A stretch of 53,876 nucleotides of DNA, counting the filler, from Jimgerdemannia flammicorona (taxonomy: Eukaryota): NCBI GenBank assembly GCA_003990765.1. It is 3 parts of 3 records of this genome, joined end to end, with 100 filler letters (N's around TTAATTAATTAA, not from the genome) between each part and the next. Parts side by side here need not be neighbours in the genome. Positions count along the whole stretch, not along the records: positions 35,986 to 53,876 come from RBNJ01002373.1; 2 more parts are not named here. One strand, given 5' to 3'. The notes under the pieces are model-generated. The model saw nothing but the letters and a program-made list of their open reading frames with translations. It was not told where the DNA came from and searched no databases. A program made the position numbers and the translations under genes. Below are positions 1 to 53,876 of this stretch, in pieces (positions within the stretch are counted from its first letter, which is position 1; each line of letters begins with the position of its first letter).

Positions 1-498
1 CCATTTAATCTAGGCTAGTTATTGTCTAGCAGCTTGATTATATCAGACACAGCAGAGCCTAAAGTGACCTATATCTCATTCTATACACCATACTCTCCCT
101 ACTACCAAAGAGAACTCAGCCATATATCAATGATCAAAAGTATATACTCAAAACTCCAACATATATATAAGACCATACTTGAGTCAAATAGAAAAGCCCC
201 TACCACCTCAAGGAGAATGATAGATAAAGAAAAAATTCTCATCAAAGTACATTATAGTAGATAGAACCTGGTTCTTCCAGTTAAGGTGAGTAAAGAACTT
301 ATATATGAGATGAGAGGAGACCCCCAATACCCCACTCCTCAAGTCTATAGGCCTCAATCATATTGCTATATCAGCTTCTAGTTTCAGTTGAGTATAGTTA
401 AGATGTCTAAAATAGATAGCCTTGGGCCCTCTGATCCCCCCCAATGACTAGAGCCTAACCTTATAAATTACCAAAAAAAGCTATAAGTGATACCTACT
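1..498 (-). mobile_element. Fragment of polyA retroposon family C (same family as 3709-4873)
   Basis: Aligns by eye to ~3815-4310 with mostly transition differences; abuts the Gypsy RNase H remnant. Confidence 0.8.
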
Positions 499-2110
499 AT
501 ATATCTACCTAGAGTTCATCCTGTAGATAGATATAAGTACTATAGGACTTGGAGCAGTTCTAGCTCAGAAGAAAGATAGATATAAATATATCATCTCTTA
601 TATAAGCTGAGATATTTGTAGAGCAGAACAAATCTATAAGTTATGCAAGCTTGAATACTTGGCAGTAGTTTGGATAGTAGACAAGTTCCACTACTATCTA
701 GCTGGGAAACACTTCTCTATTCAAACAGACCATTCTACTCTTGTCTGGCTATTCTATATACTAAACCCTAAAGGAATATATGCCAGATAGATCTACATGC
801 TGTAAGAGTATGATTATACTATCAAGCACTGCTCAGAGAGAACTAACACCAATGCTGATATACTTTCAAGGACACCTTGAAATACCTCCATCAAGACTAT
901 TCAATATGAATAAGAAGTTATACTATAAATTAATCAGCTATCTTAGACAGCAGAAGATGCCCAATCACCTCAAACCCTGGACAATCACTATTATCAACTA
1001 GACTTAGAAATAATTTGAACTAGATAACACTATACTCAGAAAAGGAGAAAAGCTTATAATATCTGAATATAAAAAGTATCAAGTAATAAAGGAAGTACAT
1101 GAATAAGGATACCTAGAAGAAATCAATACATATATATAATAAGGTAAGAAGAACTATATAGTAGCCCAAGATGGAAGAAGACCTGTACCAATTTGTCAAA
1201 GGGTGTAATAAGTATCAAAAACAGAAACAAGATCAGTAAGATCAGATATCTAAGTTATCAAGAATTCAGTCTATCCCCTTCTATTACATTATAATAGATA
1301 TCATTGGGCCACTACCAGTAACACTATCAGGAAACTACTACATTATAGTTATTGTAGACCTCTTTACTAAATAGATAGAAGCAGGAGTATTACAAGAAGC
1401 CAATGCCCTCTCTATAGCTGACTTCCTATACTGAGAAATCATCTGCCACTACAAGACACCAAGGCAAATCACCACAGATCACAGTATGGAATTTTTCAAT
1501 GGATTCTATGAGATAATATATCAGAAATATAAGATTCAGTACATTAAGATCACTAATATCACCAATATCACCCTCAAGAAAATGGACAGATAGAGAGAAT
1601 CAACAAGACTCTCAAGAACATCCTGGCAAAGATCTCAGACATATATGAGAATTAGGATAACTATCTCCCAACTGCCCTCTCTGTTCTATAAGATATATGA
1701 TCACAGAGTACACACTTTACCCCAAGAGAACTGCTCTTCAGAGAAGAAGATTCTGATAGAACTTTAACCACAAATCTAGACCTAACTTGGAGATAGGTTG
1801 ACTCAGAAATCCAGAGACTATACCAAATCAGAAAGAAGGCTGAAGATTACATCATCAAGTCATAAGTACTGATAAAGAAGAATATAGAAAAAAATTACAA
1901 GACCCTAGAACCCATCCAAATTAAAGAAAAGGTCCTACTGTATCAAAATATAGTAGAAGTCTCATGGTTATGAAAACTGGAGTCCAAATAGGAAGAACTC
2001 TTCTATGTGCAAGATATCAAGGAAACTACCTTCTGGCTTAGAAAAATCTCAGAGACTATACTGCCTACTACAGTACATAGAAACAGACTCAAGAAGTACC
2101 ATAAACCTAT
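499..2110 (+). pseudogene. Ty3/Gypsy pol remnant (RNase H + integrase) of element A
   Basis: FIL*IDISTIGLGAVLAQ (~515); LEYLAVVWIVDKFHYYLAGKHFSIQTDHSTLVWL (650); IDIIGPLPVTLSGNYYIIVIVDLFTK (~1295); YHPQENGQIERINKTLKNILAK (~1567); HRNRLKKY (~2076); many stops and frameshifts. Confidence 0.93.
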
Positions 2111-2634
2111 ATAAGAGAAGTAAAATATAATAATTACCTATGAGGTTCTAGTCCATGAATTGTAACAGTATGTCCTATGACTAGTAGGCAATCTGTCTGG
2201 ACCATTCTCTAAGAGATACAGCACCAGCAACTACTTATCCATGAGACTTTTGAAGCCAGAGAAGTTTGAACTATCAACTGATTAGTTAAGATCAGAATCA
2301 GGCCCTTGCTCTATATAAAGGAAGTGACCCTTCACCATCATGTCAAAATATATAGAGAAGATGCCAGTCTATAAATACCACTTTTTGACTCCCTACTAGA
2401 GGTTATGAGATCAGCAAATTTTTCAGGACTGGACCAATAAATAAGGATGTTCAAAAAGATTCTTATTCAGGAGAAAGATGTAACAGTGACCTCAAAATGA
2501 TAATATCAATACAGAAGACAGCCTTCCTTACAAGTCACCAGATCAGAGTACAAGAAGATTATATGATATAACTCATCTAGGCTACCAGATGAGCAATGAT
2601 GACCAACTGTGAGTTATTATAACCACAGTACAGG

Positions 2635-5289
2635 TATAAGTATACAATCTCCAAGCCACCAAAATCATATGTCATCCTTAGAACTAATTTGGAAACCATA
2701 TGTGAGACTATAAAACAAGTTACTGAAGAGATTACCTAGTTACACAAAATATGCCAGCAAGCATGAGAACCTACTGCCAAGATACAAGAATACCAGAAGA
2801 AGTACTATAACCATAAGACTAACCCTGAACTACTATAACTAGTTTTAGTATACCATACTATTACAAAAGAAAACTGAAGTACCAAACTCAAACTAGGATG
2901 AGAAGAACCCTATCTCATCTATCAAAGGTTCATGAACTATACTTATTAACTCAAGACTAAGATACACTGCAACTATATAAAGACCTCATTACTTAGTAGA
3001 AGCAAAATGTATTTGAACAACCCTATTTGCTCTATCTGTATTACCTCTGTTAGAGAATGATGGATGCTTTATCTGAACTCAAGAAAGCCAACATTGTTGA
3101 AACCAATCTCAAGCCCATCCACATGATAGATATGACTATTAGAAATTGTCTTAGATTATAGAAAATATCATTTCTGAGAGGTTTGAACCTCCAGCCATAA
3201 CATTGGGAGCCCTTGCCCTAGACAAGAATGGCCAGTCCTCATAAATATACCAGCAGTCCAAAAAAAAAAGAGAACCAAGACCTATTATCCTTATATAACC
3301 ACTATAGCCTTAATCTTATAAGAGATAGAGATGATAATACCTTTGAAACTAATGATGTTAGAAGTCAGAAAACTGCTCAGAAATAATATCATCAATAGTA
3401 ATATCATTAAAGACTACTCAGATAGCATCTAAATCTATAAATAGCTTAGCAGTCATAGTATAGTTATATTAGCCTTATATAACATAACTGTGAACTGACT
3501 TAGCAGTCAGATAATTCCTTAATATATCAGATCATACTTATATTATGTTACTGTATTCTGACTCAGCAAGGTACTAAGTACTATATTCATATTTAGTCTA
3601 GTCCAGATAGCCTCTCACTAGTATAAATACCCCCTCTTCCAGACCTTAAAATCTTAGACTCAAATATACAAGAATATTCCTGAATACTTCTCTACAATAT
3701 TCTTTCATTTTTTTATTTTATTTTATAGACTCAGAGTCCAGCAGATTTTTATTAGAAGGGAACCTAGACTATATAGACCAAAACTCTCTCCTACTACTCA
3801 TCAAGTACTGCCCCCCTATTAACCTAGGCTAGCTATTGTCCAGCAGCTTGACCATACCAGATACAGTAGGACCTATGGTGGCCTATACCTCATTCTACAC
3901 ACCATACTCTTCCTACCACCAGGGAGAACCCAGCCATATACCAATAACCAAAAGTGTATACCCAAGACCCCAATGTATGTACAAGACTATGCCTGAGCTG
4001 AATAGAATAGTCCCTACCACTCCAAAGAGAACAACAGGTAAAGAAAAACTCTCATCAGAGTATATCACAGTAGATAGAGCCTGGTTCTTCCAGTCAAGGT
4101 GAGTAAAGAACTTATATATGAGATGAGAGGAGACCCCCAATACTCTACTACTCAAGTCTGTGGGCCTCAATCACATTGCCATATCAGCTTTTGGTTCTAG
4201 TTAAGTACAGTCAAGATACCTGAAATGGGTAGCCTTGGGCCCCCCAATCCCCTCCAATGATCAGGGCCCAACCCACTAAATTACCAAAAGAAGCTAAGAG
4301 TAATACCTACCACCTAACCACTTCATACCAATCAAAAGGCCCCACCAAAACAGCATCTACCCCAGCCCCAATGACTGCCCCCAGCCTAGCATCCTACTGG
4401 TTCACTATAATCACTCTTTCTCCTATCTGTGACAGCCATCTCTTCTCCCATTTACCTATGCCAGAACTACACTTACCAGAAAGCTCACCAAAGCCAGAGG
4501 GCTCCACCATAGGCATTGAGGATCTGCAGGTAATCTATACTGGGCACTTGATGCCTAAGATTGGCTAACTCTCTATATAACCCATAATATACCAAGACAG
4601 TATCTTATTAGTAATGACAAAAGGAAGAAAGTGCCACACCAAAACAGATATACTCCAGATATAGCCAAAGATACCAGAAACTGTGAAAAAGTGGAGAAGA
4701 CACTGATTGGACACCAATAAAGGGGCAACTCATCACCACTGCCTCCCTCTCACTACTCTACAATAGATACAGCAAACCAACCTGAGGTAGAGGGGGTAAT
4801 AATTGTAGAAAGTAGACTTGGAAGGTTGTCTACTAAATCATTATGACTAGTAAGGTAGCAGAGAAAGAGACTGTACAATATTCCTTCATATAACTACTTC
4901 TAGTATAGCAATATTATGAATAACAAATAAATCTATTTAATAACCCACAAACTATTCTTAAGTAAATTTGCTCTCTGTTAGATCTCACTCTTAACTCTAT
5001 TACAAAATTTCCTAATTAGGTATTGTCTGCAGCAATATGCCAATTCAACTAAGCTGGTCTTAGTTTCTTGAACTTCCTGAAATACAGAAAATCCTGAATA
5101 TCCAGAAATAGTCCAAATAAGGACTTTGGTTGAGATATCAACCCAATCTTAAAATCAATAAGTGTAGAGGATATACTCTATATGAAATTGATCTTGATCT
5201 TAAGAAAACAGTCTTCCAGAATATCCAGAACTTCCAGAAAACCCTTTTAGAACTACATAATAGTTACCTTAACAAGTAACCCTCTTACA
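2635..5289 (+). repeat. 5' LTR of element B (interrupted by retroposon C)
   Basis: 2635-3708 plus 4890-5289 align to 8657-10142. Confidence 0.9.
3709..4873 (-). mobile_element. Polyadenylated non-LTR retroposon, family C (~1.17 kb)
   Basis: 16-bp TSD TACAATATTC(T/C)TTCAT at 3693-3708 and 4874-4889; T-rich tail at ~3708-3726 with AATAAA upstream on the minus strand; absent from the 3' LTR copy. Confidence 0.88.
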
Positions 5290-6169
5290 ACTTGGTAACA
5301 GTAGTTTACAATCCAATTCTGCTTCAAGACACTTTCTCACCCCACTACAAACCTCTCTGAGAATTTCTACAAGTTGGTATAAAGCCCAACCTCTGAACTA
5401 GAATTTATCCTGAACTATCTGACAATCTGGAGAGAATTGAATCTGATATATAAGGAAAATTTGACCTCTATACCTGTAATAAGTGGGACAGACTTCATTC
5501 AAAGAAAGAAGTACTCTAATTAAATCAGCAGATAGGTGAAACCCTATACACCAAACTCCTTGCTCTACACCCTGTAAGTCAAGATGAAGAAGGTCTTATA
5601 GAAGTCTTCTTTACTCTTCTCAATAAGAGTTTTATCAGCTCCACAAATCTGAGTGACTTAGGATAACTAGCAGCAGTCTTTCTAGTCTTAGTTCCTCATG
5701 AAGTCCAAGCCTCCATAGCCAAGTAGCTCAACTCTACCAACTTTCACTGTACCAGAACCAAGACCACATTATACTACCAATTTCAGAATAGTAAGACCTA
5801 CTATATTCTTAAGGAAGAAGCAAGACAAACCCTTCATCAACAATCTGACTCTGAACCAGAAGCAGGCTCTGCTATAGCTCTACCTGAACCTAAAACCAAT
5901 ACTAAACCAGAACTTGACTTTGAATTAAGTCTATCTGAAATCAGATATATAACTAACTCTGTCTACTTCAATGCTAAATAAATCCAACTATATGGAAACC
6001 AAGCTGAAGAAGAGGAGGAGTATCTTAGTGAATTCAATCCTGGATATACCACAAAGGAGATGCACCTCTATCAGGACAGAACACACCTATACAGCAACAA
6101 ATAGCTAATTATTGAGCCCTTACTCCAGACCCATAACTACTACTCCAGTAATTTATACAGACTCAAAGA

Positions 6170-7215
6170 ACACCCTCACATTCTGCACTAGTACCTCAAG
6201 TAGTACTGATAATACTACTACCAGTAGTCCAATCATCTCTAGCAAATAATATAGCAAACCAACAGATTCTAGATCTCACAGCCCAGGTAGCCATAATGGT
6301 AGCAACCATTACTGCCTTAGCTGAACAGACCCAACCTATCAAAAATCTGAGCCTACCTATCTTCAATAGTACTGCACAAGAAGTCCAAAGCTTCATTAGT
6401 ATAGTTAATACCAACTTTGAAGCCAATCAATAAACCAATGAGTGAGTTGCTGACTGCTTTCTGATAAATGATCAAGATCACACTCTGGAACAACTCTTTG
6501 CTGCTACTACAGCCTATATTCATCAAGTTGTTACATTCTTCTGAGAACCTGCTGAAGAATAATAGCAAACCCTTTCTGAAAAACCCCTCACATAGGACAC
6601 TTGACCTGCAATTGTTACCCAGAATACAGCAAATAATGCCCCAGAATATGGAGCCCATCCTGTAACTCCTGGACTCAAACAACTCATGATTACTGAATCT
6701 TAAGTCAAACTCCATAATCTCAAATTTGATATATATGGCAAGGAAGAATTTGAAACCTTCTATACAAAACTTAAGTTACTCCTGAATACTATTGGCCTAG
6801 AATATATTGCCAATGATGAAGTATGAAATAGTACAAGAGCAGACCATCTATTTAATGTACTATCTGAATGGCTTATAAGAAAAATCTGAGAACAAGGATA
6901 CTCAGTTAGTTGTGATTACCAACAATAGTGCCTGGTAAGAATCAAGACTATAGTTAAGTGAATTCTGACAACTGGACCAATTCTGCCTCAAAGACAATTC
7001 AACAATAAGAAAAAGACTTGGACTAAGAAAGAAGAACCCAAGTATGAAGCATCCTGAGCTCTCTTTATATCCATCTCTTGGATACCCTGAAATCATAAAC
7101 CTACCCAGCCAAGTACCTTCAAGAAACTCACTGAAGGAGAAAGAAATGAACTTTGAAGAAGCAGAGTATACTTCTATGCTGAAAGATAGGACACATAGCC
7201 AGTGCCTACCCTAAC
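6170..7215 (+). pseudogene. gag remnant of element B
   Basis: Broken frame with LPIFNSTAQEVQSFISIVNTNF and a decayed zinc knuckle YFY..KIGHIASAYP (~7168-7210), upstream of dUTPase and protease. Confidence 0.6.
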
Positions 7216-7289
7216 TAAAAACTCTGAACAGCAATATGAGCAACTGTTACTACTCTATACCATCTCAACAATCTGACTATCAAGACATT

Positions 7290-7700
7290 GAACTTTGTCA
7301 AGTTAAGGCAAACTACCAAGGCCCCAATCAAAGGAAGTCAAAAGACAGCTGGATACATATGACCTATATGCAGTTGAAGAAGCTATAGTTTCCAACTGAG
7401 AAGTCAAGCAAGTCTATACAAGAATTAGCATCCAAATCCCTGAAGGACATGTTGGAAGAATATGCTATTGCAGCAGCCTAGTATTGAAAGGACTCTCAGT
7501 AGAAGGAGGAGTTATTGATAAAGATTACATAGGTGAAATTATTGTCCTCATCCAAAATCATAGTTGGACATCCTTCAAGATCCCTATTGGTTTCTGTATT
7601 GTACAGATTCTATTTGAGAAAATCAAATCAACCCTGATAGTTAAGGAAGTCCCTGAACTACTACTCACTATCCAAGGATCCAAAGGATTTGACTCATCAA
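7290..7700 (+). pseudogene. dUTPase domain of element B (decayed)
   Basis: TAGY/DLYA, ISIQIPEGHVGRI..SSL..KGLSVEGGVIDKDYIGEIIVLIQN, GFCIVQILF, TIQGSKGFDSS match the trimeric dUTPase motifs. Confidence 0.88.
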
Positions 7701-7929
7701 ACAAGGCTCCAGCCCAACTTACTATGAGCAAAAAAGAACAATTCTATAAGAAAATTGAAGATAGATATATACTCAGTGGCCAATACTCCCATGGTATTAG
7801 AATGTACTCTTCTCAAATGATTGGTGATTACTTCTTTTGTGTCAATGAACTGGCTCAAAGAAGAACTAACAGAAGAAAAGCTCTTACAATTAAAATCATC
7901 ACTATTAGATCAGACAAACTACTTACACT

Positions 7930-8260
7930 TCAAGCTTTTGTCAACTGAGTATCTGTCAAGATTATGATAGACAGTAGTGTCTCAGGCAACTTTATCAATA
8001 AAGAAACAGCCACAGACTCAAGGTCCTGATATCTCTGGTACAACAAACTCAAGCAGTTGCTATAGCTAATGGAACCTTTTATGTCATTAGCAAGGAAGTC
8101 CACAACCTGCCCTTCTGAATTGGTAACTACCAAGTACATATTACCCTCTAGATCATACCACTTCCTGATAATGAAATCATCCTTGGAACCCTATGGTTAA
8201 AATAAGAGAACCCTATAATTGATTGGGTAAACCATTCTCTGATCATCAAGAAAAGACATC
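7930..8260 (+). pseudogene. Aspartic protease remnant of element B
   Basis: KIMIDSSVSGNFIN (decayed DSGA) at ~7958 and ILGTLWLK*ENPIIDW at ~8180. Confidence 0.8.
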
Positions 8261-8529
8261 ACAACTTCAAACTGTAAGGTAAAAAAGACTCACTCAGCTC
8301 TAGTAACTCTGGACCAAAGATCACCCATATAAACAAGCTACAGCTCAAGAAATTGGCCAAGAAATGCTCTCTTTTTGCCATCTCCATCCACCCATCCAAA
8401 GGAGAATCTGAGAACTCTGAAGAAGACTTTTCCAAAGTTGACAGCTATATTAGACCCTTACTCTAGAAAGTCTAAGATACAATTCTGAACTGAACTACAA
8501 AACCACCTATACCTGTTATTATTAATAAC

Positions 8530-8625
8530 TAAGAAGAATATAAATTTGAATAAATTCTCAACAAACATAGCCACAAGAACCATCCAAATGGTACAACAAT
8601 ACTAGATCAAATTAGAAGGCCTCAA
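8530..8625 (+). pseudogene. Chromodomain remnant just upstream of the PPT
   Basis: EEYKFE*ILNKH...QQY*IKLEG resembles EEYEVEKILDHR...YLVKWKG. Confidence 0.55.
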
Positions 8626-8656
8626 TGAGGATATCAAAAGCTAAAAAGGAGAGAGT

Positions 8657-10142
8657 TGTAAGCACACAACCTCCAAGCCACCAAAATCGCATATTATCCT
8701 CAAAACTAATTTGGAAACCACATATGAGACTACAAAACAAGTTACTGAAGAGATCACCTAGTTATATAAAATTTACTAGCAAGCACAAGAACTTACTACT
8801 AAGATACAAGAATACCAGAAGAAGTACTATAACCACAAGACTGACCCTGAACTACTACAACTAGTTTTGGTATACTGTACTATTATAAAAGGAAACTGAA
8901 GTATCAAACTCAAACCAGGATAAGAAGAACTCTATCTCATCTATCAAAGATTCATGAACTGTACTTATTAACTCAAGACTAAGATACACCACAACTATAC
9001 AAAGACCTCATTACTTAGTAGAAATAAAATACATTTGAATAACCCCATTCACTTTATCTGTATCATTTCTATTGAAGAATGACAGATGTTTCATCTGAAC
9101 TCAAGAAAGCTGACATTGTTGAAACCAATCTCAAGCCCATCTATGTGATAGATATTACTACTAGAAATTGCCTCAAATTACAGAAAATATCATTTCTGAG
9201 AAGTTTGAACCCTCAGCCATGACATTGGGAGCCCTCATCCTAGATAAAGATAGCCAGTCCTTACAAATATGCTAGTAGTCCAAAAAAAAAAAAAAGAACC
9301 AAGACCTGTTATTCTTATACAACTATCACTACCAAGGACAGCCTTAATCTTACAAGAGATAGAGATGATGATACCTTTGAAACTGATGATGTCAGAAGTC
9401 AGAAAATTGCTCAGAGATGATGTCATCAATAGTGATATCATCAAAGACTACCCAGACAGCATCTAAATCTATAGATAGCTTAGCAGTCATAGTATAGTTA
9501 GATTAGCCTTATAAAATGTGACTGTAAACTAACTCAGCAGTTAGATGATCTCTTGATATGTCAGATTACACTTATAATATGACTATATTCTAACTCAGCA
9601 AGATACTAAGTACTATATCTATATTCAGTCTAGTCCAGATAGCCTCTCACTAGTATAAATACCCCCTCCCCTGGACCTCAAAATCTCAGACTCAAATACA
9701 TAAGAACATTCCTGAATACTTCTTCACAATATTCCTTACACAACTACTTCTAGTATAACAATATCATAATAATAAATAAACCTATTTAATAACTCACAAA
9801 CTACTCTTAAGTAAATCTGCTCTCTATTAGGTCCCACTCCTAACCCTATTACATATGAAATTTCCTAATTAGGTATTGTCTGCAGTGATATGCTAATTCA
9901 ACTAAGCTAGTCTTAGTTTTTTGAACTTTCTGAAATACAGAAAATCCTAAATATCCAGAAATAGTCCAAATAAGGACTTTGGTTGAGATATTAATTTAAT
10001 CTTGAAATCAATAAGCATAGAGGATATACTCTATATGAAATTGATCTTGACCTTAAGAAAATAGTCTTCCAGAATATCCAGAACTTCTAGAAAATCCTTT
10101 CAGAACTATATAATGGTTATCCTAATAAGTAATCCTCTTATA
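8657..10142 (+). repeat. 3' LTR of element B
   Basis: TGTAAG start after the PPT; CTTATA end followed by TSD ACAGG; TATA-like GTATAAATACCCC at ~9653. Confidence 0.92.
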
Positions 10143-11699
10143 ACAGGCATCTTGAGGAATATAAAAGAAAGACTAAAGAACTGTAGTAGCAGTAACTCAA
10201 TAAGACCCACCAATTCCAAAATAGCTCAAAGACTTACTATAAATAAAATGCTTACTACTTACCAAATCTCAAGGTCAAGGAACTATTAAGATATCTCAGT
10301 CAAAGAAAGGATGTTCTAAGATATCTGAAGAGCCATAAGAACCTACACTATAAGGACTCCTAGTGTCAACCTGGGTACCAGGAATCCTTATTATTTTATT
10401 CTCTACCATTATGAAATAGAAATAAGGATCACCATTACTACTAAATATCTCCAAATATAGCAGGAGTACAAAATAAGAAACCTTCTCTACCAGAAGTTCC
10501 TACAGGCCAGTCCTCAAGAGTTACAAGATGCCACTTCTATGGATATATAAAACAAGGATAGCTAAGAAGATTCATCAGATCTTCAGACATGTACTATGGT
10601 CAATCTCCAACTTGGAGTATGTTAGAGTCTCAGACTTCAAAGATCTGTCAGCCTGCTATATCAATGCACTAGAAGCCAGAGTGGCTACAGAAGTCCAGTC
10701 TACTATCACCCTCAATAGTGATGAAGTAGAAGACTTCTGATATCTCATCCTCCAGGATAACTCAGATCAATTCCTGCAAGAATTGATCTCAGTATTTTAA
10801 GGCCCAAGCATCCAGGTTAGATCTTCCCAAGACCCTATATTTGTTTCTTATTTTGTAGAAGAGAACCTCATAGACTGGAGAGCCCCAGATCTCCTCACTC
10901 TCTCTACTGCTGCCAAACATGATAATGTTATCAGTGATGATATCATCTTATATAATATATACAAACTATATGATATATATATGCAAAATGAGCAATCTAT
11001 GATGAGACTGAAATATTCATAGATCTCATCTCCTTTAGTAATAATGAAGATAAAGCCTCTATAGTTCTGAACATTCTGCTCTAAGTCCCTTGGTTATACT
11101 GAATTATACCAGCATTCTTTTCCTGTGTAACAGCTGTTCCTCTACTGGTATTCTGATCTTGTGTAACTTAGAATTATTTCAGCACTCTTTTTCTATATTA
11201 TTAAAATTATACCAGCATCCTGAATATCTATGCCAATACTAAAACTTAGTAGTTTTCTATATTCTAGTATTTTATTTAGTTATTGGAATTTATATTTAGC
11301 TTTATATCTTAACAACTATTGAATTATATTTTGTATAAATACCCCTCTTATTTCCTTCAAAATAAAGTCAGTCTACTTAGTATAATATATACAATTCCTT
11401 GTAAGCAATCTAAAGAGATAATAAGATAGTTTAAAGATAAGAAGTTTGAGAACTATAAGACTTTGAGAAGGTACTTCAATAAGAACTTACTTATAACAAA
11501 CTTGAGTTAGTCTAAGAGATATATATATCTTGAAGAGAATCTGATATATTTGAAATTCTTAGTGACTACTATATAACAATATATATGTATATATATATAT
11601 TCACATTTATGTTTATGAATATATCTATGAATATTTTCTCTTATGTTCTTCTGTTTATATATATAAGTGAATTATATGATAAGTTTCATTTGTTTATAG

Positions 11700-11978
11700 A
11701 ATTCAAATCAGATGATTCAAATCCAGCTAAGATTTAAATTCAGTGATTCAAATTCAGTAATTTAAATTTAGTAATTCAAATCTAATGACTCAAATCACTA
11801 GTTTGGAGGTTTAGATCAGAGTACTTACAATTTAAACTGATTTGAATTAATCATATAATGAATTTGAACTAATTCTAATCAGTTTGAATTGATCATATGA
11901 TTAATTTGAATCAGTTCAAATCAGGAATAGTCACAATTTAAACTGGTTCAAACTGACTCATTCAAAGCACTACCCCTA
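11700..11978. repeat. AT-rich short-motif repeat (ATTCAAAT/TTTGAA), possibly the decayed subterminal region of a DNA transposon
   Basis: ~13-bp periodic GATTCAAATTCAGT units and inverted TTTGAA/TTCAAA motifs ending in CACTACCCCTA. Confidence 0.4.
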
Positions 11979-11979
11979 G

Positions 11980-12643
11980 GTATTAGATAGTGTGGTGGTA
12001 GTTCTTGAGAAATAATGTAATGTTAAACTACCAGACAGACTAGATGGCAGTCAATGGGTGCTGGGATTGTGAATGGTGTGCTGAGATCTCTGGAGAGATA
12101 GTTCAGACTCCAGAATATATCTTGGTGGTCTGTCCTAGAGTGGAAGGTTTTTGGCAGACTTTAGAGAAATACTGAGGATCTAAGAGAGGGCAGCTGGGGG
12201 ATTTGGTCAGTGTGGTCATCTGGAGAAGACTGATAGGGGAAATTGGTGATATTTGGGGTAGTGTTGGGTGGATCTTAAGAGTATAGATCTTGATGGCATC
12301 ATACTGGTAGTAGGTTTTTGAGAGTAAACATTGGATGAGAATTGGGGACTTAGTGGAGCAATAGTGTTGACTTCTGAGAGAGATAGTGCAAGGGTGGTGG
12401 TACCAAGGGAGGTGGCAGGAGTTAGGGGTAGCAAAGAAGATATAGGATATTGTCTTAGAGAGTCAGGGTCATTTGGTACTAGGTGAGGGTGGGGTACAGT
12501 GGAAAATTGGTATGGGTTGATGAGTCCTTAAGGGTTTGGTGGACTCTTTTTGGAGTGTGGCTGTGGGTGGTCAATGGGATTTGTAAATTGTTTAATGTTC
12601 TTATAGATTGGTTATGGGGTGCTAGGCTTCTTCTACCTTGTTG

Positions 12644-12681
<38 letters not shown>
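11980..12681 (+). mobile_element. 3' end of a LINE (ORF2 C-terminal zinc knuckle, 3' UTR, (AAT)12 tail)
   Basis: DCEWCAEISGEIVQTPEYILVVCPRVEGFWQ at ~12065 is a decayed CxxC..ET..H....C motif; G-rich strand; (AAT)12 at 12646-12681. Confidence 0.75.
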
Positions 12682-13064
12682 CTGCATGTTCCTCAACACT
12701 AACAGAGCTCATTCGAAGCCTGCTCTCTTTTGTGTTGGAAAATTTTGATGGGGATTGAAAAAAGAGGGTGAGAGATAGAGTCTTACGTATTCGCGTATCC
12801 CTTATACTCTTTTGGCTCGAAATTGATGGACCTGGCCGAATGTCATCCCCGTTCCGAATAAACCAGCATGCAGCAACTTCCGTCGAAAAGAAGTTATCGA
12901 GTGTTGACATTGACGTTATGAACCAAATTGTATGCACCTTAGTGTGCGGCTAGTTTCCGTTGCTATTTGACAATGCTATTTATCGGAACCAACTGATTCA
13001 AGTTCGGAAGCGCAAAGAGCCACGTTTTCTTATCGGCAACGACAAACCTAAAGTTATTAGAGGA

Positions 13065-13204
13065 TTCAAAGTTGACTAATGGTTAGTTGCTATGGTGATT
13101 TCAAGGTTGACTAATGGTTAGTTGCTATGGTGATTTCAAGGTTGACTAATGGTTAGTTGCTATGGTGATTTCAAGGTTGACAAATGGTTGGTTGCTACGG
13201 TTAT
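13065..13204. repeat. 35-bp minisatellite x4
   Basis: TTCAAGGTTGACTAATGGTTAGTTGCTATGGTGAT in tandem with no spacers. Confidence 0.95.
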
Positions 13205-14356
13205 TTGAACTTCGCCCGAGGCCGCCTCGAGCCACATTAGGCCAAGGGGCGATCATCAGCCGGATAGTGCAGCGACTGGTGGCTATTAAACGTTGAGTCA
13301 AAACAAACTTTCACGGATACGTGCAAATCAGAGCTCCACCTACTCTGCGTAATTTTAAGAGACAGCATGCATGCAATAAATGGGGTTCCAAAACTGAGGT
13401 CCTTGCCTCCTTTAGACAAAGTTCATCAATAATAGAATACTTTTGAATAAAAAGTAAAGTTTTTAAAATGCATATGAATAAATCTGGTACAACATTTTGT
13501 GTGATCTGTGTAAGATGTGTCTTGTCTCATAGTTGCGACACGAAATCGCCACGTCCAGGGTGCGGAGATGGTCGGTCAATGCATTCGAACATGCGAAAAG
13601 GTATCGGGTAGTAAGATGAAAGACATTTGTTTATTGGACACCATCGCTTACACTATACTCCTGACTCCGATTTCTGGGTTCTGGGTATGTTGCATTTTCT
13701 AACAATTTATGCAAAACTAATGAGCAACAATACCTCGCTGCACCCAGCTCTGAGGTAACACCTTACAATAATCCAAATCTTGTTCGTCTCCCAATCGCGA
13801 CCAACCCGCTCACCAGCACGCCCGTCACACCCTACCTTGCAACACGATCTCTTTTTTTTTTTTTTAACCTTGCAACACGATCTCACGGAACTGAAGGCGA
13901 CTGTTGCAATATTGAGAATAGGTGGCAACAAATGTGATCATTGGTTCTGTACTCCCTTAATGTAGTCTTGTTCTGTACAGACGTTCGGGTAGTAAATAAA
14001 AATGGTATTTGTGTGGTGTCACTAATCAAATCTGGATCGTTAAAGGAGGCTCATAGTGAGGTTCTCTTTACCCTTTTGTACCAATGGCCATTGTGTATAG
14101 CCTAATCGGGAATGGCATTTCCTATTGGAGAGCCGACCGGCACAGCCACAATCGGGAGGTGCTCTGCCGTCTATGTATACTTATATAACTGACCGATTTC
14201 TTTTCGAACAAAGATTCGGACTTCCCAAACTCGTGTCCTCACATCACCCATTATTAACCAGATTTTATAACCCCGTGTCCTAACAAATAACCGAACAACA
14301 AAACAAGCACCAAGACAACAGACATCTCTTTCTTGTTTTAGCGACACATCCTCATC

Positions 14357-17300
14357 ATGTCAACCGCCCAAGAACCCGACCAAATCCCAACCCTATCGGT
14401 TTCTCAAATTTCAAACTCGGCGGTATCCACCCCGGAGTCCCGCTCCGCCACCATCGGCAACGCGCTGAGGTTTTCCGGCAGCCGCCACTCGCTCCTCCTG
14501 CAATCCCCCCCCGACGCCAGTGGCAACACTAGCGTGAACAGCCTGTCCGAAGAGAAATATGCGGATCGCCAGTCGGTGCGCCTCCTCGACTCCGAGGCGA
14601 CATTGAAGACCTCTGACGAAAATAACGGGGGGTTGTTGAAACTGGAGGCATTGCAGAAGGAAGAAGTTGGGTCTGTGGTGATTAAGGAGGGAGTCGATTG
14701 CGAGGCGGCAAACGAATCAGTCGAATTGACCGACCAGACGAGAATTTTTCCACCAATGATGTTGATGTTGGTGTTCACGGGGTAAGCTTTTGGTACGCCA
14801 TGTGGTTTGTCATTGACATTCTTTCCTTTTTTTGAAACGAAGTTTCATTCAAGAACTAAACAAATCTACGCTGATTTTTTTTTTTTGTTTTTGTTTTTTT
14901 TTTTTTTCGCTTTTTAAATACAACTCTCAGTGTCATGTTCAGGTATCGTTATAATTTCACATATAATCTCGCCTTTGCCCGAAATTCAATGACCTTCCAT
15001 TTTCCGCCCGTGTTCACTTTTCATAAACTCCACATAACAGCTACTTCATGGCCGGCTTAGATGGCACCATCATCGCCTCTGCCATTCCCAAAATCTCTAG
15101 CGAATACAACTCTTTGAACGACGCTCCATGGGTACGTATTCAAATCCATTTTCATTTTCATCCCAAAGACACCCATGCAACCACTCATTACTCACTTCCC
15201 TCTTTACCTATCCTTCCCCTATCCAGATCGCCACCAGCTACCTCATCTCCAGCAACGCCTGCCAGGCGACCTTCGGCAAGCTCTCCGACATCTTCGGTCG
15301 TCGTCCCACCGTCATCTTCGCCATCGTGGCGTTCCTCGTCGGCTGCGCTGTCTGTGCCTCGGCCTCAAATTTCGCGACCGTCGTCGCTGGACGCGTGATC
15401 TCGGGCATCGGCGGTGGTGGTGAGTTGCTAGATAACTGTTATGCGGTTTATTGTTTCATGCGATATTTTGACTCATCATTATGAAACAAATAGGCATTCT
15501 CGCGATGACGTTGGTGCTGATTAGCGACGTGGTACCGATGAAGCAGAGGGCGAAGTTTCAAGGGTAAGTTATTGACTGAGCGTTGTTCTTCGCTATCAGC
15601 CAACAATTTTCTGATTCCTTTCTCGTTTCCTATTTCCTATAAATCTCAGAATTTCGGCTGCCGTCTTTGGTCTCTCGAGCGCTATCGGCCCAGTGCTGGG
15701 TGGTAAGTTTTTTTTTTTTTTAAAAAAAAAAAAACCTCCATTACCATAAATTTGGAGAAATTTGTACTTATCCATTTCACTTCCTATGCCGTCAATTTTC
15801 CCAAACATCAGGCGTCCTCACCGACAGCCTAGGCTGGCGATGGTACGTACATCCTCCACGTTTTTCTTTTGTTACGCCAAAGCCCCCTTCACTTTCCATC
15901 CTCTAACACTCCCACTCTCGTCCCCTACCAGGATCTTCTGGATCAACCTCCCCTTCGGCGCCGTGAGTCTGGTCACTGTCGCCATGCTCCTGCGTCTCCC
16001 CAAGGTTCATGGTTCGCTGCAGCAAAAGCTTTACCGCATCGACTATGCTGGCATCACGCTGATGGGCGCGTGTACAACTTTCCTCCTGTTGGCAATCAAC
16101 TATGGCGGCAACGAGTACACCTGGGATAGCCGTATGTATTCTTTATCCCATCTTGTTTTAGTATCTAGTTCGCTTCTCATCACCCCCCACTTCCGCACAC
16201 AGCCTTTGTCATCTCCTGCTTCTGGGCCAGCCTGGTGTGCTTCATCGGCTTCCTGTACGTCGAGCACCATAAGGCAATCGAGCCCGTGATCCCCCTGCGC
16301 CTCTTCCGCAACCGCTGGGTGGTAGCCGTCTGCCTCGGCAACTTTATGGTCGCCTGGGTTATGTTCAGCCAGATGCTATACCTACCGCTCCTGTTCCAGG
16401 TCGTTTACGGCGATAGCCCCACCGTTTCCGGCGAGAAGCTCGTGCCCATGATGGGTATGTCGAAACTCCTTCCTTTACTTTACTCACCTCTTCTGAGACG
16501 CCGCCGCTCACGTCGCCCCTTTCTTTCCCACATAGGCGGACTCGTCGTCTTCGCCATCATCGGCGGCATCTTACTCACCCGCTACGGCCACCCGAGCCGA
16601 TTCATGACGGTTGGCGCGCTGATCCTGACAATCGGCACAGTCCTCACCTCCCTTTTCGACCAGAACACTGGGCTAGCCCGTGAGTACGGCTCAATGATCG
16701 TCGTCGGCGCCGGGCTGGGACTAAACATCGCACCGTCTACTATCGCCGTGCAGGCCAAGGTCGCGCAGCAGGGTAAGTGTTAACGAGAATATGGGTTCTG
16801 ATGCTTTATAGAAACAGAAAAACTAATTATTGGTTATTGGGTTTGAATTAGATGTCGCCGTTGCCACCGCCGTCTCGTCCTTCTTCCGATTGTTCGGCGC
16901 CGCGTTTGGTATCGCCGTTTTTGGAACCATTCATCAGAATGTGGTATGTAAAATGGAGTTATTAAGCTGATTTGCCAACCCATGATCCGAACCTGGAACG
17001 ACAAATTTCCTAACCCCACCCCCCCCTCCTAAACCAGCTCGGCAACAAGCTCTCGACAATCTTGCCTCCGGGTCTCGTAAGTCTACAAGTCTACATCTAC
17101 ATCGCACGACCATCTTAAAACCCACCCGTCCATCTTTACTCATAGTCTTCCCTCTCCCCTCTACCGCACTTTCCAGCTTTCCGGAGCCAAGGCGGACATC
17201 GACAACATCTCGCTCCTTCCGCTGCAGCTCCGCACAGAGGTTATTAACGCGTACGTCGAGTCAATCCAGCTCAACGTCCGCATCCTGATCGGCGTGGCTG

Positions 17301-17365
17301 CGCTATGTACTCTATTCATCGCCGCGACGGTTGGGTGGGACAGGTCGCTCGGGAAAAGGAACTAA
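14357..17365 (+). CDS. MFS drug:H+ antiporter (DHA2/14-TMS type), ~627 aa, 13 exons
   Basis: Exons 14357-14781, 14931-14942, 15041-15131, 15227-15419, 15494-15563, 15650-15702, 15812-15842, 15932-16131, 16203-16454, 16536-16772, 16852-16943, 17038-17076, 17177-17365; all introns GT-AG and the joined frame is open; motifs LDGTIIASAIP, GKLSDIFGRR, GRVISGIGGGG, GWRWIFWINLP, IDYAG, EPVIPLRLF. Confidence 0.93.
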
Positions 17366-17893
17366 GAAATGAAATGGTGTCGAATAATCTTGTATAATAA
17401 CTTTTACAATTTGATTTTTCAGGTCGAGATGGGAGTTTGTGGTGTTTCGGCGGTCCGACAGAGTTATATTTACATTTTATTTCCTTTGTTTTTATTTCAT
17501 TTTGCTGCAAAAAATATGTTCAATGAACTGCGTATGGGCTACCATTAAAGATATTCTAATCGTATATCCACTTGATGCCAGCGCCATTTTTTCTATGATA
17601 CGCTCCCTTATTATTTCCCCGCATTTCCACTAGTAGCTTCCACCAAACAATAATAAAGAATGAGCATATTAAATTGTTGCTCTCAAAACCGCGCACATCA
17701 CGCCTCATGCCTTTGAAACATGCTATACGGAAAATGTGACAGCCTTCCAACCGAGAACGCATTCTTGTTATCCATACCACGACTACGTCTCATTTCGTCT
17801 CATCTATGCGAAAACGACCACATTCGCCTTCTACCCCTTTTATGAATAGTGGAAAGAGTGCCTTCTTCTGTGAGGTTTTTTTTTTTTTTTTTT

Positions 17894-17993
17894 NNNNNNN
17901 NNNNNNNNNNNNNNNNNNNNNNNNNNNNNNNNNNNNNTTAATTAATTAANNNNNNNNNNNNNNNNNNNNNNNNNNNNNNNNNNNNNNNNNNNN
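17894..17993. other. Artificial contig linker (N44-TTAATTAATTAA-N44)
   Basis: Six-frame stop cassette within Ns, identical to 35886-35985. Confidence 0.97.
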
Positions 17994-18132
<139 letters not shown>

Positions 18133-18163
18133 ACAAACAAGTACAAATACTCAATCCGCCTGT

Positions 18164-18724
18164 CTACCATTTGCCAGGATCCTGACGTCTAAATAAGCAT
18201 TTTGTCTCAATTCCAATATGTTTTGTTTGAGAAAGTCTGGAGCCAGTATCCCTTATCGTTACTTCCACCTGCAATCTTTCATCAACATCGTGAACAAACT
18301 TGATTGATTTTATCATCATAAGAGTCGTTAGTGACAGCCACAGGTTCGCGTCGCGACCATGTAGCGCGCTTGTAACGCGGACACTCAAAGGCCTATTCCC
18401 AACGGAGCTTGTGCCCGATAGCGACGATATCGTCGACGACAAGGATGTCGTGGAAGAGGACGACAGAGGTGTCAAAAGACCTAGTACTGTTGTCTGGAAG
18501 TCATTGTTCAAGGCTGAGCTGTGGCCGTTGTCTCGTATATCTCTAATGTTCACTAGCTGTGTCGCTTGTACAGCTCCCTCTTGGGGAAATTGGTGTCAAA
18601 GTTCACAGCCTGGTTGGGGTGCTGGTGCTGCGGCCTCGTGGGCTGGGGGTAGGTATAGCTGGTCTTCTTCGTTCTCGAAATCTAACTGGTAAGGTTTTTG
18701 GTGATAGACTTCGTTTCGGTTCAT
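18164..18724 (-). pseudogene. Unknown ~186-codon frame with one internal TGA (pseudogene or spliced gene fragment)
   Basis: ORFs 18596-18817 and 18164-18553 share a frame separated only by TGA 18596-18598; ATG at 18724; TATA-like element at ~18835. Confidence 0.35.
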
Positions 18725-20386
18725 CCGGGCCGAGCATATAATTGAAGGGAGGAGGGGGAGGGGGGTGAATGAACAGAAGGAACAGAAGAGATGTTTGTAC
18801 AAAAAGGTTCGGACCAATGGCAGTCCCCAGATATAAATATGCTGCGGCCTTTAGTTTTCAGGGCTTGACCGGCGAAAAATAGTGCAACATTCCATTCATT
18901 TGTGCGATCCTGGCAAGCGACAGCCCACTCTCTAAGAGATTGAATCCGAAAAGACTATATTGGCCTTGGTACGGCCTCCTTTTTTAGGACTACAATAAAT
19001 ACAGCATGGTGGAGGTCGTAAGTGGGCCTCAATAGCAATTTAATCCCAGCACATTCGGCATTAGTATCACCGAGATTCAGATCCTGCCGTTCTGAATCCT
19101 GTGGCCATCGCATAAAAACCAGATCAAGTAGCCATTTACGGTGCGGTGTAGTGTGAAGCGGCCCCTCCCAGGTGACCCGCCATTTAAATGTGTCGGCGGC
19201 GCCTACCGTGACCCTATTTACAGCAGAAAGACCCAAGTTAATACCTAGGCCAACAAAAGCTCACGTAATTGAAAATTGGTGGGTGTTAATTTACTGATAT
19301 AGGTCAACGTCCGTGCTCACCTGGTGTGTATGCAACGTGGAAAATAGAGTTATTCCGTGATCTCGGACACGTATATACACGCTCACACATCGGCCAGGGC
19401 GGTTCAATGTACGATCCGTAATAGCTGACTACATACATCTCGGTTTGCATGTGTGAAAATCACCCATCGTGACTAAGGCCCGAATCGCAGTAACCGCAGT
19501 TGTAGCAAAACACTAACAGGCCCAGTGACAAAGTGAGACAGGCGAAATCCGTTCGGGATCACATAGAGTCTGTGCAGGCATTCAGATCACTGGCAGCGAA
19601 GAGGAAATACGATATTCGAAGGACTTGTAGGCAGAACGGCCAGTCGTGAGGGCTCGTCTCCATCGATAACATTGAAACTCAGCTTCGGAATGTACTGCGG
19701 TCCTACAAGTGCACTTACTGCTATCAAGATACTGAAAGGTCCGCTACAAGCCCGCTTACTGCAAAGGCAAGGCTCATTGAGAGACAGCACATATAAGCTG
19801 GCCACTTTTAAAATGTTACCTCTGGTGGTTTAGTATGACTCAAAAAACAGGAAGAAAGTAACTTTTTTAAAAGTGCCGAGCAGCGGACGCAGCGGACCTG
19901 CTGGAACAACAGCTGACATGAGTCTTCTGGAGGCCCAGACTCATTCCAATGTCGTTTCAAAGTTTGACATGCGTAATCGACCGCCGTAAGTATGAATCAG
20001 GATGGGATGGCAGTACCCCAGAATGGGGATGTGGGTGCCTGCCTGGCCTGCCGACTTTGTCGCTTGCTAGAAATGGAACTCGGGCCCAGCTGTGCATTGG
20101 CTTGACGTACACGATTCTAAAAAAGGATGTCGATGGATATCACCAACTTTAAAAGAGTGACGCGGTGGATCATCCACTTCCGCAATCTTCAACAAATACG
20201 GCAGCAAAACTGTCATTACGCTGGAAACCGGGCATTTGCGATAGGATGCGGAGTCAGTGGCGATGCCCATAACAGTGGTAGTCCTATATAGGATTTGGTA
20301 ATTGGTCACATGACATGTACCACATTGCTACCCTGAATTTATTAAACCAGAGAGGGCTGGACGTTTCTTCATTCGTCAAAGCCAGA

Positions 20387-21334
20387 ATGGGCCAACGTCT
20401 CTCCCAACCCCACAGAAGACCCTCCACAGAGAGCAAGGCTGTAGCACCTCTCCCAAAATCAGACGTAACTGTGCCAGAAGGTTTCAAGTGGGTCGACGGT
20501 CGCGGGTTCAAAGTAGGCGGTAATCCGACTTACCCCTTGCCAAACGATCTCTACGAAACCAACCGGCTTAACCTTCAGCATTACCTTATCCGTCTTGTGT
20601 TCTCCGGCTACTTCATGTCTCCCGTAAAGGAGCATCTTGAACGCGGGATTAAAGTCCTCGACGTTGGATGTGGCACTGGCATCTGGTCCGTAGAATGCGC
20701 AGCGCAATACCCCGCCAGCGACTTCATTGGGACGGACATAGTCGACGCCTTCAGCAGAACAGCCCCAAGCGCACCAGAAAACTGTCGATTCGAGCTCGCG
20801 GACACGCTCAAGGGCCTCCCGTTCCCAGACGGCAGCTTTGACTTTGTTTTCCAGCGGATGCAGCTCAGCTCGTTCCGCGAGGATGAATGGCCCACCGTCA
20901 TCACCGAACTTGTCAGGGTCGTCTGTCCGGGCGGCTGGATTGAGCTAGTCGACATGGACGGTTGGTTGTACGGGGCTGGTCCGAAAACGACGGAATTCTG
21001 CACCAAACTGCGTACCGTCCTCAAGATGCGTGGCATCGTCCCCAGTATCGTCAGGGAGGTCGGTGGCATGCTCGAGGCTACCGGCATCGAGGATGTGGTC
21101 CACGACCACCGGTCCATACCCGTCGGATGGGGCCCTGCCGAGGTTGCGGTGCCTTCGACTAAAAACCTCGTCGCGTTCTTCGAGTCTATGAAGCCCACGA
21201 TGTTGTTGGTCCTTGGAATTCCGGAACTGGAGTACGACACCCTAATCGGCGAGGCGTCAGAGGAGCTGAACACATACCAGACTTACTGGAATATAGATTA
21301 CGCTTTTGGGCGAAAGCCGTTAAGTACGGAATGA
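20387..21334 (+). CDS. Class I SAM-dependent methyltransferase (LaeA/Methyltransf_23/25-like), intronless
   Basis: YPLPNDLYETNRLNLQH, VLDVGCGTGIW (motif I), GLPFPDGSFDFVFQR, ELVRVVCPGGWIELVD; the ORF opens at 20315, with likely start MGQRLS at 20387 downstream of TATATA at ~20285. Confidence 0.92.
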   Translation: MGQRLSQPHRRPSTESKAVAPLPKSDVTVPEGFKWVDGRGFKVGGNPTYPLPNDLYETNRLNLQHYLIRLVFSGYFMSPVKEHLERGIKVLDVGCGTGIWSVECAAQYPASDFIGTDIVDAFSRTAPSAPENCRFELADTLKGLPFPDGSFDFVFQRMQLSSFREDEWPTVITELVRVVCPGGWIELVDMDGWLYGAGPKTTEFCTKLRTVLKMRGIVPSIVREVGGMLEATGIEDVVHDHRSIPVGWGPAEVAVPSTKNLVAFFESMKPTMLLVLGIPELEYDTLIGEASEELNTYQTYWNIDYAFGRKPLSTE

Positions 21335-21992
21335 TAGCTAAGTACGGAGTGATAGACCTACACCAGTTTCTGTTAACATTCAAAGGAATGCTAGTAGCTG
21401 TAGCCTTAGACTCGTAGCAATGAGCATCGCATCATTGGTTTTTATTGTGTTCCCTGCAAAATTTCTAATCGAGACACTCGATTTGTGCTTGATACTTTGT
21501 CTACAATACCATAATATGCTAAAATTAGTGTTTTTTTTATCCTTTGAGACGTCCATAATTCTAGAATGTATATATATATTCTTTATTGCAGCCATTTATG
21601 CACTCGAAGAAGAATTTTTCTCCGCTATGACCCAAAGATAGATCATTGATCTTATTTTATTTATTTATTCTATTTTTTTACGATCGATTTTTTTCTTCTT
21701 AAATAACAGAGTGAACATAAGCGCGAACCACGGTCCTGGCCATCCATTGAAAAACTAAGAGGCCATCGCATGTAAATGACGCATAGCAATGAATACAAAG
21801 CAAGATGTGTGCACGACCCATTTTGCGAGACTGACATATGTTGCTTGCGCCAATTGATCCCGACCTTTTCGCATTTGGTTGGTCGTGGATACATACGATA
21901 CGATGGTCGATTTTTATTTTTATTTCTATTTCCCTGTTACGATTGACGGAAATGCGTGAGCAGGATGGTTCCAACGTCGGGAAGGTGGCCAG

Positions 21993-22314
21993 CAGGGATC
22001 CCAGATGGCTGGCCATATGGCCAATGGCTGGCCAGGGTGGCTTGGCTTTAAATTTACAGCCAACTGGCCAAGTGGCTCGGCCTTAAATTTAGCCTGGCCA
22101 GCTAGCCAATCTATAAATTTAAGGTCGAGCCACCCTATCTTGGCCTTAAATTTACAGCCAACTGGTCAAGTGGCATTTTATTTAATTTGGAAAATTTGAA
22201 ATTCAAAACTGCCAAATAAGGCCTGGCCACTTGCCCAACTAGCCAATCCATAAATTTAAGGCTGAGCCACCCTGGCCAGCCATTGGCCATATGGCCAGCC
22301 ATCTGGGATCCCTA
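21993..22314. mobile_element. hAT-superfamily MITE (322 bp)
   Basis: ~50-bp near-perfect TIRs starting CAGGGATCCCAGATGGCTGGCC; perfect 8-bp TSD GTGGCCAG at 21985-21992 and 22315-22322; internal CCTTAAATTTA subrepeats. Confidence 0.92.
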
Positions 22315-22721
22315 GTGGCCAGTACTATGACGACCAAGTTGAGGAGTTTGGGGAAAATATGCAATCGGATGTAACGGGGGACGCATAGTTGGATCAAGAA
22401 GCGATTGGGGATTTCGCTCGATGCAGACTTGGGTATTGATACGATCACCGAATCGAGACGACTCGTAGGTCGGTCATGTTCACACGTCTAAAATTCTGAA
22501 GCTCAGATTAAGAATTCAATATGCAGTAGACTATGAAAGTGACCGCATGCGATCTCTAATGATCCAGTATCTGATCTCTGTACAATGTTGTCAACAACAG
22601 AAACCCGTGTAATTATGTCATGGAGAAAGGCAACAAAATGGAATATTATTTTATGGGAAAAAGTCCGGCAGCTCAAACCATAACAAATACACTGAATGTG
22701 TACACAACGCCCGCCCATCTT

Positions 22722-25245
22722 TCACTTCTTCTTCTTCCATATTTTCGACACTTCCTTCTGCGTCATGCCACCCAAATTCTTTAGTATATTTTCTGCCGCC
22801 CTCTTGTTGCATTTCTTCGCCACGTCAAGCGGCGTACCGACCTTTTTAGAAAGCGTGACGTTGACGTTCATATCGAATTCATGAATGAGTGCAACAATGA
22901 GTTCGACGTGTCCTCGTTTCGCGGCGTAATGTAATGGTGTCTCTCCATCCTTGTCGCTCACTTCGCAGTTGACCTTCCCTTCGGTTATCAGTATCCGTAC
23001 GCAATCGACTTGGTTGAACCAAGCCGCCCAATGGAGAGCAGTAATGCCTGAAAAAAAGGTGGCGGTTCGGATGAGAAACGATATTGGTAGCAAAAACGAA
23101 ATGGGATAAATGTCATTGGATTTGAAAATGTAGGTGCTTACCTATAGCGTCAGGGATGTTCACCCACCCCAACATTGAAGAGAACTGAATAAGTTGACGT
23201 AAGGCAGCACTGCTACCAGATTCTGCGGCACCAATGAAGGCGGTCTTCTTCCGAGGGCCAACAGCGTTCATAATGCTGCCACGGTATTCCACGAGCAACT
23301 TGATCCCCTCCACAAAGTCCATCTTGGCCGCCAAGAATATAGGAGTCACCTTGTCCTCGTCCGTGGCGCAAAGAGAAACCGCATCGGGGTTCGCTCCAGC
23401 CTGGAGAACGAAGGCCAGGACTTTCACCGACTTGGTGATAATGGCGGCGTGAATCAACCCGTGACCATAGAGGAGTGTTCCTTCGTTCACAGTGGGCTTG
23501 GCAATGTTGGGAGACCCGTTGTTATTGAAGAAGCTTGTAAGGATCTTGATGCGGATTTCTTCGTCTGAGGAGGGGTTGATCATAGTGTTCCAGAGACTGT
23601 TCGGCCCGCCGTATTGCAATGCCTCAGTACGGTGAACCTTGTCTGGGACGTCACCGATGGTGGAAAGCGGTCCGGAGAAACCGCTGCTGACGGTTCCGAG
23701 CGAGCTGACGGACACGTTCTTCGCCGCGTCGTAGACGGAGGGACGGGCGACAATGACGCCACCAAATGGAGCGGAGTGCTGCTGGCTGTAGTCGCCCTTT
23801 TCTTTGTCCGAGGCAGGCCCGAAGGGGAAAGTAATCCTGCGGGCATCTTCCGGGCTCATTGGGATGTGTGGCTCGGCTATGGGAGCTGGTGGATAGGCGG
23901 AGTAGATCGACGATTCGCAGGACCTTGTCCGCGTTAAGAGCAAGGTGGAGAACTCCGACGAGTGACGGTCTCTTTCGACCGTTACTGGTGGTTGTGCTGG
24001 ACTCGCAGGATTGTTATGGAATGAGGTTGTGCGCCATCCGTTGCTGACGTTGATCGGGCGACGTGGTGCTGCTGGGCTCCGATCGCAATCAGAAGTTGAC
24101 TGCCCTACAGACGGGGCTGACGAGACGGATGTAGCGACGCTGCAGTCACTGGATGCAATAGAGTATGCTGTACTCACAGTCGAAGTGCCCGAATCATTCC
24201 TTTCCAACGTTCGGGCGTCCGGGGCTTCGGGCTTTCCAAAGTAGTCATCGACCGTTGTGCGACGTTTTGCTGCCGGTGAGGTAACCATCACTGGCGAAAG
24301 CATGTTGAGGATGTCATCGGTCAAGACATCATGTTCGTGAATCCCGTCAAATTTTTCGTTTGAGTGGTTCGACACAGAGAATGATCGAGCAGGGAATCGA
24401 TCGGAATCTGGTGGTGGTGTCAGCGGCATGGTCATGGCCCTGCTAATGTTCGTTTTTGTAAAGGATTCACCACTATCGCGTTTGTCGGGCTTGATCGTGC
24501 CATACAGTTTCGGCTGAGAAGGCGAGCTGTGCGTCTGATAAGGCGAGCTCTGTGTCTGATAAGGCGAGCTCTGTGTCTGATAAGGCGAGCTCTGTGTCTG
24601 ATAAGGCGAGCTCTGTGTCTGATAAGGCGAGCTCTGTGTCTGATAAGGTGAGCTCTGTGTCTGATAAGGCGAGCTCTGTGTCTGATAAGGCGAGCTCTGT
24701 GTCTGATAAGGCGAGCTCTGTGTCTGATAAGGCGAGCTCTGCGTCTGAGAAGGCGAGCTCTGCGTCTGAGAAGGCGAGCTCTGCGTCTGAGAAGGCGAGC
24801 TCTGCGTCTGAGAAGGTGAGCTCTGCGTCTGAGAAGGCGAGCTCTGCGTCTGAGAAGGCGAGCTCTGCGTCTGAGAAGGCGAGCTCTGCGTCTGAGAAGG
24901 CGAGCTCTGTGTCTGAAGCCTGTCTACCGTGTTTCGAAGTTTAGTGTTCTCCTCGCTTAAATCCTGGAAGACTTTCGTAAACTCCTTGACAAGTGAGCTC
25001 AAGCTATGGTCGATCACCGGTCGCAACTCCGGGTCCGCATCTAGCGACCCAACTAAGCGACGGAGTATGGCCTCCTGAAGCGCTACGGACGAAGGTAGAG
25101 AGTATGTCGTCTTTGGTATTTCGGCCATGGCGACTATATTGAAGGAATGAAATAATTGAGTTTCATGCAACTTACACCATACAATTAATTGCCCGGCGGA
25201 GTTCGCTGTAAAGGGGTTTGTTGTAAAAAAGGAGGGAAGCTTCAT
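22722..25245 (-). CDS. Ankyrin-repeat protein with N-terminal coiled coil, 19x heptad repeat and S/P-rich disordered region
   Basis: Long ORF 23113-25245 spliced (intron 23048-23141, GT-AG) to 22722-23047; ankyrin motifs TPIFLAAK, GITALHWAA, DGETPLHYAAKRGH, TPLDVA; start may be 25128 (MAEIP). Confidence 0.88.
24517..24915 (-). repeat. Coding 21-bp tandem repeat x19 (QTQSSP[S/Y])
   Basis: 399 bp = 19 x 21; 8 QTQSSPS, 10 QTQSSPY and 1 QTHSSPS. Confidence 0.97.
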
Positions 25246-26727
25246 ACCTGATGATTGATGGGAAAGGATGGTCGGATTGTTGGCGATGGTGTATTAGAGT
25301 GGGTGTGCTAACGGGGTTCTCCTGCGAGACGTTCAACCAGAGGAGGCAGTACTATGGGTCAAGGGTGAACGAGAGCCCGGTTATTGCAAAGAGGAGATAA
25401 TTATGGACGATCGTGTCATCTGGCGGATTTTGTAATTATGGGTGTCAATCTCGTGCGTAATCCAGCTGTGTCACGACGTCCGGCATTCCCCAAGATAAAG
25501 CATCCGATACATCCACTTCGTCCGTATTGGCGAGGGGCTTTTGCACACGATTGCCGTTTTTCATTCCTGGTGCGACAAAAGCTGGTTGAATGTGGCGGGT
25601 AGGCGGGTACCAGTTGGTGTGGCGTGCAGGTTGGTTTCCTTTGGCGTGCAAAGTTACTGTCTCTAGATCTCCAGAACGTGCACATGCTCAAGTCTTGATC
25701 CGTCTTGACCAGGGGTTTTGTGTGTAACTGGTCGCAAAACTCTGACCAGAAAAGTCACAGTGACACTTAAGTAATATTTTTCGGGGTACGCCACAGAAAC
25801 TTTCCTTATTGCGATGGTACCATTCAAAGATTGCCACACACAGCCGGGTCAAGCGACTTGTTTGTTTGGGGTTGTGCCGAGAACCATACACCAAACTCAC
25901 CAGGTGCAGGAAACGCCTTTCAAAAAATAAATAAAAATAAAAATACCTCCCGATTTTACCACAGATAGCTCTGGGAATTTTAGGAACAAAGTTCATGTGG
26001 TCGCTACGACATTCGGACGTGACATCAGTCCTGTGACCATATTGATATCTGTTGAATTTTATTGCTTACCTGAACAGTCGCGCAGGTTTATTGAACTTTA
26101 GCTTACATAAAATCTGGCCCGATAATCTCCACCCTAAATATATATATATATATATATATTATGCTTTTTCGTAATTATGTACTTAGCACGCTTTGTCTAA
26201 AAGTATGTTATCGCGTTCGTTTTTCGTTTCGTGTCGATAGAACTTACAATTTCGAGTAAAAAGAAGGGGCTTGGATATCCCTATTAAAAAGGGGCTGATA
26301 CCTCCCCTAGACTATAATAGTTCTCCCGTCTTCGTGTTCTCTGTTTTTCCGTCCACGTTCGCACGCACCCTGGTTTTCCTCAATTTGGTTTTCGAGACCC
26401 TTCAATCTCGTGGCTGGATCGTAGGGGGGTCTGAAATATATATATATATATATATATATAATAAATTACCATTTTTTGCACCAAGTGACTTAATATAAAG
26501 GTGTGCCATATTTGTTTGCCATTGACAATGTGCTGTTTGTCCTTTTCCTCTGAAGGGCTCCATCACAGCTATTATTATCAACTCAACCACCCCACGTTAG
26601 TATTTCATGGAGGGCTGTGAGAGATCACGCGTCCTGCGGCTCGGCAGTTCCTCAATTCGACTAGCTTGCGGAAGCCTTCAGTGGATTTATAAGGTGGCTT
26701 TGGTCAGAAAAAATATATGTAGCGAAA

Positions 26728-26803
<76 letters not shown>

Positions 26804-27329
26804 CGATCCCATCTGAAAGGGTGCAGATCACTTTGATCGTTTTGAGGCGAAAAAAACAACAATAAACAATTTAATGTAGTACACTTAAGTAAGGGGCGGT
26901 GGATCGGCATTTGGAGCGAGAAGGACTTCCGAGTGAATGATGTTTGGGTATAATATAAAGGAGTGGAAAATAATGTGAAACGTCCTGGCTTGTACTGTAC
27001 GGAGAGTCGGTTAGATATATCTTCTTACTAAAATATCCATAAAAATCAATGATATGCGTGCTCAGTGATGGTAACGAAGCAAAGTCAAAGATAATTTTCT
27101 AAAAATAAGTGAATAGAGATCAATATTGATGATGGAAGAGATCAACAAAGTCTGTGAGGTTATGACGTCTATGAGATTATGTGATCTATGAGTTTATGAG
27201 TATGAGTTTATAAAGATCTAGCTGGAAATTATTAATATGCGGGAAAATCTTCCTCTCTCTCTCTGTCTCCTTCTATTACTGTTGCACGCGATGCTAAACC
27301 TCAGTCATCGAATTATATCTGAGCGAAAT

Positions 27330-28729
27330 TTACCCACAGACATTTGTAGGGCGATCTGGACCTTCGGAAATCGTCAACTGTCGTGTATAATTGATCAATT
27401 GTTCGCGGGTGTAGTATTGACTTCGGCTTGGCGATGTCAATTTTGATCGGAAGGATCCAGGCTGGTCGAAGAATTCGAAGCCGCTGGACAGGTTTCCAGC
27501 GGCAAGGTTCGCCTCGTACGCGGCCATACGTTGCATGACGTACATCCTGGTGCCAGGCATCAGCTGGTTTCTGAACCGCTTTCTGAATTTGGCTATGAGA
27601 GGATTCAAGATACCAAGCTGTGTGTCAGGCTTGAACTTTACGACCATGTCCCACAGAGTATTGACCACAGAATCAATCTTGGGACGTTCCGCTGGATGAC
27701 GACGCCAGCACTGCTCAATGAGGCGTCTATACTCGACGGGAGTGTCTGGTGGGAATTCTTCGCGCAGGCCGTCGGGGCCCATGGACTCGTAGGCGGTCTT
27801 CCGAGGAGGGACCCTGCAGAGGAGCTGCCATAGGATGGTTCCGATGCAGTAGACGTCCGACTCCATTGTGTAAGGTTTTCCTTCAAACATCTCCGGCGGA
27901 AGATAAGCGAGACGGCCGAAGATGCTGTTGTCGTCGCCGTCCGAGTTTTGTGATCTACATACAGCCTTCCCTAGCCCAATATCGATGAGAACCATCATGG
28001 TCGCGTTCCTGTGCTTCGCCAGGACGTTGCCGGGGTGTAAGTCGTTGTGGGTCAGACCAATGTCGTGGATGTGGCGTAACGCTGAGCAGATGTAGAAGGC
28101 CCTCGTGTAGAGATCGTGCAGTGATTCGAACTTGACAGACTGGTCTGATAGGATTTGTTCTAGGTTACCACCGGATGCGTACTCCATAACCATGAGATAC
28201 TGAACGTCATATTTGGAGAGGCCAACAAGCGATAACCCTAGTTCGGAGGAATCGGTACGTGACGACACAATTGCAGTCAACACGAGCTGCACGTTTGCAC
28301 GTCCATAATAAAGGGAGAAAAACATAAATAATGAAAATGTGAAAGGAAGCCCTCGAAGCAAGAAAGCCATCAGAATGCAAACAATACCTCCTGGAGCAAT
28401 TCCATACTCATCTCTTTCAGAACAAAAGTGCGTCCACCAATATAGTCGTTTGCGGCCCAGATAGTCGCAAAGCCTCCTTTGCACAAGAGTCTTACATTGA
28501 GAAACCGCTCGAAAGGTATCCACATTAGAAAATCCGAAAGCTCGAGCAGATTTAGATACTCGAGGTGTTGTCTGAGAGTGTCGGAGGTATCACTATGCCA
28601 GCCGCTCTTCCATGCCAAGATCTTCCGCTGGCAGGATTGCGGAAGCTCGTCGAACGGTTTCAAGAGGGCCTTGGCCTCTTGCAGACGGACATTATTCAAC
28701 TGGTGCAGGATAGGTGCTGGCGACGCCAT
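27330..28729 (-). CDS. Protein kinase (TKL-like expanded fungal family), ~432 aa, 2 exons
   Basis: Exons 28388-28729 and 27330-28286 (intron 28287-28387, GT-AG); WIPF..KGGFATIW, FVLKE, MEYASGGNL, HNDLHPGN, DIG, YLPPE, SDVYCIG, CW...P.ERP. Confidence 0.9.
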
Positions 28730-29699
28730 TGTGTGGATGAAGGTGTGATGGTCGTTCGGCAGGGTGGTTGCTGCGGAGGATCAGTGAGGAGATTGTGAGG
28801 GCGGATTGTCTGACAAAACCGTCAAAACGTCGGGTCCGTGTGTGATGTTGGTCAGGGAATATCACATGGTAATTAGTGTCGGAGTTGGCCAGAATGCCAC
28901 ACCAAGAATCGAAAAGGTGAATGACCTCGTGTAGGTAATCAGCATGGTAATTAATATCAGAGTTGGCCAAAATGCCACACCAAGAATCGAAAAGGCGAAT
29001 GACCTCGTGTAGGTAACTGAATTGGTTTCGATAGTCCCAATTATCGATCGATTTGCATTGGGTATTGTATTGTTAATTACCTCACCAATGTAGGAGCAGT
29101 TCGACTCTGTAACCGCAGTATCGAAGTCGCCGAAAGCATCTTGTACAGGGTGAATGACATTCGTGACCTAGAAACGAAACGGAAGACGTCGCGAAAGAGA
29201 TATGGAACATGATGACGGAAAAGATAGGGTAGAAGATATCGAGCTGACTTGATAATCCTTCATCTGCTGTGGGAATCACGTTCAATTGTTAGTGGCCGTT
29301 TGGCAATTCCTCAAATTCGGCTAGCTTGCTAAATGCGACACAAAAAAAAAAAAGCTCTATCCTTCTGAGACGAAAAACAATAATAAATAACTTAATGTAG
29401 TACAGCGAAGGGGGCAGCGGAGCGAAAAGGAAACACGGATGACTTCTGAGATGAAGGATTTAGGGGATATGTACAGTATAAAGGAGTGGGAAATAATGTA
29501 TCTTTAGTGTGCACGGAGAATCGCCAATTCCGGTTAGATATATATATCTTTTTATGATAAGAGTGCTGGAATATCTATCAACATCAAAGTATGTGCGCTC
29601 AATGATATTGATAATGTAATGCAAAAGTATAGTACATATGGATCCAATGAAATCTGTGAGGCTTATGAGTTTATGAAGCCTTCTCTCTATCGCGATGCC

Positions 29700-30572
29700 G
29701 GACCAGTCACTGATTTGTAGGGTTTCCTCAACTGTCACGTGTAATTGATCAATTCGGTGGTGGCAATTTTGATCGGATGAATCGAAGAATTCGACGGTTT
29801 TCAGCGGCAAGGTTCGCCTCGTGTGCGGCCATCCGTTGCATGATGTACATCCTGGTGCCAGGCATCAGCTGGTTTCTGAACCGCTTTCTGAATTTGCAAG
29901 CTGTGCGTCAGGCTTGAACTTTACAGCCATGTGGGTCAGACCAATGTCGTGGATGCGGCGTAACGCTGAGCAGATGTAGAAGGCCCTCATGTAGAGATCG
30001 TGCAATGATTCGAACTTGACGGATTGGTCTGACAGGATTTGTTCTAGGTTACCACCGGATGCGTACTCCATAACCATGAGATATTGATCGTTATATTTGG
30101 AGAGGCCAACAAGCGATAATCCTAGCTCGGAGAGATCGGTACGTGATGATACAGTTGCGGTCAACACGAGCTGCATGTTGCACGTCATAATAAAGGAAGA
30201 AAAACACACATGATGAGAATACATTTGAAGCAAACATCTGGTCAAAAAAGCCATCAGACGAACATTACCTCCTGGAACAATTCCATGCTCACCTCTTTCA
30301 TAACAAAAGTCAGCGAATAATAGTGTGCGGCCCAGATAGTCGCAAAGCCTCCTTTGCACAAGAACCTCATATCGGAAAGCCACTCGACAGGTTTCCACAC
30401 TAAAAAAATCCGAAAGCTCGAGCAGATTCAGATACTCGAGGTGTTGTCTGAGAGTGTCAGAGGATCTTCCGCTGGCAGGATTGCGGAGCTCGTCGAATGG
30501 TTTCAAGAGGGCCTTGACCTCTTGCAAACGAGCATGATTTAACTGGTGCCGGATAGGCGCAGGCGACGCCAT
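29700..30572 (-). pseudogene. Decayed tandem duplicate of the kinase gene
   Basis: Colinear with 27330-28729 including the intron; exon-1 frameshifts and a ~399-bp deletion removing the catalytic loop to subdomain XI. Confidence 0.88.
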
Positions 30573-31279
30573 CGTGTGGGCGAAGGTGTGATGGTCGTTC
30601 GTCAGGGTGGTTGTTGCGGAGGGTGTCGAGGAGGCAATGCAAATCGATTGGGACTATCGAAACTAATTGGTAGCCTACGCAAGGTCATTTACCTTTTCGA
30701 TTCTTTGTGAGGCATTCCGATATAAAAGCAACTTTGTTCTAAGTTTAGGTCGTCGCCAAAGCCATGCGGAACTCCCTTACCACCATCTCCGTCACGCACG
30801 CACGGACCCGACGTTTTGATGGTTCTGTCGGGCTATCCGATTGTGGGAGCGGTTCGACTCTGTAACCGCAGGATCAAAGTCGCCGACAGCAGCATCTTGT
30901 GCAGGGTGAATGTCATTTGCGACCTATCTGGATAGCCAGGAAGGCGGGAGGACAGCGAAAAATGGAACGGAAGACGTCGCCAGGCTATGAAGAACGGCAT
31001 CAGTAGCGGCTATGTCGTGCCAGGTTCGGGGCGCCGGCGTGCAATACGTTAGAGCTGTGGAGTTGAGCGGAGGAGGGGAGGCGAGCGTTTTGATAGCCAG
31101 ATGAGGGATCCGTTTACGAAAGAAACCTGGTTCACGATTTCACGCTATCCCCCCAGTTATGAGAGATCGCACAAGAGAGCTACAAGCGGTCTTGCCCAAC
31201 TCGTCCTCACCCCTACCCCTCTTTGCCTTCGTCCCTCATTCGCCCCCCTCATTCGCACATGCGAGGAGAGATTTCAATA

Positions 31280-34200
31280 TAGTATATAATAAGTGATTGG
31301 ATAGATCTGATGGTAGAATAGAAGTGGCTCTATCTCTAGAGTTGGCAAGATGACTGGAGGTAGAAAGAAAGATGGGTTTGATAGATAGTATTTGGCAGCA
31401 ACCACTGCTCCTTTCTCTACTACTATATTGGTCACAAGGTTTTGGCAGGCAACCTTCCAAATCCCCTTTCCCTTCTTTTACCCCCTCTACCTCAGGTTGG
31501 TTTGCTGTACCTATAAGGGCATGGTGAGAAGGAGACAATGGTGATGAGTTGCTCCTTTATCAGTGTCAGATTAGTACTTTCTTTATCTTTTCATAGTTTC
31601 TAGTATCTCTGGCTACATCTGAGGTATATTCATTTTGGTACAGTGCCTTTTTTCTTTTGCCATTGTCAATAATATATTATCTCAGTATGTCACAGATTAT
31701 ATAGAGAGTCAGCTGATCTTGGATATCAAGTACCAGTATAGGTTACCTGCAGGTCCTTAGTATTTATAGTGGAACTTTCTAAGTTTTGACTAAGTATAGT
31801 TCTGGTATAGATAACTGTTTCTTGGGTGAGGTCAGAATGGAAGAGGAGATGGCCATTACAGATAAGTAGAAGGATAATTACAGTAGACCAGTCAGATGTC
31901 AGGCTAGTGATAGTTATTGAGACTGAGACAGATACTGTATTGGTGGGGCCTTCTAATTGATATAGGATGGTTAGATAATAAATATCACTCTTGACTACTT
32001 TTAGTAATATATAGAGTTGGGCTCTAGTTATTAGAGATAGTTAGGGGGCCCAAGACTATCTGGATCAGATATCTTAGCTATACTTAACTGAAACTAAGAG
32101 CTGATATAGTAATATAATTGAGGGCTCCTTTTTTTACTATCTTACTAGTTACAATAATTTGATAGGTAACCTTTTGAGTCTACTTTTCATAATTAATACC
32201 CCCTCTATCTTAAGTTAGTTTACTGTACCTATTGTAGGGTAGTAGAAAAGAGACAATAGTGATGAGTTATCTCTTTATTGATATTAGATCAGTATCTTCT
32301 CTACTTTTTTATAGTTTCTAGTACCTTTAACTATATCTAGAGTATACTTATTTTGGTGTGGCACCTTCTTCCTTTTGCTATTATCAATAAGGTATCATTT
32401 CAGTATATTATAAGTTATATAGAGAGTTGATTGACCTTGAGTATTAAGTGTCCAGTATAGGTTATCTACAGGTTCTCAGTATCTATAGTGAGATCCTCTG
32501 GCTTTGGCAAGTTTCCTGGCAAGTACAGTTCTGGCATAGGTGACTGTTTTTCAGATGATGTCAGGATGAGAGAGGAGATAACTATCATAGATAGGAGAAA
32601 GAGTGATAACAGTGAACCAGTAGAATATCAGACTGAAGATAGTTATCAGGGCTGGGGCAGGTACTACTTCAGTGGGACCTTTTAATTGATACAGAGTAGT
32701 TAGGTAGTAGATATCACTTACAGCTTCTTTTGGTAATTTATAGAGTTGAGTCCTAGTTATTGGAGAAGATTAGGGGGTCTGAGGCTATCCATTTCAGATA
32801 TCTTAACTATACTCAACTGAAACTAAGAGCTGATATATGTAGTAATATGATCAAGGCCTGTAGACTTGAGTAGTGGAATATTGAGGGTCTCCTCCTATCT
32901 CATATATAAGTTCTTTACTTATCTTATCTGGAAGAACCAGGCCCTATCTATTATGATATACTTTGATGAGAGTTTTTTCTTTATCTCTCATTCTCCTTAA
33001 AGTGACAGAGACTATTCTATTTAGCTCAAGTATGTTCTTATATATATATTGGAGTTTTGGATATATACTTTCAGTCATTGGCATATGGTTGAGTTCTCCC
33101 TGGTAATAGAGAGAGTATAGTATATAGAATAAGGTACAGACTATTATAGATGAGGAGGAGGAAGGCCCAGTGGGAGCCAAGAGAGCAAACCTAGAGTCAG
33201 TATCAAAGCAAATGGAAGACATATAGAAAGGCATGTATAAGGGGGATGAATAAAGAATGTAACTGAAAATGTATCAGCCGTTTATTGCCACATAAAAACA
33301 TGGTCCTTATATATAAAATATGACATCTCAAAAGAGAGGACACACTACAACTTAGGGTGAACCAAATTAGGAACCACATGACCACCAGAGATAGGCAGAG
33401 ATAAAGGGGATTAACTCTCCTTTTATCTCTACCTATCTCTGGCAGTCATGTGGTTCCTAATTTGGTTTGCCCCGAGTTGTGGCACATTCTCCCTTTTGGG
33501 ACGTCATATTTTGTATATAAGGACCACATTTTTATATGGCAATAAATAGCTGATGTATTTTTGGTTATATTCTTTATTTGTCTCTCTTATATATGCCTTT
33601 TTACATATCTTCTATTTGCTTTGACACTGGCTCTGGGTTCACTCCCTTGGCTCCCACTGGGCCTTTCTCCTCCTCTTATATATATGTTGGAGTTTTGAAT
33701 ATGTACTTTCAGTCATTGGCATATGGCTGAGTTCTCCCTGGTAATAGAGAGAGTATAGTATATAGAATAAGGTACAGACTGTTACAGACTTTTCTGTATC
33801 TGATATAGTCAAGCTACTAGATAATAGCTAGTCTAGATTTAATGGAGGAATGATACTTAATGAGTAGTAAGAGAGAGTTTTAGCCTATATAGTCTAGATT
33901 CTCTTCTAATAAAAATCTGTGGAACTCTGAGTCTATAAAATAAAAAAAAATAAAAAAAGCAATATAATTGAGATCTACAGGCTTGAGTAGTGGGGTATTG
34001 GTGATCTCCTCTCATCTCATGTATAAGTTCTCTACTCACCGCATTAAGGAGAACCAGATCCTATCCATCATTCTGTATTTTGAAGAGAGTTTTTCTTTAT
34101 CTATCACTCTACTTGAGATAGTAGAAACTATTTTATTTGACTTGGATATAGTCTTATATATATATATATATTGGGGTTTCAGATATATACTTTTAATTAT

Positions 34201-34430
34201 TGACATATGGTTACTTTCTCTCTAATAATAGAGAGAGTATAGTATACAGAATGAGATGTAGGCTAATATAAGCTCTACTATACCCAGTATAGTTAAGTTA
34301 CTAGATAATAGCTAGTCTAGATTTAATAGAGATATAGTGCTCAGGAAGTGGTGAGGAAGAGTTTTGGCCTATATAGTCTAGATTTTCTTTCAATAAAAAT
34401 CTATGAGACTTTGAGTCTATTAAAAAAAAT
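31280..34430 (+). mobile_element. Cluster of three family-C retroposon copies (~31280-32120, ~32125-33960, ~33960-34430)
   Basis: Reverse-complement matches to 3709-4873; AATAAAAATCT...GAGTCTAT plus A tails at ~33908-33958 and ~34392-34429. Confidence 0.82.
33152..33675. repeat. ~524-bp near-perfect palindrome (foldback element) centred on TTAA at ~33411
   Basis: GAGGAGGAGGAAGGCCCAGTGGGAGCCAAG... mirrored by ...CTTGGCTCCCACTGGGCCTTTCTCCTCCTC; arms ~260 bp with almost no loop. Confidence 0.93.
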
Positions 34431-34439
34431 ATATATATA

Positions 34440-35660
34440 TATATTTGGCAGAAAAATGAAAAGAGACTAGATCTTTTACAAGATGATATAAGATTAGTTA
34501 TAGTATAGTTGAAACTCATATTGATTGAGTATTGATAGATAAATATTGAAGAAATATATTGAATATAGTTGAGATTAAGTAGTACTCTTAGTCTGATAAT
34601 TAGAGAGTAGAGATTTAGAGACTATTTGGAGTCTTAAAGGATAGTAGTGATAGATAGAGATTAAATATTTTTTTTTTAAAGAGAAAGATGAAGAGGAAAA
34701 GATTTGTAAAGAAGGTTAGAAGAGATATAGATCAGTAGTAAGTAAAGAAGAGATCTATTAAAAAATAGTAAGTTAGTTTAAATATTTTTACAGAGACTTT
34801 TTAGAAAAATATTAAAGAAGTAACTGAAAAGAAGTAACAGGATAAAGAGAGATAAGTGAAAAGAAGATTGAAGTAGAGATTGAGGAGAATTGCTAAACAA
34901 AAAAATAAAAAAGCTATAGATAAAATTGAAGACTAAAAGAAATAAAATAATAAAAAATCTATTAGTGAGACTATATATAATAAAACTGAAGAAAGATAAG
35001 AGATCAATGAATATCTATTTAATATACTAAGAATTAGAGAGATGAGATAGAGTTGGTCTATAGTATTATATATGAGATAATAGAAAAAAGATTGTAAAGA
35101 TTAGAGAGATACTTATAAAGATTTCTAACTAATAAAAAATATTATAAAAAGATAATAGAGAAGAGAGTGTTGATAGTTTAGTGAGAACTATAGAGGATAG
35201 TTTTTAGATATTAATAAGTAAAGAGAATATAAGAGCTAGATAGATAGATATTATACTAAATAACTTTAGAAGAGATTGAGGAGATTCTGAAGAAGATTCA
35301 GATAGACTTCTCATCTAGAGTAAATAAATTACCTTAAGAGTTTTGGATGAAATTTTATATTAAGTTTGAGAGATAACTAATAGAGATAATAAATAGATAA
35401 AGAATAGCTCTTTAAAGTAAATATCTTTGATCTATAAAGAGAAGTATAATAAGAGAGTATAGAGAAACTAGAAACTAATTATATTGTTAAATATAGATAA
35501 GAAGTTAATATTGAAAATCTTAATAATAAGATTATAGAGATAAATAATATATTGATTAATAAGAAGTAAAGATATTTTATTAAGATAAAGTAGATTTAGA
35601 ATAATATATATAATCTGAGTATAAAATATATTAAAGAGCTACTAAAGTAGGAGAATAGAT
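34440..35660 (+). mobile_element. Extremely AT-eroded TE remnant, possibly LINE
   Basis: A/G-skewed, C-poor strand with no CpG; motifs not securely readable. Confidence 0.3.
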
Positions 35661-35662
35661 AT

Positions 35663-35885
35663 TGTGACGGTACAGCCGAATTTGGAAGAAGGAAATAGGG
35701 AATAGACACTTGATCGCACCCATTCCCAAAGTAGTATAGCCTTATAGTTAGCAGTCCTCGATTTCGACATTGTCTAATTTCTTAGACATTGTCTAAATTT
35801 TAGACATTATCCAAATCGAATACCCCGATTTAGCATAGCATTTAGACATTGTCTAAATGTTTCGACAAAGTCCAAATGACTCATT
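35663..35885. repeat. Probable start of a younger LTR, truncated by the contig end
   Basis: Abrupt TGTGACG start with CpGs retained inside CpG-free DNA; repeated GACATTGTCTAA motifs. Confidence 0.45.
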
Positions 35886-35985
35886 NNNNNNNNNNNNNNN
35901 NNNNNNNNNNNNNNNNNNNNNNNNNNNNNTTAATTAATTAANNNNNNNNNNNNNNNNNNNNNNNNNNNNNNNNNNNNNNNNNNNN
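35886..35985. other. Artificial contig linker (N44-TTAATTAATTAA-N44)
   Basis: Same cassette as 17894-17993. Confidence 0.97.
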
Positions 35986-36018
<33 letters not shown>

Positions 36019-36424
36019 GATGTGAGCTAGAGTGGCAATGGAAAATGCAGTCTCATTATAAAAGAAGCTTACTAATTACAATAATGAAGTCCTCTCTAGT
36101 AACAGAAGACAATTATAATAAAGACATCAACTCAGATGTTCAAGGTAATTATAAGTTCTCACAGTTAGCAGGCAAAGTCCTTCCTGATATTGAGGTAATT
36201 ATAACAAAGCTAGTATATACTAAACTAGCTATGAGATCAATGGGATAAACCTGAACCCAAGGTCCAAAGCACAGGTGAGATCAATAAGACTGATATGGTC
36301 AGTGATATAGTTAGTAATGAGGCATAACTGAAAAAGCCACAGAGAATGCCAACAAGGTTAGCAATAAGACTGACTGAAGTCTAGTGTGGAATATACAACC
36401 AAATATATGAATATAACTACAATT

Positions 36425-39400
36425 TGTTGGGATGGCATCTCAATATATCAGTATGTGACCTTATACCATACTATCAGATTTATGTCATTCATCTGTAAAG
36501 CATGAAATACATGATCTACACAATATCAATAAATACTCCTCTCTTTATAATAAAGATTATAAGCCCTGCTAGTACTAAGTAGCTATAGCAAATAAATGTA
36601 CCTCTTCAAAATTCAATATACTGGAAATATCTGATGATTAGTCTAGCAATATGAGTGTAGAAATAGATATATCAATCATAAGCATTCTGCCAACCATGGG
36701 TGTAACCACCTCAACAAATATGGGAAATACAGTCTCAGTTGTTAGCATAAAAACAGTCAAGAGGTCCATCTCAATCTTTGATGAGAGAGACTATACTATT
36801 TGGGTATTTCATATTATAGATCTTTTTGATAAATATGGCTTAGCAGAATATATGAAGCCATAAGCACTAATCCAAGATTATGACACCATAAATAATTACT
36901 GAGTATTATGCAGGATTATATTCATTTTGTTAAATTCTCAAATAAAGCTTTTAATATATGCTATGATGACTTATAAGATATGAGAAGCTCTATGTAATCA
37001 TCACATATAAGCATCCATATCAAATCAGTTCTATTTGAAATCTCAGTTATTCAATCTTTGAATAAAGCCTAAGAAGAGTATCTATAAATATGCTAGTCAT
37101 ATCAATAATCTGATGAATTAAGTGAATTCCCTCAGTACATCTGAAGATTACATTAAGAATGAAGACAAGATTATACTGCTCACAAGAGAACTTTCAGATA
37201 TATATAATGTCATAGTGGTAGCTATGTTTAAGAGTAAGAGACTATTGGATTATACCTATATGATAATGAGCCTTATAAATGAGAAAATATATCAAGGAAA
37301 TAGTGCCAATGATAATGAAGATGCCTTTTATGGGTCCTATAAATGTAGTGCCAAATAAGGTCAAAAGCACAGACAATATAGCCAAAGGGGACAAATTCCA
37401 ACTCAAGCTCAATAATGTGATAACCAGTCTAGCTAATCAACTAAGTATAATGGTTACTATGAATACTGTGGCAAATATAGATACAGGAAGCAGCTTTACT
37501 ATAGTTGGGAAAATGATAAGGAGAGCAGTGAAAATAAGCATAGAAAAAGCCAGTATTGGCAATGTGAGAATGGTAGAAAGAACTATTGAGAGAAGCATAA
37601 TAATACAAATACTGCTGAAACTGATGAAAGTAGTAATATATTTTTTGTGCAAGCTGCCAGTTCTACCACCAGTATAGTTCTGCTAGTATAAGATCTATAT
37701 CTACGAAATCTGGTCAGAAGGATGACATGTTTGGACTAAAAAGTCCCACTAAATCTACTGCCAATTCCACTTCCATCACAAGATCTACTGCCAAATCCAC
37801 CAACCTATCATCTATGAATCCCAGTCAGCAAAACACTTTTGGGCTGAAAAAAAGTAGTGACATCAATATTGCCAACAACCATATATTCTCCACATATATA
37901 TCTGATAAATATATCACTAATATAGCTGATGACAAAGATGTCTGGCTCATGGATTCTGGAGCTATATAATATATGATATCATACAGAGAATAGTTCTCTA
38001 TGCATGAGTATTTCAAGCACTCTATACCTATTAAACTATAGGAAAATAATATCATCTATACTTAAGAAAAGGAAAATGTGGAGATATATCTCTACAGCAA
38101 TGTCATTAAGCCTACTACTACTTTTGTAGATATATTGTATACTCTAGAGATAGGAAAGAACCTCTTCTTTATTGGCAAAATGATGAGTAATAGCAATAAG
38201 AAGATTTATATATATTTAAAGAGTACTATCATATATGATTTACATGACAATGAGCTCATAATAGTCTTGAAATTTGACAATCTTTATATGAACAATAGGA
38301 TGCTAAATAGCATAAAAGCCTCTGCTTATATGATAACTATGTCTAATATATCTAATATATAGCATCAAAGCTTTGGATATATTGATAATATAAGCCTCAA
38401 ACATCTGAGAAGAAGCAGCTCAGTAAGTAAATTTCTGGAATATATATTTTCAGAGAATAGCTTTTACAAGATATGTGTAGAAAATAAAGCTTTCTGGTTA
38501 TTATTTAAAGAATGATTAAAGTGCATCTTAGAGATCCTAGATCTCATATATACTGATATATGCAGTCTAATGTATATTCTATTATATTCCAGTAAGAGAT
38601 ATTTTCTGATATATAGTAATGATCATACATGTAAGACATATATATATTTCCTATCAGTAAAGAGCAAAGCCTTAGAGACATTTAAAGAATTCAAAACAAT
38701 TGCTAAGAATAAATCAAAATATAGAATATATACTATATACTTAGATAATAGATGCAAATACATCAATAATGTAATCAGGCAATTCTTGATAAAATACAGT
38801 ATAAGCCATCAGATGAATACTTCTTATTTATCTCAGTAAAATAGTGTGACTTAGAAATTTAACCATATGACTATAGAAATAGTATATATAATAATTAATA
38901 CAGCTAGACTAGGATATTCCTATTGAGCTGAAGCTCTCAACATGGTGGTATACATCTGTAACAGATGTGTATCTTGATCATTAAGTAAGAATTCAGGCAA
39001 CAATAAGTATTCCAGAGATGATAATCTTACCTCTGAAGAATTATGGAGTAGATCTAAGCTGAGCATATCATATCTATGGATCTTTTATTGTGATATATAT
39101 GTTCTTAACAAAAGCAACATCAATTAGCATAAATTTGAGCCAAAGACAGTCAAGCACATATACCTAGGATATAGTGGGAAATTGTATAGACTCTGGAATC
39201 TCATATAAGATATATATATAGTGATTTCATATGATATATAATTCAATGAAAAAGACTTGAGATACATGTGGAAATACTTATGAAGACCTCTATATCTATA
39301 TTCCCACTAGCACAACAACCAGTACTACTAATATCTCTGATAATTCCAATAGTTAATTAAAACTATTTTCAACTACTATATATATCTGAGCTAAAGTTAT

Positions 39401-41689
39401 CTGAGCTAAGGATCACTGAGATCAAAGATAATGACAGTGAATCCTCCAACAATAAGAGATTCTCTATCAAGAGTAAGGGCAAGTAAAACCCAAAGTATAA
39501 GCTCAGGTATGAGATCTGTTCTGAATTAGGAAGTTATTGGAATATACTAGTGAGCCCTAGATGGCAGCAATATCAAGACAACATAAGCTACACCAAAGCA
39601 TATGAATGCATATATATTGTGACATCTTCTGATAAGCCAAGTATATATAACAAGGCTATGTAATATCTAGACAAAAGGAAATAGCAATAAGTGATAAATG
39701 AGAGATATAATTCACTTATTGAAAATGACATATAGTATCTAGTACCTCTTCTAACAAACTATCAAGCAATTGGATCCAAGTAGGAGTATAGGATAAAATA
39801 TAACACTGATGACAATGTAGAGTAGTATAAAGCTCATTTCATTATCAGGAGTTATTTGCAAGATTATGGCAAAGACTATGATAAGATATTTTTATCTATA
39901 TTCAAACTCACTTTATTTAGAATACTCCTTGCAATCAGCATACTATATAATCTCGAAATTTATCAAATAGAAGTAAAGACAGTATTTCTAAATAGTGATA
40001 TAGATACTAAACTATATGTCCATCAACTGCCAGAATGCAAAAATGATAAGCTCATATACAGATTATATAAGAGACTATATGATATTAAGCAAGTGGCATG
40101 ACTATGGAATAAAAGAATTGATAAGTATCTCTTTATCAATGTATTCATATATTGTGATGCAGATAATAACATATATATCTATATTATAACAATGGTATAG
40201 TATTCGTTGACATATGGGTTGATGATATAATCATTATTACTAGCAATAATAGGCTTAATAAAGTCAAAGAAGCCTAATGCTGAGAATTCAAGATGACTGA
40301 TATGGACAATGTGTTCTTCTTTTTAAAGATATCTATCATATATGACAGAAATATACACAGCATACATCTCTTACAAGAAACTTACACCAAAGTCATCCTT
40401 AAATATTTTAATATAAGTGAATGCAAATCCATCAGCACTCTTATAGATACTTCTATAAAGTTGAGAAAACCAAATACTATATCCAAGAATGATAACAATA
40501 TGCCCAACATCCCCTATTAATAAGCAGTCAGTTCGCTCATATATCTAATACTTAGAATGAGGCCTGATATATCCTATACTGTTAATAAAGTAGTGTAGTA
40601 TTGCTTATACTATGACAACTCACACTGGTTGCAATCAAGAGGAATTTTGGATACCTAAAGAGATCAGCATACTATATGCTCATATTGAGTAATGATATTG
40701 GATTTAGTAAGAGCAATGGCAAGAGCAATAATATCCCACTATCTGGTACATATGATACTGATTGGGCCAGAGACTTGGATGACTGCTGATCTATGATCAG
40801 ATGTCTCTTCCATATCAGTAAAACAAAGAGACCATCATCTTATAGTAAATATATAAGCAATCCTCTATTGCAACCTCATCCATGCAAGCCAAATATTAGG
40901 TATTATTATTGGCAACAAAGGAAGCCATTTGGCTCTATAAACTATTAAAGAAACTTGGCTTTATTTAAAAGAACCTATGCTGATTAGACAAGACTACTAA
41001 TTTATAATAGTGCTTGCTAAGAATCTGATACATTATAGCAGAATGAAACATATCAATATATAGTATCATTTAGTATAGGAATATATTGAAAATAGTGCTA
41101 TATACTTGGAATATATCTTCATAGAGTATATAATCACTAATTCACTTATGAAAGCCCTTCTAAAGCCAAAGTTCCAACAATATATTAAAGGAATAGGTCT
41201 TCCTGGTAATTGATCACAATATATTTTTCAGACTATTAAAAGTCTCCCATACTATATATATATTAGTTATACCTCTAATCTATGAGAGGATTATATATAT
41301 TATATTCTTTATATTCTTCACCTATGGGTAGATATTTTGAGTATATTTCAGAACACTTTTTGATCTGCAAAAATTCCTTGAATATAGAATTATATATATT
41401 GTAAATTGGGTTATATGATGTTCTAGTTTTTTGCATATATTACATTACTTCTTTATTCTAGTTGGTATTTTTTTTTTTTTTTATTTTATTTTGTTTTTTT
41501 TTTTTTTTTTTTTGGATATATGTTATATTCTTTTTTGATTATATATCTTATTGAGCAGGAGTGTTGGGATGGCAACTTGATATGTCAGCATATGACCTTA
41601 TACCATGCCATCAGATTTATATCATTCATCAGTAAAGTATGAAATTGTGACCTATACAACTTCAATAAAATGTCTCTCTCTTTACAACA
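36425..41689 (+). mobile_element. Full-length decayed Ty1/Copia retrotransposon
   Basis: 128-bp LTRs 36425-36552 and 41562-41689 (TGTTG...CAACA); TSD CAATT/TAATT; PBS-like AGATTATAAGCCC; PPT GAGCAGGAG; order PR (WLMDSGA ~37943), IN (LDLIYTDICS ~38537), RT (KTVFLNSDID, WVDDI ~40215), RH (DTDWARDLDD ~40753). Confidence 0.93.
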
Positions 41690-42049
41690 TAATTATTATA
41701 GAATATAAGGGCTCTACAAATATGAATGCAACAAAAAGATGAATAACTACTAAAAGAGTAACAACTGCTAATACCAAAAGGGCAACAACTAACTAGAAAG
41801 CCTTTTATAACTCCTGCCAACAAGGTCTAAAGCTGATATATTCTAAAGGAATAATAATAATAATAATAACTATATTGACTAGAAATGACATCCATATCTT
41901 ATAATAATATCTGCTAATAATATTAATAGTATTGGATGAAGTGGAAGGATATAGTTATCCAACTTCTATGATAGTGACTGGTGATCTCAATGAATAGTTA
42001 TCTAGAGTATATCTCTTATATGTAAGTGAATAATCATGAGATATTTTAG

Positions 42050-42460
42050 GCTCTCAAATGTCTTTATACCATATTTACATTTTACATATAATTAAATATA
42101 TTACATTTCTGTTGGTATTAAAATACATGTTATATATATATATATTACATAATACTTTTCAATCTGTAAAAATTCCTAGATTGTTATAATTCTGAATTAT
42201 AGATAGTTCTAGATTTTATATATATTATGTATTACTTTTTATTCAAATTTCTATTCTTCTTTTTTTTTTTGGATGTAGTTGATATTCTTTTTTTTATTTT
42301 GGCATATATATCTCCTTGAGCAGAAGTATTGGGATTATAAGTCAATATGTATTCATATAACTTTATACTAATTTATTTTATATCATTTATATATCATCAT
42401 TTAAAAGTATCTAAAACATATAATTTGTATTATGAATAAATTGCTTCTTCTGTTCATCAT
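42050..42460 (+). mobile_element. Older Copia 3' end/LTR remnant related to 41300-41689
   Basis: Similar 3' UTR, TTGAGCAGAAG PPT and TATTGGGAT LTR start at ~42327. Confidence 0.55.
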
Positions 42461-43427
42461 AATACTTTATAAGATATCTTAATATTATAGCCTAGATATT
42501 TATAACTAAAGAATTCTTGGTTCAAGGATAATCTATACTTGATAAAGATATAGTATAGTATATCTTGCTATATATATTCCAATATTATTCTTCTTACTAA
42601 AGCCTATAAAAAGATAAAAGCTATGATCTTAGCAGTCAGAGACATAGTAATAAGTCTTTAAAGAATAAAACTAATCAGTACTAAACTTATTAAATATTCT
42701 CTAAAGGTATATTTATTCAGTTAATCTCAAGGTCAGAACTTATAAAATAAGGAGTAATAATTGATGAAAAAACTGTAGACTCTAGTTATTTAGCAGAATT
42801 AAAGTTATCTTAAAAAACAGTTACTCTGAATAAATCCAAAGTTATATAAAAAACAAAATCACTCAAAAGTTTAAAATATTTCAATTATAAGAAGTTACTG
42901 AGCTTACTCAAGATATAAGATAAGTAAAATAATTTGAAAGTTCAGATAAAGAGAAGTACTTTTGCTTCATATTATATAACTACTTTAAGAAAAATCTCTC
43001 TCAGATAGTTCTGAAATATCATTCTGAAGCCAAAAGAGTAGACTGTCTTTAAAATCTTTATACTACTATATATCAGAAATGATTTCTTTAAACTGAATAA
43101 AGAAATTCAAAATTTTAATATAGAAGAGTATATTCTCTAATAAAAAAAATCTACTATACTTTGGAAAAATCAATATATTTAAAATAATATCTATTTATTA
43201 AAAGAAACTATATAAAATATCTAGTATACTATCTTAATTAAATTTATAGAAAATCTATTAACTGAATCAATAAATCAATACAAAAAAGTTACAGTGGAAA
43301 GAAATAACTCATCTGTGACTTAGAAGAAAATAAACCCTTTTACTAATATTATGGCAGATCTCAATCTACTATAATTAATATCAGTTAATATATAGCCTTT
43401 AAAAAATAAAAATATGTTTTTATATAT

Positions 43428-45010
43428 TGTCATATAGTAGTTGCTGAGTCCTTCAAATACATCAGATTCTCTTCAAGGTATATCTCTTAGACTAACTACA
43501 AGTTTGTTATAAGCAAGTTCTTATTAGTGTACCTTCCCAAGGTCTTATAGTCTTCAAACTTCTTATCTTTAAACTGTCTTGTTATCTCTTTAGATTGCTT
43601 GCAAGGAAATGTGGGTAAGTGAACTTGACTGACTTTATTCTAGAGGAAATAAGAAGGATATTTATACCAAATATAATTCAATGGTTGCTAAGATATAAGG
43701 CTAAATATAAATTTCAATAACTAAATAAAATGCTGGAACACAGAAAACTACAGTTGTCAGTACAGATTCCAGTATTGGTACAGATAGTTATACAGGTTCA
43801 GGATGCTGGTATAATTTCAGTGATACAGGAAAAGGGTGCTAGAATAATTCTGAGTCACATGAGGTCAGAATACTGGTGGAGGAATAGCTGTTATACAGGA
43901 AAAGAATGCTGGCATAATTCAGTATAACTAAGGGACTTAGAGCAGAATATTCAGGACCATGAAGACTTTATCTTCATCAGAGGTCAGGATGTCTTTGAAG
44001 GAGATGAGATCAATTTCATTCATTTTATTACATATGTTGCATATTTCACATACTTCATACATTTCACATATGTCATGCAGGATGAGATCATTGCTGATGA
44101 TGTCATCATGTTCAGTAGTAGGAAAATTGGGGGCTCTCCAATCTATGAGGTTCTCTTCTACAAAATAGGAAACAAATGTGGGGTCTTGGGGTGGTCTGAC
44201 CTGGATGCTGAGACCTTGGAATGTAGAGATCAATTCTTACAGAAATTGATCTGGGTTATCCTGGAGAATGGGATACCAGAACTCTTCTAGCTCATCACTA
44301 TCAAGGGTGATAGTGGACTGGGCTTCTGTTGCCACCCTGGCTTCTAGTGCATTGATACAGTTGGCTGACAGATCTCCGAAGTCTATGACTCTAGTATACT
44401 CCAAGTTGGAGATCAATCATGGTGCATGTCTGAAGATCTGGTAAAACTTCTTAGCTGTCCTTGTTTCATGTATATCCATGAGAGTGACATCTTGTAACTC
44501 TTGAGAGCTGGCCTGTGAGAATTCCTGGTAGAGAAGATTTCCTATTTCATACTCCTGCCACATTTGGAGGCACTTGGTAGCAATGGTGATCCTTGTTTCT
44601 ATTTCATGATAGTAGAGGATAAGTGATAAGGATCTCCAGTACCCAGGTTAAGGCTAGGAGTCCTTCTTGTATAGGTCCTCATGGCTCTTCTGATGTCTTG
44701 AAACATTCTTTCTTCGACTGAGGGGCCTTGAAGGTTCCTTGACCTTGAGGTTTGGCAAGCAGCAGGTATTTCATTTATGGTAAGTCTTTAGAACTATTTC
44801 TGTGAGCTTGTTTGGATTACTACTACTGTGGTTTCTTAATTCTTTTTTTATATTCCTTGAGACATCTATCTTGTATCACAGTTAGTCATCATTGCTCATC
44901 TTGTAGCCTGGGTGAGTCATATCATATGATCTTCTTATGCTCCAATCTGGTGGCTTGTAAGAAAAGACTGTCTTCTGTGCTGATGTCATTATTCTGAGGT
45001 CACTGTTACA
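43428..45010 (-). repeat. Solo LTR of Gypsy family A (1583 bp)
   Basis: TG...CA ends; reverse complement matches 2479-2634 + 10148-11578; ATAT on both sides (43424-43427, 45011-45014). Confidence 0.88.
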
Positions 45011-46100
45011 ATATATTATAAAATAAATACAGATAATATAATACCTTTTGATAGAAATTATATATAATATCCTATAATTTAAACAAATTTGAGAAGAAAT
45101 ATATTTTAAATAATAAAGTTATCTGATTATTAACTATCCTCTGAACAAGCTCAATACTTTTTATACTAAAGAAAGAAAGATGGAAACTCTATATAAATTT
45201 AGTAAATTCAACTTGTTAATAGAGAAGATACTTATTTTCTACTCTAAAATAATACTCTTATAGATTAACTATATGTAAGAAATAAGTATTTCAGCAATAT
45301 AGATCTCTTTTCAGAATTCTATAATATATAGATAGATTCTAAAAATTTTAGAAGACAGTCTTATTTATTTTAGAAAAGTTATTTAAATACTTCCAAGCTC
45401 TTTAGCCTTATAATATATTACTAATATTTTGATGAATAATGAACTTAGTCAATAATATATTAATTTATCACTATCTAATTATCTATATAAATAATTTTAA
45501 TATTTAGTTAGTAAATTTCAAAGAATATTTATAATATTTAGAGAAATTTTTCTGGCATATCATAAAGAATTATCTGAGACTTAATATCAAAAAATACTAC
45601 TTTAAAAACAGAAACTAAAATTTCTTAAATTTGTTGTTTCTATAAAAGAAACACATTAGAGCTAAAGAAATGAGAAAAGATCAACAATAGGTCTATATTG
45701 AAGATTCTAAAAAAAACTCAATTGTTTCTAATTAATATATTCTACTATTAGAGATTTATTAAAAATATTACCAAAATCTCTAATTCTACTATAGTTCTTT
45801 TATCAGAACAAATTAAGTATATTTTGAAATATTATATATATAGTTTACTTATCTGATTAAGCTTGTAGATTTGATGCTAAAGTTCCAAATTAAAACTTTA
45901 ATTCTATATTTTGTTAAAGATTATAAACTGAATATTTTATTATTTTTTGACTATATAACTATAGACTAGAATAAGTTTATATATTGATATTATAGCTACC
46001 TTATTCTGTAATTGATCACTTTTGAGTTAGATATATTATAATATAATAAAGATTTAGTTTTTTATTTAGTAATATTTGATATTAATATATTACAAACCAG
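45011..46100 (+). pseudogene. Highly eroded Ty3/Gypsy RT remnant
   Basis: KYFSNIDLFSEFYNI at ~45285 resembles YFSKLDLxSGFHQI. Confidence 0.55.
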
Positions 46101-46139
46101 TGAAATTTACAGCTCTTTAATTTATAAATCTCACTAGTC

Positions 46140-46970
46140 TTTAAGCCAATTGAGTTATTTGTCAGAATGGCTTCATCTTGCAGCACCAACTTTGATCCAA
46201 TGCCGATCATAAATTCAATGACTTTCCTCTTTAGCGAGAGTCACTTATTCCATACGACAGCTCTTAGCTTCTTCAATACAGCACTGCTTGGCTGGGGCAT
46301 AGCTTCAATAGGAGTGGCTTCAATATTTCGGCAATAGATGATGTCTGCCTTCAATTATTATACTGTGGCAATGCTATTTGGTGGTATAGATACATCTGTG
46401 CTCACCTTCTTCAATGCGAATGATTAAAATACAAGGAAACTCACCCTTCTTGGCATTACAGCATTCTTCAATGATTATATTCGTTTCGCTGTAAGACATA
46501 AAGGTCAGGGGCTTTGATACAGTTGTTTTGTACCAAAATTCAAAGTTTTTTTTGTGCGGCCTTCAACTCAGCAGTCTTATGATCTTAATATTCATTGTTA
46601 TTTGCAATGTTCGATTTCTGCCATCCTCAACTGCCTTTGCTTCAGTAGATGGCAGTATTTAATTATCAGCCATCCATTCATTTTCCAGCTCAAATGTCAG
46701 TTTAGCCCTCAGGTCCTAATTTATCCCACAGCTTGAACATGGTGATGTCTTTCTCATTCTCATTAAGTAAGTGGTTTTTCCCATATATTAGATATACATG
46801 TTCCTTATCCACACATCCTCTGTGAGTGCCTTGGGCTCCAACAAGCTTGTAATATACTCCTCCGCTATGTCTCAAATACCGCTACCACCAAGTCGCACTT
46901 AACCTTCAAGCTCTTGACTGACTCTCCTACTTGCACCATCAATAACAACTCCAGTACCACTCTTGCCATA
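46140..46970 (-). pseudogene. Possible decayed spliced gene fragment of unknown function
   Basis: Higher GC and some CpG; minus-strand protein-like frames broken by stops; GTGAG donors at ~46407 and ~46445. Confidence 0.25.
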
Positions 46971-47399
46971 TCTCTCTTTGCCTAATTCTCCATCTGACTG
47001 TACTCTAAGTTAGTTTACTTTTCAAGTTAAGAAGCTGCCCCAATTTGATCGATTAGGGTTTTTGTTTGAGACTATTTTTAACAGTACAGTCAATATGACC
47101 GAACCCAACTAAGATGCTAATTTCGCGACTCAAAAATCATATTGTAATAAATAAATAATTTTCATATATGTCAAAATTGCAGGAAATGTAGGGTACATTG
47201 GTTTCAGAAGGTGTTTTTCCGATGTGAAAGTACAATCTGAATACGGTGGCCAGAAGGTTGTAATGCAAAAAGCATAAGAAGTTAAAGGAAATGAAAAGAG
47301 GAAGAAACAAATTGGGATCTATAGGAAGAGGAGACATTATCAGCATCAAGGGATCACAAAAATGATAAAATTACACACAAATATAGTTTTACTATAGGA

Positions 47400-48791
47400 A
47401 ATATATTTTCACTCAAAGAGAAACTCTAGAAGCTACTTTATGAATTTGAGTATATTTTTACTACTGATTTCAATGATATCAAGAGAAAGAAGTCATATGT
47501 ACTATTTGAGATAAGAAATAATGAGCCCATCTATTTAGAAAGTAAGATTGAATCAACTATTACTATATTATAAATAACTTAGAGAAGATATCAAGCAGAA
47601 AGAGGAAGCTGATATCATTAAAGAAGTTATTAGTCTCTGATTATTAACAATTGTACTACCTCTCCTAAAAGTGAGCAAGTTAGAAAATTCTTATAAAAGT
47701 TTGTATAAATTACATAAAACTCAATATAGTAACTAAAGTGAATAACTTATTCCTACATCTCTTCAGGAATATCTTAGTGATACATATCAGGAGATCAAGT
47801 TCAATAATATATCACTCTAAATCTCTACTCCTAATTCTTCCATATTAGTCTTATCAAAAAAGCTAGTAAAAGATTAAATATATATAATAACTCTAGATAA
47901 AATAATTTCTATCTACAAATACTATTCAGAATGAATGATATCTTGGTATATATTTTGCAAATAATAAATCAGATTTATAAATATAATAGAGAAAAATAAA
48001 TATTAATATATATTGATAATATTGTTATCTTTAGTAAGATAGTTAAGAAACATCTATACTATATATAACAGATTTTACAGAGATTGAGAAAATATTTTCT
48101 ATTTATCAAACTAAAAAATATATGTTATTAGAAGTAAAAATATTGAATATATTACAAATTAGACTAAAATATATATAGACTATAAAGATCTAAGCTATAG
48201 ATCTACTAGGGCTACTGAAGCCAGAGCTTTCATAAGACTTGTTGCTTACTCTAAATAATTTATAAAATGATTTTTGAACATTTCAAGTCCTATTTATTAT
48301 CTGTTTAAAAATGATATCTAATTTGAATAAATAACTAAGTAAAAAAAAAACATATCATTATCTCAAGACCAGATTGAGTTAGATATCTATTTTATGAAGA
48401 TTTAACTAATATAAAGAATATATCTTTTAGATTACTATAAGCTCTATTAGTCTAGAAGTAGTTCTTGTACATATAACAGAAATCAAAGTGATATATATAT
48501 TTATATATCTAATCCTAAGGATTTATTAAGAAGAAAATGAGTATCAATTCTATATATAAATTGAAGTATTATTTATTATCTCAGTTATAGAAAAATTCTA
48601 TACTATTTTTCAGAAAGATACTTTATTATCAAGATAGACTATTCAGCTCTTACTTATTTATTAACTATAAGTAAACTAAAGAAATTCTATACTAAACTAC
48701 AAGCCTATAGGGTAATTTCTATATACTATTTAGGAAGAATTAAATCAATATACACACTCTCTCACAAATACTCTAAAGAGTTTATATGTAT
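47400..48791 (+). pseudogene. Highly eroded Ty3/Gypsy RT-RNase H remnant
   Basis: YIDNIVIFSK...HL....QILQRLR at ~48008-48090 (YIDD motif). Confidence 0.6.
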
Positions 48792-48795
48792 CTAG

Positions 48796-50236
48796 TGTAA
48801 TGTGCCGGCTCAATGGAGGCAAATTACTAGGTTGGGGGTTGATGTAGTTTGGCTTGAGCCCCCAGTTACTTTGTTAAAAGCAACAAAATGTTCTTGGTGT
48901 TTAGCAGTATAATAGTCAAGATCTGGATACTGTGCGAGCGATTTCCTTATTGGGACTGTTCTCTGGGTGTAGCGGCGATTTGTGTGTGAATGGACTTCCT
49001 TCTTGGGTCAACTGGGAATGCCACAATAATTTGTGTAGTGCGACGATCTCCAAAAGTATGCAATCTCTGGGTGTGACGGTCTGGCAATTTAGCGGTTCTC
49101 CTTCTTGGGTGACGGTCTCTGATTTCTGCGTGACGATCTCTGTGTAGCGCAGCAGATTCCTTATGTGGGAGGTTCTGATAATTCGGCGGATGACTCGATT
49201 TGGGTGCGGGTTTACTGGGAATGTATGGCGTGGGTTCTCCTGTCTGGGAATAATGCTGGCGGCGGATTTCTTCTCGGGCTCACTGGGAACGACGAATAAC
49301 TCGGAAGGTGCGAATCGGGCTCTTCTGGGAATGATAGCTCGGGTGACGCGGGCTTTCTGGGAATGCGGACAACTTGAAAATGGTGGATGATGCGGATTTG
49401 GTGGGCTTCTTGGAAACGGCGGCTTAACTGGGAATTAACTCGGATGGCGTAGATTTGGCTTCAACTGGGAATATGGTGGATAACTCAAAAGTGGCGGGTG
49501 ATGCGAATAACTCGGATAACTCAGATTCTTCCCGAATCGGCGGGCTTCTAACTGGGAAACGGCGGCAAAGTTCTTCCTTGAACTTGGGTGGCAAACTTCA
49601 GGCTTATCTGGCAAGCGAACCAATAGTTCCAAAGGCGGCGAAGTTCTTCCTTGAACTTGGCGGCAGAATCAGCTTTGTATCGGAAAGTGGACCAGAGTAG
49701 AAGAGAAGAGAACCAAGCTCACAACTTCTTGACAGTGGCTCGTTGGCAGGCGTATCTCCTAAGTGTTGCAATCCTTCCTGGATCAAGTGGCTTTTGGCAG
49801 GCGTTTCTCCTAAGTGTACCAGACAATTGACTTTTGCTTTGGTTTGTATTCAACTTTCGGACTGAGGTTTTATTCACTCTCACCACTGGGGTAATTTATA
49901 CAAGTTGGTTGCTATCTGGTTACTATGTGGCTAATTATACATTTGCTATCTTTGGTATTGTTTGGGTGTGTCCTCTGGGTACAGGTGTGTCCACAGGACA
50001 TGAGTGTGTCTGCAGGACATGAGTGTGTTCGCAGGACATGAGTGTGTCCGCAGGACATGAGTGTGTCCTCAGGACACAGGTAAACAATCCTGATCTGGTG
50101 TCTTGGCTAATTATAAGTGTGGCGGGCATGAGTAACTATGATACTCTGGAAGTCACATCATGCTGAGTAAGTATGCTAATTGTTCGCGTCATCTGGCTAG
50201 GTTATAATTCAGGTGGTACGTTTTTGGTCTGTTACA
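48796..50236 (-). repeat. Relatively young solo LTR, family D (1441 bp)
   Basis: TGTAA...TTACA ends; 4-bp TSD CTAG (48792-48795, 50237-50240); CpG retained; minus-strand GTATAAATTACCCC at ~49887-49900; internal CAGGACATGAGTGTGT tandem at ~49990-50075. Confidence 0.85.
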
Positions 50237-50329
50237 CTAGGAAATATAATATAAATTAATCTCTCTGAGATATTATAAGATAAGATCATGATGTGGTACA
50301 GGACCTTTCTCTGGTACAATTCACGTTAC

Positions 50330-53300
50330 ACAAACTTCAAGTAATAGTTTTTTGACACAACTAGGAGTAAAGGTATTATAAAAAGGTCATCGAGCAAGAG
50401 TTCTGATTGACATGCTGGGTCGGGTGGACCTGGTGCTTTTAGCTGGCAGCATGTTGGGAGAGGGTATGGATTGGGGATGGGGGCTTTTGGAGAGTCAAAG
50501 GGTGGCAAAGACTCTGGAGGAGGACTGGTGTCAGGTGGATCTGGGGGAAGGCCTGGTCTTTCTAGCTTTGCTGACAAGGTGAAGGTGGGTGGATGGCCTG
50601 TTGGAACTAGGGCTGGTGCTGTGGAGGGAAAGGGCAAGACTAGTATCAGGAGGGAGAGTGGCCCTCAGGGAGGAGATGGGAGCATAGGGGCTGGAGGGAC
50701 TGTGGCAGGGGGTGTGACTGTTGATGGGAGTGTTATGGGGGATCTGGAAAAAAAAAGAGATGTGATGGCTGATGGCCAGGTGAGGCAGGGGGTCCCAATG
50801 CAGAAGGGGGACCTGGCGGATGGTGTAATGTGGCTGGCAGTGGCCCCATTACTCAAGAAATCAATCTTGGAGTTTGCAGCGACTCTGTGCTTCCAGGGCT
50901 TGGTGGTGACAGTGAGGATTATATTGGGGCTGATTTTGAGGCAGGTGGCTGGGGTGGCCTCAGTGAAGTTTCTGAAGGGGCTGGAGGGGGTTGAGGTGGG
51001 CTTTGAGGAGGCGGGCATGCTGGATGAGGCTCTGAAGGCTGGAGTGGTGGTTGGGGAGATAGTGGCCCTATGGTGCATTGCCTGAGGTGGGACCCCAGGG
51101 TGGTATTGCTGCTGGTGAAGGGTGTGCCTACAGTGATGGTAGTCGAGATAAGGAGGAAAGTTGAGGAGGTGATGGCAGAGTATGGCGATGTGGTGGATAT
51201 TGGCTTCCAGATTTAGAAGGGGACCACTATAAGGACTGGGGATGTTGATGTCAAGATTCAGCTGGCAGGGAAGGAGGCTACTGGGAAGTTGAGTGACTGG
51301 CTGGCAGTGATGATGTGAGGGGCTTTCAGCTGTCAAGTGTTGAGGGTGAAAGAGAGTGAGGAAGAGGAGGAGGATCTATTAGAGGCACTGGAAGAGATGA
51401 GTGGAGCTGTCAAGCAGAGAGCGAAGGCCTGGAAGAAATATGTAGAGTTGACACACTTGGAGATTGTAGAGGGGAAGCATATCCACACTGACAAGAAGCA
51501 GTGGGAGTGGGCCCAGGGGCGAAAGTGACAGAGGGAGCTTTTCATGAGTATGAAAGGAGGGGAAGAGAAGAAGTTGGATGGGGCTGTCAAGTCTGGAGGC
51601 ATTGAGGCCAATGTCTGGGCTGGTAAAGGAGGAAAGGAGGTGGTGGCAAACAAGGAAGGGGCTGGGAAGGTGTTGGACAAGGATCCCTATACCGATGGTA
51701 CATTCGAAGTTTGGGAGCAGGAGCTGGATGGCACCCCCCCCCCACTTATCAGGAGGGGCCCAGTTGGGAAGAGAGGGGTAGCAGAGGATGTGCTGATAAA
51801 GGGGGCCCAGCGAGTTCAATTTGGGGTCCCTGATGTGGTGAAAGGGGGCCAGGTGGTGGCGGTTGGTGAGGATGAGCTGGTGGATGTCCCAGAGGAGGAG
51901 TGGGATGAGGCTGCCAGTGTGGGAGCTGACACCATGATGCTGGATGCTGGGTTGCCAGGGACCCCTGGAGGGAAGGAGGTGGGGAACCTGCTGTGGATGA
52001 GCAAGGTAATGGATAACCTCGTGGCTGAGGCATTGGGAGAAGTTGACCTGCGTGTGATGCCAGAGGAGCATTGGGTACAGATTCTGTATGGAGATGGAGT
52101 GATGGAAGCACTGAAGGTAGAGATTCTTGCAATCTTCCTAGAGGAGGAGAGATATGAGGTTGATGAGGTGAGGAAGGTGGAGCTGGTAGTTGTCACTGGT
52201 GAGTGGGCTGCCTATTGTTGGGCAGAATATTATGGTTTGCAGCTCTGGCAGGAGGCCTGTCTGGAGTATTATGAGGACTTTGAGGAGAGGGAAGATGGGG
52301 TGATGGTGGAACTGTTGGGAGGGTTGGAGGCACAGGAAGCTGGAGAAAAGGAACTAGCTGCTGAACAAGTCTTGGACTTGGTGCAGGAGGAACCAGATGC
52401 AGACTTATAGAGGATGGGATCATTACTTGACATTATTTCCTATGAATAGTACAACCAACATTTTCTCTTTGAATGTAAATGGGTTAAGGGGATCTGGGTG
52501 ATGTAAGAACATTTTTACTTGGCTCAAAGGATTGGAGGCTGATCTCTTTTTACTACAGGATGTACGGTGTGAGGATGAGGATGATTGGGTGGAGTGGACT
52601 AGGGAATGGGGGGGGGCTACTGCTTGGTTTAGAAAAGTGGCGATTCTGGTAAGGAAGGGTAGAGGAGACTTGGGAGGAATCAGGAACTGGGGTGATCACT
52701 TCATCTGGGGAGACTGGCATCAGCCAGGGTGGGAGTCGGTGAGGGTTGGCTCTTGCTACTGCCCAGCAGTAAGGGGTGAGAGGACTGTGTAGATTAAGGA
52801 GCTGCTGGAGAAAGGTATTCTCTTGGAGAAAGGGGTTGATGTTCTTGGTGGGGACTTTAATATGGTTCGGGATCAGCATCTCGACAGAACTGATGGAGGG
52901 AGGAATGTAGGGGGGAGAAGTGGAGGTCTGGATGTATGGGAGGAGGTGAAGAATTTGAGTTCCTTAGGGGATATGGGCAGGACATGGTGGGGCAACACCA
53001 GGGTCTACACACATTGGGTGAATGGTCTGAGTACAACAGGTAGATGGGTGGGGGAACAGGACCTTGGGCTGGTGATGCTGCTCTACAAAAACAAAGGAAG
53101 GCAGGAGGATTGGAGGAACTGGCAGCCAATAATGCTGCTTGATATGGACAGAAAGTTGGTAACTAAGGTGGTGGTGGCGAGACTACAGAAGGTGGCCCAG
53201 CAAGTCATGGGTGTTGAGCAGAGGGGATTTGTGGGTGGTCGGCTCATCAGGGATGGCACAGTCTGGGTGTATGGCATCATTGAAGGGGCGAGGGCATGTG

Positions 53301-53876
53301 GACTGGATGGGCATCTAGTTTTCTTGGACCAGGAGAAGGCTTATGACTGGGTGCAGAGAGTCTGGCTGGAGAAAGTTTTGGATAGAATGGGGGTACCGCT
53401 TCGATTCCAGTCAACAATAGTCAGCCTACTGGAAGGGAGCAGGGCTGTGCTCATGTGTAATGGACATAGAGGGGTAGCATTTCCCTTGGGAAGGGGAGTG
53501 CCTCAGGGGGATCCTTTGTCCCCCATTTTATATGCTCTTTCCCTGGAACCACTTATGGACCGGATTAGGCAGAGGATAGTGGGGCTCTCTGTCTTTGACA
53601 TAGGATGGAAGGTTGGGGCCTTTGCTGATGACATAGTGGTGGGCTTGGGTTTGATTGCTGATGTTGAGGAGCTCAAGAGGACTGTGGAGTGGTATGAGGA
53701 ACATTCTGGAGCTAAGCTGAATTGGCATAAGTGTGAGACGATGGTGCTAGGTAATGGCCTGGTGGGAGGGGAGGTTATAGGAACAATTGTCCCCACTGGT
53801 GAAGCAGTGTGGTACTTAGGTATCTACTTATCAGTCTATGGGTCAGTTTTGCCCAAGCTTTGGTGGGAGCAGAGGA
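50330..53876 (+). mobile_element. L1/Tx1-like LINE: broken ORF1 (~50471-52410) and ORF2 (from 52442; APE endonuclease + RT), runs off the window
   Basis: SLNVNGLR, DLFLLQD, GGDFN; RT: LLYKNKG..DWRNWQPIMLL, QRGFV, LDQEKAYDWV, GVPQGDPLSP, FADDI, SGAKLN, YLGI. Confidence 0.93.

Follow-up and report, generated by a model that had tools for sequence, protein, structure and literature searches.

In the window analysed here, a stretch of 53,876 nucleotides from Jimgerdemannia flammicorona, two nests of decayed LTR retroelements (1-12.7 kb and 31.3-46 kb) have lost nearly all of their CpG dinucleotides, and their repeated copies have diverged by G:C to A:T changes that follow the hierarchy CpG >> CpA > CpC >> CpT. 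The footprint agrees better with DNA methylation directed at transposons than with classical RIP, and it extends a known kind of process to a new lineage. A 100% identical protein places the host in J. flammicorona (Endogonales, Mucoromycotina), in agreement with the first-pass annotation, which had proposed an apparently non-Dikarya fungus and C-to-T change confined to transposons; the latter claim also proved correct.

Across positions 1-12713 we identified a single CpG (at 8688), against 394.7 expected from base counts, and positions 31263-46200 contain 18 against 326.7 expected. The gene block between them (12714-31262), which was used as a CpG-normal control and carries methyltransferase, MFS, ankyrin and tandem kinase paralogue genes according to Pfam, contains 1055 CpGs where base counts predict 1044.6. 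Flanking CpGs begin at 12714 on the left and at 31262 on the right, and the borders are sharp, located no further than about 10-30 bp from the repeat ends, as had been described from the first inspection. On the left, the repeats stop at an (AAT)n microsatellite (12646-12681), the right edge corresponds to a switch in composition at approximately 31265-31270, and no leakage of decay into the flanks was visible at the block edges. An ORF on the minus strand that crosses the left boundary (12482-12949) has no Pfam match and no homologue and was taken as not a gene. The contrast is not an effect of GC content, because low-GC windows of the gene block retain their CpGs: among 300-bp windows with GC of 0.20-0.40, those in the gene block contain 92 CpGs in 2400 bp (observed/expected, o/e, 1.13-1.30), whereas those in the repeat blocks show an o/e of 0.00-0.04. 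Non-coding low-GC DNA between genes also has a CpG o/e above 1. CpG depletion is therefore restricted to transposons and independent of GC content.

The elements of the left block are nested and lie on the plus strand. The block opens with a CpG-free partial copy of family B, an LTR family of ~1.2 kb (copy c1, residues 1-500, cut by the window start and 82% identical to 3819-4310), followed by the left portion (500-2635) of element C, an old Ty3/gypsy-like retroelement; this portion lacks CpG and has a Pfam RT_RNaseH match at 611-787 (E 6e-14). Element C was broken by element A; its segments 2479-2612 and 10155-11601 are joined without a gap in a second copy (45010-43405, minus strand), and its right part (10149-11601) is 78.5% identical to 44857-43405 on the minus strand. 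Element A is bounded by the target-site duplication ACAGG (2631-2635 and 10144-10148). Its 5' LTR begins TATAAGTATAC and is present as two segments, 2636-3701 (85.8% identical to 8659-9737) and 4875-5291 (89% identical to 9726-10144), separated by a solo LTR of family B (c2, 3702-4874; GC 0.43, no CpG) with CAATATT repeated on both sides. The 3' LTR (8657-10143), defined by its termini and by alignment to the 5' LTR, begins TGTAAGCACAC and carries the only CpG of the block. The 5' LTR ends in CTTACA and the 3' LTR in CTTATA; this pair and the other LTR-end examples singled out earlier (TGTAAG/TATAAG, CACAC/TATAC) are all present.

The internal region of element A (5292-8656) contains a PBS-like motif, TGGTAACAG, a dUTPase (7400-7945, Pfam E 4e-18), an aspartic protease (about 8005-8478, located by tblastn of the related protein P0040) and a polypurine tract. 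It lacks RT, RNase H and integrase, and in-frame stops are numerous, with 64 in one frame. The Pfam search of the decayed elements covered 47 of 79 stop-to-stop pieces, the remainder being those within the LTR stretches (2580-5276 and 8615-9995) and four minus-strand pieces (105-251, 211-357, 7561-7743 and 7700-7909). Metagenome matches to the dUTPase frame, at nine loci with 33-42% identity, correspond to ordinary dUTPases and not to copies of the element. Beyond element C lie an AT-rich, CpG-free relic with short inverted repeats at 11830-11921 (11602-11974) and a G-rich, C-poor, CpG-free block (11975-12640; GC 0.44, GC skew +0.56), for which we found no second copy within the window and no Pfam match.

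The two LTRs of element A, identical at insertion, now differ by 189 transitions and 37 transversions, so the change happened in situ. These differences include 13 double sites at which CA in one copy faces TG in the other, and the copy pairs together contain 48 such sites. Because an ancestral CpG is their sole possible source, CpGs existed at the time of insertion and disappeared later from both copies. The arms of a palindrome in the right block show CA against TG at eight sites and CG against TA at two, the pattern for which they had been cited in the first-pass annotation. Two polarity tests showed that the change runs from G:C to A:T. Relative to the less decayed P0040, 63 of 74 amino-acid differences need only G:C to A:T change in the window, four need only A:T to G:C and seven need other changes; all seven stops (7/7) derive from R or Q codons (CAA, CAG, CGA). 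The second comparison used contigs of a soil metagenome run, the sole run found (no RNA run was among the matches listed), which shares 5% of the window's words: among 40 of 945 variant rows, the window has T or A against all contigs in 30, the reverse holds in three and seven are transversions. The same run has almost no cover over 12475-17800, a gap that was not used as evidence.

The mutation spectrum was derived from six non-overlapping copy pairs of this one window, pooled over 4533 aligned columns (~4.5 kb); the c1/c2 and c3/c4 pairs were excluded to avoid using copies c2 and c4 twice. Paired copies differ mostly by transitions, as had been noted before: 729 against 86 transversions in the pool (ts/tv 8.5), with ts/tv of 4.3-23.7 across seven individual repeat pairs, compared with 2.9 for a pair of gene paralogues. 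A C/T difference was found at 247 of 488 CpA sites, 103 of 263 CpC sites and 66 of 519 CpT sites (51%, 39% and 13%), corresponding to per-copy rates of 0.41, 0.28 and 0.07. The rate at CpA is thus approximately six times that at CpT (OR 7.0, p=7e-40, same direction in 6/6 pairs), which upholds the CpA excess claimed at first sight against the refutation proposed with it, and by our own arithmetic the rate at CpG exceeds that at CpT by a factor of at least about 45. The conversion of CpA to TpA does not simply follow from the disappearance of CpG, since in family B TA occurs beside only CA or only TG in 120 columns, whereas 32 columns have both CA and TG. The rate is set by the 3' base, as expected for DNA methyltransferases; CHG-type symmetry was considered and discarded, CTG not being raised (8/84). 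Both strands are affected about equally in each copy.

Tandem kinase paralogues in the gene block (27.4-29.2 and 29.7-30.9 kb), 2 kb apart and 81-86% identical over pieces of 30-738 bp, show a different behaviour, with the reservation that this pair is under selection: ts/tv is about 3 (70 against 23), 76 CpGs are conserved and 20 differ, and context bias is lacking (CpA 13/116, CpC 5/76, CpT 13/99). These values bear on the possibility that nothing was targeted and that the elements arrived CpG-poor, then underwent ordinary AT-biased drift. Such a history would trivially explain the sharp edges, and a younger element that retains open frames has already lost 84% of its CpGs, so active lineages carry few of them. 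However, the CA/TG double sites, above all those of the true LTR pair, prove CpG at insertion and largely refute it; the six-fold CpA/CpT ratio and ts/tv of 8.5 in transposons, set against 3.0 and no bias in the paralogous genes, and the CpG content of low-GC intergenic DNA also argue against it, and we regard it as quite unlikely. An AID/APOBEC-like deaminase that edits retroelement cDNA while it is being reverse-transcribed would agree with the targets being retroelements and with the presence in one of them of a dUTPase, an enzyme linked to DNA uracil. This explanation is very improbable: the LTR pairs diverged after integration, neither strand is preferred within a copy, and the 3' neighbour sets the rate here, whereas APOBEC-type enzymes read the 5' neighbour.

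The second CpG-poor block (31263-46200) includes four copies of family B (31405-34435), the palindrome (33145-33682) and the second copy of element C (43400-45010). The region 45.9-53.9 kb has no second copy of anything within the window, and neither does the putative LTR designated D in the first-pass annotation. The region contains a younger retroelement on the plus strand (49900-53876; GC 0.51) with open frames and RT at 52793-53875, in which 84% of CpGs are gone and 34 remain (CpG o/e 0.16). In this element CpA/TpG o/e is 1.35, compared with 1.05 in genes, which is the surplus expected from decay of CpG, and TpA o/e is 0.70. The corresponding values in the old blocks are about 1.0 for CpA/TpG, 1.04-1.21 for TpA and 1.3-1.65 for CpT/ApG. 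The younger retroelement is an early stage of decay, where CpG loss and the CpA/TpG surplus coexist with still gene-like TpA; TpA is raised in the old blocks, and the surplus is absent from them because further CA-to-TA change erased it. The graded erosion described earlier, from a CpG-intact LTR to almost C-free relics, holds as block statistics only (GC from 0.51 to 0.20; CpG o/e 0.85, 0.32, 0.16 and 0).

Classical RIP, as in Neurospora and other Pezizomycotina, shares with this pattern the C:G to T:A transitions, CpA preference, nonsense codons and AT-rich relics. It depends on RID, acts before meiosis and leaves runs of mutations along one strand of a copy; it mutates any duplicate, genes included, of a few hundred bp and about 80% identity or more, in the order CpA > CpT > CpG > CpC. 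Here CpG ranks first instead of low, and CpC is raised alongside CpA, so the pattern is not classical RIP; the tandem gene duplicates are spared, contrary to the expectation that any duplicate is mutated. RIP indices are taken as positive at TpA/ApT > 0.89, (CpA+TpG)/(ApC+GpT) < 1.03 and a composite index (CRI) > 0. For 1-12700 the product index passes (1.06), whereas the substrate index (1.17) and the composite (-0.11) fail; all three pass in family B at 31405-34435 (CRI +0.18) and in 34436-35885 (CRI +0.32).

A true RIP-like system, in which homology-recognised repeats would be mutated in bursts, probably premeiotically, by DNMT-like or deaminase activity, would account for the passing indices, the transition-only decay with stops from CAA, CAG and CGA codons, the strong CpA bias and the extreme CpG loss, and a background passage of PMC4352252 describes Aspergillus RIP as targeting CpG plus CpA. 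Set against this are the intact CpGs and unbiased contexts of the kinase paralogues, whose family has several further members in J. flammicorona, the failing indices of 1-12700 and the unaffected flanks. Mutations also did not run by strand or copy in 20 permutation tests on four pairs (lowest p 0.031, others 0.14-0.99), although many superimposed rounds could mask such runs. In addition, the genome is reported to consist of 77% repeats (PMC10386755), and a section of PMC8298701, citing Bewick 2019, reports RID as lost in Mucoromycota other than AMF. We consider a system of this type doubtful. The earlier statement that RIP is not established in Mucoromycota agrees with the part of PMC8647823 that reports no RIP signatures detected in Mucoromycotina. 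The label "RIP-like" fits only loosely: complete CpG loss and raised CpA support it, whereas CpC at 39% beside CpA at 51%, CpG as the prime target, the indices, the paralogues and the lack of clustering do not.

The reading that we favour, as on balance probable, is that 5mC is confined to transposons, where it marks CG and to a lesser degree CA and CC, and is then deaminated. Cytosine-5 methylation would be directed at transposon chromatin, with elements mutated where they sit; a DNMT1-type maintenance enzyme would keep CG methylation near-complete, and a DIM-2-type enzyme would methylate CA and CC partially. Deamination of 5mC to T would then build up site by site over time and would not be triggered by sequence duplication. 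From the footprint we infer 5mC as the intermediate, the enzymes involved, and deamination that could be either spontaneous or enzyme-promoted. The 5mC decay of vertebrates is not known to be as extreme as the CpG/CpT ratio of at least about 45 seen here, so an active enzymatic step may be involved. A stronger version, in which Endogonales possess an enzyme-driven, heterochromatin-aimed hypermutation of DIM-2/DNMT1 type that actively deaminates transposon CG, CA and CC in vegetative growth, appears unlikely to us. If it were true, RIP would have a counterpart outside Dikarya, and methyltransferase-coupled mutational genome defence would predate Dikarya. Counting against the favoured 5mC reading, reviews call early-diverging fungi 5mC-poor (PMC13297926, in part), and these fungi are usually described as RIP-free as well in sections of that source and of PMC8647823.

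Our literature search found no report of hypermutation, whether RIP-like or at CpG, in Endogonales or Mucoromycotina, and neither Jimgerdemannia nor Endogone appears in the supplements of PMC10538959. In this window, the genome of an Endogonales fungus, reported to be 77% repeats, shows a clean transposon-only footprint whose context hierarchy is methyltransferase-like. If this holds genome-wide, the Endogonales lineage has been subject to strong cytosine methylation at both CG and non-CG sites, and standard RIP indices would overlook such decay, because the CpA/TpG pool is replenished as CpG is lost. The footprint would also provide a cheap sequence-only marker of methylation history in uncultured mycorrhizal fungi, and it raises the testable question of whether methylation-coupled transposon mutation existed before Dikarya.

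The first-pass annotation had suggested a distinct methylation-coupled defence; methylation coupling is the reading we favour, whereas distinctness is weakened by several precedents. Glomeromycotina, the sister group, also transposon-rich mycorrhizal fungi, have transposons that are heavily CpG-methylated in Rhizophagus (PMC8647823, in part) and Gigaspora (PMC13443276), with methylation described as low in most genes; those papers, as far as the relevant sections go, report methylation, whereas a mutational footprint is what is seen here. Within Mucoromycotina, a table in PMC7862722 lists one DNMT1 and one Dim-2 for Phycomyces. In the ascomycete Zymoseptoria tritici, portions of PMC8016269 describe Dim2-dependent transposon methylation at CG (43-61%), CA (10-22%), CC (3-8%) and CT (<0.01%), an order that equals the mutation hierarchy in our Endogonales fungus, a resemblance and not proof of the enzyme. 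Dim2 also raises C>T in transposons there, and this "mitotic RIP-like" process shares transposon confinement and CA bias with our case. According to the same portions, however, the Dim2-linked mutations strike CA and leave CG methylated but unmutated, whereas CG is here the first and complete casualty.

Decay of methylated transposons by 5mC deamination, from CpG to TpG/CpA, is on record for Basidiomycota, for Tuber and for vertebrates (see passages of PMC4352252 and PMC3318451). Our case shares with it the transposon-confined CpG loss, the normal CpG content of genes and, in the young element, a surplus of TpG/CpA, and we count its passive, time-dependent nature as shared too; compared with the CpG-only species of these passages, the loss here is near-total (1/395 expected) and has a strong CpA and CpC component. 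The TpCpG hypermutation of Pucciniomycotina, as covered in part of PMC3318451, is likewise CpG-centred, directed at transposons and found in fungi without known RID, whereas here non-CpG sites are affected too and a TpCpG preference is lacking. In the younger retroelement, CG/(CG+TG) by 5' base is 0.06 for A, 0.07 for C, 0.11 for G and 0.17 for T, so that TCG survives best and ACG worst, on small counts of 9-27 per class; 46200-48800 shows a similar trend for 5' A, but with G highest, on equally small counts (9-27 per class).

Self-comparison and junction reading showed that the region 1–12.7 kb consists of LTR retroelements nested in one another. Element C (500–2635 and 10149–11601), old and Ty3/gypsy-like, carries an RT_RNaseH fragment at 611–787 and has a second copy at 45010–43405(−). 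It is split by element A (2636–10143). The 5-bp target duplication of element A (ACAGG) is perfect, its LTR termini read TGTAAG...CTTACA, and it carries both a polypurine tract and a PBS-like TGGTAACAG. The 5′ LTR of element A is interrupted in turn by a solo LTR (3702–4874) of family B, a ~1.2-kb LTR family with five further partial copies in 1–500 and 31.4–34.4 kb. The interior of element A contains a dUTPase (7400–7945, +) directly upstream of an aspartic protease (both spanning 7400–8478), the latter shown by tblastn with P0040, a less decayed 537-aa JGI protein with the domain order dUTPase, protease, RT and 77–81% identity to element A. Because element A has no RT, RNase H or integrase, it is an internally deleted copy. 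Its frames are full of stops (64 in one frame), and no open frame in the otherwise stop-riddled 12.7 kb is longer than that of the dUTPase (182 codons). To the right of 11.6 kb follow an AT-rich relic, a CpG-free, G-rich block (11975–12640) and an (AAT)n run; for the G-rich block we identified neither a Pfam match nor another copy in the window. This block, 34436–35885 and 49900–53876 are all strongly G-rich and C-poor on the plus strand (GC skew +0.56, +0.45 and +0.45), with no T excess matching the C shortage; the skew may reflect native composition or strand-biased C loss. Family-B LTR sequence also forms a 538-bp perfect-register palindrome (33145–33682), whose arms are 82% complementary; 46 transitions and 4 transversions separate the arms, 8 CA/TG and 2 CG/TA sites among them.

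The region 1–12713 contains a single CpG (at 8688) against 394.7 expected and the second repeat block (31263–46200) 18 against 326.7, whereas the gene block (12714–31262) has 1055 against 1044.6. The first-pass annotation had described nearly CpG-free repeats and CpG-rich genes from ~12.7 kb, an observation that is real and far beyond chance. Its sharp boundaries near 12.7 kb and ~31270 were recovered as well: the first CpGs outside the repeat blocks lie at 12714 and 31262, within ~10–30 bp of where repeat DNA visibly stops, and no leakage of decay into flanking DNA was visible. GC content does not explain the contrast, since 300-bp gene-block windows with GC of 0.20–0.40 retain a CpG o/e of 1.13–1.30 (92 CpG in 2400 bp), compared with 0.00–0.04 in repeat windows at matching GC.

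All seven aligned repeat pairs were transition-rich (ts/tv 4.3–23.7, versus 2.9 for the gene-paralogue pair). Counts were pooled over six pairs such that no stretch of the window was used twice, omitting P5 and P6, which re-use family-B copies. The resulting 4533 aligned columns contained 729 transitions, 86 transversions, 48 CA/TG and 2 CG/TA double sites, in agreement with the earlier remark that paired copies differ almost only by transitions. At sites with identical flanks, C/T differences affected 247/488 CpA, 103/263 CpC and 66/519 CpT, corresponding to per-copy rates of 0.41, 0.28 and 0.07 (5.9 : 4.0 : 1). The CpA excess proposed from the first reading thus held in this tabulation, over CpT (OR 7.0, p=7e-40; 6/6 pairs) and over CpC (OR 1.6, p=0.003); CpC also exceeded CpT (OR 4.4, p=2e-16). 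The hottest trinucleotide was ApCpA (94/132; OR 3.3 versus other NCA, p=3e-8). CTN was low throughout (0.10–0.14), and CTG was no higher, which indicates that CHG symmetry is absent. CpT/ApG o/e was 1.3–1.65 in repeat blocks versus 0.91 in genes, so that the cytosines left in repeats are those before T. A rate set by the 3′ neighbour accords better with DNA methyltransferases than with APOBEC-type deaminases. We consider cDNA editing very improbable.

The LTRs of element A, identical at insertion, have since diverged by 189 transitions and 37 transversions, 13 CA/TG double sites among them. By their polarity, such sites can only descend from CpGs hit on a different strand in each copy; CpGs therefore existed at insertion and were later lost from both LTRs, one surviving. 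Ordinary drift of elements depleted beforehand appears improbable as an account of the pattern. By arithmetic, CpG changed at no less than ~45 times the rate of CpT and ~8 times that of CpA. The CpA change is not a by-product of CpG loss. The first LTR segment (1081 bp) shows 80 CA/TA differences against 10 CA/TG doubles, and deriving all 80 from CpG would require ~180 ancestral CpGs, 3 times the gene-block density. Likewise, in family B (at least 3 copies), 120 columns have TA together with CA alone or TG alone, against 32 that contain both CA and TG; we estimate that at most 16 of the 120 are expected from CpG sites. The young element (49900–53876), with long open frames, has lost 84% of its CpG (34 versus 209.5 expected), with a CpA/TpG surplus (o/e 1.35) and gene-like TpA (0.70), whereas old blocks show CpA/TpG of ~1.0 or below, TpA of 1.04–1.21 and GC down to 0.20. 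CpG is lost first, after which the pool of CpA and TpG is converted into TpA.

Comparisons with two outgroups agree that change runs G:C>A:T. Against P0040, 261 residues were identical and 74 different; 63 of the differences need G:C>A:T only in the window codon, 4 A:T>G:C only and 7 other changes. All 7 in-frame stops fall where P0040 has R or Q, and the 3′ base of inferred C>T events was A in 33, C in 13, G in 12 and T in 7. The second outgroup was a soil metagenome, the only sequencing run in which the sequence was detected, with 6081 contigs at least 80% like the compared stretch (402 at 99+, 1290 at 95–99, 2696 at 90–95 and 1693 under 90). Among 945 variant places, 885 were transitions, the window carrying T/A at 612 and C/G at 273; in a set of 40 of the 945, 30 had T/A in the window versus every contig, 3 the reverse, and 7 were transversions. 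This run may contain the same or a related fungus and is thus only partly independent as an outgroup. Compared with 1–11880, the run (X1) gave thousands of short contigs 80–99% like these retroelements, and the same or related element families therefore occur in that sample.

We lean towards transposon-confined cytosine methylation, which would cover CG completely and CA and CC in part, with methylated cytosines then deaminating and change accumulating in place. The earlier label "RIP-like" applies only loosely to the C>T change at CpG and CpA confined to transposons; two blocks near 31.4–35.9 kb are positive on RIP indices, but a genuine repeat-triggered process of this type is doubtful. The composite index for 1–12700 is −0.11 (substrate index 1.17), and tandem kinase paralogues 2 kb apart (pieces 81–86% identical) are spared, with 76 CpG conserved and 20 differing, ts/tv 3.0 and differences at 13/116 CpA, 5/76 CpC and 13/99 CpT. 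Moreover, mutations did not cluster by copy or strand (20 permutation tests, lowest p 0.031), both strands of each copy were affected about equally, and the flanks showed no visible leakage.

The methylation reading has partial parallels. Sections of one study report that Zymoseptoria Dim2 methylates transposon CG at 43–61%, CA at 10–22%, CC at 3–8% and CT at <0.01%, and increases mitotic C>T change in transposons, there at CA and not at CG (PMC8016269). CpG signatures are described as accompanying Masc2/DNMT1-type enzymes, and CpA/CpT signatures RID, in part of another (PMC4352252). A table lists one DNMT1 and one Dim-2 in Phycomyces (PMC7862722); a passage citing Bewick 2019 assigns DNMT1, 2, 5, DIM-2 and RID to AMF and loss of DNMT5 and RID to sister Mucoromycota (PMC8298701). 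Heavy CpG methylation of Rhizophagus and Gigaspora transposons is noted in portions of PMC8647823 and PMC13443276, where a statement citing Venice 2020 gives RIP signatures as undetected in Gigaspora or Mucoromycotina. The Pucciniomycotina TpCpG signature, as outlined in an excerpt of PMC3318451, was not seen in the partly depleted elements of the window, where ACG was most and TCG least depleted (small counts). We found no published report of such a footprint in Endogonales or Mucoromycotina; bioRxiv supplements, Bewick 2019 and Venice 2020 could bear on this point. Judged from the sequence of one window, this would be a known kind of process in a new lineage, with a combined CG, CA and CC signature.

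The suspected non-Dikarya, Mucoromycota host proved correct (Endogonales, Mucoromycotina). A 419-aa kinase frame (27330–28589, −) is 100% identical over the matched part to a Jimgerdemannia flammicorona protein, with seven more matches named for this species, and a protein-atlas look-up of a neighbouring methyltransferase frame likewise pointed to Mucoromycota. A repeat content of 77% is reported for this genome (PMC10386755). The tandem protein-kinase paralogues (27371–29170 and 29725–30926, −; pieces 81–86% identical), with several further paralogues in the species at 37–70% identity, belong to a kinase family that has expanded, as it has in arbuscular mycorrhizal fungi. Some six tandem 63-bp units (24511–24916; 90–96% identical) lie within a 726-aa open frame (23113–25293, −) with a weak ankyrin match. 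Two pairs of 44-base N runs, one within the gene block (17894–17993) and the other within the second repeat block (35886–35985), look like scaffold gaps, their coordinates being those of the filler joins. No stretch of 45.9–53.9 kb had a second copy in the window, and the LTR D named in the first-pass annotation was not confirmed. Finally, a CpG-normal island (48800–49900; 52 CpG, o/e 0.85, GC 0.48), flanked by CpG-poor repeat blocks and containing a 172-aa frame (48916–49434, −) with no Pfam match, could be either a fragment of a host gene or an element lacking methylation.

What the first reader, a model, noticed from the sequence alone, without database searches (positions are those of the whole stretch)
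43937..45010. Cryptic ~300-codon accessory ORF inside the U3 of Gypsy LTR A, recoverable from two copies
Seen: the solo LTR (minus strand) reads ...YYHEIETRITIATKCLQMWQEYEIGNLLYQEFSQASSQELQDVTLMDIHETRTAKKFYQIFRHAP*LISNLEYTRVIDFGDLSANCINALEARVATEAQSTITLDSDELEEFWYPILQDNPDQFL*ELISTFQGLSIQVRPPQDPTFVSYFVEENLIDWRAP... The second copy (10150-11080) has sense codons at both of these stops (TGG, CAA) and its own breaks lie elsewhere. The consensus extends upstream through PSVEERMFQDIRRAMRTY, possibly to an ATG about 22 nt into the LTR. The frame ends upstream of the LTR TATA box, so it lies in U3. Established: U3-encoded genes exist in retroviruses (MMTV sag, HIV nef) but are not a standard part of fungal Ty3/Gypsy elements. 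Inference: an unrecognised accessory gene expressed from the 3' LTR copy.
Basis: partly seen in the sequence, partly recalled or inferred. Interest (0 to 1): 0.75.

Follow-up and report, generated by a model that had tools for sequence, protein, structure and literature searches.

The report
Self-promoted gene inside fungal retrotransposon LTRs
The terminal repeats of a fungal jumping gene carry a real protein-coding gene of unknown family, apparently with its own promoter and traded between retrotransposon lineages, although both copies in this window are broken.

Summary
Real. Window 43428-45010 (minus) is a 1,583-nt solo LTR (TG..CA, 4-bp target duplication) of a roughly 8.8-kb dUTPase-bearing Ty3/Gypsy family. 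Its U3 holds a gene of about 270 codons (44769-43937). Both window copies are broken, but 39 of 150 listed genomic copies have no stop in the matched stretch. Selection is clear: dN/dS 0.12-0.43 against a sister family, tail length in frame in 53 of 56 copies, homologs down to about 30% identity. The start lies at LTR nt 242, 83-89 nt behind a TATA box. Four retrotransposon families in this genome carry the gene, each with a TATA-like box 62-89 nt before the ATG. Three have it in U3; one has it between integrase and the polypurine tract. Its tree conflicts with the RT tree, so the cassette was probably swapped between lineages. No known family or fold matched. The protein has a basic N-terminus, a helical core and an acidic tail. 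Best guess (untested): an early nuclear activator of element transcription, like foamy-virus Tas. The scan has noted such LTR genes many times on other pieces of this genome.

The parts
43428..45010 (-). Solo LTR A, 1,583 nt, TG...CA, flanked by a 4-bp target-site duplication
44846..44852 (-). Internal TATA box (TATAAAA), 83 nt before the start codon; putative promoter of the U3 gene
   Evidence: present in 54 of 56 copies, 80-89 nt before the start in 51 copies; similar box in the three other families; function inferred
43937..44769 (-). U3 gene, copy A, about 270-277 codons, broken: start reads ATA, frameshift near 44622, stops at 44419 and 44239
43659..43666 (-). Main LTR TATA box near the end of U3
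   Evidence: 48 of 56 rows, 5 rows lack the region; role inferred from position
43634..43639 (-). AATAAA polyadenylation-like signal, marking the inferred R region
   Evidence: AATAAAG in 45 of 56 rows, 6 lack the region; role inferred
507..2478 (+). 3' internal region (integrase end and polypurine tract) of a family A element
   Evidence: 84-85% identical to the internal region of full elements L031, L032, L037; polypurine tract next to TG at 2479
2479..2634 (+). First part of LTR A copy B (the 3' LTR of that element)
2635..10142 (+). Unrelated LTR element nested in copy B, with a 5-bp target duplication and a dUTPase at 7400-7948
10143..11578 (+). Rest of LTR A copy B
10160..10166 (+). Internal TATA box of copy B
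10248..11085 (+). U3 gene, copy B, broken by at least six stops and a frameshift near 10546

Best explanation
Shown: LTR A carries a selected gene of about 270 codons in U3, one member of a protein family shared by at least four Ty3/Gypsy families of this genome. Inferred (about 75%): the gene is its own transcription unit. A TATA box 62-89 nt before the ATG drives a short unspliced mRNA that ends at the LTR's AATAAA, so 5' LTRs, 3' LTRs and solo LTRs could all express it. Inferred (strong): the cassette moves between lineages by recombination near the 3' end, and the position of the polypurine tract decides whether it falls inside or outside the LTR. Inferred (about 45%): the protein is an early nuclear trans-regulator. 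A basic N-terminus and a helical core would bind the LTR or a host factor there, and the acidic, hydrophobic, length-variable tail would act as an activation domain that switches on the main LTR promoter, as foamy-virus Tas does from its internal promoter.
For: Gene: 39 of 150 listed copies have no stop in the matched stretch (counted from the table; best-scoring copies, so biased). No fixed stop in the frame (at most 14 of 30 rows), against stops shared by 30 of 30 in both other frames. 111 of 119 stops fall at Gln or Trp codons. Tail length is in frame in 53 of 56 copies and 21 of 24 distinct lengths, against 8/7/7 in the non-coding control. dN/dS is 0.12-0.43 between families A and 2 and 0.14-0.45 within family 3. 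Homologs reach 28-91% identity. Promoter: TATA-like box in 54 of 56 family A copies, 9 of 13 family 2 regions, 18 of 18 family 3 loci with enough flank, and 11 of 11 family 4 loci with a located ATG. Family 4 keeps it although its gene lies outside a 0.81-kb LTR. Swap: RT tree (2,3)|(A,4) against protein tree (A,2)|(3,4), with starred support. Family 2 pol is 67-80% identical to family 3 and 30-41% to A, while its U3 protein is 63% identical to A and 33% to family 3. Protein: net charge +5 to +8 in the first 45 aa of families A and 2, tail -14 to -26 with 25-34% bulky hydrophobics, no transmembrane stretch, helical core modelled at pLDDT 74, pTM 0.69.
Against: No recognised DNA-binding fold was assigned. 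The folded core is itself net acidic (-6 to -17), and the basic N-terminus is weak in P0015 (+1). A/T-only motifs escape cytosine deamination, so TATA retention within one family says little; other A/T 7-mers were kept in 1-50 of 56 copies. 25 of 51 copies have an out-of-frame ATG 5 nt before the start; the alleles there fit decay of a CG, which is an inference. The within-family substitution test on copies chosen by DNA alone was weak (omega-like 0.62-0.75, with noisy controls). The tree conflict was not put through a one-clade test. Family 2 and 3 LTR boundaries rest on a polypurine tract plus TG start, with no two-LTR element seen.
Confidence: 0.45

Rival explanations
1. Same gene and promoter, but the protein is an anti-silencing factor. 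It blocks host chromatin silencing or DNA methylation of the element, like VANC of plant Mutator elements, possibly as a decoy for a histone-deacetylase complex.
For: Copies are strongly CpG-depleted (observed/expected 0.03-0.41), so silencing pressure is real. Five of the top 11 rows of the wide fold search are Sin3 chains (Z 3.1-4.0, rmsd 4.5-6.0, 91-102 residues aligned). Exchange between lineages fits an arms-race gene. VANC as anti-silencing factor: PMC13547354, passages.
Against: Those Z values are at background level by the tool's own calibration. The protein evolves under purifying selection with no sign of fast change in the core. An acidic activator-like tail is not needed for this role.
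Confidence: 0.22
2. The protein is a post-transcriptional regulator, an RNA export or stability factor like Rev, Rem or CERV, using the arginine-rich N-terminus to bind element RNA.
For: Arginine-rich N-terminal 45 aa in families A and 2. An LTR retrotransposon precedent exists in CERV of Cer1 (PMC10309623, abstract).
Against: No evidence here that these elements splice. The arginine cluster is weak in P0015. CERV comes from a spliced mRNA, not from an internal promoter.
Confidence: 0.13
3. One reading: the gene is read only from the 3' LTR copy on a spliced or subgenomic RNA from the main promoter, and the upstream TATA-like words are incidental.
For: ORF3s of LTR retrotransposons are typically expressed from spliced messages (PMC5408684, passage). 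One route to MMTV sag is a spliced mRNA (PMC12789967, passage).
Against: A TATA-like box at nearly fixed distance in four families whose upstream DNA is otherwise unalike, followed by an A/C-rich leader without ATG apart from the one site noted.
Confidence: 0.12
4. The protein acts on the host cell or on competing elements (copy-number control, incompatibility, proteolysis adaptor), for example through the conserved C-terminal Pro-x-x-Leu-Asn-Phe motif or a HECT-like surface.
For: The short C-terminal motif is kept after a variable acidic linker in families A, 2 and 4 and in P0015 and P0026. The ESM Atlas feature search gave HECT clusters at 0.91-0.93 for one copy.
Against: Recognition in that search was low (1693, below 2300), and a second family member gave no HECT hit. 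The motif is not evident in family 3.
Confidence: 0.07
5. Not a gene of its own: a chance open frame or a leftover gag/pol fragment.
For: Both window copies are broken, and the within-family substitution signal is modest.
Against: Cross-family dN/dS far below 1, in-frame indels, homologs at 30% identity, and no profile hit in gag or pol of five elements.
Confidence: 0.01

Closest known systems
MMTV sag (PMC12789967, passages read)
   Same: A whole ORF inside U3; MMTV also has extra promoters in U3, about 415 and 650 nt upstream of the main one, able to transcribe sag.
   Different: Sag is a type II membrane protein of an animal retrovirus. This protein has no transmembrane stretch, and the element is an env-less Ty3/Gypsy retrotransposon.
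Foamy-virus Tas/Bel1 and its internal promoter (PMC12789967, passages read)
   Same: A 3' regulatory gene with its own promoter, separate from the LTR promoter; proposed working model. That Tas has an acidic C-terminal activation region is recalled, not looked up.
   Different: The Tas promoter lies in env, outside the LTR. No sequence or fold match was found here, and transactivation is untested.
Additional ORFs of LTR retrotransposons: plant aORFs such as Grande gene23 (PMC7264820, parts 1-2 of 3 read) and rotifer ORF3s (PMC5408684, passages)
   Same: Extra selected gene near the 3' end; gene23 has its own promoter and is nuclear; rotifer ORF3 types are shared between distant lineages. Family 4 here has exactly the pol-to-LTR position.
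   Different: Those ORFs are described in the internal region, often antisense or env-like. In families A, 2 and 3 the gene is sense and inside U3, so it is duplicated with the LTR and left in solo LTRs.
Fungal Ty3/Gypsy elements with dUTPase between protease and RT (PMC2864245, PMC6431247, passages)
   Same: Same pol layout as family A.
   Different: No U3 gene is mentioned in the passages seen; supplements were not read.
CERV of C. elegans Cer1 (PMC10309623, abstract only)
   Same: Accessory nuclear protein of an LTR retrotransposon.
   Different: Made from a spliced mRNA and works in RNA export; no similarity shown here.

Membership tests
LTR of a Ty3/Gypsy retrotransposon | TG...CA ends and target-site duplication | tested here: met
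   40 of 56 copies had both ends located; all 11 without a primer-binding site or purine tract have an exact 4-bp duplication
LTR of a Ty3/Gypsy retrotransposon | Paired repeats around gag-pol, with primer-binding site and polypurine tract | tested here: met
   5 of 15 fetched regions hold two LTRs, 8.3-8.9 kb, 87-90% identical; 14 copies are followed by a shared TGG-type site and 15 are preceded by a purine tract
LTR of a Ty3/Gypsy retrotransposon | Domain order PR-RT-RH-IN | tested here: met
   RVP_2, dUTPase and RVT_1 by Pfam; RNase H and integrase follow RT, recognised by recalled motifs in the translation and not scanned against Pfam
U3-encoded gene (sag-like placement) | Whole ORF upstream of the main TATA box and R | tested here: met
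   ORF at LTR nt 242-1074, main TATA near nt 1345, AATAAA near nt 1372; the U3/R border is inferred from motifs, not mapped
MMTV Sag | Type II transmembrane superantigen | tested here: not met
   highest 19-residue hydropathy 0.46-1.07 in five members
Foamy-virus Tas | Sequence or fold homology to Tas | tested here: inconclusive
   no Pfam, PDB or BFVD match at E<=0.001; absence from fold lists does not exclude it
Foamy-virus Tas | Expressed from an internal promoter | tested here: inconclusive
   TATA-like box at conserved distance in four families; no transcript data
Foamy-virus Tas | Binds DNA and activates the LTR | not testable with these tools
   needs binding and reporter assays
HECT ubiquitin ligase | HECT profile match and fold | tested here: inconclusive
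   Atlas feature hit with low recognition, not repeated; no PF00632 hit in 24 members at E<=1; not listed in fold searches
env-like ORF3 | Transmembrane segments | tested here: not met
Selected protein-coding gene | dN/dS below 1 and frame-keeping indels | tested here: met

The most novel reading that the evidence does not exclude
These fungal retrotransposons run a complex-retrovirus-style early circuit from inside the LTR. Each LTR, including the many solo LTRs, is a complete gene (promoter, ORF, polyadenylation signal) for an activator or anti-silencing protein of a new fold, and the cassette is traded between distant Gypsy lineages. LTR-LTR recombination would then not remove the element's regulator but leave trans-acting copies across the genome.
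Probability: 0.35. Interest if true: 0.85.

Novelty: new variant of a known kind. Interest (0 to 1): 0.62.

Why it matters
LTRs of retrotransposons are annotated as non-coding, and solo LTRs as inert leftovers. Here the LTR holds a selected gene of an undescribed family, probably with its own promoter, at high copy number in one genome. Family 4 shows the same gene outside the LTR, which gives a direct model for how U3 gains genes (a shift of the polypurine tract). If the protein activates or de-silences elements in trans, it would help explain the retrotransposon expansion in this 231-Mb genome and give a fungal parallel to complex retroviruses.

Tried and rejected
Pfam on single copies and on 24 aligned members: nothing at cut-off; best ATG5_HBR, E 0.0063, in 6 of 24. 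PDB sequence search with the profile: 0 hits at E<=10. Phage records: no match. Longer or fused forms of 600-2000 aa: none among 8,000 scored candidates, weak evidence. First structure model was poor (pLDDT 55) and its three fold searches gave only long-helix matches. The core model (pLDDT 74) gave no Foldseek hit at E<=0.001 in BFVD and no Z>=5 in the two VIA-align searches; a plain Foldseek PDB list was not run for it. This does not show that the fold is new. The ESM Atlas HECT lead was dropped. RNA runs: no RNA holder listed, so no reads were laid. Homodimer prediction: no verdict. Viral-contig scan could not be seeded from the deep alignment. Metagenome scan: 1 locus from 83 pattern matches. 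The ATG near LTR nt 22 was rejected. Literature: ten searches (listings only unless a paper is cited as read) showed no description of a U3 gene in a fungal Ty3/Gypsy element. The library lacks most subscription papers and repeat databases, and no supplements were read, so this is not proof of absence.

Full report
Observation. The quoted peptide is on the minus strand, with stops at 44419 and 44239 and the terminal stop at 43939-43937. Copy B has sense codons at those two places and its own breaks elsewhere. Copy A also has a 1-nt frameshift near 44622 and an ATA at the start position, 44769. The ATG near LTR nt 22 closes after 5-38 codons in 51 of 52 copies. Copy B is a 3' LTR: integrase end and purine tract at about 507-2478, LTR start at 2479, a nested element at 2635-10142, and the rest to 11578.

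The element. A DNA search of the own genome (231 Mb, 35,354 contigs) had 3,979 candidates, scored 40 and listed 43 matches, all but the window's own at 79-89% identity. Of 56 copies, 40 had both ends located: 11 solo LTRs, all with an exact 4-bp target duplication, 14 followed by a primer-binding-like site, and 15 preceded by a purine tract. Five of 15 longer regions hold complete elements of 8.3-8.9 kb with LTRs 87-90% identical. Pfam gives a weak zinc knuckle, protease, dUTPase and RT. RNase H and integrase follow, recognised by recalled motifs. This is a Ty3/Gypsy layout; a dUTPase in that position is known in fungi (PMC2864245 and PMC6431247, passages). The host lineage was not tested.

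The gene is real. A protein search listed 150 of 152 matches, and 39 have no stop in the matched stretch, 36 of them with open frames of 280 codons or more (counted from the table, biased to the best copies). Natural proteins from the ATG are about 270 aa. In the 30 rows chosen by DNA similarity (29 loci plus window copy B), no stop in this frame is shared by more than 14, while both other frames have stops shared by all 30. Of 119 stops in the 29 loci, 111 lie at Gln or Trp codons, as C-to-T decay would give. The acidic tail varies from 114 to 225 nt yet keeps the frame in 53 of 56 copies and 21 of 24 distinct lengths (binomial p 6e-8; 26 of 29 and 13 of 16 in the DNA-chosen set). The stretch after the stop splits 8/7/7. 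Copies are related, so the p value is optimistic. Against a family 2 copy from a metagenome contig (L106), dN/dS is 0.12-0.17 (NG86), 0.24-0.31 (LWL85) and 0.30-0.43 (YN00, 5 of 6 pairs converged). Within family A the signal is weaker because of decay after insertion: omega-like 0.62-0.75 with noisy controls. Transition distances by codon position in 11 element regions are 0.124/0.097/0.158, like RT (0.102/0.079/0.143) and unlike non-coding LTR (0.094/0.093/0.091). The family profile hits only the LTR or 3' position in five elements, never gag or pol.

The family. Searches gave 6 proteins among 316 candidates, 5 at E<=0.001 among 1.84 billion representatives, and 12 at E<=10 with the wider profile, 11 of them strong. 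All are unnamed or hypothetical, on contigs under 5 kb from JGI and ENA sources. Using them as queries showed three more families in the own genome. Family 2: three copies follow an integrase tail and purine tract, others have unrelated flanks. Family 3: the gene starts about 205 nt into a repeat of about 2.4 kb, which follows RT-RH-integrase and a purine tract in four elements. Neither family was seen as a two-LTR element. Family 4: the gene lies between integrase and the purine tract, once per element, and the 0.81-kb LTR starts just after its stop.

Promoter. A TATA-like box precedes the ATG by 80-89 nt in family A (54 of 56 copies), 65-70 nt in family 2 (9 of 13 regions, and L106), 62 nt in family 3 (TATTTAA, 18 of 18 loci with enough flank) and about 72 nt in family 4 (11 of 11 with a located ATG; 12 loci). 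DNA similarity between LTR A and family 2 is confined to the gene, and none was found to family 3. So the shared position carries the weight, not retention within a family, since A/T words escape deamination. In LTR A the order is internal TATA, gene, main TATA, AATAAA, which makes each LTR a possible complete transcription unit. This is an inference; no transcript was seen. An out-of-frame ATG 5 nt before the start in 25 of 51 copies looks like decay of a CG (inference). An earlier scan note had proposed an own promoter (e1-7624659); the counts here are my own.

Exchange between lineages. Family 2 pol is 67-80% identical to family 3 and 30-41% to family A, but its U3 protein is 63% identical to A and 33% to family 3. 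The RT tree splits (2,3) from (A,4); the protein tree splits (A,2) from (3,4), both with starred support (12 and 17 rows, none left out, no one-clade test, a long-branch warning on the RT tree). The simplest reading is recombination of a 3' cassette. The window shows a parallel case: the nested element's LTR holds a captured family 2 integrase tail, purine tract and LTR start.

Protein. The core (aa 16-214 of the family 2 protein) folds at pLDDT 74, pTM 0.69: a short helix, a 37-residue helix, a bundle of short helices and a C-terminal hairpin. There is no transmembrane stretch. The first 45 residues are basic in families A and 2; the tail is acidic, hydrophobic and predicted at low confidence. 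No family or fold could be assigned (see Tried and rejected). Sin3 chains recur weakly in the wide fold search (Z 3.1-4.0, rmsd 4.5-6.0), at background level.

Mechanism. Most likely an early gene: the internal promoter makes a short mRNA, and the protein acts in the nucleus to raise transcription from the main LTR promoter, like foamy-virus Tas from its internal promoter (PMC12789967, passages). The Tas comparison was prompted by an earlier scan note (e1-7508684). The gene and its selection are shown; the promoter is about 75% likely; the activator role about 45%. Rivals are anti-silencing (22%), RNA export (13%), expression only by splicing from the 3' LTR (12%), and action on host or competing elements (7%).

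Comparison and novelty. A whole ORF in U3 with extra U3 promoters is known from MMTV sag (PMC12789967, passages). Extra ORFs between pol and the 3' LTR, some with their own promoter or shared between lineages, are known from plants and rotifers (PMC7264820, parts 1-2 of 3; PMC5408684, passages). Passages of a fungal survey (PMC3248453) mention only gag and pol. Passages of PMC13547354 and PMC6338049 and the abstract of PMC10309623 showed no U3 gene. Ten searches found no fungal Ty3/Gypsy U3 gene, within the limits of the library; supplements were not read. It is therefore a new variant of a known kind: an accessory gene of an undescribed family in an unusual place. The scan has noted such genes many times on other pieces of this genome; those notes are not independent support.

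Noticed in passing
window 8793-9404 and 2783-3375 (inside both LTRs of the nested element 2635-10142): The nested element's LTR contains a captured piece of a family 2 element: integrase tail, purine tract and the first bases of the family 2 LTR. A second case of 3'-end material ending up in U3.
   Followed up: partly
L164:980-1282, L170-L181: Family 4 carries the same family 2-like 3' piece upstream of its gene, with what looks like a relic LTR start. This suggests its gene was once in U3 and the purine tract moved behind it; direction not tested.
   Followed up: partly
L037:3838-4908, L109, L149, L172; window 7400-7948: All four families and the nested element have a dUTPase in pol, upstream of RT where RT was seen.
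   Followed up: partly
L037:7480-7858: About 380 nt conserved between the integrase stop and the purine tract of family A, with a possible short open frame in the translation; not analysed.
   Followed up: no
window 44983-44990 and first 60 nt of family 2 and 3 LTRs: CRE-like words (TGACGT or its deaminated forms) near the 5' end of the LTRs, a possible enhancer or response element.
   Followed up: no
L124:2888-3800, L107-L119: Families 2 and 3 have long, internally repeated regions after the AATAAA; family 3's LTR is about 2.4 kb and the end of family 2's was not delimited.
   Followed up: partly
window 1-508, 3706-4874, 31407-34431: A third LTR family with tandem and inverted copies; the family profile found no homolog of the U3 gene in it.
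   Followed up: partly
window 23113-25293 (minus): 726-codon frame with a 7-residue repeat (21-nt tandem array at 24430-25000) and C-terminal ankyrin repeats.
   Followed up: no
window 27330-30653 (minus): Tandemly duplicated protein-kinase genes, the second one truncated.
   Followed up: no
window 49500-53876 (plus), L120, L038, L042: A purine-skewed non-LTR retroelement (endonuclease and RT frames seen in L120) that is often inserted in the Gypsy copies.
   Followed up: no
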